Assembly (NCBI GenBank): GCA_002269645.1
Contig: NIVC01004744.1
Coordinates: 1 to 36,384, forward strand
Length of the DNA stretch: 36,384 bases
Source: Macrostomum lignano
Lineage: Eukaryota
Direction of reading: 5' to 3'
Shown here: piece by piece, positions 1-36,384 of the stretch
Layout of the letters: every line of letters begins with the position of its first letter
Numbering within the stretch: the first letter of the stretch is position 1
Notes under the pieces: generated by a model
Told to the model about the DNA's origin: nothing
Seen by the model: the letters and a program-made list of their open reading frames with translations, nothing else
Databases searched by the model: none
Position numbers and translations under genes: made by a program

Positions 1-339
1 CCGAGTACGGTATGGCATATATTTTTTAATAAGGCAAATGCATTTGTATTATAATAGGGGTGCAAGTAAAGGTGAAGAGAAAGTGGAAAGCAGTGGAAGA
101 AACCGGATAACTGAACTGACAATATTAAATAAATAAATAAATATTAACAAATGTAACAAAATATAGAGCTTAACATAAATAATTACGAACGGCAACTTTG
201 TACATTAAAAAGATTCAGAAAAAATAAGTATGGCAATTGAATCTAAATTGATAGGAGCCTGAGCATTCTTAAAAGCTCCCCCCCGTGTATGAAATTCATT
301 TAGCAACTCTGTCAAGAAACAATTTTGCACCACCTAATC

Positions 340-735
340 GTTTTGTTAAAATTTATCACTTATAATTTGCGACACTCTCAATTTGGCACTCTCATAATTT
401 ATGACTCATATTTTATCAGACTCATAATTCGTCACACTCAATTTGACAGCCTGAATTTGCACCCTCTTAAGTATTATCGCACTGAAATTTGTCACTCATA
501 ATTTTTCACTCCCACTCATGATTAATGACTCCTTCGCATAATTTTCACCAACTCGCTATCATAATTTGTCACTCTCTCTTAACATTTTTCATTCACTCAC
601 TCACTAATAATTTGTTACTCGGTCTCATAATTTGTCACTTACTCACTCTCAAAATTTGTCAATTCTCTCATAATTTGTCACTCACTCTCATAATTTGTCA
701 CTCACTCTCATAATTTGTCACTCACTCTTCTAATA
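340..735. repeat. Degenerate ~20-bp minisatellite (CTCATAATTTGTCACTCACT) in the 3' region of the Helitron
   Basis: Three exact 20-bp copies at 667-726; many degenerate ATAATTTGTCAC copies from ~340. The ORF at 525-713 is a by-product of the repeat. Confidence 0.85.
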
Positions 736-796
736 TGTCACTCAAACCTATAAATTCTTTCATCCTGCCTATGATTCAGTTCAGTTCAGATAATAG

Positions 797-3700
797 TTAG
801 TTCTGCTTGCCGATAAGCTGACGCAACACGATGTTTCTCGTACGTCCGCCTGGAGCCCGAACTTTAACGCCATCGGCACTCCGCGCACGACTCAGAGCCA
901 CGTAGAGCTGGCCATGCTGAAAGCAAGCTGTCGTCAGGTCGACAGCGTAGGTGCCCAGCGACTGGCCCTGGCTCTTGTGGATGGTCATGGCGAAGCACGG
1001 CCGGATCGGGAACTGCAGACGGCGGAAAACGAACGGAACCTCTGTCGGACTTGGCTCCTGCGGGATCCGCGGGATGAACACCTGCCGCGAACGGTAGACG
1101 CCAGTGGTTACCTCCGCTAGCAGGACGTTGTCACGCAGTTCGCGCAACAGCAGCCGAGTCCCATTGCACAGCAGCGGTGGGTCCAGATTCCTCATCATGA
1201 CGACCGGCATGCCGACCTTCAGCTCCAGTCGGTGATGCGACATACCGCTGGGGTCCAGCCGGTTCAGCAGCTCCGGTGGAAAATTGGTCGCTGCCGTGTC
1301 GTCATTCGGAATCGAGTCGACAGATAAGTAGAGTCGGCTCTCACCGGGGAAGAGCGCTAAGCAGGCGGCGTTGGCCTCGTCCACCGTCCTGTTGAGTGGC
1401 GCCAGGATGCTCCGCTCCGCGAACATCTGGTCACGCTGCGCACTCGGCTCAAAAGACGGGTAAACATGCCGAATGAGCTGCTCAGTGGTTGTGTCCTCGG
1501 GCAGAAGGATCTCGCTAGGCAAGGAGACCATGCCCTCAACGTCCTCTGGCAGCTCCCCGTTGCCAACCTGACGGTGAAAAAGTCGAATGAAATTTTACAA
1601 TTTTGTCCTTCAATTCGCATGCTTAATGAGAGCATAGAAACTCCAGAGATTCTCACCTGCATAAGAAAATCCGCGTAGCTTTGGAGAGCCGAGCCGCCCT
1701 CCAGCCGCAGATTCCTTGTGAGCTGGTGCTGCCGGAAGTGCGGCCACAGCACCGACCGATTCAGGCAGGCTTCGATCGTGTTGGCCTGGGTCCCTCCGGG
1801 CACAACAGCAAGCAACTGGCGAAAGTCGCCAGCCAGCACCAGCAGCGCTCCCCCGAACGGCTGCCCACCGTGCAGCAAATCCCGCAGAGTACGCTCGACG
1901 ATCTCGAGGTCTTTGCGGTGCGTCATCGGAGCCTCGTCCCACACGATGAGGCGGGCGTTCCGCAGAATCTCCGCCAATTTGCTCCGCCTGCCGATGGAGC
2001 AGAAGGCGCTGTCCTGCCGTACAGCGCAGACGGGGATCTTGAACCTGCAGGCAGGTAACGCGAGGATTGTCAATTGAGAGGATAAATTAGGCATGCTTTT
2101 CTGTGCTTAAAAAAATAACAGTTTATAAAATGATTTATGCAGACACAAAACTCACATCGAGTGGGCGGTCCGACCTCCGGGTAGAATAGTCGCCGCGATG
2201 CCCGATGACGCGACGGCAACAGCAATTTGACGCCTTGCTCGAACCGACTTCAGCAGAAGCGTGAGCAGGAACGTCTTGCCTGTGCCTCCAGGAGCGTCAA
2301 TGAAATGCAGCCCGCCGCCACCGGCCGTCAGATTGGACTGCACGGCCTCGAAGACAGCTCGCTGCTCGTCAGTCAGGGTAGCGACCACCGCGTCCACTTC
2401 AGACTGCAGCTCAGCAGCTTCTTGCGGCGTCGGCAGGCAGTCAGAAAGAAGCCGAGTCTGGATATTTAAATAAAGCTGTAATCAGTAATATATTAAAAGT
2501 TAAAAATATCAACAGTCAGTGCATAGCAGTGAGTTCATTTACTTGATCCGCTTCTGCCGGTGGTTCAGGAAGGCCGTAGGCAGACAGCTCGGATCCGCCC
2601 ATCCGCTCCAGCCGCTTCTGCAGCGACCGCAGCACTTCGGCCCTTGCAGCCTCGGCGCTCAAGCCCTGATGCAGCAGGTCGCCAGCCATCTCGCGGGAAA
2701 AATCCTCCCAGAGCTTCGCGGGGTCGCTGGGATCGCCGTGCGCCAAAATTGCGGCAAAAAGTCGGCGCAGAGCAGCAGGCATCCGCGTCTGGGCAGCTTC
2801 GGACAGGCACAGCTGCCAGTGCCTGTCGTCTTCCAGAAGTCCGCGAGCCTGGCAGGCGGCCTTGAAGGTCGGCAGCAGGACTCCGTCAACTGTGCGCAGA
2901 GCCTCGAACGAAGTCGGGCCGCGCACATTCACCAGCAGCAGGCGCAGGTAGAAACAGTCGCCCATCCGTGGACTGACTGTGTAGATGCGGCCGATGTTGC
3001 TGGTCGTCAGAACATCGGCTGGCTGATCAGCAGCGACTCGGCCGCGACCTGCGCGATGCCACTGGTGCGCCCTGGGGTCCCAGGTGAAGTGCCGGGGCAC
3101 CTCCTGGTACAGCAGACCTCGGGCGATTTCGTCATGGCGACAGAGCTGGGCGGGTAGGAACAGGAAACTGGGCGGGTAGAAACAGGAAGGAGGAATAAAT
3201 TGAACAAATTGCACTTCGCCTGCAAAACTCACATCGAAGAAGGCGGTCAAAGTCGTGGCCTTGGGCGTAGCAGCAACAGCCTGAGCCGTCTCGTCAGTGA
3301 AAAAGACCCGCTGCTCGTCCTTAAGATGAACCGCGAGCCTGATCACAGGGGGTATCGGCTGTGCACCTCGAAGCCCAGGATCGTATTGACCGCCTCCATT
3401 GGACCGATAAACCTGCCCAGTAGGTATTCGTCGATCTCGTCGATCTTGCGTCGCTTTGCGGAAGTCGCAGCAGCAGCAGCAGCAGTCCCAGTCGACGTGG
3501 ACGGACCGGCGATCGCCAGTGGTCCTTCAGTGGCCGAATCAGCGCTGGCATTCGCAGCAGCCGCCGACTCCTTGCGGATCTGGTATGCTGCCATGTCGCT
3601 ACCCTTGGTGATGTACTTCACCACGTACTTGATGGCCCGAACTGTCGCGCAGATCTCGACATTCAGGTGACAGCGAAACTCGCGCAGCAGCGCTGGGCAG

Positions 3701-6544
3701 TACGGCACCACCCAGCGGTTGTCAAAGGTGAACATCACCCTCTGACCGCCGCGCAGCTTTGCGAGCTTCGTCACCGTGAAGCCGCCCATCTCGACGGATC
3801 TGCGGCAGTAATGCGGGTAGCCATCCTCCTCCACCTTCGTGGCGGCCAGGAACTCCCTCGGGTAGCGCTTGCTGCACCTGCCTTTCTCCATGCACGCCGC
3901 GGCAGAGTTGAGCTGCTGCCCACAGGGACCATGCAGCATGTTCTCCGCCACCAGCTGATGCAGGTCGGCGTCGGCGACAGGGTCCGGGATCTCCGCGCTG
4001 ATGACGGCGTCGTACTGATCCGGCTTCAGCTTGTTCGCCAGCCACAGCAGCGCGTGCACGTGGGGAAGACCTGGATGTGGATAAAATTTAATTTTATTAA
4101 AATTTACGAAATTATGGAGGCGACAGTTAATGCAACACTTAAATGTTAAAATTTTCAAAAGTTCACACAAATTTCACACTTGCCTCGCTTCTGGTACTCC
4201 AGCGAGCAGACTCGAGCCAGAGTATCTCCAAACAGACTCTTCAGCCTGTTTAGGAAGGCCTTCTTTTTCAGCTCGAACACCCGGGCGGTAATGTCCGGCC
4301 GATCGACGGCAGTCTGCCCTGGAAGCAGCTCGGCCAGAATTTCCGGCCACTTCGGGTTGCATGTCATCGTCAGAAACAGGTCTGGGCGGCCAAAGGCGTG
4401 AACATACGCCATGGCATCCTGCTGACGCTCCAGACGGTACCGTGGACCTCCCACGTAGCTGGAAGTAAGAATGACACGCTTCCCGACTTCCTCCGGCCTG
4501 CCGTCGTCCTCGTGCAGCGCGTCTCGGAGACCCCGAAGACTTTCCGACACCAGATCCGTTTGGTGCTGCCGGATGTACGTAAGTCGCTCGGACTCGATCT
4601 TGGCAGCCTGGTCCACCAGGTACTGCTGGAAGAGCCGGCGACCGTACAGCAGGCTGTTAAACTGGCCTGGTCGCACCTGGATCAAGTAGGCGTAGTATTT
4701 CATCATGGTGATGCCTCGATCCTTCTTGAGCCCAATGTGCCAGCCGTCCTCGCCGTACGGAAGCAGCAGCACATACTCCAACGGATCGTAGGAGCGATGG
4801 GTCTCAGAGATCTCCTGGAGGCCTGTGGATACAGTTGGGTGTTTTAATGTACACCTGAAAAGCCTGAATAGTGTTTTATTATCTAACTTTACAGTGCAAC
4901 CCAAATTTTAAGTCTTATAACGCGCTTAAAGTACTTACCACCACCTCTCAGACGCAAAACCACGCTCCGCCATTGCGCCTGAACTACGCCATCAGTATCG
5001 CCAAGGTCCGTCAGGATGCCGACCTCACTGCACTCGGGCAAGTTGAAGCGTCGGACATGCTCCCCAGATGGGCGGGCATCGGGGTTGATCACGACCCTGG
5101 CGCTCTGCAGCTGCGGGTCGCTGCGCAGCAAGTCGACTGCGGACTTCAGGCTGCGCACGTAGCTGTTGCAGTCATGCAGAACAGCTTGCAGCTCCCGCGG
5201 CAAAGTGTCGTTCAGACCAGCCGTCCATTGCAGTCTGTTCTGCAGCTCTTGGTCCACAAAGAAGACCTGGCAGAACCTGGCCGCATCCCCCAGGTCCGGC
5301 AACAGGCTGCCGATCCGATGGTGCATCTGACCATGGAGGATGAAGCTGGGGTTCCACCCGGGCTGCTCACGCTGCCTGGAACCAAGCGAGGTCATGTGGA
5401 GCGCGCCGTTGTACTTCCTGATGTCCTTCAGGAACTGTGAGCTGAACGGATGCTCGCCAGTCAGCAGCCGCTTCAGAACATCAGGCGGGTCTCGGCGCTG
5501 CTCCAGGACGGTCTGTCAGTGGAATGAAAAAAAAACTGAAGTAGCTTTTATGCGGAGACGGGCTACAGCAAATCATGCAACTGTCGATGACTCCATAGGT
5601 GGTCAGAGGCTTGATACAGTACAGAGGCATAAATGAGGCAGCAATTCAAGTAAACTAAAACAATAAATATCAACTCACCTTTCCAGCATGGCAGCAAATG
5701 CTAGCTGGCTCGTCCTTCCAGCGTAGCCCGCTGCAGTGCGGACATTGGTGGTCCATGCGACCGAGCACATGTGGCTGGTGTGCCAGCTCCAGCAGTCTGT
5801 GGCAAAAAAGAAAGAGCATGAAAGACATGACTTGAAAATCCAGTTCTACATGCTGAAAGTTTAAAAAAACTCTTGAAGAATGAGCAGCCACACATAAGAA
5901 TAGCAGAATGAAATATCAGAACCCTACCTGTCTCGGCGCCACTCTGCCTGTGCGTGTACACGACGGTCGTGGTCGTCAGCGGACTCAGCATCGCGATGCT
6001 GACTCTGGCGCTGCCGCTGCGCCTCCAGGCGAAGCTGATGGAGCGCCTCGTCCTCAGCTACACGGCTTTCGGCTGTGCGCTGCCGCTGCACCTCCAGCCG
6101 ATGCTGACGGACCGCCTGGTCTTCGGCTTCACGGCAATCGGCTGTGCGCTGCCGCTGCGCCTCCAGCCGATGCTGACGGACCGCCTGGTCTTCGGCTTCA
6201 CGGCAATCGGCTGTGCGCTGCCGCTGCGCCTCCAGCCGATGCTGACGGACCGCCTGGTCTTCGGCTTCACGGCATTCGGCAGCACGCAACCGGTCGTGGT
6301 CCAGACGATGCTGGCCTTCCACCTCGCCTTCAGACTTACGACTTTCGGCTGTGTGAAGACGACTGGCCTCAAGACGATTTTGGTGCTGCATTTCGCTCTC
6401 AGCCTCGCGGCTCTCGGCCCTATGCTGCCGTTCCCGCTCAACGCGCGCTGCACGCTCATCGGGTGCCTCAGACGCCCTACGCTTCTTGGCATCTGATGCA
6501 GCGCGTGTAGACCGGGACAGGCTTCCTTTACCACGTTTCGGCAT
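797..6544 (-). CDS. Helitron Rep (HUH endonuclease)/PIF1-family helicase, 9 exons, ~1616 aa, one 1-bp frameshift near 3350
   Basis: Exons 6544-5928, 5796-5679, 5512-4939, 4822-4184, 4070-3233, 3145-2543, 2457-2156, 2044-1657, 1567-797 join in phase (4850 nt; +1 nt = 1617 codons). Motifs: FLKDIRKYNGALHM, YDPLEYVLLLPYGEDGW, LFQQYLVD, GRPDLFLTMTCNPKWPEI, EYQKRG|LPHVH (HUH), KYVVKY, GGTGKT (Walker A), IVWDEAPM, GDFRQL, FAMTIHKSQGQSL, HGQLYVALSR. Confidence 0.93.
6062..6280 (-). repeat. 69-bp (23-aa) coding tandem repeat, ~3 copies, in the charged N-terminus of RepHel
   Basis: Units begin at 6062, 6131, 6200 (partial at 6269); translate as ...ECREAEDQAVRQHRLEAQRQRTA... Confidence 0.9.
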
Positions 6545-6889
6545 TTTATTAAATAAGAAAATGGCGAGTAGCAAAAAATAAGTAAAATTAGGCAAACGGT
6601 ATATGGAAAGAATTCGGAGAGTTCTATTATGATATAGAAGGAAATGAAACTGAATTGAAAATTCGCATCATTAAGTAAGGGCCCAGTGTACACAATCTTT
6701 TATCCATAAAAAGCATTAAAATAATGTGCACGCAGCTGATGAGCTGCTAAGCCAATGCAAGGGACTGACTGATTAAAATCGCCGATAAAAAACCTACTGA
6801 AATTTGTCACCCAACCCCCCCCCAATACACTCAACTGATAGCTGGCTTAAATGTGCGAACGCAGCCCCCCAACTTTATCTATGCTGGTG

Positions 6890-7815
6890 TAATCGATTTC
6901 TCAGTCAGTCGGTATGAGTCTCAGTTAAAGTTTACAAAAATATTGCGCAATCTAAATCAACCCTCCAATACACAGCGACCGACCCCCACACAGTGTGCAG
7001 TTAGAAATTGAACCCCCTCCCCACTGTTGGGGGGTCGGTCGAACCCCCATTCAACCCCAGAATGAGTACAATCTTTGCAGAAAGTTAAAAGTATGGGATT
7101 TGTTTTTCAATCGCTGTGTTTTTTCTTTTCGCATTTAAAACAAACAACTTAATCCCCGAAATCAGGATTGCAAGATCTTTCCAGCAGTAAAAGTCTCTTC
7201 TCTCAAAGCTCAAAACTCGAGGAACAGTTTGCGTTTGAAATATCCCGTTTTAAAGCATTTGAAGTATTGAGTGTACGTTCACTGTCTGCTAAATAGGCTC
7301 GCAAGTTTATTCATTCATTTCACTGCGCGGCTATTACACAGGGCAGCCTATTGAAAGGCAGAGATAATAAAACAAATTGATGGCGCAATCCATTTCTCAG
7401 TCAGTCAGTAAGAGTCTCAGTTAAAATGATCGCGCAATCCAATTCAACCCTCCAATACGCAGCGACCGACCCCCCAATAGTGCACAGTGTGTAGTTAGAA
7501 ATTCAACCCCCAACTTTATCTGTTACGTCTCACAAAAATGAGCACAATCTTTAAAAAAAGTTAAAAGTATGAAAATCTTTTTTTAATGCTGTGCTTTTAG
7601 TTTTCATATATTTCAACTTTTCAAGCAAAAAAACTTATATCGCCGAACTCAGCGTTGCAAGACGCTGATATAAAGTCTCTCCTCTCAAAGTTTAAAATCC
7701 GAGCAACAATTAACGTTTTGATTTTCCTGATTTAGAGCAATAAAGTTTTCAGTGTACATTTACTGCCTGCAACAGAGGGAGGCTCGCAAGTTTATGCATT
7801 GAATTTCACTGTCCG
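6890..7815. repeat. Diverged ~500-bp tandem duplication upstream of RepHel
   Basis: Same blocks in the same order in 6890-7330 and 7385-7815: ATTTCTCAGTCAGTC, CAACCCTCCAATAC-CAGCGACCGACCCC, AAAAGTTAAAAGTATG, AAAGTCTC-TCTCAAAG, GGCTCGCAAGTTTAT. Confidence 0.8.
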
Positions 7816-8024
7816 CCAGTGAGCCAGGGTGCAAAGTGTACACACGCAGCCACTGAGAACGCGACCATCCCCCCACTGGAGAGAAAATACACTGGCGACA
7901 TAGGAAAAAGTTGTGGCGTAATCACTCAAAATTTATGCATTTTTTCAGCTCCGAGCAGAAAAAGTGTCCAGAGAAGGTTAGGAAATCAGATTTCTGCTTT
8001 TTTAGGGATCTTAAAATTAAAAAA

Positions 8025-8432
8025 TGAAAGATTAAAACAGCCTAAAGCCGATTCCGGAAAATTTGCAGTATTCCCATATAAGTTTCAACGCTGAGTTGCA
8101 CGTAGTCTAGGAGGAGATATCCTACAAACAAACAGACAAACAAACAAACAAACAACGCACCAACTTTAGTATTAAGACAGATAGATTTTGAAATAGCCCA
8201 CTGCAGTCTCCGGAAAATTTGCTGTTTTCTGATATAAGTTTCAAGGCTGACTTGCAAGTATTCTAGGAGGAGTTATGCAACATACGGACAGACAGACAGA
8301 CAAACAAACAACGCACCAACTTTAGTATTAAGATAAGTTTCAAGGCTGACTTGCAAGTATTCTAGGAGGAGTTATGCAACATACGGACAGACAGACAGAC
8401 AAACAAACAACGCACCAACTTTAGTATTAAGA
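8025..8432 (-). repeat. Three tandem copies of a Helitron 5'-terminal module
   Basis: CAAACAACGCACCAACTTTAGTATTAAGA ends at 8177, 8333 and 8432 on the + strand. The last two copies are an exact 99-bp duplication; the first is more diverged (~155-bp offset). Confidence 0.8.
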
Positions 8433-8544
8433 AGAAGAAGAAGATGCAAAGTGTGCAAAGGCATATGTGCAAAGAGTTACAAGCGTGATGTTATGGTCTT
8501 GAGATAAGGAAACACATAAGTACGTATAAGGTAAACCTAGGTAA

Positions 8545-9095
8545 ACCTTACATAGCTAGGTAACATGAGTAAACAGGTAAACATAGGTACGTAGGTGAAC
8601 ATTTAGTATAGTTGGATGAGTAAAAAGGCAAACATGAGTAAATGGGCAAACATGAATAGATAGGCAAACATATAAGTACATAGGTAAACATACGTACATA
8701 GGTAAACGTGAGAAATAGGCAAACATTATTGAATAGGCAAACAATTTTGAAATTTACGTATGTAAACCTGTGTACCTATGTACGGGGAAAACCTATGTAC
8801 ATAGATAAACACGAATAAGTAGGCAACATGAGTAAATAGGCAACATGAGTAAATAGGTAAACATGAGTAAATGGGCAAACTTAAGTATATGGGCAAACAT
8901 AAATATATAGGCAAACTTGAGTAAATAGGCAAACTTGAGTAAATAGTCAAACATTAATAAATTGGCAAATATTTTTGAAATGCACGTAGGTAAACCTATG
9001 TACCTATGTACGAGGTAAACCTATGTACATAGATAAACATGAATAAGTACGCAAAAATGAGTAAATAGGTAAACGTAGGTACATATGTAAACATT
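8545..9095. repeat. Degenerate ~17-bp minisatellite (AACATGAGTAAATAGGC) with a ~230-bp higher-order duplication
   Basis: Repeated AACATGAGTAAATAGG/ATGGGC units; block from ~8719 recurs from ~8949. The ORFs called here are low-complexity artefacts. Confidence 0.8.
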
Positions 9096-10341
9096 AATAG
9101 CTCGTACAGATAACGCAGGAAAAGTTATTGAACAATTAGCTCTTAGTCTTACAGTCCAATATTACAAAATTATTTTGGCAGCTATAGACTAATGGTATAA
9201 TTAGATACCGATATACCATGTTATAGTGAATGTATATATCAAGAAAGTAAATCTATAGCGGGAATTTTATCTTTTAAAAAAGCAATTTCGTTAAACAGCA
9301 GTGGCAAGCTAGTACTCAATAATTCAATGAGGAAATTCAATGTCTTCAAATTGCATGGCGTTGCTTAAACATTTTTGTCGCCTATCATTTCGGTGCGTCA
9401 CATATTCACGCTACCGACTAGTCAACGTACGTAGATTTTCAAAAAAACGTTTTAAGGTTTTAGCACTTTAAAAAAAACAATGACAAAAAAAGAAAAAATC
9501 CTACATTTTTGTGGCTTTAGTAAAGAAATGATCGAATAAAACATGTTGCAGCCACTGATATCTAGATTATTTTTATATATGTAGTATATTGCTACGTTAT
9601 TACTAATAAGTAGGATTTTTGGTTATACGAGTGGTATCGGCTTCGCATAACCTACGCTTGTAGGTACTATGCTTTCTTCTTAACCGTCTCTTTACCTGAG
9701 AATCTGGCACTCTCGTTCATCGCCCGTTTATTTCCCGTTAATTTCCCGCAGATTCAATAATTATTTCCCCGTGACGCTGTCATCTTGCTCCCGGTTCCCC
9801 TGGCTTTGGTTTGATGCATACCCGGTGTAAAAATCGACGTCGAATCGACTTCGAAAATTTTAGGCCGAATCGACGTCGAATGATGTCCCGGTGATTCGAC
9901 GTCGATTCGAAGTCGAGTTTTTCGGCCTAAATTTCGCGATACTTCCTTGATTTTCGCCTCTGAATGTGCCTCAAAACAAACAAAATTCTTTAAAGAAATA
10001 ACTTAATTTAAATATTCAATACGAGGGTGACTTCATGTAGTATATCTTTTGAATGCGCGGCATTAAATCAGAACAAAATAACCGCATAAAATGGAACACA
10101 AAAGCTGAAATATGGTTTATTTTTAAAGAAACTACGAGCGCAGTAAAGAGAAGCTTTGGTATATAAATTAACAAAACAATTACAACGATTAGAAAAGACA
10201 ACGCAAAAAGTCGGAAAAACTAAAAACTAAGAAATTTATGATGAATGGACTTTGATATCCAGCGTCTTTGAGAAGCTTATATGAGTAGTAGTTCGTATTT
10301 AAAAACGTATCATGATGCAGAAATCTAAGCACTCTTAAAAT

Positions 10342-12312
10342 TCACTCCTCATGTCGCTTTGACGTGGCCCTCACTTTTGAATCTTTCAGCATTCGCTTAA
10401 TCTTTTGAGTGATTCGCTCCTCAGAAGCTTGCGGAAACGCCTTGGTTACGGCCACTGAAAGCAAATAAATTCACTGCATTTTACACGTAGGCACGCGAGT
10501 ACTTTTTGTGTGACACCGTTTTAACTGCATGGAAATACAATTACAGGTAAATAGACAGGGGCGTCGCCATGGATTTTATGGTGGGGGGGACAAAGCCAAG
10601 AATTCTATATGCACATGTACACGACGAAATGCCTACATGTACATTATTTTCAGAACCGGTGTTGTCAGCACTAATTTTAGCACTGCAGACACTTATTTTA
10701 GCGCCACAGGCACTCATTTTAGCACTGCAGACACTCATTTTAGCGCCGCAGGCGCTATTTTGTCACCATGCAGCAAAAATTAATAACGGGCCACAAGATG
10801 TCCCCCCTGTCCCCCCCGTTGGTGACGCCCTGTAAATATATTAGTAGTGCACATTAGTGGTACATTAACGGGTAAATATAAATATACGAAGTACATTTGG
10901 AAATGATACGTATAAATTCCTAAGCAAAGGTTTGGCAGGAGCATTAGTTCATAACATTAACTTACAAATGACGATCGGTTCCAAGGTTTTGGCAAATGAT
11001 AGCTTATTGCCACTTGTTTTTCGTGCTTGCGAATAATCCCTACCAGACCGATTGAAAGCCTGTTGAAACTTTCTTGACAGCAGAAAGTCCATTATTCTTG
11101 CTGTGTGGGCTTCAGCAGTGTTGCCACCAAGGCGTCGTAGCTTCGAAATCTGTAAAAGGACGCGCGTTTGAGTCACCTGCAACATCAGTCATTTTTATAT
11201 GTACCGTACCAAAGAACTTTTTCATGCATGCAGCATAATATTTCGTGATATTTATTTAAAATGATGTTAAACTCATGAAATATGAAGCAATTTTGCGCCC
11301 ATAAACATTTGATAAAAGTATTGAGACATGAATTGACTTACTATAGCGTTCCGGAAACCAGATTCTTGTAGCTTCCGACAGAAGCTCTGGTATTCAGATA
11401 CATTTTTCATCGGAAGGTCACCAAGTGAATCATCTATATGTACCAGCAGTGACGGAGACTCAGCGGCGTCAGATGAGGTGGTCGACTGGTTCTTTGAAAC
11501 CATCTTGATGTCGCGCGGTGGGCGAGTAGATGCACTATTCCTGCAGGAACAAGAACAACGCATGTACGAGTACTTTATCATGAAGTTTCTACAGCAGGAT
11601 TTCGATTTGCATTATTTACCCGTATATTTACCTCTGTTGGAGTAAAGGTCCAATCCAGCGGAACGGAAGTCTTTCTCCCACTTGCTCACTATTGTTTGTG
11701 TCTCCAAATGGAAACGGCCCTGATGATCCCGAGCCGGATGATTCCCGCTTGAAACCGACGAATGTGGCGTGACCCGCAGGTCTCCAGTTAGTTCTCGGAG
11801 GAGAGAATCGCCACTGTTGGAGGTTTGTGGGACAACTCCTCCTTTGTGCATGATATTTTGGAAATCAGATGGGCCAGAACTGCACGAAACATGTGGCGGC
11901 AAACACGCGCTGTGCTGTTGATTGGGTAACAGGAGCAACGGATCTGGAAGCATAGGTCTGGATTTAGGTGCAGGCTTCCTAGAAACCGGCGCTTCAAATG
12001 GGCTCCCAGCAGAATGCACATCGGTTTCATCTGCTGTCTCATCGGATGATGTTGTTCCAAAACGATGTGACGGCACAGATATCCGCTTGAAACTCGAACG
12101 ATTCACTTGTGATCCTCCTCCCCAGCATCATCCTCCTGCTCAGATATATATACAGTTGGTTCAACACCTTCATCTTCATCCAAGATTGAGCCAAATTGTC
12201 TTTCAGCATCCATAGGCCTACTATTAAATTCACGAGTCTCAGAATCCCCTTCTACCTGAATAAAGTCCAGCAGTTTCTTCCGAATTTCCCTGTTGAAATT
12301 TCGTGAGGCCAT
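10342..12312 (-). pseudogene. Spliced DUF4806-like (BEN-related) transposon accessory gene, apparently frameshifted in its 5' half
   Basis: Exons 11540-11342, 11149-10966, 10454-10342 splice in phase to LPMKNVSEYQSFCRKLQESGFRNAI|ISKLRRLGGNTAEAHTARIMDFLLSRKFQQAFNRSG...KLSFAKTLEPIVI|LAVTKAFPQASEERITQKIKRMLKDSKVR, the LGG...IM..L...FN..G..K..F pattern of DUF4806. Upstream ORFs (12312-12103, 12106-11632) do not join in one frame. Confidence 0.65.
10556..10832. mobile_element. hAT-type MITE (277 bp) in an intron of the DUF4806-like gene
   Basis: TIRs CAGGGCGTCGCCA / TGGTGACGCCCTG; 8-bp flanks TAAATAGA and TAAATATA (1 mismatch); internal 21/42-bp tandem repeat. Confidence 0.85.
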
Positions 12313-14073
12313 GTTAATCTGAAACAGTAAATTGAATCAGTGAATTAAAACAGTGAACAGTAAATTATTTTGTATAAATAAAAAAATTGGCAATATTGCA
12401 CAAGAAATTAAAAAGGACTAGTCTGTTATTGATAATGCTTGGTTATTATTTGGCTGTCAATGTGGATGTTTTTTGTACTAAATTTTAAGTGAAAGATTCG
12501 ATGTAAATGTACACAGTTGTATAAATGATATTATGTATACTCAAAAATAGTATTTCCCAACTGTTTGAAATTCCCTCTATATTTAAAAAAGATGAACTTG
12601 ACCCTAGCTAATTCAAACATTATGCAGTCTGTACTGCTCAGTAAGAATAATTCAGCAATAGTTTAGAAATGATAATACAGTGTTTGCTTTAAATGGAACA
12701 TATTACTATAAGTAAAACATTGTCTATATCTACAAAAGCCATTTAAAGTGCAATAAAGTATCAAAGGCACTAAAGTTTATAAAGGATCTATAATAACAAA
12801 TAGTTAAAGTTTTTATTTTATAGGCCTAGGATCTCATGAATAATCCTAAACTAAAGCCCAAAAATAAAAAATTGGAACTTTACAACTGTAAAGGAAATAA
12901 AATTTTATGTTCTACATCATTAGAATTCCATTATATAAGTTGATAGAGTGCTTCTTGATTGGAGACAAATAAACCAAAAACTTGTTTAGCATCACCATGA
13001 GCAATTTGGATTAGAAGCCTATATCACTTATTATCATTTCATTAAAGCTTAATAAAAATATTTAAAAAGTTAAGCAAAGTAATAACTGAAGAATTGACAT
13101 CAATCTAGTTTGGACCCCATAAAAATTGTCATAAAATAATTATGATTTCATAATAAAATCAACAAAAAACAAACAATAAAAATTGTAGCAATTTATCTTA
13201 TAAATAGCTGAAACAAGAATGCTCACTATATTTAGCACATGCCTATTGGCTCTGTGCTTCAAACAACATGTTAAAAGTGTCTTTTTAAAGTAAGGTTGCT
13301 AATGTGACTACAGCTAGTTAATTATAAAGTTGCAAAAATTATAGAGAGAGAAGTTTTTTACTTTTTTTTTACAAAAATGAATGTTGAATAATATGGCTGT
13401 TGATTAGAACACCCCATGCATAGATGCTATGACTATAGCGACCAAATGCAATGACTAAAATTTTAGAAAAAGTCAGGAGAGAGCATATCCCAAATGACAA
13501 GTTAAAACATAAATAACTTTGTGAAAAAAAATCTGTCGAAAGAACTAAATTAATTTGCTGCTGCATACTGCGAATGCTATTTTAAATTGATTACTTATTC
13601 AGAACTGCATCTTATACTTAGAAATTGCAAACCTTTAAGTAACCTTCTAACTACGAGCCTTTTTTGCCCATGCGATCTAATAAGCTGCAAATTTAACGTC
13701 ATTAATTTAAACTCACACCATTTAGTCTCGTGTGCTGCAAAATAGCTCGAGTAAACATTATTCTAAACAAAAAATTTAAATTAATCTGTTACTAAAAGTA
13801 CTGCCGTTACGGTCAAGTTCATATTTACAAGAGTAAATTTAATTTGTTAAAACTGTTGATGCAACTCAAATCGAAGTCGAATTTTCGACTTCTATTCGGC
13901 ATCTACGTCAATTCGACTTTAGAAGAAAAATCGACTTCGAATCGACTTCGAATCGACGTCGAATTTTACACCGGGTAAGTTTCTAAAAAAAATTATATTT
14001 TGCTTTGGCTGTAATGAGTGTTACGTTCGGCCGCCACCCTATGCTCTCCATATCCCTGATTAATTTCTAGACT

Positions 14074-17000
14074 TCAAGCGCATGTGTAGGGGATAACAAA
14101 ATCAAACATAATCTTAACAAATCCTTGGGTACTGTTCGTGTTGCCGCCAGTGGTGGCCACGCAGCCGCTACCGCCACAAAAGGAGCCGCCGCCTCCGCCA
14201 GAAAGATCGTCATCAAGTCCGGCTCCGCCTCCGCTGTAGCCGCCACCAGCTCCAGCGGCACCTTTGGTACCACCGTCGGCCGTAGCAGCTCCTCCGCCGC
14301 CACCGAAGCCGCCCAAGCCGTAGGAAGAACCTTGGCTGGAGGAGCCGCCAATCCAATTTTCATCTTTGCTACCACCTCCGCCACCATTTTCGCTACTGGT
14401 CGCAACGGCTGCTCTACCCTTCCAGCCGGCGCCGCAGCCACCGTAATTTTCGCCTGAGTCCGCACTAGACGGATCATTACTGCCCGGTTGTCCATTTGTG
14501 CCTCCTATACCGATCTCAAAGGGCTGCATAAAATGGTTGTGTGTTGTCGTGAGTAAAAAAGACTCAGTTTTAATAAGACAGTAAATTTATCAAGCATATT
14601 TTGTAAATATTTTTACCGTATTTTCCTTAGCTATATTCTTTTTAATAGTAACCATACGTATCGTTATAATTAATTGTAACATTCAATATTCTGCAATTTT
14701 TACTATAAGAAAAATATCAAGAAATGCTAAAAGTATTGTAGTAGCATTTTCTATTTTACATCTCAATCTTTTAGCTTTTCTCTATAGTACGAGCTATTTA
14801 TAGCGGTCGAGCCAAAGTGATAAAATTTTTAATATACAAGCTACAGCTCGATAAGTACTATAGCTAGCTACAACTAAAACTAAAACTACAGCAAGCTATG
14901 GGTCTTCAATACTTACCAGGCAAAGTATGATTCACTTTTAGAAATGCAAAAACCTCATTTCTACTACTAAGAACTACTAAAATGGATAAATAGAGTAGAA
15001 TGCGCATATAGTTTAATAGTATAGTAGAATGCGCTAATAGTATAGTATAATAGTATAGGAGTATAGTATAGTATAGTAGAATGCGCTATAATTTTTCACT
15101 ATAGCCAAATTTACATGTAAGTACTTTACGAATTTCACAACGGTGTCAAGATTTGATGCAACTCAGGTCCTGATACGGTTTATTCGAATTGTTTCTGGTC
15201 TCTTTTTGAACATTTTTAGTGAATACTTTGTGAAAACTTGCTGGGTTGTGATGACATTGAATCCTGCTTTAAAACTTAATTCTTTGGTCCTTTTCTAATC
15301 TACTTAGTAGACGGGGATCAACTAAATGAGAAGGCTTGTTTTGAGCTTTGTCAAAAGGCGTTTAGTAGCTATCAAAACTGATTTATTATCGAGCATTATC
15401 TAAACAAAGTGTCATAAAATTACCTCGCTTGAGCCGTAAGAGTTTGAACCGTTTCTTCCAGCCTGACCGGGGCGTCCTGAAGAAAAGTGTTTAACCTTTT
15501 TTCAGTGGATGTAAATAACTTTAGGTTTATTTAGTACCATTACGAGTATGCGGTCTGGAGCCAAATCACTATAAATATAGCAGACTAGGTTCGTGCAGAG
15601 ACTACGAGCTACCAAAGAAAAACTTGGCAAAATATAAATTAAATTTATTTCACCGATCTACTCTGGAGATAGTTTTTCACCATGTACGCGATAGCAAGTC
15701 ATTTAACTTCAAAGCTGACGAAATTTTTTAATTTGTGAAAGCGCAGATGTTTCTTTAAACAATGAAATTTAAAGCGTTCTGATTTTAAGTGTCAAGTCAA
15801 AATTGTGCCCTAAAGTTTATATACTTCGAATTAAGATATTTTGGAATATTCTTACTGATTAGTACGTATTGAAAAGGAAACTACTTAAAATGAAAAGGTA
15901 AACGAACCATCGTTGTCTCTGGAGGCTCCGCCGCCACCGCCAGCCGACATGAGCGGCTCACTGTCCGATACACGGTACACAAAACTTCCACCGCCGCCGC
16001 CGCTTCCAACATTTTCGGATATCGCGTGGCCACCAGCCTGACCAACGACAATGGACAGCACGCTGCCGGCCGTCAGGCTGACATTTCCAGCGACCAGGGC
16101 TCCCCTACCGCCATATTTTTCTCTGTCAAAGTTGCTACCACCCTTGGCTCCGGCAATCTCAATTCGATAACAGCCAGTCACGTTTATCGTTGTCTGCTGT
16201 ATGCTGCCGTTCTGACCAGTGCTGGTGTCTGAAATGTGTTGTCGAATTAATTTTTACTTAACTATGGTTACAAAATGCTTTTACGCTCGTAATACGAAAA
16301 GCAAGGCTTACTTGTGAAGAGAAGAGTGATGTTGGTGCTTAATATCAAATTAATCACAGCGTCGAAATTCTTCAGCTTGAAAACTTCAGAGCCAGGCTCT
16401 GTCCCCAGGACTCTGGACTCGCTAGATCCTTTTGAGACAGTCACCAGCCGGCAAAGACCGCTGCTCGGTCGGTACTCGAGAGCAACGCAGTCCCTCATCC
16501 GGCACAGAGTCAGGCAACCCTGCAGGGATTCCACTCCAGAGATGTTACTGACTTGGCTGCTGACTCCGGAGTTGATCGTAAGGACACCATTGTGCTGCGT
16601 GTAGCGAGCAGGATTGCAGGATCCTGCAAAGCAATTGTAGAGCGTTAAAAAAGCTGCACTTATGTAATCTCCTGGTCTCTGCTTCTCCTTGCAGGCAGGA
16701 TGCCTGTTAGTAGCACCGTCTGCACCAGTTGTGTAGGCCGCACGACTTGGCGCTGATGCTTAACTTGTCAGCCGGAGTCACGGACACCGCTAACGTTCAC
16801 TTAGAGTAGGGGTCGGCAAACTCCGGCCCGAGGGCCGCATGCAGCCCGTGAAGCCTCTCTCTCTCCGTCCCGTCGGGTAGAGAGTCTCTCTCTCTCTCTC
16901 GCCTCTCTCCTCTCTCCCCCTTTCTCCTCTCTCCCCTCTCTCCCACCTCTTCTCGCCTTTTCTCTACTCTCATCCTGTTTGTCGCGTCTCATCTCTCATC

Positions 17001-17190
17001 TTTTTTCTGTCCTTCCACTCTGACCCGAAGCCATCTACCAATTTTAGGTGGAAAATATTGCAGTTCCTTGACTTGAACGGATAATACAGAATCCATTATT
17101 ATGCAGATCAATTGACTTACCTTGAGCAGCATCGAAGCAAACACAGCAACAGACCAGAAGAATGAACAATCCGAAAATTATTGACTCCAT
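14074..17190 (-). CDS. Secreted protein, ~401 aa: signal peptide + PAN/apple domain + ALK/LTK-type glycine-rich domain; 5 exons
   Basis: Exons 17190-17121, 16623-16312, 16228-15908, 15476-15424, 14523-14074 have GT-AG sites and add to 1206 nt in frame. N-terminus MESIIFGLFILLVCCCVCFDAAQ; PAN pattern SLQGCLTLCRMRDCVALEYRPSSGLCRL; glycine-rich motifs YRIEIAGAKGG, GGRGA, LSIVVGQAG, GSGGGGGSFV, AGGGGG, GGYSGG, GGGGGSF, GFVKI. Confidence 0.85.
16807..16847 (+). mobile_element. Terminal fragment of a hAT (Charlie/Buster-like) element in intron 1
   Basis: TAGGGGTCGGCAAACTCCGGCCCGAGGGCCGCATGCAGCCC matches the typical hAT end plus subterminal GGCCC motif; the other end was not found. Confidence 0.55.
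16853..17010. repeat. CT-rich imperfect microsatellite
   Basis: (CT)n and CCTCT runs; the ORF at 16801-16992 is an artefact of it. Confidence 0.85.
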
Positions 17191-18013
17191 AACGAAATTT
17201 TAACGCGATCTTGCAAATATCTTTCCAAGCTCTAGAAGTCGGATGCCTACAGTTACCTTCTACGTCTTATTTTTGAAAGAATTCTATGTGAGCGTAAAGT
17301 TTTAGCTGGTTGCTAGGACAGCCACTCGCCATCGTCTACTGTATTCCTGCCTTCCTTGCGAGGCGCACGCCGCCCTTCCTTATATCTTATCCAATCCCAT
17401 GCTTAAGTTTTCTGAGCCCCAGATGCATGGCTCCCATGCAATGGCAGTTGTGAATACGACTTGCTCTTAAGGCTGTAAATTGTTCAATGGAAAATTCCTA
17501 CCGGCTGCTTCACCCTAGGCTAAAGCATGTGGATGAGTTGGCAGCTCCTCAAGGCTCTCTTTTTGAAAAGACTTCTGCTTTCTCGCAGTAGTTTTAACCA
17601 TGTCTAAAAGATAGACGCAGTTAGAGCCACAGCAGAAACTTTCTAGAAAAAAATGCTGAAAGAAAGCATTCTGCTTCCATCTTTACCTTTATAAACATTA
17701 CTTAGCTCGCAGGATTGCAATTCTGTAGTTTTGAGTAGCAAATCTACCAGGAAAGTATAGTTCTATCGAAAATGCGAGACACTGCAAGCCATATTATTCC
17801 AGACTTTTAAACTTTCAAATTTATCTACTATGGAGTGACTTTGTTCTCGCTAGCCAAGTAGATCCTTCACCTTTACAGGTAGCTCTACTGCTGCATCTAG
17901 TTAAGAAAAGTTAGCCTAGCTTATAGTTGAGCGTATGGATATCAAATTGCTTACGTCGACCCCGCGGGTAGCAGAAGCTATTACCATTTTTATCTGTTAA
18001 CTAATAAAAATAT

Positions 18014-18313
18014 TAATAATAATTGAGTACAACTGCCCCAATTGGGCCAGATGTGCAACCGACAGCTCAGCCGCAGCTATTGCGCGGTGCATCTGAAGGC
18101 TGCGTACGGCTGTTCATTCAAAGGAATGGGGGGGGTCGTCACACAAACCCAATCAGTTACCCCAGCTAATGCTGGCACCCATTTTACAGCTGGGTAAACT
18201 GAAGCAGTGCAGAGTCAAGTGTCTTGGCACAAATTGTTTCGAGTGGGTCGAGAATCGAACCTCCGACCTTCAAGTCGTGAGTCCGACGCTCTAACCACTT
18301 GGCTACAACTCCC
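18014..18313 (-). mobile_element. tRNA-derived SINE with a CORE-like central segment
   Basis: Minus strand: A box GTAGCCAAGTGG, B box GGTTCGATTC, then CAAGACACTTGACTCTGCACTGCTTCAGTTTACCCAGCTGTAAAATGGGT (resembles the MIR/CORE motif CTCAGTTT..CTGTAAAATGGG), ending in an (ATT)n tail. Confidence 0.8.
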
Positions 18314-19338
18314 TTATTAAACTAAGGTTAACCTACCTTTCTACGATATTCGCTTCCTGTTTAAGTGTAGTTTGGAAATTTCATAGTATATTAATACAAC
18401 ATTTATATGATAAATTTTAACAGCTAGGGTACTCGTATCTCGGATCAAGTTTCGAATTCTAAAAGCCTTACTGCAGTGGGTAAAGTATTATATTTAATGA
18501 CTCAATAACATACTCGTAGAAACAAAATGGGAATTCTAGCAAAATTCCAACTGTTTAAGCAAAGTTTACTCCTTCCCTCACGGTATTAATTAGTGCAAAG
18601 TAATCAAACAATGTCCTAAAATATAAAAATATTGACGCAGCAACTTCGGAGACATTGTCCCACAGACCAGCGATGAGGCAGTTCTGAGGCAGCATTTACA
18701 AGCGCACCAATACTGTACGCGGGCACGCACTCAGGAGTGTCAGGCATTTACACTCTCTGCACCTTGCGGGTTGGTCCTCATAGGCGAGAATCGCACAATA
18801 CCCCGGTCAATTTCCCGTTAACCACCACCAAATTAATGTGGCGGAATCGAACAAGAAGTTTGAAATTCCTAAAATCGGCATTATGAAGTCCTACACAGAT
18901 TTTAAAATCAAACTAAACTAAGTTCATTGCAATTAAATTAGGGCTTTTTTTAATAATTGTTCTTTCTGACTGTGGCAGCTGAACTTCGTATTCATGCTTC
19001 TCTTTTTTAAAGCCAATTGCTGCAACAAGCCCTCTCTGCACTAGTAGAAAGAGGCACTTTCTAAAAAGTTGCACTTTTCTTGTCCCCCATCGTAATGCCT
19101 TTATCTGAGGACTTTGCCAAGCCTTGGAAGGGCTAGGAAAAAATCAACATTGGTTGCTTCTGGAATTTTGGGGGAAATGAGGAGGGAAAAGAGGACTCTA
19201 GCTCTCTCCCATATTATTGGTCTCCGAGGCTCTTCAAGTCTTCCTTCCTGTCCTTGGCTTGTCCTTACTAAGCATTATACACGCTACACGCATTTACTTG
19301 CCTACTGCTTTTTCTGCTTGGCTTACTGAGGGTGTTCT

Positions 19339-19790
19339 AAGAAGCAGTCAACGTAACCTCCTGACTTCTCACCATTGTTTTACCTGCAATCCAGATCATG
19401 AAACAGTAGAATATTTTGCGCCTCTCATGAGTTCACGCGTACAAGTGTAGGACTATTGTCTAAGTCTAGGACTTTTTTGGACAATTGTTTAGTCAAACAA
19501 AGGAATTCGATATTCTGGAATCACTCCGCGTGATGATTAAACAGATTTAAAAAGGCGTGATTCAAAGAAGCAAGAAGCAGTCGACGTAGCCCCCGGACGT
19601 CTCACTATTGTTTTATTTTCTAGTCAGATGATGCAGCAAAAGGAATTGTATCTGTCATGAGTCAACGCGTAAATTTAACACAGTATTATGATTTCTATTC
19701 TAGAGACTAAAATTGACAATTTATCTTCGTCTTCTTTGTTTAGTCAAAGAAAATGATTCGAGATCCTGCAATCACCCGGCATGTTGATAA
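19339..19790. repeat. Diverged ~235-bp tandem duplication
   Basis: AAGAAGCAGTC(A/G)ACGTA...CTCAC(C/T)ATTGTTTTA...TCATGAGT..ACGCGTA...TTGTTTAGTCAAA occurs from ~19339 and again from ~19574. Confidence 0.7.
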
Positions 19791-19936
19791 ACAGATAAAA
19801 AGGTAATGTATATCAGAGAAAAACATTTAATATTTACAGAGTACAGTTTTACAGGTACATGAAATTATAGTGGGCTCATGTTTGTATCAATCCATCTGTC
19901 AATAGTCCGATGAAGAGTCCACATGGATAAAATTTT

Positions 19937-19941
<5 letters not shown>

Positions 19942-20001
<60 letters not shown>
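19942..20001. repeat. (AG)30 microsatellite
   Basis: Perfect dinucleotide run. Confidence 0.97.
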
Positions 20002-20005
<4 letters not shown>

Positions 20006-20054
20006 CTTACTTACCTCTAAACAATCAAACATATTACTGTAACATTGGTACTTA

Positions 20055-20411
20055 TCAGCGGCGTAGGCAAGGGGGGATATGGGGATGGATCCCCCCGTGG
20101 GCCTGGTCGGTGGGTTTTTCCGGAAACTGCGTAGCCAGACGTGAGGACATTTCCTTGAGTGTGAGGAAGGGATTTTCCTCCAGCGTCTCAGTCAGGAAGT
20201 CTCTCATCTCGTTGTCAGCCTTGCAATTTTCTTCTCTCCGACCGCCACGAGGTAGGGATTCAACTCTGCCATGGAGGCGGAACTCCGCAGCGATCCTAAA
20301 GGCGGACGCTCTCTTGATCTTGGGAATTTGAGCGGCAGCTAGGATGGTTGATCCATTGTTTACTGCGTCGATCAGACGCTGACGGTTTGCTGCAGGAATC
20401 GATGGTGCCAT
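20055..20411 (-). pseudogene. Truncated Tc1/IS630-like transposase, N-terminal DNA-binding part only
   Basis: MAPSIPAANRQRLIDAVNNGSTILAAAQIPKIKRASAFRIAAEFRLHGRVESLPRGGRR...ENPFLTLKEMSSRL: paired-like HTH, PRGG linker and second HTH; the frame ends before any DDE domain. Confidence 0.7.
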
Positions 20412-20791
20412 CACAGTGAAATCCAAGGGGTCAGATGCAACCCAAGGGGTGAAGAAGGAGAGCTGGCTGAGGGTCGGAGGGTTAGAGCGATATCTGAAGG
20501 CTTTCACACTCAGTCTCATATTGAGCGTCTTATTCTCATTTTGATATTCCATTTTTTAGTCTATGGCCAAGCCATTCCTGCAGCCAATACTGGGCATGCT
20601 CTGGCCGTGGCTAGCCTGGCCTTGCTTGCCCTCTGGTAAATAAACCAGATAACACCACAAGATAACATTCGCTCAAACAAGATAACATGCCCTATTCCGG
20701 TTATGCAAAATGTTATCTTGTATGAATCTTGTTTGCGTGACGAAATCTTACGTTTCCTTGTTTCAAACAAGATTCAAAAAGGATTTGCTGA

Positions 20792-21330
20792 CCAGATAAC
20801 AGTCGGGTAATTCATGCGAATCCTGCAGGGAAACATCGTGTTATCCTGTTTGTTATCTTGTTTGTTATCCTGTCTGGCAAACAGGATTCGTTGACCAGGT
20901 AACAGTCGGGTAATTCATGCGAATCCTGCAGGGAAACATCGTGTTATCCTGTTTGTTATCTTGTTTGTTATCCTGTCTGGCAAACAGGATTCGCTGACCA
21001 GGTAACAGTCGGGTAATTCATGCGAATCCTGCAGGGAAACATCGTGTTATCCTGTTTGTTATCTTGTTTGTTATCCTGTCTGGCAAACAGGATTCGCTGA
21101 CCAGGTAGCAGTCGGGTAATTCATGCGAATCCTGCAGGGAAACATCGTGTTATGCTGTTTGTTATCTTGTTTGTTATCCTGTCTGGCAAACAGGATTCGC
21201 TGACCAGGTAACAGTCGGGTAATTCATGCGAATCCTGCAGGGAAACATCGTGTTATGCTGTTTGTTATCTTGTTTGTTATCCTGTCTGGCATCAAACAAG
21301 ATTTCCTGATCAGATAACAGTCGGGTAATT
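20792..21330. repeat. Left subterminal array: 5 x 103-bp units plus a partial unit
   Basis: Units start at 20792, 20895, 20998, 21101, 21204 (CCAG(A/G)TAACAGTCGGGTAATTCATGCGAATCC...). Confidence 0.93.
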
Positions 21331-21557
21331 TATGATAATAAAAGGCAGAAGGCACCGACAATCAAATTTCGCAGTAAAGAAGCGTATAAAAAGTTGGTGC
21401 TTCAAGATGTTGTGAGAAGCATCTATTTAACAGCGGGGTGTCAACTAAACGGCATCTCAACATGAACGAAAACATCTGGAGAACAGTGTGGCATAAGTCT
21501 GAGTTTCGGGAGTCCAGTTATAAGTAGATCTACTTATACTGTGGATACCAATTGATA

Positions 21558-23183
21558 TTACTGGATTGGTGATCTGCTGCGACCTGGTGTATCAGCTGGC
21601 GAGCTCGGACCTGCTGTACTCGGACGCGACTCTGGCGGCAGTCGACGCGTGAGCCAGACGTTTGAAAGACCGGGTCGCGCCCGCGGACGGCGATTAATGA
21701 GACCGCCGACGGGGACTTGCATTATATGTCGGCGCAATGGAACGACTCTGTAGTATTAAGTTAAATTGAATGGCGATGGATGACAGTTTCTCCGACATAT
21801 ACACAGCTATAAAAAACACAGTAAGGTACATACACTCTCGATTGTCTAGCTCTAACAGACAGTGACGGTGTGCCGACAGGCATTGCCATATTATACGACC
21901 GTTCACAAGTAGCGTCAGCTGTGTCGATAGAAGTTTCATTCGTAGCATAGTCGTCATCCGGAAACAACTGGCTTTCGTTGATCGGCTGCTCGTAGACCGG
22001 AGACGAAGTGAATGTCGTGCCATCTGATGCGCCGGCTTGCGCGGCGATGGCTTCGTTGTGCAGTTGCGTCCACAAAATGCCGACTGCACTGGAAACAGCT
22101 CTTACCTGATTGTCTTTGCAATCCCGTGTGCCAACGGTAATATCCAACCGACTTGGCGTTGCAGATGTCGCTAGTGCGATGGACGATCGTCCAACGGCGT
22201 CATCAACTGCGTCGTTCGAAGCAGTGACACCCTCTGGAAACAAGTGGCTTTCGTTGAACGACTGCTCGTAGACTGGAGACGAAGTGAATGGCGTGCCATC
22301 TGAAGTATCCGCTTGCGTTGCGATGGGGTCCTCGTGCAGTTGCGTCCACGAAATCCCGGCTGCGCGAGGGAAATATGTTACTTGATTGCCGCCGATCGGC
22401 GGTGTATTAAAGCCAGCCCACCAGACAGACATTAGCGAGCCGCAGGGAGCAGCGATATAGGATGGAACTACGCCAGCAGTTCCGCTGGTACGACCTACTG
22501 GTTCCACTGGCAAATCAGCCAGAAATAGTTCCAGTCGTACTACCTCTTGACGCAAGTAGCTGCCCGTGCTGCAGCCGCCGCATGCTTGTCTACGGCAACG
22601 CGGACAGCGAGGTGTCGTGCAGTCGACAATCTACAGAATTAGTTGTATATAGCGGCTGGTTTCGTTAAGGTCAGTTAGTTCGATAAAAAGTAAAACAGGT
22701 TATACGTACGTATGTGCATCCCGTATATACGTGTAGGATGTTACTAGGTACAATATTGACAGAGCGTTTGTCTGGACGACCGGGCGGTGCAAAAATTGTC
22801 GGTCGGCGCAACAGAATAACATCGCCACGACGCAACGGCCCAATCTGCGAGCGTACGCTGCCTTGGACACTGCAACCAATCATCCCGGTTGGGTCGCATG
22901 CATCAATTGTAAAAGCCGACGAGGATGACGCTGAGCAGATCTGCTGGTCGGTAACTCGTTGAATAAGTAGCAACAATATCGGAATCCTGTTCGTTGAGTC
23001 GCGAATGTGGCCGACAGTACAGAACTCTGACAGCTTCGTGCACAATTCGATCCCGATGTCGCCGATGGCGTTTCTCCAAGCAGGTGTATTCCATATGGAC
23101 TCCGAAAACGCATACTTTGCGTCGTCGGTACTCAGTCGCAGCGTGCTTAATGGACCAACCGTGCGATTTGAAGCGCTGGACAT
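21558..23183 (-). CDS. HROB/MCM8IP (DUF4539)-like OB-fold protein with a Cys cluster and low-complexity tail; probable exons 23183-22710, 22630-21834, 21747-21558
   Basis: WNTPAW..AIGDIG...NRIP.LLLLI...DPTGMIGCSVQGSV....LRRGDVILLRRPTIFAP......VNIVPSNILHVY matches the HROB OB-fold pattern (DPTG.M.G.VH, L..G.VLLL, F.P, N.T..N..HIY). Donor GTACGT at 22709 and acceptor at 22631 join in phase to ORF 21761-22555. The last exon and the true start are less certain. Confidence 0.72.
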
Positions 23184-24252
23184 CTGTAACAGAGAGAAGT
23201 GGAGGTTGTTCGGTGAGACGGCGTGGCCCGAAAACAGCGTCGGACACCAGCGATCATGAGATGGGAGACAGGATTGAAAGGACGTTGCATGGGTATTTGT
23301 TATTACCATTGACTTAACATAACTCCGCATATAATACAACTAACTCGGCACCCAGACACAAGTCTGTTGGGACAGAGTCCAGACCTCTAGCAATTGATTT
23401 AAATCAAAACGGGTCGTCCCCTAGAACTCGCACTACCACTTTTTCGGAATCTCGGCAAGACAGTACGTATGAAATGACTTAAAAGACGTAATAAAAATGT
23501 TCAGTATTTTTCATTTATAGTGGTGCCAAAAAGCACGACAATAAAGACATTAAAAAAGCAGCTAGGAAAAAGATTGGAAAAGCTGTATGTGTTATAAGTA
23601 ATACTTTAGAATATTATTAGTACTGTTAACGTATGTGGACGTTGTAGATGAAACTGACGTACGTGCTGCACTCGTTGATCCATGTTTACGGGGGAAACAC
23701 GTGCCCGAGGGCCCTCCTAGTACTGTAGGAGATGAATTCGTGTTATAAAAATAGATACTGAGTCACACAACATTACGTACTTTCTTAGAGAACTCATGCC
23801 TTCATTAAGTCAAGTAGGTGCACCGAATATGGTTCTAGTTCCCAAGGTATAATAGAGTTACACAGTATTACGTGCATTGGGGCAATTAGAATTCCCACGT
23901 ATAAGTACGGACTCCTGGATCATTTTTCGCGACAAGAAGTTGTGTCTGGCCTTTCTAAGTGCACGCCTACTTCAAATCGCAAGTCGCACTGAACATGAAA
24001 CAGTAAACCGTAAACGTTGAACAGAAAAAAAACTGGAAAACTGAAATATGAAGCACACAAAGATGAATGGCAAAATGCCGGACGAAATTTCAAACGATTA
24101 TCGTCCTGAATTAAAATAGCAGATCTGCTATGGGACGAAGTACTGTGTAAAAAAACAAACAAAAACAGTAAGTTCATTGTGCGAAAACAATTTATAGTAT
24201 TAATCCGTTATGATCCGTTATCCTATAAAACTACTCAACGCCGACAGTCAGC

Positions 24253-25896
24253 CTAAGGTTCGGCGGCTCCCTCGACGGCTTCCTCGGCTGTGCCGGCCAG
24301 CTGTGTCTTCTTAGCGGCGCGCCATCTTTTAACAGCGTCGGATTTTTTAGCCTTTTCTTCCGGAGTCTGCCTGCGTTTTATGGCCGTCTCGCGGCACTGA
24401 TAGTGCTGACGCCGAAACTCCTTTTCGTCTATGTTTACGCCAACGTGCTTGGCGTATGCCATAGCCACGGCTAGCTTGCCGTCGTCACATCGCTGGCCAC
24501 CTACTTGACCCTTGACGCGACCCGAGCAAGTCTCCCGCAAAAACTGGTCCTCGCTGAATAAAGCGCGAAGGACCGCTCGTATAAATGAGCCATTAGCGGT
24601 AGCCAATTTTTTTGCATCTGGCCGATCGGCCGATGCCAGTTGATGAATGGCTTCCGTTCGCTGCTCGATTTCGCGCTTGTCTTTCGGCTCTACTAGTATT
24701 CTCCTAAAGCCGTTGTCGTTTGACAGGCGAACCAATGCGCTTGGGTTGACTTCACGTGGCCGCATTGAAACAATAGCGTCGGCAGCCTGCACAGCACCCA
24801 TAGTCTGCTTCATTTGCGCCGACTGGTCAGTGGACCAATGGCTGTGGGCATATATACCAACTTCTCGAGGTTCGTCATCGATTAAAATGGGACCAGTTTC
24901 GTCTTGCCGATCGGCATACTCTGCGTCGACACTATCAGAGCCTCCGATTGTGCATCTGGCAGCATGTACTGCACTGAGTAGTCGCTCACACCGGCGCTCA
25001 ACCACGCTCATAACCTGCTGCATTTTGGCGTCTCGACTGGAGTCAGTGTTCCCGTTCTGCGCCATTTGTTCTTCAAGCGAATGCAGTTGAGCGCGAAGTT
25101 GATCAACTTCGTTCAACAACTGTGTGTTACTTTGCGCCAGATGTGCCGAACGTTCCCTCTCATTTTCAATTTCATTTTCCAGAGCCCGAATGCGATCACC
25201 TGTGATGAAGTGCGTTCAGATAAATATATAGAGTTGCTCTTATAGAATAATTTATTGACTACGTATTACATACAAATATATTGAAATTACGCAGTAAACC
25301 AATAGTTACGCACGTTGCTCGTCCACAATGGAAACATGCGAGCGCAATTGGTTGGTTAGTGCACAACACGAACCACAAGGATTCGGCGCACTATTAGTTT
25401 GCAACGGGCCCGACGCGGATGCGACGCGTTGCGCAGCAGCAATGCTACTGTAGGGTCCACTCCATATAGTGGCGCCATATCTTGCGGCCGAGGCAGTCTT
25501 TGTTTTGGCTGTCACGACGACAATGCGACAACCAACAGTGGGTTGCTCATGACGATCGTCAAGAGCAACAATATCGGTGCTAAGTATCGCACCTCTGTCG
25601 TTGTTGCTGTCGTAAATGACCGCCCACGCGGACGAATCTGCAGATTTGTAACCGCGCATTCCGTCAGGGGCACATTCTGCACTTGCACTTTTATTTTGGC
25701 GGTTCTTCTTCTTTGTTGACCTCGCGCTGTCGGACCCATCGAATATTTCCGACTGAATTTCCGACGAAGCTTTCGGGACTGTCGATTGGTCGTTTGGTCG
25801 TACACCCTTGCGCGGTCGCTTTTCGGCTTGTTCTGCGTCTATATCCACTGGATGTTCGTCCTCTTGTAAGTGAGTAACGCAGTTCTTCTTGCCCAT
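24253..25896 (-). CDS. Coiled-coil + C-terminal BEN-domain protein, ~509 aa, exons 25896-25314 and 25199-24253
   Basis: Phase-1 intron 25313-25200 joins the two long ORFs. Heptad region RIRALENEIENER...LLNEVDQLRAQLHSLEEQ. C-terminal FIRAVLRALFSEDQFLRETCSGR...DDGKLAVAMAY...FRRQHYQCRE fits the BEN pattern (F.R.LL..LF..E.L...T..G...LD..K). Confidence 0.7.
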
Positions 25897-26676
25897 TACT
25901 TTCCAAATCAAGCAGACGACTGGAAAACGATTTTTAACAGCATATTTACTTCAAATATCGCATTGTACAATGTTTAAGAATAGAAAAGGACGCTCTCAAG
26001 ATACGATCCTAATTTCCACAAAATCTTACGTACACGCTAAAGTTAGATCTAAGGAATTTCGTTATAGGGAGAGTGGACGGCCAACCAATCGATGTGGTGA
26101 ACTACATGCTAGGTTCGATGCAACGTTGCAATCACGAAACACGAGACATAGTGTAATGATGGACGCAAAATGCGTGAATTGCGCATATTTACTGATTGGT
26201 GTATGATACGAGGTCCGTTATGATTCATTTTAATGAAAAAATTAAAACGGCAGATTTCATACATATTTAAAGTGATTAAGATTCATTCACATTGTCGTCA
26301 TAGTGGTTGTGGAAGTATACTGGTGTATAAACGAATGACCATTGGTGTAAAGATCGTGTAAACTTGTGAACCTTCGCCTTATTTAATGCCTGCGTGAATG
26401 AGTCTTATAACGTTCATAGATAAAGTTGAAGGCGTTTATAAATAGGGTGGCAACATACAGTGGAACAGATTTTATCTCAGCAATGAGCGGTACTATACTT
26501 GACGTTACAAAGACTGCTTAATCAGTTCGTACAAATTGTGGGGTATACGCAAACAAACGTTTGAGGTGACAGCTTACTTAAAATTGTCTTTTCCGCGAAC
26601 TTATTAAGCAACGTCAATACATTACAATGGGCTTGGACAGTACAAGGAGCACACAGGCGTATAGGCCCGAGCAAAT

Positions 26677-29457
26677 TCACGAAAAAGATAGTTGCGCATG
26701 CGGCAGCGCTACTACATGCGTGTCGCTGACAGCACATGATCCCACAATCATTTTGATAGGAACACGAATAACATAGCCGCCAATGTCACCGAAGGGATCG
26801 CAAGCCAGCTTCCGGACGTGGATGAGTCGGCAACCTCGATTTGGCGCATCAACCGGAACGGCCACGAGCACTGATAGAGGATCCTCCATCGGTGCGGCCA
26901 GACGGAGCGGTTGCATCAGTAGATGTAGATCGCCTACATCCTCATCCTCTTCCAATTCGTAGACGCGACCAAAGTCTATCGCTGACCGACCAGCGTCAGT
27001 CCAGACGGCAACAAAGCTGGAGACAACTCTTTTCTGTGACATAGATTGTCTGAACACATCGATCATTGTGCCGTCATGCAATGTAACTCGCTCCCATTTA
27101 CTCGGGTTTCCAGCATATCTTCTAGGTCGTGAAACTGTGCCACACCTGATGTTCTTCGTTGTCATGCGTCTGGCTACTGGCGTGTCAGTCAACTGAAGAT
27201 CTTCAGTTGTCTTGTCCGCCAATTGTGCCACTAATAGCTCAGTTTGGATGACGTTCGCTATTTCTACGTCGGTCGCTCGCGAACCGCGTATGCGTTTACG
27301 AATACTACAATGAAATGACTCGAACAGCGATGCTGATAACTGGTGTATTGGCCCTGCCAACTCTGCGTGCATCAGGGTATGCACGCATACCTGATGAGCG
27401 TTATAAGTCAATGCCCGATTCGAGAACATCATCGGGAGTAGGCGATGGAAGTACGATAATGTCGTTCGCACATGTGTCAGCTCGCGGATCGAGGAACCAA
27501 CGCATGACAATGCGAACATTGCGGACGATAGAGCCAGCAGTAGCTGATAGTACCTGCCGTGATCATAGCATGCAAGGAAATCTTCCAGTACCATCGGACC
27601 GTAAGCTAACATCCACATTTCAAAATCGTGGCCCCGATACCTCTTCAATAGGTTTAGTGACCTTGGTCCGCGTCTCTGAACACTACGCGGCACTCGAATT
27701 CTTGCGAGCCGTTCATCAATCAGGCTAATCCGTCGGTACAAATCGGGGTTTCTCGACGTCTGGTCTGGCTTTTGATGTCGTATTAGGAACAACTGGTACA
27801 TCAGATAGCCGGTCAGACCAGCACAGGTTTGGTGCAAATAACACGGCGGGCAACCCCTAATGTAGTCGAACCCGGCCAGTTCACTCAGTGGAGACTTGGC
27901 TCGCACTCCAAGCGTGTCTGTCTTGTCGTCAGTACGAGCCACGCGCATTCTGTCTCTTTCATATTCGTGCCGATCGGCAAGCATGTTAGTGTCGGTGACG
28001 CACCGAAACTCTGTCTGTGTACACCCACGTCTGACAGCGGCGTTCAGCATAGCGTTGGTGATTTCGAGCGGAAACATACGTCCGGATCCAAACGGCTGTT
28101 TTTTTGTTCGAATATAACATTTTTCGCATCCGTATATCGCGTTGAATCGCTTCATACCTAGTGCATCCGCTCGTGCTGGGGCATCGAAGATGGCCTGGAA
28201 AGGGTGCAATCTAAGGATTTGCTTATCGCCGTGTCCGTCTACATATTCGACGCCTTGGAACCTTAGATCGTTCAACAGACGAACAACAATTGGTAGGAAA
28301 CTTTCCGCATGCAATTTAACGTGTCCAGCCCAGACTCCGCATACAATCACGTACTTATACTTCATGCGTTCGTACACCTCTGTTACAGACATGTACACTG
28401 GACAGACCTCGACGTTACTGCTTTTCCGCAACGAAAATCCGTCTGAACATAGCGTGTACGACAGATCGCATCTACGTCGAGGTTCAATCGACGCTAGGAA
28501 CTCCCTGTACAGTGCACTGTTGACGTAGTGTAACTGACGTCTAAACATGTCGTCTGACGGTTGATCAGCCGGCCACACAACAGTCTCCAGCATTCCGCGT
28601 CGGATGCAGCGCCGAAGTTGATCTTTTGCGTCACATAGCCAGAAGCTTGCAACTTCTTCGCTACCGCAAGTTGAACACGTCGGCGCGTTTCGACCGAGTC
28701 GATTTTGTCTACACTTCGCACACACAGTGTAGCATTCTGAGGTCGGTAATGCAGATCTGCATTCTTGTCGAAAGCGAGCTTTCACAACCTCAGAAAGTAC
28801 ATGCGGCGACCGCGGCACATCAGCGCTAGGCATCAGTTTGCGTAATAAACCTAGTAGTTCTCTTTTCTGCTCTCTGCATGCTTTCCACTTGGAGCAGTAG
28901 TCCGCAATTAATGTGGCCGCTTCTCCTGTCGTTAGAAGCACATCCGCTTCGGCTATTTTATGAAATGGTCTGTCTATGAAAATAGGATCAGCTCTCGAAC
29001 TGGCTGGATCGCTCTGGTCGGATGCGTCGCTGCCCTCCTCATTGAGGCTGGCTGGGTCGATCTGGTCGGATGCGTCGCTACCCTCTTCGTTGAGACTGGC
29101 TGGGTCGCTCTGGTCGGATGCGTCGCTGCCCTCCTCATTGAGGCTGGCTGGGTCGATCTGGTCGGATGCGTCGCTACCCTCTTCGTTGAGACTGGCTGGG
29201 TCGCTCTGGTCGGATGCGTCGCTGCCCTCCTCATTGAGGCTAGGGACCAGAGTGTTTGATGGCAGATCTGCCAGATTCGCGCGTTTGTCGCGTAATCGAC
29301 GTTGCCGTAATGCTTGCATTCTCTGCTGGCCAGTCAATGCGGGTGCGGCCCTTTTACGTATGCCAAGCCGCCAATTTCTCATATAGTGCGTTGCATTGTG
29401 CGTTTCGTCCGTCTGTTCCGGCCCTGCAGACTGTGCTGAGGTGCCGGCCTTGTCCAT
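26677..29457 (-). CDS. CACTA/EnSpm-family DDE transposase, 926 aa, intronless
   Basis: Motifs in the expected order: CSDGFSLRKSS, VCPVYMSVTE, CGVWAG, FDAPARA, FNAIYGCEKC, GVRAKSPL, CYLH, IDERLARIRVP, YGPMVL, TYNAHQ, SASLFESF (Transposase_21/DUF4218-type). Confidence 0.88.
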   Translation of the reverse strand: MDKAGTSAQSAGPEQTDETHNATHYMRNWRLGIRKRAAPALTGQQRMQALRQRRLRDKRANLADLPSNTLVPSLNEEGSDASDQSDPASLNEEGSDASDQIDPASLNEEGSDASDQSDPASLNEEGSDASDQIDPASLNEEGSDASDQSDPASSRADPIFIDRPFHKIAEADVLLTTGEAATLIADYCSKWKACREQKRELLGLLRKLMPSADVPRSPHVLSEVVKARFRQECRSALPTSECYTVCAKCRQNRLGRNAPTCSTCGSEEVASFWLCDAKDQLRRCIRRGMLETVVWPADQPSDDMFRRQLHYVNSALYREFLASIEPRRRCDLSYTLCSDGFSLRKSSNVEVCPVYMSVTEVYERMKYKYVIVCGVWAGHVKLHAESFLPIVVRLLNDLRFQGVEYVDGHGDKQILRLHPFQAIFDAPARADALGMKRFNAIYGCEKCYIRTKKQPFGSGRMFPLEITNAMLNAAVRRGCTQTEFRCVTDTNMLADRHEYERDRMRVARTDDKTDTLGVRAKSPLSELAGFDYIRGCPPCYLHQTCAGLTGYLMYQLFLIRHQKPDQTSRNPDLYRRISLIDERLARIRVPRSVQRRGPRSLNLLKRYRGHDFEMWMLAYGPMVLEDFLACYDHGRYYQLLLALSSAMFALSCVGSSIRELTHVRTTLSYFHRLLPMMFSNRALTYNAHQVCVHTLMHAELAGPIHQLSASLFESFHCSIRKRIRGSRATDVEIANVIQTELLVAQLADKTTEDLQLTDTPVARRMTTKNIRCGTVSRPRRYAGNPSKWERVTLHDGTMIDVFRQSMSQKRVVSSFVAVWTDAGRSAIDFGRVYELEEDEDVGDLHLLMQPLRLAAPMEDPLSVLVAVPVDAPNRGCRLIHVRKLACDPFGDIGGYVIRVPIKMIVGSCAVSDTHVVALPHAQLSFS
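29002..29241 (-). repeat. 5 x 48-bp (16-aa, SLNEEGSDASDQ(S/I)DPA) acidic coding repeat in the transposase N-terminus
   Basis: Alternating variants give a 96-bp higher-order period. Confidence 0.93.
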
Positions 29458-30559
29458 CCTGGAGAAGTCAGATTTCGACTGTTCTGTAACGAAACGGTAT
29501 AATAATAATAATCGGAGGAACTACATGACATTCATGTATGCAATAGGTTTAGATGAATGTGTCAACTCTATATAGACGTGGGTAGCTATTCTAGATCACT
29601 ACGGTATCCTACTTAAAATGAGGGGATCAATGACTTCTGCTAATACTACTGATTATTGATTGTGATTGATTGATTAGTGATACTGATTGTTACTACATAC
29701 GATTGTTCTAACATATGGGCGGATGAACGGTGACACTTGAATTTTTGCAATAGAAACCATGACTAGATAGTTCAATGAAATGAATGCAAGGCAATGCAAT
29801 CGGGATCTGTAATAAAACGGAAGCACACGTTTTCGTAAAAAACAAGTTAAGTAACAAGAGGTGGAATTTGCTTACTGGGAAATGCATAAAAGTCAATAAT
29901 GAGATAGGATGGATACGAATAGTTAAAAGAAAACATAATTGCACAAATGTAACGCGTAATAATGTCATATTAAAGTACTTAGGTTTCGATATGTTCTCCG
30001 TTTGTTGGCTGGCAGATTTGGCCTGCTAGATTGTTCATCTGCTGCTATAGCTACCAAACGGTGCTATATTCACTCTGCTTTTATCTTCACTCTGATGTAA
30101 CGGCGCTCAACGGCGCTCAACTGCACTGTCCTCAGTTACTAATAAATGAAAAAATGGTACGAAACTGCAAGCATCAAATGCCGAACTGACAAGTAAGTAA
30201 TAAACGAAAAAATACTTTACTAGTTACTTGGGTACGCGGGTTTGGCATCCGATATTCGAATACGGCCAAACCTCTGTACTTTGGCTGGCAGATCTGCCAG
30301 CCTCCGCACAGACACCAGACTGGCCACATTTGCCCTTCTAGATTGTTCAGAAGTCCGTTCTGACAGTTTCTGTGCACGCGTATTCAATTTCAACCGATAA
30401 CAATTCACAGCTAGAACAGGTACATAACATACGTCCAATTACAGTCGGAACTGGGCCTTGGATCGGGGCAGGTGCACTTTATCCTGCACGAACACCTGGG
30501 ACTGCAGAAGCAGTGCACTCGATGGGTGCCCCGTTCGCTGTCACAGAAGCAGGGACGGG

Positions 30560-30930
30560 CCAGGGAGGACTGGTGTGGGAAAATGTTAAGAGAATTCGCC
30601 TGAGGAGTATCAAGGAAGGTTTTTGACATCGTTAGTGGTGATGAGACCTGGGTGTACCAGTACGATCAGAGCCAAACCGTCAGTCGACAGTATGGTGCTT
30701 CTCCGGAGATGACCATCCAACCAATGTGCAGAGGCCCCGTAGTGTCAGAAAGAAGATGGTCGCATCTCTCAGCACGGTTGACTTATGACTTCCGTAGCAA
30801 AAGGGAGTCAAGTTGGTCTCCCACCCACCCACCTTACTCAAATGACATGGCCCCCTACGACTTTTTTGCTTTGTTTCGTTATTAGCATTATAACCATACC
30901 ATTCTAAAAAGTTTCGGATTGACCCTCGTA
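30560..30930 (+). mobile_element. Internally deleted mariner remnant nested in the giant element
   Basis: DIVSGDETWVYQY (30625-30663) and HPPYSNDMAPYDFF (from 30826) are the mariner TGDETW and YSPDLAP motifs, only ~190 bp apart. Right TIR ...TTTCGGATTGACCCTCG + TA ends at 30930; left TIR not found. Confidence 0.75.
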
Positions 30931-30992
30931 TACAGGGCCGCAACATGCACAAAAACTGTCCGACTGAACTATACAAAAATAGACACAACGCT

Positions 30993-33093
30993 TCACAAGT
31001 CACAAATTAGTTCATGAACCGGGCAATCGCCGTCCCTGTGCGTACACTCTGGACCAAAGTCCTTCGGTATGGAGCACAGCAACTCGTCGATCGACGGGTT
31101 GTCTGTGCTACACGCGGCATCGGCATGTCGAGTGGCAAGCAGGCGCGGGACGCTGACCCTGTCAGGCAGTAGGCCCATGCTGTCGAAAGCGTCTCTGCGA
31201 CGCGTCGCCTCGTCGCCGGCGCACTTTAACAGTTCAACGCTGGGCTCGCCGGCATTAAAATTTAAATAATGGCCTTCTACGACCACAGTCATGATGCTGT
31301 AGCATAATACAATATGCTGCAGACACCTCAGCTCGTTTGGCCCAGCTTTAAGCAGTCTGGCGCAGGCGTCGCCGAGCAGTGCGTCAGTTATTCGGCGACG
31401 ACCGCCGCCACTGTTTCCCTGACGCCCGCCAAGCTGCTCAGTATACCCAAACTCCATGAACAGCGCCTGCGATGCCGTGCACAGCGGTGCATCGCAATCG
31501 ACACTGTCCTGCATACTGTGGTATGCAGGCTTTGATTTTGAAGGCAGTTTAAACGCTTTCAGCGTATGCCGAAGCATATACTGGGCCGCGTCAAAGTTAG
31601 AAGTGCCGTGTCGATGGTTTAGAGTCTGATGCAGACCCAATACAAGCACGGCAAGACGCTGGGCTAGTAGTCCGTTCTCTATGTGCAACACCATTGTTGA
31701 CTTGGCCAAGCAGATCTGCTGGCCCTCGTTGATGAAATGATTGGTTAAAGGCTGCACCAAACGTGCTACATTGGCCGGCCAGTCGAAAATTGACACTGCA
31801 GTTAGTGCATCGCACCCGCATTGTACGGCGCGTATGCGCGCCTCTTCCCTGCCTGCGGAGATGGCATTTGCATGACGCTCTCCGAGTGTCAGGCGGCGAT
31901 TTGGTGGGTTTAGCGGCTGAAACACTAATTGTTGATTTTGTACACAAAGTCGAAAAACGTCCTCACAGTGCGTGCCGACGAAGCCGCTAATGTCACGGTC
32001 GGCCATCGATGTACTGACACCGCGAATAGCATATGCTAATGGCTGGCTAGTCAGCATTGAGAACCGCCGTTCAACTGTGTCAAATGGCGTGCCACATTCA
32101 TCTCCCGCGTCCACTATGGCGCACAGTATACGGACGATTGACTCTATACACATCATCTGCAAAGGTATTATTGTATGCGCGTTTATCAGTAGCATTGCTA
32201 TGGCATTACAAGCAGTATATGAATAGTCGAATTCTACTTACGCGTGCGTCGTCCATAATTTCAGCGAAAGTTTTTCTAATCGATTCGACGGCGGCAGCGT
32301 CTGCAGGGTCGACGGATGCAGCTGCGACAGGAGCGCAATACTGGCCGCGACGCTGGGCGTTGGCTGGCAGATCTGCCGGCCGCCGCCCATGTGTCGGCTT
32401 TGCCACCTGGCCGGAAGGTGTTTGCGCTGATGCCGCATTTCTTGGTGGTCCCCTGCTAGGACAGTCGTTCTGAGCTGCTGCAGCTGCGATAGGTGCGCGA
32501 GATTGGCCGAGACGCTGGGCGTTGGCTGGCAGATCTGCCGGCCGCCGCCCATGTGTCGGCTTTGCCACCTGGCCGGAAGGTGTTTGCGCTGATGCCGCAT
32601 TTCTTGGTGGTCCCCTGCTAGGACAGTCGTTCTGAGCTGCTGCAGCTGCGATAGGTGCGCGAGATTGGCCGAGACGCTGGGCGTTGGCTGGCAGATCTGC
32701 CGGCCGCCGCCCATGAGTCGGCTTTGCCACCTGGCCGGAAGTGGTTTTCGCTGATGCCGCATTTCCTGGCGTCTCTTCATCGACGACGATGTCGCTGCCG
32801 TCGACGTGCAGCAGCCCTTTGCAGTGCACATTCACGAATTCGCGCACACTAGCGCAGCCAACGCTCTGGACTGCCTCAACAAGCGTTTGGCGCCGGACAG
32901 CTTGGCACGTTTTGTTGATTTCTGTCAAACTTTTACGAGTATTCCTTTGTTCAAATGATTGCTGTGGCCGAGGTACACGAATCATTGTTATTAGCTGTTC
33001 GCGCAGCTGCGTGACCGAGTAGTCGACACAGTTTGTACCAATGGTGGTTTGCATTTCGCAGTATGATGCAAGGTCTGAAATTGCAACATACAT
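30993..33093 (-). CDS. ~671-aa protein with two LOTUS/OST-HTH-like domains separated by a repeat linker, plus a C-terminal domain of unknown type; exons 33093-32242 and 32156-30993
   Basis: Perfect GTAAGT donor (32241) and TTTGCAG acceptor (32157) join ORFs 32206-33093 and 30993-32195 in phase 0. Two related segments: KSLTEINKTCQAVRRQTLVEAV.SVGCASVREFVNVHCKGLLHV and VRILCAIV...CGTPFDTVERRFSMLTSQPLAYAIRG...ISGFVGTHCEDVFRL. The gene model is well supported; the LOTUS call is a by-eye match. Confidence 0.6.
32343..32770 (-). repeat. ~2.6 x 162-bp (54-aa) coding repeat
   Basis: GACGCTGGGCGTTGGCTGGCAGATCTGCC at 32349, 32511, 32673. Confidence 0.93.
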
Positions 33094-33542
33094 TTTTAAT
33101 TGTATCGTCGAATTGAACGCACGGTGTTAAAGTACATGTTCTATCTCAGTGAATATTTCTGCCAACTGCAATTAATGATAAACATTTGCTAAAATTACTA
33201 GCTGCATACAGGTACGAATATATGTATACTAGTCTCCTGCCAACGTCCATACACTGAACCATCAAAGATACTAAAAATGGGAAAAAATGCTTCATTGCTT
33301 GCTTGTATTCTGATATACTAACAAAATTTCCTATACACTAAAGTTGAGCTATATGTAGTTATCAGTACGATATGCGCTCCGTTACCCTTTGATATACGCG
33401 CTAGTATAATGAAACTACCAATTTTAAAATGATAAGAAAGAAATGAATGCAGAACACGTAAACAGACAAACTTCTATTCGTAGATTTATTTATGTCAGCT
33501 GTACAGGATCTGTACGACAATACCAAGACAAGATTACCGACT

Positions 33543-33857
33543 GCTGCCTTGAACCACACTAGAAGCGAGGATTGATTATCCGTCGCAGGTCAGCTTATCA
33601 AAGCTGCCTTGAGCCACACTAGAAGCGAGGATTGATTATCCTTCGCAGGTCAGCTTATCAAAGCTGCCTTGAGCCACACTAGAAGCGAGGATTGATTATC
33701 CGTCGCAGGTCAGCTTATCAAAGCTGCCTTGAGCCACACTAGAAGCGAGGATTGATTATCCGTCGCAGGTCAGCTTATCAAAGCTGCCTTGAGCCACACT
33801 AGAAGCGAGGATTGATTATCCGTCGCAGGTCAGCTTATCAAAGCTGCCTTGAGCCAC
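33543..33857. repeat. 60-bp satellite array 1 (5 units + partial)
   Basis: GCTGCCTTGAGCCACACTAGAAGCGAGGATTGATTATCC(G/T)TCGCAGGTCAGCTTATCAAA head to tail, no spacers. Confidence 0.95.
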
Positions 33858-35436
33858 AACAGATATGGTTACCGACCGTTGTAGTCTGTATAGACTACTC
33901 GCTTGACTTGATCTGCTCACGGCTGGTGCAACTGCAAACGCCTTAGACAAACCAATGGAGCATGCACCGACAAAAATCGGGTTAGCGTCTATCTTAATAG
34001 GAAAGTTGCTTTGCATACTGGGCCAGATAGAGCTATTTGGAACCATGCCACAGTCTCCGTCTAGACACCCAGCTGTGCCAAACAATATGGTTGGCTGACT
34101 ATGCTTCTAAGCGTCAAATATGACGATAGAATCATTCAGCCGGTTGACACACTAAGCAGCTTTGATAGACTACATGCCAGTGGTAGTCAAACCTCTCGCA
34201 AACAATCAGGGCGCAACAATTTTTCAATTGTCACCTGTACGGAGGATGGGCACAGCCTCACATTACGGACGCTACAGTGCCGCCGTAAAGCAGATCAATT
34301 CACCTTGCACTTTCGAGGCTTTATTATCCCTCGGATTAAAGATTGATCCGCCTAGTCAAATAAAAGTGACTACTCTTAGCCGCTGCCTTGAGCCACACTA
34401 GAAGCGAGGATTGATTATCCGTCGCAGGTCAGCTTATCAAAGCTGCCTTGAGCCACACTAGAAGCGAGGATTGATTATCCGTCGCAGGTCAGCTTATCAA
34501 AGCTGCCTTGAGCCACACTAGAAGCGAGGATTGATTATCCGTCGCAGGTCAGCTTATCAAAGCTGCCTTGAGCCACACTAGAAGCGAGGATTGATTATCC
34601 TTCGCAGGTCAGCTTATCAAAGCTGCCTTGAGCCACACTAGAAGCGAGGATTGATTATCCGTCGCAGGTCAGCTTATCAAAGCTGCCTTGAGCCACACTA
34701 GAAGCGAGGATTGATTATCCGTCGCAGGTCAGCTTATCAAAGCTGCCTTGAGCCACACTAGAAGCGAGGATTGATTATCCTTCGCAGGTCAGCTTATCAA
34801 AGCTGCCTTGAGCCACACTAGAAGCGAGGATTGATTATCCGTCGCAGGTCAGCTTATCAAAGCTGCCTTGAGCCACACTAGAAGCGAGGATTGATTATCC
34901 GTCGCAGGTCAGCTTATCAAAGCTGCCTTGAGCCACACTAGAAGCGAGGATTGATTATCCGTCGCAGGTCAGCTTATCAAAGCTGCCTTGAGCCACAACA
35001 GATATGGTTACCGACCGTTGTAGTCTGTATAGACTACTCGCTTGACTTGATCTGCTCACGGCTGGTGCAACTGCAAACGCCTTAGACAAACCAATGGAGC
35101 ATGCACCGACAAAAATCGGGTTAGCGTCTATCTTAATAGGAAAGTTGCTTTGCATACTGGGCCAGATAGAGCTATTTGGAACCATGCCACAGTCTCCGTC
35201 TAGACACCCAGCTGTGCCAAACAATATGGTTGGCTGACTATGCTTCTAAGCGTCAAATATGACGATAGAATCATTCAGCCGGTTGACACACTAAGCAGCT
35301 TTGATAGACTACATGCCAGTGGTAGTCAAACCTCTCGCACACAATCAGGGCGCAACAATTTTTCAATTGTCACCTGTACGGAGGATGGGCACAGCCTCAC
35401 ATTACGGACGCTACAGTGCCGCCGTAAAGCAGATCA
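33858..35436. repeat. Near-identical 440-bp direct duplication (33858-34297 and 34997-35436), each copy following a 60-bp array
   Basis: Constant offset of 1139 bp; the ORF track also shows identical ORFs at 33816 and 34955. Confidence 0.93.
34382..34996. repeat. 60-bp satellite array 2 (10 units + partial)
   Basis: Same unit as array 1, starts at 34382 and every 60 bp to 34982. Confidence 0.95.
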
Positions 35437-35976
35437 GTTGTCTCATTAGGGCGAGGTTTCATTACCCCTCGCTTCTTAAGAGGAATTAGCGCCGCTGACC
35501 AAACGGATGCCAGGGATTGCCTGATGGGATAACCATTTGCTGGGGTCTGTATTCAGCGGTTTTCCATCGGAGGCTTCCTCTCAAAATCCCCATGGTACTT
35601 GTAATGGATGCCCGACTGATTCCCACTGGTCCTAAAATTTTTCCGGATCATCACCGCCTGGTACTTGGCTGAACTTCGGCTCAAGGGGAGCTGATCTGGA
35701 TGATTTTTCCGGATCACTGGGGAATTCCGACTGAAGTCTCGAAATCTCACCCGGAGCATTTTCATCTGGAATCCTACTGAAATTCGGTCTACACCCAGAA
35801 TTCAGTAGAGTTCTGGGTGAAAACTTGACGGAAAATCCAACCGGAACAGTTTCCTTTTCCCAAAATACTACCAGATCATATTTCTGGACCTTTTTCCGGG
35901 AAAAAAGTGCTGTTCCGTGCCAAAAAAACTGATTCGGGCTTCATCAGAAATAATAAATTAAAAATCGGGCGAAAAT

Positions 35977-36384
35977 CCGATTCAAACAAGATTCAGTCAA
36001 ACCAGATAAACATAGAAATATCTGGTGGCGAATCTTGTACTGTTATCTGATTTTCAAACAAGATTCGCGCATGTTATCGGGCGAAATTCCGATTCAAACA
36101 AGATTCAATCAAACAAGATAACAAAAAATATCTGGTGGCGAATTTCTACTGTTATCTGATTTTCAAACAAGATTCGCACCATGTTATCCTGGTGAAATTC
36201 CGATTCAAACAAGATTCAATCAAACAAGAAAACAAGAATTATCTGGTGGCGAATCTTGTCATGTAATCTGATTTTCAAACAAGATTCGCGCCATGTTATC
36301 TGGTGAAATTCAGATAACTCACCAGATAACAGTCAAACAAGAAAACAAAAATTATTGGTGGCGAATCTTGTCATGTAATCTGAT
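35977..36384. repeat. Right subterminal array: ~111-112-bp units, continuing past the window end
   Basis: CCGATTCAAACAAGATTC at 35977, 36089, 36200; shares CAAACAAGAT, GTTATC/GATAAC and GCGAATC with the 103-bp left array. Confidence 0.88.

Follow-up and report, generated by a model that had tools for sequence, protein, structure and literature searches.

A probable large CACTA/EnSpm-like transposon of Macrostomum lignano with putative lineage-specific cargo genes

Introduction

Can four long genes lying between two arrays of short repeats in the genome of Macrostomum lignano be parts of one large DNA transposon, and, if so, which of them form the core of the element and which are cargo? The original prediction described the locus as a CACTA element with a four-gene cassette that could act as a toolkit to recognize the element itself, mend the donor site and escape silencing, a reading that, taken as a whole, is partly supported by the present analysis. 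In the maize element En/Spm the transposase TnpD is accompanied by TnpA, which binds subterminal 12-bp motifs, while in the superfamily as a whole the termini have a CACTA core in plants and a CCC core in the animal (TRC) elements, with target-site duplications of 3 bp and 2 bp, respectively (PMC1636069). The locus is interpreted here, with a probability of roughly 0.6, as a large, apparently intact cut-and-paste DNA transposon of the animal branch of the CACTA/EnSpm (CMC) superfamily, autonomous or recently autonomous, in which an HROB-like gene and a gene named g1 are lineage-specific cargo. The putative acquisition of cargo by a transposon at this locus is of interest and has precedents that are already known.

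Results

The window, that is, the whole analysed stretch of 36,384 nucleotides (GCA_002269645.1 NIVC01004744.1:1-36384), contains between positions 20629 and 36384 four co-oriented genes, all on the minus strand and none of the four with an internal stop, which follow one another in the direction of the genes, from 33093 down to 21761, as g1, the transposase, the accessory gene and the HROB-like gene. Canonical GT..AG introns were found in three of the four, the transposase being a single ORF. The ORFs, the introns and the motif counts given below bear out the predicted arrangement of four intact co-oriented genes between arrays with common short motifs. The putatively complete element extends from 20629 to beyond 36384 and amounts to at least 15.8 kb, in one copy; its right end, with the right terminal inverted repeat (TIR) and any target-site duplication, would lie beyond the window end. 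No second full copy of this element family was retrieved by the searches, and the neighbourhood is rich in other transposable elements (TEs).

The predicted transposase, a DDE enzyme of the CACTA/EnSpm type encoded by one exon (926 aa; 26677..29457, coding 29457..26680, minus strand), was recognized by homology and by its invariant triad, and a phmmer search with it gave 3085 homologues. In the direct Pfam scan it matched neither Transposase_21 (PF02992) nor any other transposase family at threshold, only DUF4218 being reported at E = 0.042; the distant homologues P0010, P0011 and P0021, which phmmer links to it at E 1e-32 to 1e-26, score 30.7, 38.2 and 31.2 bits, respectively, with PF02992 (cut-off 28.6), P0011 matching Plavaka in Pfam as well. 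By this transitive homology the transposase belongs, as a predicted protein of the Tnp2/TnpD type, to the CACTA/EnSpm superfamily. In an alignment of 20 sequences from the window clade and the distant homologues, D339 (in DGF), D425 (in DAPAR) and E713 (in FE) are invariant, so that the DDE triad is intact, and the zinc-finger cysteines C246, C249 and C261 are likewise invariant in the transposase alignment; the original assignment to the CACTA/EnSpm type is upheld by the homologues that reach the Transposase_21 cut-off together with the invariant triad. The 16-aa repeats of its N-terminus correspond, at 28999-29241, to DNA repeats of 48 and 96 bp. The clade is divergent, with CP in place of the WP motif (motif I) and an altered box A, without the D described in the literature (PMC1636069).

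The accessory gene, the analogue of TnpA (509 aa; 24253..25896, minus strand; exon 1 25896..25314, a 114-nt intron 25313..25200, exon 2 25199..24256 followed by the stop codon), encodes a protein that combines a W..GP domain at the N-terminus and a BEN-like domain at the C-terminus with a CxxC motif and a coiled coil. Its homologues are located directly downstream of the transposase in the relatives L001, L002, L003 and L004 and are fused to the transposase in P0004; the accessory gene beside the transposase thus recurs in five relatives, and it is a conserved partner of the transposase clade. The Pfam BEN family (PF10523) gave no match with the window protein even at E <= 10, and the best match among the homologues, that of the C-terminal domain of P0004, reached 18.2 bits (E = 0.003; cut-off 23.2), BEN being the only Pfam family matched by more than one member (two of six, sub-threshold). 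The profile of the C-terminal domain gave weak matches in the PDB to BEND6 (7yul, E = 0.07) and NACC1 (7bv9 and 8yzs, E 0.13-0.8), BEN domains making up two of the two matches with alignment A2 and three of the five with alignment A4, and the AF2 model (pLDDT 43.5) was too poor for a fold search. The BEN call of the original prediction is upheld weakly: the signals from one relative in Pfam and from the PDB speak for it, the curated Pfam threshold was missed, and the identity of the C-terminus as a divergent BEN-like domain is weakly supported by sub-threshold yet consistent matches.

Subterminal repeat arrays, which had also been anticipated, were found at both sides. The left subterminal region (20643..21334) consists of scattered motifs followed by a tandem array of a 103-bp unit in 5.4 copies (20775-21334; Tandem Repeats Finder, 96% matches), while the right array (35964..36384), detected by the tandem repeat search, comprises a 112-bp unit in 3.8 copies and runs off the window end. 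The 10-mer CAAACAAGAT is present in 16 copies in the window, every one within 20674-21302 or 35983-36285 (nine in the left region and seven in the right array, the latter all on the plus strand), against a chance expectation of about 0.16; in 100 shuffles a count of 16 was never attained. The left region also holds the motifs CAAACAGGAT, CAGATAAC and GCGAATC in both orientations, CAGATAAC and GCGAATC being likewise concentrated in the arrays. The short motifs common to both arrays are absent from the rest of the window, and their orientation is mostly mirrored, mainly minus in the left array and all plus in the right one; the units of the two arrays differ, as they do in L001 (153 bp and 111 bp). 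A separate internal region (33543..35440), found by repeat search, contains 60-bp satellite arrays (33543-33858 and 34382-34997) inside a duplicated block of about 1.14 kb, with repeat copies 98-99% identical, and the short ORFs inside this block gave no Pfam match.

The left TIR CCCTCTGGTAAATA (20629..20642, plus strand) starts with CCC and resembles the termini CCCGCTGAAAAAATCG of L001 and CCCGATTGAAAATC of L002; all three fit the CCC core of the animal members, and the left terminus proposed at 20629 is supported by this agreement with the published animal termini and with the ends of both relatives (PMC1636069). The sole inverted partner of the left TIR within the window, the right end lying beyond it, is the internal TIR-like copy CCCGCTGTTAAATA (21424..21437, minus strand), which matches it at 12 of 14 positions; the search pattern was set after both sequences had been seen, and with about 0.2 matches expected window-wide at <=2 mismatches to the 14-mer (the author's estimate) the significance of the copy is uncertain. 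It may delimit a MITE-like unit of 809 bp (20629-21437) or represent a relic, and because of it the left boundary is in part tentative, so that the HROB-like gene could fall formally outside the demonstrated boundary. No target-site duplication is visible at the ends of L001 (AT versus CC) or of L002 (AG versus TC); for SmTRC1 it was found in only 50% of the copies (PMC1636069).

The relative L001, a complete 9.9-kb element from a Tara Oceans contig, has as its genes the transposase and the BEN-like gene only, in the order TIR, array, transposase, accessory gene, array, TIR; its TIRs, each of 33 nt, show 97% complementarity, and its array units differ and have motifs in common. As far as its end, the window shows the same type of layout, with the mirrored motif orientation. 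The 13.9-kb relative L002, likewise complete and from M. lignano itself, carries a different extra gene, an F-box-like ORF situated between the transposase and the accessory gene within inverted arrays of 42 TCGGCACT motifs, and contains, as the window does, an internal TIR-like copy, which is an orphan and has no array of motifs next to it. The TIR pairs are perfect or near-perfect, and subterminal motif arrays stand at the ends, in both of these relatives. No homologue of g1 or HROB was found by tblastn in L001-L004. Since the complete relative L001 is without them, the HROB-like gene and g1 are lineage-specific additions outside the family core; they are putative cargo, taken up inside the element as the F-box gene was in L002.

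The HROB-like gene (447 aa; 21761..23183, minus strand; exon 1 23183..22710, a 79-nt intron 22709..22631, exon 2 22630..21764 followed by the stop codon) has splice sites read from the sequence, with an alternative donor at 22730. Its match to the Pfam family HROB (PF15072) covers profile positions 2-83 of 85 and exceeds the cut-off of 30.8 both for the ORF (36.6 bits, E = 4.3e-9) and for the spliced protein (34.8), by which the predicted HROB OB-fold is substantiated; no PDB match was obtained for this protein. The last exon and the 3' region share about 74% identity with TE-derived stretches in two different M. lignano gene models, and this presence in at least two other genomic contexts of M. 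lignano points to repeated DNA and not to a host locus present once. Compared with the window, these M. lignano copies of the exon seem to be shifted in frame, which speaks against strong selection on it there. The human HROB has an MCM8-MCM9 interaction motif and binds ssDNA (PMC7290032, PMC11055865).

The gene g1 (671 aa; 30993..33093, minus strand; exon 1 33093..32242, an 85-nt GT..AG phase 0 intron 32241..32157, exon 2 32156..30996 followed by the stop codon) encodes three 54-aa repeats (162-bp repeats at 32317-32769). Between its exon 2 and the transposase, codon usage is correlated in the ORF frame only (r = 0.67, versus 0.06 and 0.12 in the other frames), and g1 thus looks coding, yet it is an orphan: the homology search gave no homologue at all, the Pfam scan of exon 2 and of the first 112 residues no family at E <= 10, and the PDB comparison no match at E <= 10, while the AF2 model (pLDDT 36) was unusable. 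The LOTUS / OST-HTH identity originally proposed for g1 is not supported by any of these searches.

Discussion

By analogy with the maize TnpD, the DDE transposase would cut at the CCC-type termini, and by analogy with TnpA, the BEN-like accessory protein would probably bind CAAACAAGAT and CAGATAAC in both subterminal arrays and, once bound, help to join the element ends. The HROB-like cargo may, for instance, supply a recombination factor that binds ssDNA and aids the repair of the donor-site gap.

The inverted pair CCCTCTGGTAAATA (20629, plus) and CCCGCTGTTAAATA (21437, minus), which encloses the entire left array, and the lack of the HROB-like gene and g1 in the complete L001 would also fit a composite locus, where the segment 20629-21437 forms a non-autonomous, MITE-like element of its own (809 bp; TIR, array, TIR) next to an autonomous copy that is truncated or has other boundaries, and where the HROB-like gene, perhaps with g1, lies outside any transposon boundary as a host gene or another repeat. 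This is unlikely, because the 809-bp unit has an array of the left type only, whereas a deletion derivative is expected to retain both end types, and has no flanking duplication (its two sides read TG and GT), while the arrays of the window differ in unit and share motifs exactly like the two ends of L001. The orphan TIR-like copy of L002, with no array adjacent, suggests that such copies can be relics or chance, and the co-oriented, tightly packed genes and the multi-copy 3' exon of the HROB-like gene in M. lignano speak against the composite origin as well. That the whole cluster is immobile and domesticated, with the transposase-derived gene and its neighbours now serving as host genes and the arrays being ordinary satellites, is extremely improbable: it would agree with the single copy seen, with the missing demonstrable target-site duplication (the right junction lying beyond the window) and with the divergence of the transposase clade (CP for WP and box A without its D; cf. 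PMC1636069), but the catalytic triad is intact, a family-typical TIR immediately adjoins the motif arrays on their outer side, the relatives have perfect or near-perfect TIR pairs, fragments of the element are found at other M. lignano loci, and the surroundings are full of other TEs.

A transposon with cargo, the preferred reading, does not by itself tell whether the cargo works for the element. According to the toolkit idea of the original prediction, the HROB-like gene and g1 are selected and serve the element, the former by promoting the homologous-recombination repair of the excision gap and the latter, as a LOTUS-like protein, by interfering with germline small-RNA silencing. This speculation is decidedly unlikely, although the frames of both genes are intact and their introns clean, the codon usage of g1 is transposase-like, the OB-fold is a genuine HROB-family match, and the capture of TET/JBP genes by fungal EnSpm and Plavaka transposons provides a precedent (PMC12730594): none of the methods gave a LOTUS signal, a single copy allows no dN/dS estimate, the relatives L001 and L002 manage without either gene, the exon copies in M. 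lignano look frameshifted, and no counterpart of the MCM8/9-binding part was recognized in the HROB-like protein. A broader form of the idea, which we consider very doubtful and of slightly lower standing still, would define an animal CACTA clade with a BEN-domain end-binding partner, in one lineage of which an HROB-type OB-fold was recruited to direct the repair of the excision gap towards homologous recombination with the sister chromatid, g1 being a further element-serving factor. If it were true, the donor copy would be restored and the cut-and-paste transposition would be effectively replicative, and the BEN-domain partner would tie the spread of BEN in animals to transposons.

Comparison with Known Elements

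The closest comparison is with the TRC elements of animals, which in Repbase terms we take to be the EnSpm/Mirage-type CMC elements. SmTRC1 and the other animal TRC elements (DeMarco et al. 2006, PMC1636069) share with the window a Transposase_21-homologous transposase, the CCC start of the TIR (in the window, of the left one), internal tandem repeats, a second protein encoded downstream of the transposase and a flatworm host. However, SmTRC1 has about 4.7 kb, against at least 15.8 kb in the window, and the window element differs from the TRC type by the divergent transposase, with its altered box A and, in motif I, C-P for W-P, by the BEN-like accessory protein and by the two extra genes (PMC1636069). 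The fungal EnSpm, Plavaka and KDZ elements with captured TET/JBP dioxygenase genes (Kojima 2025, PMC12730594) are similarly members of CMC(T) that combine an intact host-type gene with the transposase, plausibly to the benefit of the element, whereas the cargo of the window consists of a putative recombination factor with an OB-fold and of the orphan g1, is known from one copy, and belongs to a different kingdom.

With maize En/Spm the window has in common the two-protein system, the motifs in both orientations in both subterminal regions and the DDE transposase of the same superfamily; unlike in maize, the left terminus is of the CCC and not the CACTA type, the accessory protein is unrelated in sequence to TnpA, and the genes look like separate transcription units and not like alternative splice forms. 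Helitrons encode RPA70-like OB-fold ssDNA-binding proteins, for which the rolling-circle Rep/helicase chemistry gives an obvious role, and are thus, like the window element, DNA transposons with a host-derived OB-fold protein, the ssDNA binding being predicted in the latter; in contrast to them, the window element is of the cut-and-paste DDE type and has an OB-fold of the HROB family and not of RPA. The plant elements of the Pack-CACTA and Tgm-Express type, which are non-autonomous and carry gene fragments, resemble it as CACTA elements that gained host sequence between their ends, whereas the element of M. lignano keeps its own genes, and the reading frames of its cargo are complete.

Organization of the element and its gene set

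The locus that begins at position 20629 and runs beyond the right edge of the window (36384) is read here as a CACTA-type animal element that combines a BEN-like partner protein with an HROB-like cargo, which partly supports the original prediction of a giant CACTA/EnSpm-like element with a four-gene cassette. The four co-oriented genes and the two arrays were all recovered by the gene models and the tandem-repeat analysis, the genes lying on the minus strand in the following order: the orphan gene g1 (33093..32242 and 32156..30996, with a GT..AG intron of 85 nt in phase 0; 671 aa), the intronless transposase gene (29457..26680; 926 aa), the accessory gene (25896..25314 and 25199..24256, intron of 114 nt; 509 aa), and the HROB-like gene (23183..22710 and 22630..21764, intron of 79 nt; 447 aa). 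Scans of the window against Rfam and for tRNAs gave no matches.

The left array (20775-21334; 5.4 copies of a 103-bp unit) and the right array (35964-36384; 3.8 copies of a 112-bp unit, cut by the window end) are built of unlike units with short motifs in common, and this sharing of motifs had been noticed initially. The 10-mer CAAACAAGAT occurs 16 times in the window, against 0.16 expected, and is confined to the two arrays, where CAGATAAC and GCGAATC are likewise concentrated. The motifs are mostly in the minus orientation in the left array and entirely in the plus orientation in the right one, and such mirroring is the pattern expected of the opposite ends of one element. An exact 30-mer of the left array had no matches in the metagenome contigs.

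Between g1 and the right array, the segment 33543-35440 is a recent internal duplication, in which a 60-bp satellite forms two arrays, of 5.3 and of 10.3 copies (98-99% identity), and behind each array comes the same unique segment, about 0.5 kb long; its short ORFs had no Pfam hit, and a suspected USP/UCH-like fragment was rejected on the same ground. Several TTTTCCGG(A/G) motifs, loosely resembling the CCGG-based subterminal motifs of the marine relative L001, are found from the satellite block to the right array (35450-35960).

Relatives, termini and boundaries

The search with the word-indexed database revealed one relative of the transposase, P0001 (45% identity), while the exhaustive phmmer search revealed 3085 homologues. 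P0001 is encoded by L001, a Tara Oceans contig of 10.2 kb that holds a complete element with TIRs of 33 nt (97% complementary, at 97-129 and 10011-10043), between which there are, in order, a 153-bp x3 array, 3.3 kb free of ORFs, the transposase, a two-exon accessory gene, and a 111-bp x2.5 array, with the accessory stop codon just 343 bp from this terminal array. The element of L002 (NCBI assembly GCA_002269645.1, probably M. lignano), about 13.9 kb in length, has as its boundaries two exact TIRs of 14 nt (CCCGATTGAAAATC), located at 9053 and 22906, and 41 of its 42 copies of TCGGCACT are located at the two ends in mirrored orientation. The look-ups of the related proteins P0004 and P0008 gave no match, and that of P0007 returned a 1.4-kb contig only.

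The termini of the window element (CCCTCTGGTAAATA), L001 (CCCGCTGAAAAAATCG) and L002 have in common the pattern CCC-K-M-T-K...AAA, and CCC termini have been described in animal CACTA-superfamily elements by DeMarco et al. (PMC1636069); this lends good support to the left terminus proposed initially at 20629. A 2-bp TSD was reported in about half of the animal copies in the same work (PMC1636069), and no consistent TSD was found in L001 and L002. The right TIR lies past the window, where the single-element model predicts the terminus ...TATTTACCAGAGGG at most a few hundred bp farther on.

Among the other CCC[GT]CTG sites of the window, tried as a right TIR, all were unrelated except one at 21437. 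It belongs to the one in-window sequence that could pair with the left TIR in inverted orientation, CCCGCTGTTAAATA at 21424-21437 (12 of 14 positions matching), which would close an 809-bp TIR-array-TIR unit, so that 20629-21437 would be a separate unit within a composite locus. This appears rather unlikely, because the unit would possess an array of the left type only, unlike array units are likewise borne by the ends of L001, and a similar orphan internal TIR-like 14-mer (12 of 14 positions matching) is present in L002 at 18242-18255, with the motifs absent beside it; the single-element model is accordingly ranked above it.

The transposase

The Pfam scan of the window transposase gave DUF4218 only (E = 0.042) and no transposase family. 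Its homologues at E values of 1e-32 to 1e-26 match Transposase_21 at or above the cut-off, one of them matching Plavaka additionally, and the zinc-finger cysteines together with D339 (DGF), D425 (DAPAR) and E713 (FE) are invariant in a 20-sequence alignment. On these homologues and the invariant DDE residues, the window protein is, as judged by its sequence, a divergent but catalytically intact member of the CACTA/EnSpm superfamily, in agreement with the assignment made initially. No match was obtained in the PDB search or the exact-protein look-up, and of the 58 pattern stretches found in the metagenome scan with the transposase alignment, none was confirmed. The N-terminal part of the protein includes an in-frame 48/96-bp tandem repeat (28999-29241) that corresponds to five copies of an acidic 16-aa repeat (DPASLNEEGSDASDQS).

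The accessory gene and its BEN-like domain

For both accessory exons, L001 has a homologue after its transposase (E = 2e-10 and 5e-13), while a single ORF of like architecture follows the transposase in L002, L003 and L004, and the two genes are fused in the gene model P0004. The common architecture has a W..GP domain at the N-terminus and a domain of about 120 aa at the C-terminus, along with a CxxC motif and a coiled coil. The C-terminal domain is probably a divergent BEN domain, as suggested by the profile comparisons: the PDB search with the C-terminal-domain profile returned NACC1 BEN structures only (E = 0.13-0.19), and with a sixth sequence added BEND6 came first (E = 0.07), with NACC1 again present; the C-terminal domain of P0004 matched Pfam BEN below the threshold (E = 0.003), this being the sole Pfam family matched by more than one member of the accessory family. 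In the window protein itself, for which BEN was originally proposed, Pfam gave no BEN call. The PDB searches with the full-length profile and with the N-terminal domain gave coiled-coil noise only and no match, respectively, and the single-sequence AF2 model of the BEN-like domain (pLDDT 43.5) was unusable.

The HROB-like gene, g1 and the additions to the family core

In the HROB-like protein, the OB-fold matches Pfam HROB above the cut-off across the whole profile, which bears out its proposed identity. A cysteine motif and two repeats, each of about 45 aa, come after it; the PDB search with this ORF gave no match. Repeats flanking the segment, looked for under a nested-TE reading, were not found, and this reading was rejected. 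Two proteins with about 74% identity to part of the element came up in the search with the HROB-like sequence, one of them a Macrostomum lignano UniRef entry. From this and from the transposase relative in GCA_002269645.1, a flatworm of or near the genus Macrostomum is the probable host. The last exon and the 3' region recur, with apparent frameshifts, in two unrelated M. lignano gene models, P0151 (UniRef A0A1I8HEW7, named 'LAMTOR5') and P0152, and so belong to the repeated DNA, not to a single-copy host locus. P0151 and P0152, whose look-ups gave no match, are chimeric annotations in which stretches of the transposon family are translated in shifting frames; exons derived from this TE family are already fused into M. 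lignano gene models, LAMTOR5 being an example.

The codon usage of g1 exon 2 correlates with that of the transposase in its own frame only (r = 0.67 versus 0.06 and 0.12), and this exon is, therefore, a real coding sequence. No relative of g1 was found in Pfam, PDB or the sequence databases (0 hits in the word-indexed homology search), and its single-sequence AF2 model (pLDDT 36.1) was unusable; the label "LOTUS-like" is thus unsupported. The palindrome TGGCTGGCAGATCTGCC(A/G)GCC, with 10 matches against 0 expected, occurs once per 162-bp repeat of g1 exon 1 (32361-32382, 32523-32544, 32685-32706), and again at 30282-30303 and, in weaker form, at 30006-30022 and 29256-29272, including the g1-transposase spacer and the 5' part of the transposase ORF. 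The palindrome could serve as a binding site for a protein instead of, or besides, being coding sequence.

Neither the HROB-like gene nor g1 has a counterpart in L001-L004, and both are therefore additions to the family core. L002 has its own addition between the transposase and the accessory gene, a set of F-box-like/LRR ORFs (15159-17368) with Pfam F-box-like above the cut-off (E = 1.4e-5). Uptake of whole host-type genes seems to be a trait of the clade, with the HROB-like and the orphan gene here and F-box in the M. lignano relative.

Surroundings of the element

The window is eukaryotic DNA with a high content of TEs. A decayed Helitron, its ORFs split over several frames, occupies 797-6693 on the minus strand (Pfam Helitron_like_N, E = 1e-52; PIF1, E = 4e-33; Pif1 2B domain), with a 69/138-bp tandem repeat at 6008-6353 in its 5' coding region. 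The minus-strand ORF 20055-20552 has a homeodomain-like HTH_32 match (E = 5e-4) and resembles an N-terminal piece of a Tc1/mariner-type transposase. It directly adjoins the left end of the CACTA-type element, and its own end is at an (AG)30 microsatellite (19942-20001). The glycine-rich ORFs 14074-14529 and 15885-16181 of the minus strand, the latter with the Pfam ALK/LTK glycine-rich domain (E = 3e-10), may be host-gene exons. Outside the element, tandem arrays occur at 495-744, 8234-8432 and 8557-9069: a 20-bp CTCATAATTTGTCAC-type array, a perfect 99-bp duplication, and an 18-bp array with a 228-bp higher-order repeat.

Implications and comparison with known systems

Animal CACTA-superfamily elements are poorly described, and this locus with its relatives gives a complete picture of one clade: its termini are of the CCC type, its two subterminal arrays are unlike, and it encodes a DDE transposase together with a conserved partner protein. 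The window element has the intact CACTA-superfamily transposase, the family-typical terminus, the motif arrays at both ends, and the partner. By analogy with TnpA and TnpD of En/Spm, the BEN-like protein would bind the subterminal motifs and the transposase would cut at the CCC ends, with the HROB-like gene and g1 presumably carried as captured cargo. An aid of this cargo to donor-site repair or silencing evasion is speculative; a recombination OB-fold within a cut-and-paste element makes its influence on donor-site repair a testable question, and the clade is a candidate system for studying how autonomous DNA transposons of animals capture genes. A BEN-type partner, if true, would concretely tie the BEN-domain DNA-binding proteins to transposons and would be a testable counterpart of maize TnpA. 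Functional cargo has a documented precedent in this superfamily in the TET/JBP genes captured by EnSpm and Plavaka transposons of fungi (PMC12730594).

Follow-up and report, generated by a model that had tools for sequence, protein, structure and literature searches.

The 36,384-nucleotide stretch of Macrostomum lignano DNA analyzed here (assembly GCA_002269645.1, contig NIVC01004744.1; hereafter the window) contains, from position 20629 to its end, a large animal-type DNA transposon of the CACTA/Mirage/Chapaev type. Its interior holds seven minus-strand ORFs of 200 aa or more, where an earlier note counted four genes; we refer to ORFs rather than gene models. The longest ORF (26677-29457, minus strand, 926 aa) encodes a transposase that is 45% identical to the homolog P0001; a distant homolog, P0002, carries PF02992, and there is a weak DUF4218 hit. 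ORF288 (24253-25119, minus strand) has an N-terminal coiled coil and a C-terminal helical domain, and is conserved in L001, the locus of the only close relative found (45% transposase identity), and in five distant proteins. ORF201 (25306-25911, minus strand) is conserved in L001 (27% over 142 aa). A further ORF (22671-23339, minus strand) encodes an HROB-type OB-fold (Pfam PF15072, E = 4e-9). ORF400 and ORF295 (30993-33093, minus strand) returned no homologs and no domains, and the structure model of ORF400 was too poor to use. The left end of the element (20629-21394) contains 103-bp tandem repeats rich in (A/G)GATAAC motifs and has no GATC palindrome of 10 bp or more. The right part (32711-36384), cut off by the end of the window, contains 60-bp tandem arrays and ~111-bp subterminal repeats; none of its 10 GATC sites is palindromic.

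The gene-bearing interior contains 21 perfect palindromes of 10-20 bp, all centered on GATC but with different arms. The earlier note had listed 18 of these, plus two extra copies of the last one at 32528 and 32690; all were confirmed in position and sequence, and we found one more, at 26877. In order, they begin with a 20-bp palindrome outside ORFs, TATAAGTAGATCTACTTATA (21519-21538). Two 14-bp palindromes lie in ORF264: TGGACGATCGTCCA (22180-22193), whose possible paralogous stretch reads TATACGACCGTTCA, and CCGCCGATCGGCGG (22389-22402), which starts at the first base after a 177-nt internal repeat. The 12-bp AGCAGATCTGCT (22934-22945) is in the OB-fold ORF, and the 16-bp ATAGCAGATCTGCTAT (24116-24131) is outside ORFs, just downstream of ORF288. 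ORF288 itself carries the 12-bp GGCCGATCGGCC (24620-24631; SADRP), in a gapped, variable segment of the alignment to L001, the 12-bp TGCCGATCGGCA (24905-24916) and the 18-bp CGAAGTTGATCAACTTCG (25094-25111). ORF201 carries the 12-bp TGACGATCGTCA (25550-25561), which extends to 28 bp with a single A.A mismatch. The 10-bp TTAGATCTAA (26043-26052), outside ORFs, is the only site without G at -3.

Five palindromes lie in the transposase ORF: the additional 10-bp site GAGGATCCTC (26877-26886; EDPL), which extends to 28 bp with two transition-type mismatches; the 20-bp CAACTGAAGATCTTCAGTTG (27190-27209), in a segment not conserved with P0001; the 12-bp TGCCGATCGGCA (27968-27979; LADRH) and the 16-bp AATGCAGATCTGCATT (28748-28763), both in variable segments; and the 14-bp TGGCAGATCTGCCA (29260-29273), in the N-terminus. 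The 20-bp GGCTGGCAGATCTGCCAGCC (30283-30302) is outside ORFs and is paralogous to the module at 32366; a related stretch at 29996-30020 reads ...GGCTGGCAGATTTG with no palindrome. ORF400 carries the 12-bp CGTCGATCGACG (31085-31096), which extends to 22 bp with one G.T mismatch, and the 12-bp AGCAGATCTGCT (31709-31720). Finally, the 12-bp GGCAGATCTGCC is present in each of the three copies of a 162-bp coding repeat in ORF295 (32366-32377, 32528-32539 and 32690-32701). In addition, the near-palindrome CGGTTGATCAGCCG (28558-28571), with one T.G mismatch, is a candidate nascent or decayed site. The sites are not all independent, contrary to the earlier note: 30283 shares a 47-nt module (77-79% identity) with the 32366/32528/32690 repeat.

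The observation made in the earlier note is real and statistically strong. Of 51 GATC sites in 21500-32710, 27 are bare, 3 extend to 6 bp, none to 8 bp, 21 to 10 bp or more and 19 to 12 bp or more, while each of the other 15 palindromic 4-mer centers has 0-2 palindromes of 12 bp or more. One thousand dinucleotide shuffles gave a mean of 0.18 GATC palindromes of 12 bp or more (maximum 3), an enrichment of about 100-fold. Synonymous-codon shuffles inside the seven ORFs gave 0.40 (maximum 4) against 16 observed, or 40-fold, so that codon usage does not explain the sites, as the note had held. All three codon frames are used, as the note also stated: GAT encodes Asp at 9 sites, ATC encodes Ile at 4 and the site is read as xGA|TCx at 2, and four sites lie outside ORFs. 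Palindromes of 12 bp or more with other centers number 8, not 4 as the note had it, a marginal excess over the 3.0 +/- 1.8 found in shuffles. In the first 20.6 kb of the window, 1 of 59 GATC sites is in a palindrome of 12 bp or more (16614), in agreement with the note. None of the 11 GATC sites in the repeat-rich ends of the element is palindromic (P = 0.0045). Within the window, the pattern is therefore specific to this element and, within the element, to its ORF-bearing interior.

The constraint is on complementarity itself, not on a fixed protein half-site. As the note reported, 17 of its 18 sites fit G-N-N-GATC-N'-N'-C, the exception being TTAGATCTAA; the site at 26877 also fits. Among GATC sites with G at -3 and C at +3, 20 are symmetric and 3 asymmetric, where about 1.9 asymmetric sites are expected by chance among the bare sites. 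Asymmetric sites thus occur only at chance level, which rules out independent half-site recognition. The half-site GCAGAT is barely enriched outside palindromes. The distribution is all-or-none: the numbers of sites with 0, 1, 2, 3 and 4 Watson-Crick pairs in the four flanking positions are 10, 13, 6, 3 and 19, and the non-palindromic class fits binomial(4, 0.25). No site has a center one substitution from GATC with arms of 4 bp or more (1.9 expected), so that there are essentially no decayed sites. Complementarity declines gradually with distance from GATC, from 97% at arm positions 1-4 to 54% at positions 5-8 and 37% at 9-12, then to background, and several sites are 22-28-bp near-palindromes.

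The palindromes are also evenly spaced, with a mean of 602 bp and a CV of 0.45 (P = 0.0003 against random placement and P = 0.001 against random subsets of the GATC sites), while the bare GATC sites are spaced randomly (CV 0.88). Sites outside ORFs (20, 16, 10 and 20 bp) tend to be longer than coding sites, which are mostly 12 bp, and coding sites lie in protein segments not conserved with the relative. Mismatches at arm positions 5-12 are G.T on the plus strand 20 times and A.C 3 times (P = 5e-4), and predicted folds are slightly more stable for the plus strand (P = 0.015); both hint at a single-stranded, strand-specific state.

The interpretation offered in the earlier note is only partly supported. 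That note favored a structural or a mutational constraint over a fixed protein site; complementarity is indeed constrained, but the data do not separate a structural constraint from a mutational one. Comparison with other copies had been proposed as a test; no second copy of the family could be retrieved, and the only close relative, L001, lacks the pattern. The note also suggested a self-marking code read by an element-encoded BEN or OB-fold protein. The OB-fold is real, but no BEN domain was detected in ORF288 or in its five distant homologs by Pfam, by a profile search of the PDB, or by a fold search on a low-confidence model. The self-marking idea is not excluded and gains some support from the even spacing, although it remains speculative.

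Our preferred reading, to which we give a probability of only about 0.4, is that the palindromes are cis-acting dyad-symmetric DNA sites actively maintained by this transposon lineage across its gene-bearing interior, at about one per 600 bp. In this view, each site most likely arose in a single step, when a DNA strand ending at or near a GATC switched template and copied a few bases of its own complement, by snap-back or inter-strand template switching seeded by the self-complementary GATC. This would explain why arms have arbitrary sequence yet are perfectly Watson-Crick, and template switching is a documented way to create perfect stems in one step (PMC8794818, PMC7954356). The sites would then be kept because something reads the dyad as intrastrand pairing, either a GATC-looped hairpin or a protein-stabilized cruciform with a G-C pair at the third stem position, rather than as two independent half-sites. 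The likeliest readers would be an element-encoded protein (the coiled-coil ORF288 product, the OB-fold protein or the transposase N-terminus) or a host factor. What our analysis establishes is the enrichment, the complementarity constraint, the all-or-none distribution, the even spacing and the restriction to the ORF-bearing interior; the copying origin, the existence and identity of a reader and the single-stranded state are inferred, as is maintenance, here from a single copy of the element.

Several points weigh against this reading. The perfect cores are weak hairpins (about -2 to -8 kcal/mol with RNA parameters), and a 12-bp palindrome cannot extrude a cruciform unaided. The trend for AT-rich arms to be longer is not significant (rho = -0.46, P = 0.065). 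If only one strand folds, the palindromic loop GATC and the complete absence of G.T pairs in the core go unexplained. None of our searches pointed to a reader protein, ORF400 and ORF295 being uninformative, and nothing in the model accounts for why GATC, rather than any other 4-bp palindrome, should seed the events. The all-or-none pattern could simply mean that every site is very young, and the paralog comparisons within ORF264 are ambiguous.

The main rival, doubtful but not far behind, is that the palindromes are function-less mutational scars. A process tied to the element's life cycle, such as repair synthesis after excision, or a nick or roadblock at GATC, may repeatedly make short inverted copies that survive wherever the proteins tolerate them, all being recent or re-made at the same GATC so that none looks decayed. 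In support of this view, arms have arbitrary sequence with no G.T in 76 core pairs, arm lengths are variable and roughly geometric, hairpin energies are weak, and coding sites fall in variable, indel-prone protein segments. The 45%-identical relative lacks the pattern, so it is evolutionarily young, palindromes with other centers show the marginal general excess given above, and template-switch mutagenesis is well documented. However, neither the even spacing nor the absence from the element's own repeat-rich ends is predicted, and no eukaryotic GATC-specific nick or stall is known. Bare GATC sites carry G at -3 or C at +3 at the chance rate (13 of 30), so the local sequence does not determine which GATC is converted. 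Finally, decayed sites are lacking although the lineage is old enough to hold internal repeats diverged by 20%.

It is unlikely that these are ordinary double-stranded binding sites for a homodimeric element-encoded protein, for example a BEN-like ORF288 dimer, with consensus GC(A/C)GATC(T/G)GC. The consensus is strong (G at -3 in 20 of 21 sites and C at -2 in 13 of 21), and ORF288 has an N-terminal coiled coil and is conserved in the relative. However, a duplex-binding dimer cannot sense whether the two variable dinucleotides are complementary; with the observed arm spectrum, independent half-sites predict about four asymmetric (GCAGATCGGC-type) sites per symmetric one, against the 3 asymmetric and 20 symmetric observed. 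Position -1 is A at 12 sites, C at 7 and G and T once each, and is always matched by its complement at +1. Isolated half-sites are not enriched, and BEN was not detected.

Equally unlikely are RNA stem-loops with a GAUC tetraloop in the sense mRNAs of the element, read by a loop-specific RNA-binding protein in the manner of Smaug recognition elements and marking every transcript. Each of the seven ORFs carries at least one site, the stems are variable with a constant loop, and the sites are restricted to the ORF-bearing region. But there are no G.U-type pairs in 76 core pairs, and the wobble pairs that would form in the sense mRNA are depleted rather than enriched at the outer positions (3 against about 14-17 expected). 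An RNA reader does not need a palindromic loop, four sites lie outside ORFs, and a hit in all seven ORFs has P = 0.22 by chance.

Excision footprints (hairpin-opening P-nucleotides) of transposons that once sat inside the element, or insertions of a small mobile palindromic unit, are very unlikely. Hairpin opening on flanking DNA, as in hAT/V(D)J-type reactions, produces palindromes of arbitrary sequence, and in 4 of 6 alignable sites the window protein is 1-5 residues longer than the relative at the palindrome. This reading is largely refuted by the lack of target-site-duplication-like direct repeats beside the palindromes (2-nt matches at 2 of 19 sites against 1.2 expected, and no 3-nt matches) and of any GATCGATC. 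Moreover, a fixed GATC center is not predicted, all ORFs stay in frame, and the arms share no common sequence, so the sites are not copies of a mobile unit. Although our evidence comes from a single window and GATC is a common restriction and methylation motif in laboratory workflows, chance, composition or an assembly or sequencing artifact can be all but dismissed, since the shuffles exclude chance, the palindromes preserve seven long ORFs and encode sensible residues, adjacent DNA in the window is unaffected, and no artifact is known to us that makes 12-20-bp in-frame palindromes with unique arms.

We found no published precedent for this pattern, nor any settled explanation. In favor of the duplex-binding reading, which would be analogous to the fixed palindromic motifs in related elements, distant CMC relatives carry clustered fixed palindromes, CCAGTTGCAACTGG in L002 (a second such locus) and TACATGTA in L001, and the subterminal motif CAGATAAC of the present element shares CAGAT with half of the sites.

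Every palindrome listed in the earlier note is present at its coordinates, and we found one more, the 10-bp GAGGATCCTC at 26877; the note's observation therefore stands. The region 21500-32710 contains 51 GATC sites, of which 27 are bare, 3 extend to 6 bp, none extends to 8 bp and 21 extend to 10-20 bp, 19 of these being at least 12 bp long. Each of the other fifteen palindromic 4-mer centres yields only 0-2 palindromes of 12 bp or more, so that 19 of the 27 palindromes of this length in the region are centred on GATC. We ran the shuffle controls that the note had named as a check. A thousand dinucleotide-preserving shuffles give on average 0.18 GATC palindromes of 12 bp or more (maximum 3), and shuffling of synonymous codons within the seven ORFs, which keeps every amino acid, gives 0.40 (maximum 4) against 16 observed. 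Palindromes with other centres number 8 against 3.0 +/- 1.8, a marginal excess and more than the 4 counted in the note.

Within the window, the pattern stops at the borders of the element interior. The 20.6 kb to the left has one long GATC palindrome among 59 GATC sites, and the repeat-rich ends of the element have none among 11 GATC sites, which has P = 0.0045 if the interior rate applied. The flanking DNA includes a decayed Helitron (797-5395, minus strand), in which Helitron_like_N (4155-4904), PIF1 (1357-2094) and the Pif1 2B domain (797-1531) lie in different reading frames. This region is GC-rich (57%) and contains two 10-bp GATC palindromes that fit the same G-N-N-GATC-N-N-C form (3022 and 3508). 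The Helitron helicase gives only 42-67% hits, the named ones being from a spider and a flatworm. A 165-aa ORF with a weak HTH_32 match (20055-20552, minus strand), probably the N-terminal part of a Tc1/mariner-like transposase, directly abuts the left end of the large element. A glycine-rich 151-aa ORF with no Pfam match (14074-14529, minus strand) lies in the AT-rich stretch between the Helitron and the large element. CpG observed/expected is 0.9-1.2 in every segment of the window; the host thus shows no sign of germline CpG methylation, which would leave room for other DNA marks.

The palindromes lie in the interior of a DNA transposon at least 15.7 kb long, whose genes are all on the minus strand. 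A 926-aa ORF is 45% identical over 755 residues to a protein from a Tara Oceans contig (locus L001) and is distantly related to Tnp2-type (CACTA/Mirage/Chapaev, or CMC) transposases. Evidence for a Tnp2-type DDE transposase consists of a weak DUF4218 hit (E = 0.042, below cut-off) and of the distant homolog P0002 (24% identity), which carries PF02992, but only as a faint hit. ORF201 and ORF288 have homologs in the same order on the Tara contig, and one ORF carries an HROB-type OB-fold. ORF264, ORF295 and ORF400 have no detectable relatives or domains; ORF400 also gave no PDB sequence match. For the accessory proteins, Pfam searches at a relaxed threshold, PDB sequence and profile searches, and single-sequence AlphaFold models of ORF288 (pLDDT 49) and ORF400 (pLDDT 36) gave no usable fold. 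No methyltransferase domain was found in the element's ORFs, and no Rfam family reaches its gathering threshold anywhere in the window.

Both ends carry subterminal tandem arrays built from (A/G)GATAAC / GTTATC(T/C) motifs, with 103-bp repeats on the left (20647-21312) and about 111-bp repeats on the right (36042-36324), the window ending inside the right array, before the right terminus. This motif shares CAGAT with half of the palindromes. In the right part of the element, 60-bp tandem repeat arrays (33423-35101) sit inside a duplication of about 1139 bp; this part has no long ORFs and no palindromic GATC. Coding tandem repeats also occur inside element genes, with 48-bp units in the N-terminus of the transposase (28999-29286) and three copies of a 162-bp unit in ORF295 (32317-32802), each 162-bp unit carrying one palindrome. 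The site at 30283 shares a 47-nt module with the triplicated site in ORF295, so the sites are not all independent.

Twenty of the 21 sites have G at -3 and C at +3. Positions -1 and -2 use eight different dinucleotides, and position -4 shows no preference. If a dimer read two half-sites independently, the observed arm spectrum predicts about four asymmetric G-N-N-GATC-N-N-C sites (of the type GCAGATCGGC) for every symmetric one. Against 20 symmetric sites, only three asymmetric ones exist (21571, 21980 and 26928), a number that equals the chance expectation among bare sites, and isolated GCAGAT half-sites are barely enriched. Complementarity itself is thus what is kept. It declines gradually with distance from GATC, from 97% at arm positions 1-4 to 54% at positions 5-8 and 37% at positions 9-12, and then to the 25% background; several sites are 22-28-bp palindromes with one or two mismatches. 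The distribution is all-or-none: the numbers of sites with 0, 1, 2, 3 and 4 Watson-Crick pairs in the first four flanking positions are 10, 13, 6, 3 and 19, respectively, and the non-palindromic class fits binomial(4, 0.25). No site with a centre one substitution away from GATC has arms of 4 bp or more. At most about four weak candidates for nascent or decayed sites exist, the clearest being CGGTTGATCAGCCG at 28558.

The 19 independent sites are spaced far more evenly than chance (mean gap 602 bp, CV 0.45), with P = 0.0003 against random placement and P = 0.001 against random subsets of the existing GATC sites. The 30 bare GATC sites are spaced randomly, and there is no significant strict period (best period 129 bp, P = 0.10). 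All three codon frames are used. In the transposase, ORF288 and ORF201, the sites fall in segments that are not conserved with the relative, often next to small gaps, and sites outside ORFs tend to be longer than coding sites. The perfect cores alone are weak hairpins, and a test for a stability threshold, comparing arm length with GC content, was not significant. Mismatches at arm positions 5-12 in 21500-32710 are strongly strand-biased, being G.T on the + strand 20 times and A.C 3 times (P = 5e-4). The effect comes mostly from depletion of A.C, and none of the explanations considered so far accounts for it cleanly. Predicted folding is slightly more stable for the + strand, which is antisense to the genes.

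Searches for other copies of the family returned none. Exact look-ups of the window's transposase, ORF400 and Helitron helicase found nothing on record, and two metagenome scans, one with protein patterns and one with a back-translated RGCPPCYLHQ motif, were also negative. Protein searches gave one relative at 45% identity and four at 23-25%. The pattern was not found in the two related loci examined, a third locus (L003) being too short. The 45%-identical Tara Oceans element has no GATC-palindrome enrichment; it has nine copies of TACATGTA (L001:857-3764 and 6914), mostly upstream of its transposase gene in a TG/TA-rich low-complexity context. A tick locus with a distant relative of the transposase (L002) has no enrichment either and carries clustered, fixed palindromic motifs of the kind usual for subterminal binding sites: at L002:3205-3318, 12187-12293, 1870-2416 and 18077-18271 there are clusters of the fixed palindrome CCAGTTGCAACTGG on both sides of the gene, and also arrays of GCGCATGCGC.

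The analysis shows directly that the set of palindromes is highly non-random, and it supports the core inference of the earlier note, namely that complementarity rather than sequence is constrained. The note's interpretation is only partly supported, however; its assignment of a BEN domain was not confirmed by any tool: ORF288 and its five homologs gave no PF10523 hit and no BEN hit in the PDB with a family profile, and a fold search was uninformative. On the evidence of a single copy, we tentatively favour (probability about 0.4) the view that these are maintained dyad or hairpin sites. The even spacing, the all-or-none distribution and the restriction to the gene-bearing interior argue for sites that are maintained because something reads the dyad. 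Their origin would be one-step strand-switch copying seeded by the self-complementary GATC, template switching being documented to create perfect stems (PMC8794818). The copying origin and the existence of a reader are both inferred; ORF288, a conserved coiled-coil protein, remains a candidate reader. The + strand bias resembles the deamination signature of a strand that is often single-stranded, which again is inference only.

Alternatively, the sites may be recent, function-less scars of a GATC-targeted templated repair process linked to the life cycle of the element. The weak hairpin energies, the arbitrary and perfectly paired arms and the evolutionary youth of the pattern favour this possibility, which we consider somewhat less likely. 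Neither reading explains why GATC is the centre. We looked for traces of templated events in internal paralogs, the Tara element being too diverged for this purpose. At 22180 there are 4 changes in 14 bp, including a both-sided T.T to G-C change; at 22389 the site lies at a repeat boundary, so that homology is doubtful; and comparison of the 29996 and 30283 paralogs, in search of a templated insertion, gave two incompatible alignments.

A more speculative and unlikely hypothesis, which the evidence leaves standing, is that a eukaryotic DNA transposon carries a structure-defined 'self' code. Evenly spaced GATC-centred dyads, whose arms are free to vary provided they stay complementary, would tile all of its genes, and an element-encoded protein would read them as hairpins or cruciforms, or as a methylated GATC presented in a dyad, to mark, protect or process the element. 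Strand-switch copying would continually regenerate the sites.

If the sites are functional, this would be the first eukaryotic transposon known to use a structure-defined recognition element, rather than a sequence-defined one, spread through its own coding sequence; DNA symmetry and protein sequence would then have been optimised together, and the element would offer a concrete system for asking how mobile elements tell self from host DNA. If the sites are mutational, they reveal a very active, GATC-targeted templated-repair process acting on one element, which would be a new mutational signature and a natural recorder of template switching.

The remaining explanations fare worse. A duplex-binding homodimer cannot explain complementary variable positions, the mixed half-site combinations that it predicts occur only at the chance level, and no BEN domain was found in ORF288 and its homologs. 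Hairpins in the sense mRNAs fit poorly, as there are 0-1 wobble pairs in 76 core pairs and, at the outer positions, wobble is favoured on the antisense (+) strand only and depleted on the sense strand. Excision footprints and mobile palindromic units of the REP/RPE type are excluded by the lack of any excess of flanking direct repeats, by the intact reading frames and by arms that are unrelated except for the module shared by 30283 and 32366.

Literature searches found no description of an element-wide, evenly spaced set of common-centre palindromes with variable arms in a eukaryotic transposon, and the pattern appears to be new in kind. Several known systems nevertheless share part of its features. 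HIP1, the highly iterated palindrome GCGATCGC of cyanobacteria (PMC5861425, PMC4390886), is likewise a GATC-centred palindrome flanked by G/C, over-represented 15- to 300-fold, which occurs inside genes in all frames, is maintained by selection, is non-randomly spaced and has no settled function. However, HIP1 is a fixed octamer, genome-wide, bacterial, and linked to GATC and CGATCG methyltransferases, whereas here the arms differ from site to site, the pattern is confined to one eukaryotic transposon as far as the window shows, and no methyltransferase is evident; GCGATCGC itself occurs once in the window (3509, in the Helitron) and never in the element. [quoted passage not shown] Those repeats are long (up to 284 bp) and mitochondrial, and the abstract of the paper reports no common centre, while the present palindromes are 10-20 bp, nuclear, inside a transposon and always centred on GATC.

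Template-switch (quasi-palindrome) mutations that create or perfect hairpins (PMC8794818, PMC7954356, PMC3820800) produce short perfect inverted repeats of arbitrary sequence in one step without a change in length, and are the only documented mutational route to such arms. Known events are, however, scattered, have no fixed centre and are neither element-specific nor evenly spaced. Structure-defined single-strand DNA sites, such as integron attC and the hairpins of IS200/IS605 and REP/RAYT, are defined by intrastrand pairing rather than by sequence; their arms co-vary between sites and one strand is the active one, which may be compared with the + strand G.T bias seen here. These sites are bacterial and are read by tyrosine recombinases or HUH enzymes, which are absent here; their stems are longer and carry specific extrahelical bases, and they are not known to be dispersed through coding sequence. 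Finally, the dispersed or subterminal motifs of transposons, such as the 12-bp TnpA motifs of En/Spm, the VANC motifs of VANDAL21 and the fixed palindromes of the tick and Tara loci, are element-specific short motifs repeated many times and presumed to be read by an element-encoded protein. Those motifs have a fixed sequence and cluster in non-coding ends, whereas here the sequence varies, complementarity is kept, and the sites sit, evenly spaced, in the coding interior.

What the first reader, a model, noticed from the sequence alone, without database searches (positions are those of the whole stretch)
21558..23183. Transposon-borne HROB/MCM8IP-like OB-fold gene
Seen: PAW-x-A-xx-D-x-G, DPTGMIGCSVQ, LRRGDVILLRRPTIFAP and VNIVPSNILHVY in the order of the DUF4539 OB-fold, followed after an intron by a Cys cluster (CTTPRCPRCRRQACGGC) and an internally duplicated low-complexity tail. 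Established: HROB binds ssDNA/branched DNA and activates the MCM8-MCM9 helicase in recombination-associated DNA synthesis. Inference: a cut-and-paste element could use such a protein to promote gap repair of the excision site from the sister chromatid, raising copy number, or to bind the element's own hairpins. I do not know this domain as transposon cargo.
Basis: partly seen in the sequence, partly recalled or inferred. Interest (0 to 1): 0.75.

Follow-up and report, generated by a model that had tools for sequence, protein, structure and literature searches.

The report
HROB-type OB-fold gene inside a DNA transposon
A large cut-and-paste DNA transposon, probably from a Macrostomum-like flatworm, carries an apparently intact extra gene whose protein contains the OB-fold domain of the recombination factor HROB; this cargo has not been described before, and its function is untested.

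Summary
On the minus strand, an ATG at 23183 opens a 158-codon exon. A 79-nt GT-AG intron joins it to a 289-codon exon. Residues 66-154 match Pfam PF15072 (HROB/DUF4539) above the curated cut-off (34.8 bits for the whole protein, 38.4 for the domain alone; cut-off 30.8). Reversed and shuffled controls give no hit. A basic Cys cluster follows, then a strongly acidic tail that is duplicated internally.

The gene is the last of several co-oriented genes in an element of at least 15.7 kb. Its 926-aa transposase shows the CACTA/Mirage/Chapaev/Transib signature: D, D, C(2)C, H(4)H, E. One 10-mer motif occurs 16 times in the window, only in the two subterminal arrays that bracket the genes.

A complete 9.9-kb relative from a marine metagenome (L001) has the same transposase and ORF2/ORF3 core. 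It has only 287 bp where the window holds 2.9 kb containing this gene. The gene is therefore a lineage-specific acquisition.

The protein is not a canonical HROB. I found no long N-terminal region, no MCM8-binding stretch and no close homologue. Helping gap repair, or docking host MCM9, is inference only. The element's right end lies outside the window, and I could not retrieve a second full copy.

The parts
21761..23183 (-). HROB-like gene, minimal two-exon model (447 aa)
   Evidence: ORFs; splice model and translation; Pfam hit
22710..23183 (-). Exon 1 (aa 1-158). The ATG is directly preceded by ctctctgttacag, an acceptor-like site
22631..22709 (-). Intron 1, 79 nt, GTACGT...TGTAG, phase 0
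   Evidence: The in-frame codon before exon 2 is TAG, which overlaps the acceptor
21761..22630 (-). Exon 2 (aa 159-447 plus stop): Cys cluster, linker and acidic duplicated tail
22722..22988 (-). HROB/DUF4539 OB-fold, aa 66-154; basic (pI 10.1)
   Evidence: Pfam PF15072, 34.8 and 38.4 bits against a cut-off of 30.8; controls negative; charge
22571..22621 (-). Cys cluster C-x4-C-x2-C-x4-C-x2-C (aa 162-178); basic; possible zinc knuckle
   Evidence: no Pfam match
21936..22388 (-). Two in-frame copies of a 177-nt unit (21936-22112 and 22212-22388) that encode the acidic, aromatic repeat SDGT-FTSSPVYEQ-NES-LFP
   Evidence: dN/dS between the copies about 0.5; tail charge -18
21530..21715 (-). Possible third exon, joined through a 120-nt GT-AG intron at 21835-21716; uncertain
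   Evidence: Same frame as exon 2 and conserved with the Macrostomum lignano gene model P0001
20629..20775 (+). Left terminus of the element: candidate TIR CCCTCTGGTAAATAAACCAGATAAC (20629-20653) followed by nested palindromes
   Evidence: Unique in the window. It resembles the L001 TIR start CCCGCTGAAAAAA. ssDNA fold z = -5.6
20775..21334 (.). Left subterminal tandem array, 103 bp x 5.4
   Evidence: its motifs are shared only with the right array
24253..25911 (-). ORF2 (25306-25911) and ORF3 (24253-25119), the element's second core gene, probably two exons
   Evidence: 27% and 29% identity to the two ORFs downstream of the L001 transposase, in the same order; cag acceptor before ORF3
26677..29457 (-). 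Transposase, 926 aa, with the CMC(T)-type signature D339, D425, C444-x2-C447, H688-x4-H693, E713
   Evidence: 45% identity to P0003; the signature residues are invariant in both; weak DUF4218 match, E 0.042; signature definition from PMC12730594
30993..33093 (-). ORF-X (295 + 400 aa, joinable by a short intron), a second lineage-specific gene of unknown function
   Evidence: no counterpart in L001
35964..36384 (.). Right subterminal tandem array, 112 bp x 3.8, cut by the end of the window. The right TIR lies outside the window

Best explanation
The interval encodes an apparently intact spliced gene for a protein of about 450-485 aa. The protein has a short N-terminus, a basic HROB/DUF4539-type OB-fold (aa 66-154), a basic Cys cluster and a strongly acidic tail with an internal duplication.

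Shown: it is the last of several co-oriented genes inside a cut-and-paste DNA transposon of at least 15.7 kb of the CACTA/Mirage/Chapaev(/Transib) kind. On the minus strand the order is: right subterminal array, ORF-X, transposase, ORF2/3, HROB-like gene, left subterminal array, TIR at 20629. A complete relative has the same core and no such gene.

Inferred origin: this lineage acquired the gene, most simply by capturing the OB-fold part of a host HROB gene and then adding new C-terminal sequence.

Inferred mechanism: the element expresses it as an accessory factor that connects transposition to host recombination-associated DNA synthesis. In human HROB this OB module docks on MCM9 and is required to activate MCM8-9. 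The transposon protein would use it, perhaps with the basic Cys cluster holding DNA and the acidic repeats holding a partner such as RPA, to favour long-tract, template-copying repair of the break left when the large element excises. That would restore the donor copy and raise copy number.

The confidence given is for 'a real HROB-family OB gene carried as a probably functional accessory gene of this transposon'. I would put the specific MCM8-9 gap-repair mechanism at about 0.2.
For: Domain: PF15072 above the gathering score, nearly full model coverage, negative controls clean.

Coding integrity: open frames of 158 (exon 1) and 289 codons joined by a canonical phase-0 intron. An open frame as long as the observed 289 codons is rare in shuffles, 2 of 2000.

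Inside the element:
- The 10-mer CAAACAAGAT occurs 16 times in 36 kb, only at 20674-21293 and 35983-36276, mostly in opposite orientation at the two sites.
- Tandem arrays sit at both sites.
- All large ORFs between them are on the minus strand.
- A TIR-like terminus lies at 20629, outside the left array.

Family architecture: L001 has a 33-nt TIR (97% match) at 97-129 and 10011-10043, arrays at both ends, then transposase, ORF2 and ORF3. Only 287 bp separate the ORF3 stop from the array, and tblastn finds no HROB-like sequence. The same interval in the window is 2.9 kb and holds the gene.

Repeated nature: two different Macrostomum lignano gene models (P0001, fused to LAMTOR5, and P0002) contain decayed fragments of the tail at 73-74% identity.

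Old or divergent capture with a frame still open: no HROB protein reaches E<=0.001 by phmmer in 1.84 billion representatives.

Functional lead: the human HROB OB-fold binds MCM9 and is essential for helicase activation (PMC11055865). Basic OB and Cys modules sit next to a tail of charge -18. Human HROB binds RPA1 through two acidic motifs (PMC7290032). The same acceptor-then-ATG context precedes this gene and the transposase.
Against: - I could examine only one copy that carries the gene.
- The element's right end is outside the window, so no TIR pair or target-site duplication brackets the gene.
- The only complete relative lacks the gene, so it is not needed for transposition in the family.
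- The Macrostomum lignano fragments are decayed.
- dN/dS between the two tail repeats is about 0.5, which shows only weak constraint.
- I recognised no MCM8-binding region and no N-terminal RPA motifs.
- The single-sequence AlphaFold model was unusable (pLDDT 33), so the fold rests on the Pfam match alone.
- A 12-of-15 TIR-like match at 21437-21423 on the minus strand could mean that 20629-21437 is a separate short element.
Confidence: 0.55

Rival explanations
1. Inert captured gene fragment (transduplication). The element picked up part of a host HROB gene, as CACTA-type and other DNA transposons often do, and merely carries it. The open frame reflects a young copy, not selection.
For: - The gene is absent from the complete relative L001.
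- Only the OB part of HROB is present.
- The tail is low-complexity and duplicated, with dN/dS about 0.5.
- Macrostomum lignano carries only decayed pieces.
- The element holds other lineage-specific material of unknown function, ORF-X and internal duplications.
Against: - The start codon, a canonical intron and 447 or more open codons are all retained.
- The domain is too diverged for phmmer to find any HROB in 1.84 billion proteins, so a recent capture from a typical HROB is unlikely.
- The acceptor-then-ATG context is the same as for the transposase.
- A new basic Cys cluster and an acidic tail have been added as a coherent architecture.
Confidence: 0.25
2. Functional, but as a decoy. An OB-only protein that docks on MCM9 without the MCM8-binding region would compete with host HROB. 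It would damp or redirect MCM8-9-dependent repair rather than promote it.
For: - Human HROB needs both the OB-MCM9 contact and the disordered MCM8 contact to activate the helicase (PMC11055865).
- Only the OB module is recognisable here.
Against: - There is no evidence of any interaction.
- The benefit to the element is unclear, since weaker long-tract repair would lose donor copies.
- The divergent tail could supply the missing contact.
Confidence: 0.1
3. Host gene outside the element. The transposon really ends between ORF3 and this gene, and 20629-21437 is a separate short non-autonomous element of the same family, so the HROB-like gene is ordinary host DNA between two insertions.
For: - A TIR-like CCCGCTGTTAAATAG lies at 21437-21423 on the minus strand, matching the 20629 terminus at 12 of 15 positions.
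- The right end of the large element is not in the window.
Against: - There is no array, family motif or TIR-like sequence between 21437 and 24253.
- The inner match has no family motif or palindrome beside it. I estimate 0.04-0.2 such matches by chance, and the 12-mer pattern search expected about 1 hit.
- The architecture is unlike a canonical HROB.
- Tail fragments occur at two or more Macrostomum lignano loci fused to unrelated genes.
- The gene has the same orientation and start context as the element's other genes.
Confidence: 0.08
4. Not an HROB relative at all. The Pfam hit is a chance or generic OB-fold resemblance.
For: - The score is only 4-8 bits above the cut-off.
- No single-sequence homologue was found and no PDB hit.
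- No usable structure model was obtained.
Against: - E is 1e-8 to 1e-9, with 82 of 85 model positions aligned.
- No other OB family reaches E<=1 on the spliced protein, or E<=10 on the OB segment alone.
- The reversed and shuffled controls are negative.
Confidence: 0.03

Closest known systems
HROB / MCM8IP / C17orf53 (Pfam PF15072, formerly DUF4539)
   Same: The OB-fold domain matches the family model above the curated threshold over nearly its whole length. The protein also pairs an OB module with an acidic, probably disordered region.
   Different: - In human HROB the OB-fold lies in the C-terminal part (residues 492-575 of 647, Pfam domain; PMC11055865), after a long disordered region. That region holds two RPA1-binding acidic motifs and the MCM8-binding stretch, residues 396-413 (PMC7290032, PMC11055865).
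- Here the OB-fold is near the N-terminus, no upstream coding exon is visible, and the acidic region is C-terminal.
- A Cys cluster has been added.
- The gene sits in a transposon and is repeated.
- It is too divergent for any HROB to be found by phmmer.
CACTA/En-Spm, Mirage, Chapaev (CMC) and Transib-related DNA transposons (CMCT clade)
   Same: - The transposase has D, D, C(2)C, H(4)H, E in the order that defines the clade (PMC12730594).
- There is a weak DUF4218 match over the H(4)H-E region.
- It has long subterminal repeat arrays with short motifs, a second gene beside the transposase, and a large size.
   Different: - The termini read 5'-CCC(G/T)CTG rather than the usual 5'-CA...TG or CACTA.
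- No target-site duplication is recognisable in L001.
- No Pfam transposase family reaches threshold.
- Only one relative turned up among 5.8 billion proteins, so this is a poorly sampled lineage.
DNA transposons that carry a host-derived DNA-metabolism gene: TET/JBP in KDZ, Plavaka, EnSpm and other elements; RPA-like ssDNA-binding genes in plant Helitrons
   Same: An accessory, non-transposase gene related to a host DNA-transaction protein is carried inside the element in some lineages of a family only (PMC12730594; PMC4683698). The Helitron case is also an OB-fold protein.
   Different: The cargo here is an HROB-type OB-fold, not RPA70 or TET/JBP. The carrier is a cut-and-paste element rather than a rolling-circle Helitron, so an ssDNA intermediate is not an obvious rationale.
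Gene-fragment capture (transduplication) by CACTA and Mutator-like elements
   Same: Part of a host gene, here only the OB module, sits between the element's ends and is absent from a related element.
   Different: Captured fragments are usually recent, close to the parent gene and non-coding. This one is highly diverged, keeps a start codon, an intron and a long open frame, and has gained extra modules.

Membership tests
HROB / PF15072 | OB-fold domain matching the family HMM above the gathering score | tested here: met
   34.8 bits for the whole protein and 38.4 bits for the domain alone, against a cut-off of 30.8. Model positions 2-83 of 85 are aligned. Reversed and shuffled controls are negative.
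HROB / PF15072 | Canonical architecture: long disordered N-terminal region followed by a C-terminal OB-fold | tested here: not met
   The OB-fold is at aa 66-154 of 447-485. No convincing coding exon lies in the 1.07 kb upstream. The disordered-looking acidic part is C-terminal.
HROB / PF15072 | MCM8-binding stretch (human residues 396-413, within 362-440) | not testable with these tools
The requirement is taken from PMC7290032 and PMC11055865.
HROB / PF15072 | Acidic RPA1-binding motifs | tested here: inconclusive
   There are none N-terminally. The tail carries two copies of an acidic, aromatic repeat (charge -18) that could play this role. That is inference only.
HROB / PF15072 | OB-fold residue contacting MCM9 (human F553) | not testable with these tools
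   F131 in PTIFAP sits where I recall the human residue to be. That comes from memory of the human sequence, so it is a lead and not a test. It needs an alignment with real HROB sequences or an AlphaFold-Multimer model.
HROB / PF15072 | Single-copy host gene that co-occurs with MCM8 and MCM9 | not testable with these tools
Tail fragments at two or more Macrostomum lignano loci argue for a repeated sequence.
CMC(T) DNA transposons (CACTA/EnSpm, Mirage, Chapaev, Transib) | [quoted passage not shown] | tested here: met
   D339, D425, C444-x2-C447, H688-x4-H693 and E713 are all invariant between the window protein and P0003. The criterion is from PMC12730594. The catalytic roles themselves are inferred from the pattern.
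CMC(T) DNA transposons (CACTA/EnSpm, Mirage, Chapaev, Transib) | Match to a curated transposase family (Transposase_21 or DUF4218) | tested here: inconclusive
   Only DUF4218 matches, at E 0.042 and 14.2 bits against a cut-off of 27. P0003 gives no hit.
CMC(T) DNA transposons (CACTA/EnSpm, Mirage, Chapaev, Transib) | Termini 5'-CA...TG-3' (CACTA in EnSpm) | tested here: not met
   The L001 TIRs start CCCGCTG at both ends, and the window's left end starts CCCTCTG.
CMC(T) DNA transposons (CACTA/EnSpm, Mirage, Chapaev, Transib) | Target-site duplication of 2-5 bp | tested here: inconclusive
   The L001 flanks (..ACAAT and CCTCA..) show no duplication, and a metagenome contig may join different insertions. 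The window lacks the right end.
CMC(T) DNA transposons (CACTA/EnSpm, Mirage, Chapaev, Transib) | Subterminal repeat arrays carrying short motifs in inverted orientation at the two ends | tested here: met
   Window arrays at 20775-21334 and from 35964 to the window end, with motif distribution. L001 arrays at 178-656 and 9629-9964.
Helitron RPA-like cargo | RPA70-type OB-folds carried in a Rep/Helicase element | tested here: not met
   No RPA family hit. The carrier encodes a DDE-type transposase. The Helitron at 797-6700 is a separate element 14 kb away.

The most novel reading that the evidence does not exclude
A cut-and-paste DNA transposon has taken the MCM9-docking OB module of the host recombination factor HROB and rebuilt it, with a DNA-binding Cys knuckle and acidic partner-binding repeats, into its own adaptor. 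The adaptor would recruit the MCM8-9 helicase to the excision gap and drive long-tract copying of the 16-kb element from the sister chromatid. That would make it a transposon-encoded regulator of recombination-associated DNA synthesis that turns conservative transposition into replicative gain.
Probability: 0.12. Interest if true: 0.8.

Novelty: new variant of a known kind. Interest (0 to 1): 0.5.

Why it matters
Cut-and-paste transposons are thought to gain copies partly because the host repairs the empty donor site from the sister chromatid. No element is known to encode a factor aimed at the DNA-synthesis step of that repair. An element-borne HROB module would make the idea directly testable. 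It would also give a minimal natural variant of the HROB OB-fold for separating its MCM9-docking role from DNA binding.

If the gene proves inert, the locus is still useful in two ways. It documents gene capture by a poorly sampled animal lineage of CACTA/Mirage/Chapaev-like elements with unusual CCC termini. It also explains chimeric gene models in the Macrostomum lignano annotation, for example the LAMTOR5 fusion.

Tried and rejected
Searches and models that led nowhere:
- Homologue searches for the HROB-like protein. The word-indexed search found only two Macrostomum lignano chimeric models that match the tail. The OB-only query found nothing even at E<=10.
- The phmmer scan of 1.84 billion representatives gave two hits, both repeat-driven artefacts: a FAZ1 repeat protein and a proprotein convertase.
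- PDB sequence searches found nothing at E<=10.
- The single-sequence AlphaFold2 model had mean pLDDT 33, so I ran no fold search on it. I left the second structure job unused because no homologues were available for an alignment.
- Further copies of the element: two metagenome scans, one viral and one prokaryote-genome scan with the transposase alignment all came back empty.
- Exact-protein look-ups for the transposase, two versions of the exon-1 ORF, P0001 and P0002 found nothing on record.
- The three other contigs that carry P0003 could not be opened.

Ideas considered and rejected:
- That L001 might hold a decayed HROB gene. tblastn found nothing, and TIR to TIR there is no room for one.
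- That tblastx matches flanking the gene (23880-23812 and 21439-21377 against L001 9367-9494) mark the insertion boundaries. They score only 22-23 bits, and blastn shows no nucleotide similarity.
- The alternative donor CAC|GTATAT for intron 1. It would cut off the last residues aligned to the Pfam model.
- The inner TIR-like match at 21437. I judge it probably chance.
Full report
**What is at the coordinates.**

The window is eukaryotic and rich in repeats. The feature lies on the minus strand.
- An ATG at 23183 opens 158 codons and runs to a GTACGT donor, so exon 1 is 23183-22710.
- A 79-nt intron ends in TGTAG (22709-22631).
- Exon 2 (22630-21761) then runs 289 codons to a stop.
- The codon just before exon 2 is a stop that overlaps the acceptor AG. 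This frame is therefore open for 289 codons with no start codon near its 5' end, which is the usual mark of an internal exon.
- In 2000 shuffles of 21500-23300 the longest open frame averaged 123 codons (sd 27.5). It reached 289 twice and 222 eleven times.

The spacing after PAW is two residues, not one. The Cys cluster CTTPRCPRCRRQACGGC spans aa 162-178. The tail contains an in-frame duplication of 177 nt at a spacing of 276 nt, with 79% nucleotide identity and 65% amino-acid identity.

The 3' end is ambiguous. One reading stops at 21761 and gives 447 aa. The other uses a 120-nt GT-AG intron (21835-21716) and a third exon that ends at 21530, giving 484 aa. The second reading is suggested only by in-frame conservation with a Macrostomum lignano gene model.

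**Is it an HROB-type OB-fold?**

hmmscan against Pfam gives a single family, PF15072 HROB (formerly DUF4539).
- The spliced protein scores E 1.6e-8 and 34.8 bits. The OB segment alone scores E 1.3e-9 and 38.4 bits. The curated cut-off is 30.8 bits.
- The match covers model positions 2-83 of 85.
- No other family reached E<=1 on the spliced protein, or E<=10 on the OB segment alone.
- The reversed sequence and three shuffles gave no HROB hit.

That is the only positive evidence for the domain.
- Single-sequence searches found no HROB protein. The phmmer scan of 1.84 billion representatives gave two repeat-driven artefacts.
- The word-indexed OB-only search gave nothing. PDB searches gave nothing.
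- AlphaFold2 without an alignment failed, with pLDDT 33.

The domain is therefore a real but very divergent member of the family.

**What the rest of the protein looks like.**
- The OB segment is basic (pI 10.1, charge +4.8) and the Cys cluster is basic (+3.7).
- Residues 251-410 are strongly acidic (charge -18, pI 4.05). They carry two copies of the repeat SDGT-FTSSPVYEQ-NES-LFP.
- The rest of the protein has no Pfam match.
- I see no convincing coding exon in the 1.07 kb between this ATG and the upstream gene.

Canonical HROB is arranged the other way round. A long disordered N-terminal part holds two RPA1-binding acidic motifs and the MCM8-binding stretch (human residues 396-413). The OB-fold follows in the C-terminal part, at 492-575 (PMC7290032; PMC6771392; PMC11055865).

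**The carrier element.**

All large ORFs between about 20.6 kb and the end of the window are on the minus strand:
- ORF-X, 33093-30993
- a 926-aa ORF, 29457-26677
- ORF2, 25911-25306
- ORF3, 25119-24253
- the HROB-like gene

The 926-aa protein has one relative among 5.8 billion proteins, P0003, at 45% identity. The residues D339, D425, C444-x2-C447, H688-x4-H693 and E713 are invariant in both. This pattern of D, D, C(2)C, H(3-4)H, E defines the EnSpm/CACTA, Mirage, Chapaev, Transib group (PMC12730594). A sub-threshold DUF4218 match (E 0.042) covers the H(4)H-E part.

Tandem arrays sit at 20775-21334 (103 bp x 5.4) and from 35964 to the window end (112 bp x 3.8).
- They share short motifs found nowhere else in the window. 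CAAACAAGAT occurs 16 times, only at 20674-21293 and 35983-36276.
- The motif is mostly reversed on the left and always forward on the right.
- Outside the left array, 20629-20775 is a stack of palindromes. As single-stranded DNA it folds with z = -5.6.
- This stretch begins CCCTCTGGTAAATAAACCAGATAAC, which is unique in the window.

**The comparator that decides the cargo question.**

P0003 is encoded on a 10,198-bp marine-metagenome contig, L001. That contig holds a complete element.
- The TIRs are 33 nt and 97% matched, at 97-129 and 10011-10043, and both start CCCGCTGAAAAAATCGTCCGG.
- Arrays lie at 178-656 and 9629-9964.
- The genes are the transposase (3923-6514), then two ORFs with 27% and 29% identity to the window's ORF2 and ORF3, in the same order.

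The TIR start CCCGCTG resembles the window's CCCTCTG. In both elements the TIR lies 50-120 bp outside the array.

In L001 only 287 bp separate the ORF3 stop from the array, and tblastn finds no HROB-like sequence. In the window the same interval is 2.9 kb and holds the HROB-like gene. ORF-X also has no counterpart in L001.

The family core is therefore TIR, array, transposase, ORF2/3, array, TIR. The HROB-like gene is an addition in the window's lineage, and it sits inside the termini.

**Evidence that the gene is repeated, and the likely host.**

The only database matches to the protein are two Macrostomum lignano gene models. One is annotated as LAMTOR5. Both contain the tail at 73-74% identity, with frame disruptions, fused to unrelated sequence. 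This fits dispersed, decayed transposon copies. It also suggests the window comes from Macrostomum or a relative, which is an inference.

An acceptor-like ...ctctctgttacag lies directly before the ATG, and cttctccagg lies before the transposase ATG. Macrostomum lignano uses spliced-leader trans-splicing and has operons (PMC8629364). The element's genes may therefore be processed from one transcript. This is also an inference.

**Weak points.**
- The right end of the element is outside the window, so no TIR pair or target-site duplication brackets the gene.
- No second full copy could be retrieved.
- A 12-of-15 TIR-like match (CCCGCTGTTAAATAG, 21437-21423, minus strand) could make 20629-21437 a separate short element. 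It has no family motif or palindrome beside it. I estimate 0.04-0.2 such matches by chance. The 12-mer pattern search itself expected about one hit.
- No array or motif exists between ORF3 and the gene that could serve as an alternative element end.
- dN/dS between the two tail repeats is about 0.5, which does not settle anything.

**How it most likely works.**

Shown: an HROB-family OB gene with an intact reading frame lies inside a CMC(T)-type transposon as a lineage-specific gene.

Inferred: it was captured from a host HROB gene and has been kept because it helps the element.

The best functional lead comes from human HROB. HROB without its OB-fold still binds ssDNA but cannot activate MCM8-9. 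The OB-fold docks on MCM9, and the F553E mutation breaks that contact (PMC11055865).

An element of 16 kb or more that excises leaves a gap whose faithful refilling needs long-tract repair synthesis. That is the step HROB-MCM8-9 promotes (PMC7290032, PMC6771392). A protein with this OB module, a basic Cys knuckle and acidic repeats could tether that machinery at the donor site.

The other readings are these:
- It is an inert captured fragment.
- It is a decoy that competes with host HROB.
- It is a host gene that lies outside the element.
- The Pfam match is chance.

**Comparison with what is known, and novelty.**

Transposons that carry host-derived DNA-metabolism genes are known. Examples are RPA-like OB-fold genes in plant Helitrons (PMC4683698) and TET/JBP genes in KDZ, Plavaka, EnSpm and other elements (PMC12730594). 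Gene-fragment capture by CACTA-type elements is common, which I state from established knowledge.

Searches for HROB plus transposon and for DUF4539 found no report of this domain in a mobile element.

I rate this a new variant of a known kind. The carrier is an under-sampled animal lineage of CMC(T)-like elements with atypical CCC termini.

Interest is moderate.

Noticed in passing
window 797-6700 (minus strand): A Helitron: Helitron_like_N at 4155-4904 (E 1e-52) and a Pif1-type helicase at 797-1531. Its frame is split into at least five ORFs, by introns or frameshifts. A 69-bp coding tandem repeat lies at 6008-6280.
   Followed up: partly
window 30993-33093 (minus strand): ORF-X: ORFs of 295 and 400 aa that a GTAAGT...TTTGCAG intron could join. 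It contains a 162-bp (54-aa) tandem repeat at 32317-32769, has no Pfam hit and has no counterpart in L001. It is a second lineage-specific gene of the same element.
   Followed up: partly
window 33543-35440: Two arrays of an identical 60-bp unit (33543-33858 and 34382-34997). Each is followed by the same segment of about 440 bp, so this is an internal segmental duplication inside the element.
   Followed up: no
window 23184-23196 and 29458-29467: Acceptor-like sequences end in AG directly before the ATG of the HROB-like gene (ctctctgttacag) and of the transposase (cttctccagg). ORF3 is likewise preceded by cacag. This could mean spliced-leader trans-splicing of a polycistronic element transcript, or 5'UTR introns.
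   Followed up: partly
window 21423-21437 (minus strand): CCCGCTGTTAAATAG matches the candidate left TIR at 12 of 15 positions, in the orientation of a right end for 20629-21437. No family motif lies next to it. It is probably chance, but it is the one feature that could place the gene outside an element.
   Followed up: partly
window 20055-20552 (minus strand): A fragment with an IS630/Tc1-like helix-turn-helix (HTH_32, E 5e-4) directly abuts the element's left terminus. It may be an older transposon into which the element inserted.
   Followed up: no
window 9805-9921 and 13926-13991: Inverted repeats of about 50 nt (80% match) built from TCGAATCGACTTCGA units, 4.1 kb apart. This is a candidate non-autonomous or foldback element.
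   Followed up: no
window 29000-29241: The transposase N-terminus carries five copies of a 48-bp (16-aa) acidic repeat, ASLNEEGSDASDQxDP, that is absent from P0003.
   Followed up: no
L001 94-99 and 10041-10049: The complete relative has CCC...GGG termini and no recognisable target-site duplication (flanks ..ACAAT and CCTCA..). This is unusual for the CACTA/Mirage/Chapaev group. It could also be an assembly chimera of different insertions.
   Followed up: partly
P0001 / P0002 (Macrostomum lignano gene models): The UniRef entry named Ragulator complex protein LAMTOR5 (A0A1I8HEW7) and a second model are chimeras that read through decayed fragments of this transposon gene. They are probably annotation artefacts.
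   Followed up: partly

Follow-up and report, generated by a model that had tools for sequence, protein, structure and literature searches.

Genes and features of the locus

The window, by which we mean the whole 36,384-nt stretch of Macrostomum lignano DNA analyzed here, contains a LOTUS-like gene that is cargo of a ~16-kb, CCC-ended DNA transposon of the CMC/EnSpm type (Table 1). The first-pass annotation had called this gene transposon-encoded, and it does sit between the termini of an element whose copies, judged by their flanks, occupy at least seven independent insertion sites. The limits of the element, drawn from alignment of these flanks, put its right end just past the window, with a TG after it in C1602 and C2423 (the same insertion); 2-bp target duplications appear as TG/TG at the window site and as TT/TT in C1362, and C24 does not fit. 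We take short CCC inverted termini, a 2-bp duplication and subterminal repeats, all of which the element has, to be characteristic of CMC/EnSpm transposons, and the transposase presumably carries CACTA-type DDE catalytic motifs; its only Pfam match, to DUF4218, falls under the cut-off (E=0.043).

Alongside these genes the element carries an HROB-type ORF, to which nothing matched in a scan of 40 sister stretches, and an accessory gene whose product ends in what we take to be a BEN-like domain, with no match in Pfam. In at least 9 of 10 sister stretches (L362-L371) the BEN-like gene is found on the downstream side of the transposase, and it is far more constant among the sisters than the LOTUS gene. 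Upstream of the latter, a 60-bp unit forms two arrays at window positions 33543-34997, inside a 1139-bp duplication; other copies of the element match the DNA beside these arrays and, within the arrays themselves, little or nothing.

Table 1. Coordinates of the LOTUS-like gene, its parts and the transposon that carries it (window positions)
Feature	Position	Strand	Remarks
Exon 1 (aa 1-284)	33093-32242	-	852 nt; ATG at 33093
Intron	32241-32157	-	85 nt; GT-AG (GTAAGT...TTTGCAG), phase 0
Exon 2 (aa 285-671 + stop)	32156-30993	-	stop at 30993
Domain 1 (aa ~27-106)	32776-33015	-	likely a diverged minimal LOTUS winged helix
Ghxph motif (aa 79-87)	32833-32859	-	in 6/6 rows of the domain-1 alignment
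Tandem repeat linker	32317-32769	-	162-nt / 54-aa unit, 2.8 copies; 1-3 units among copies
Domain 2 (aa ~285-366)	31911-32156	-	possible second LOTUS-like domain, without Ghxph
C-terminal domain (aa ~370-583)	31260-31901	-	no known family; in sister genes too; conserved QCGC...WP block
Left terminal inverted repeat	20629-20660	+	begins CCC; TG directly before
Left subterminal repeats	20775-21334		103-bp unit
Right subterminal repeats	35964-36384		112-bp unit
Transposase, CMC/EnSpm-type	26677-29520	-	open 947-aa frame; classed by the termini, the 2-bp duplication and presumed catalytic motifs
Accessory gene, BEN-like	24253-25950	-	likely two exons (2 ORFs); both correspond to a single 529-aa frame of sister C2475
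HROB-type OB-fold cargo ORF	22671-23339	-	PF15072, E=4.3e-9, over cut-off

The proposal that two separately listed ORFs form one spliced gene is borne out: joining them across the intron yields a 671-aa frame with no internal stops, the junction is seen in sequence data, and the splice sites are retained in other copies. The exact skip of 32157-32241 occurs in one of six sequencing runs, in a single contig of X3 (depth 6.8, with 30 letters on the shorter side of the joint), and contigs of X2, X4 and X6 retain the intron unspliced. Because the RNA origin of X3 is a guess and the run also covers intergenic DNA, this amounts to a single supporting contig and gives no measure of expression. Six diverged copies retain the region, all with the AG and five with the GT; in the four closer copies, insertions of 14-46 nt fall within the intron; and the ATG is conserved in all six copies that extend to it. 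The extreme C terminus of the protein (30996-31040, minus strand) bears a C-x-H-x4-C-x-x-H arrangement, present in most copies, that could bind metal.

The two segments flanking the repeat linker had also been described as related to each other. The paired motif is indeed present, but the mutual likeness of the segments is borderline, with 223 of 5000 shuffles scoring as high and hhalign giving 1.7% (E=0.029).

Copies and selection

Searches of the 764-Mb eukaryote assembly that holds the window returned 15 DNA matches to the LOTUS-like gene, the window's three identical copies being a single insertion. Against three diverged copies, dN/dS was 0.31-0.32 over 477-500 non-linker codons, and the same range, 0.31-0.32, was obtained against the most diverged subfamily over ~200 codons; separate values for domain 1 of C3262 and domain 2 of C1362 reflect misaligned deletions and were discarded. 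The gene has therefore been under purifying selection during the spread of the family, and most of its other copies are now broken.

Related transposons and the C-terminal domain

The transposase core gave 136 matches in the genome (131 of 369 candidates scored), and its surroundings were surveyed upstream in 30 stretches and downstream in 10, each of up to 10 kb. A LOTUS-type gene was present in 2 of the 30 upstream stretches, C2475 and C2013, and most related transposons thus seem to manage without one. In C2475, whose transposase core is 53% identical to that of the window, a 676-aa open frame upstream of the transposase comprises a LOTUS match (Pfam OST-HTH, E=2.6e-4 and 21.2 bits, below the cut-off of 23.8), a repeat linker and a C-terminal domain; C2013, with 43% core identity, has a broken gene of like make-up. 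C2475, C2013 and the window agree in their gene order (LOTUS gene, transposase, BEN-like gene), and the LOTUS-bearing gene thus occupies the same position in the sister lineages. Further copies of the sister-type gene are indicated by own-genome searches that returned 46 and 20 matches.

Profiles were built from the sisters alone, with the window's family and all host loci left out. The sister N-terminal profile matches host LOTUS domains at 93% (E=2.8e-7) and Egalitarian (Egl) domains at 1.2%; it also matches domain 1 of the window protein (4.2 bits, 4 of 1000 shuffles; hhalign 20.8%, E=0.0011, over 17 columns), a match carried by some 14-17 residues. The sister C-terminal profile matches the window's C domain (8.1 bits, E=7.9e-5, 1 of 1000 shuffles; hhalign 4%), and in multiple alignment the C domains are collinear, with 25% identity across ~210 residues. 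Homology to the sister genes is made likely by these two independent matches, which keep their order and come from genes that share a location in the element. The C domain has no relative in Pfam, the PDB or the protein databases searched. A degenerate tandem RNase III, considered as an identity for this domain, was rejected, with no profile match in any test.

On the host side, the domains closest to the sister LOTUS domain belong to a multi-LOTUS gene (17.5 bits) in which we discern by eye three LOTUS-like segments and a Tudor-like exon, with no transposase nearby. In the PDB, a profile of the transposon domains retrieved no LOTUS structure at E<=10.

Several other arrangements were encountered among the related loci. 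At G000:C340:318368-323079, genes of two different subfamilies, each combining LOTUS and the C domain, stand 3 kb from one another, and the 20 kb examined there contains no transposase match. Near-identical transposase copies at G000:C872 and C5059 (L377, L378) are missing the LOTUS gene upstream, and L378 contains unrelated ORFs that look Polinton-like by eye. In the C862 stretch (L342:2923-3759), a sister transposase has upstream of it an ORF that, again by eye, looks like an AlkB-type dioxygenase.

Domain 1, a probable diverged LOTUS winged helix

We consider domain 1 probably homologous to LOTUS. It contains Ghxph, given in the accessible part of PMC2848206 as the defining insert motif of the family, placed before the last helix of the domain. 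An extended form of the pattern, composed after domain 1 had been seen, occurs in 117 of 120 LOTUS matches, themselves picked by a profile that contains the motif, as against 2 occurrences in 4,692 control residues.

The first-pass annotation had proposed comparison with OST-HTH profiles and structures, and here the outcome is divided: direct comparisons are weak or at chance, the sister profile provides a bridge to LOTUS, and the modeled fold is of the winged-helix class. The window protein has no match to OST-HTH (PF12872; Pfam cut-off 23.8 bits), and none of the 44 matches of a PF12872 search of the genome lies inside the element. Against a profile of 10 host LOTUS domains, domain 1 scored at chance (306 of 1000 shuffles), with 349 of 1000 for a deeper, MARF1-heavy profile and 0.3% by hhalign against host LOTUS; a whole-domain scorer placed 14 of 314 control windows above it with the host profile and 34 of 314 with the deep one.

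An AlphaFold model from six aligned rows (mean pLDDT 49.6; 57-71 over residues 61-108) consists of three successive helices and a terminal hairpin, a predicted winged helix, and nearly all of its top matches in a fold search are winged helices, none of them significant. LOTUS domains of TDRD5 (Z 4.8, rmsd 2.8, 58 aligned), MARF1 (Z 4.7, rmsd 2.9, 56 aligned) and Tejas (Z 4.4, rmsd 2.5, 53 aligned) rank 4, 9 and 21 of 48,161, and the first domain of Egalitarian is the best of the Foldseek candidates (Z 5.5, rmsd 2.3, 59 aligned). All Z-scores are below 6, and DNA-binding winged helices (DtxR-like, Z 5.7; IclR, Z 5.1) score as well as LOTUS and Egl do, so that the model indicates fold class only. 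With 11 K+R and 11 D+E, domain 1 is not basic.

Domain 2 and the tandem reading

Domain 2 may be a second LOTUS-like domain gained in the window's lineage only, a reading that we favor by a narrow measure. A home-made whole-domain scorer with the host profile ranks it above all 314 real-protein control windows, and the host profile gives 2.1 bits (22 of 1000 shuffles); the deeper profile is less favorable, with 72 of 1000 shuffles and 5 of 314 control windows exceeding it. As the scored region was picked for its resemblance, these whole-domain and profile figures, those for domain 1 included, do not stand as corrected probabilities. The Ghxph motif is found in none of six rows, the sister LOTUS profile scores domain 2 at chance (186 of 1000 shuffles), and the intact sister C2475 has no counterpart of it. 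The domain is acidic, and a structure model of exon 2 (pLDDT 36) matches generic helical bundles only.

The earlier description of a protein with tandem LOTUS-like domains is thus supported in part. A LOTUS relationship is upheld through domain 1 and the sister transposons and not mainly through the second segment, on which that description had leaned; this segment fits the whole-domain profile but lacks the motif and the tie to the sisters, leaving domain 1 as the better supported of the pair and the tandem arrangement as only likely.

Searches for relatives

No real homologue was found for exon 2 in a set of 5.8 billion sequences or for the domain-1 alignment among the longer proteins of that set. 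The window protein gave a single match, repetitive and spurious, among 1.84 billion representatives, no homologue in metagenome and viral contigs, nothing real in phages (one match at E=1), no match by sequence in the PDB, and 0 of 7 in exact look-ups. Among the titles and opening lines of abstracts of openly accessible papers that pair LOTUS or OST-HTH with transposons, none describes a transposon-borne LOTUS domain.

A proposed role on the element's RNA

We posit that the gene encodes a conserved, spliced transposon accessory protein in which a minimal LOTUS domain is joined to a novel domain and which is predicted to act on the RNA of the element; we put the probability of this reading at roughly 0.45. 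The LOTUS domain, we infer, was captured from a TDRD5/7-like host gene and would have entered the transposon long ago, and the gene likely descends in part from a LOTUS domain of the host's anti-transposon germ-cell machinery. Once captured, the domain could (i) bind the element's own transcripts in germ or stem cells or (ii) bring the protein into germ-granule-type RNPs, where the novel cysteine-containing C domain would serve as the effector, protecting or promoting transposon transcripts. A role on the RNA side is suggested by the known biology of the LOTUS family as set out in the available portions of PMC2848206 and PMC7498356, the latter reporting that LOTUS domains bind G-rich RNA.

Compared with LOTUS/OST-HTH proteins (TDRD5/TDRD7, that is, Tejas/Tapas, as well as Oskar and MARF1), the window protein shares the winged-helix prediction, the presence of Ghxph in domain 1, a sister gene whose LOTUS domain is clear, and the arrangement of several domains spaced by a flexible linker. 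It differs in being encoded by a DNA transposon, in having no detected Tudor, NYN or SGNH domain, no eLOTUS α5 and no direct Pfam match, and in its fusion to a domain that belongs to no known family. By descent, domain 1 probably belongs to LOTUS, though it falls below the Pfam threshold.

With a second gene under selection beside the transposase, the element also resembles transposons that encode accessory proteins, such as VANC of VANDAL and TnpA, the accessory protein of En/Spm. VANC and miR820 of rice CACTA are among the anti-silencing examples in the accessible part of a 2019 review (PMC6719617), and TET/JBP on fungal transposons is described in what is available of PMC12730594. As represented there, the review covers three plant anti-silencing cases, acting on DNA methylation or through small RNAs, and knows of none against the piRNA pathway; the window gene, in contrast, has a domain of the animal germ-granule/piRNA machinery. 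It is conceivable, if unlikely, that the captured LOTUS domain and new effector of this transposon clade form a piRNA-pathway antagonist that shields element transcripts; if so, the antagonist would be encoded by a transposon. A LOTUS domain under selection in three transposon lineages offers a concrete gene on which to test the question of piRNA anti-silencing, and even without such activity it would represent germ-granule machinery captured by a transposon, together with a new conserved domain family.

Alternative roles

The main rival to an RNA-side role is that the winged helices took on DNA binding, with the 103/112-bp subterminal repeats as one possible target, and that the protein is a TnpA- or VANC-like factor in transposition or chromatin anti-silencing. 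Ties of the domain 1 model with DtxR-like and IclR folds, the subterminal arrays of the element and the sequence-specific targeting of their own DNA by known transposon anti-silencing proteins, as described in the accessible text of PMC6719617, all fit this possibility, which we nonetheless judge to be on the unlikely side. The ancestry of the protein is LOTUS, a family tied to RNA and RNPs; domain 1 is not basic and domain 2 is acidic; and the element already has a BEN-like gene. We take that gene to be the likelier DNA binder.

The first-pass annotation had envisaged a decoy or inhibitor of piRNA silencing, which we cast as a decoy that binds Vasa and jams piRNA amplification. The host has both Vasa and eLOTUS genes, and the fit of domain 2 to host LOTUS takes in its first half with helix 2, which the available portion of PMC5458760 gives as one of two sites of Vasa contact in eLOTUS. 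According to the same source, however, Vasa binding requires the α5 extension of eLOTUS, and in our alignments this C-terminal extension was not found after domain 1 or domain 2: domain 1 and the C2475 domain lead straight into the repeat linker, and the helix that follows domain 2 lines up with the beginning of the C domain common to the sister genes. The transposon LOTUS domains thus look minimal, which lowers the decoy model, and a broad block of piRNAs would be costly to host fertility, by an argument made in the accessible part of PMC6719617. We therefore depart from the earlier interpretation and regard a Vasa decoy as improbable. As a separate observation, Vasa-like genes of the assembly occur in tandem clusters at G000:C646, C296 and C4514, the C-terminal domain of host Vasa being placed on G000:C646 near 204-205 kb, and the Vasa-like L190 combines RGG repeats and CCHC knuckles with an acidic Trp end.

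An adaptor resembling Egalitarian, routing element mRNA into oocytes or germline cells, appears very unlikely. The ED1-ED3 domains of Egalitarian (PF23713) are LOTUS-like winged helices joined by flexible linkers, as presented in the available part of PMC13186709, and the first of them gave the best Foldseek-candidate match to domain 1; yet profiles of host Egl domains miss domains 1 and 2 (463 and 330 of 2000 shuffles, respectively), the sister domain sides with LOTUS over Egl in the comparison given above, and the exonuclease-like module was not detected in the protein. An Egl-type (PF23713) origin was accordingly rejected by sequence, with no profile match to Egl domains.

That the gene is a mere passenger, a piece of host sequence picked up by the element and carried without function, as its mostly broken copies and splicing in one contig only might suggest, is highly improbable: a dN/dS of ~0.3 largely refutes it, the gene is retained in three lineages with transposase cores 43-53% identical, and in the stretches checked the C domain turned up in no host gene apart from transposon copies.

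Other features of the window

Outside the element, the window contains a PAN-domain exon at 16268-16759 and a Tc1/IS630-like helix-turn-helix fragment at 20055-20555, both on the minus strand. A Helitron Rep/helicase gene of several exons occupies 797-6700 on the same strand, with matches to Helitron_like_N (E=1.5e-52) and PIF1 (E=4e-33).
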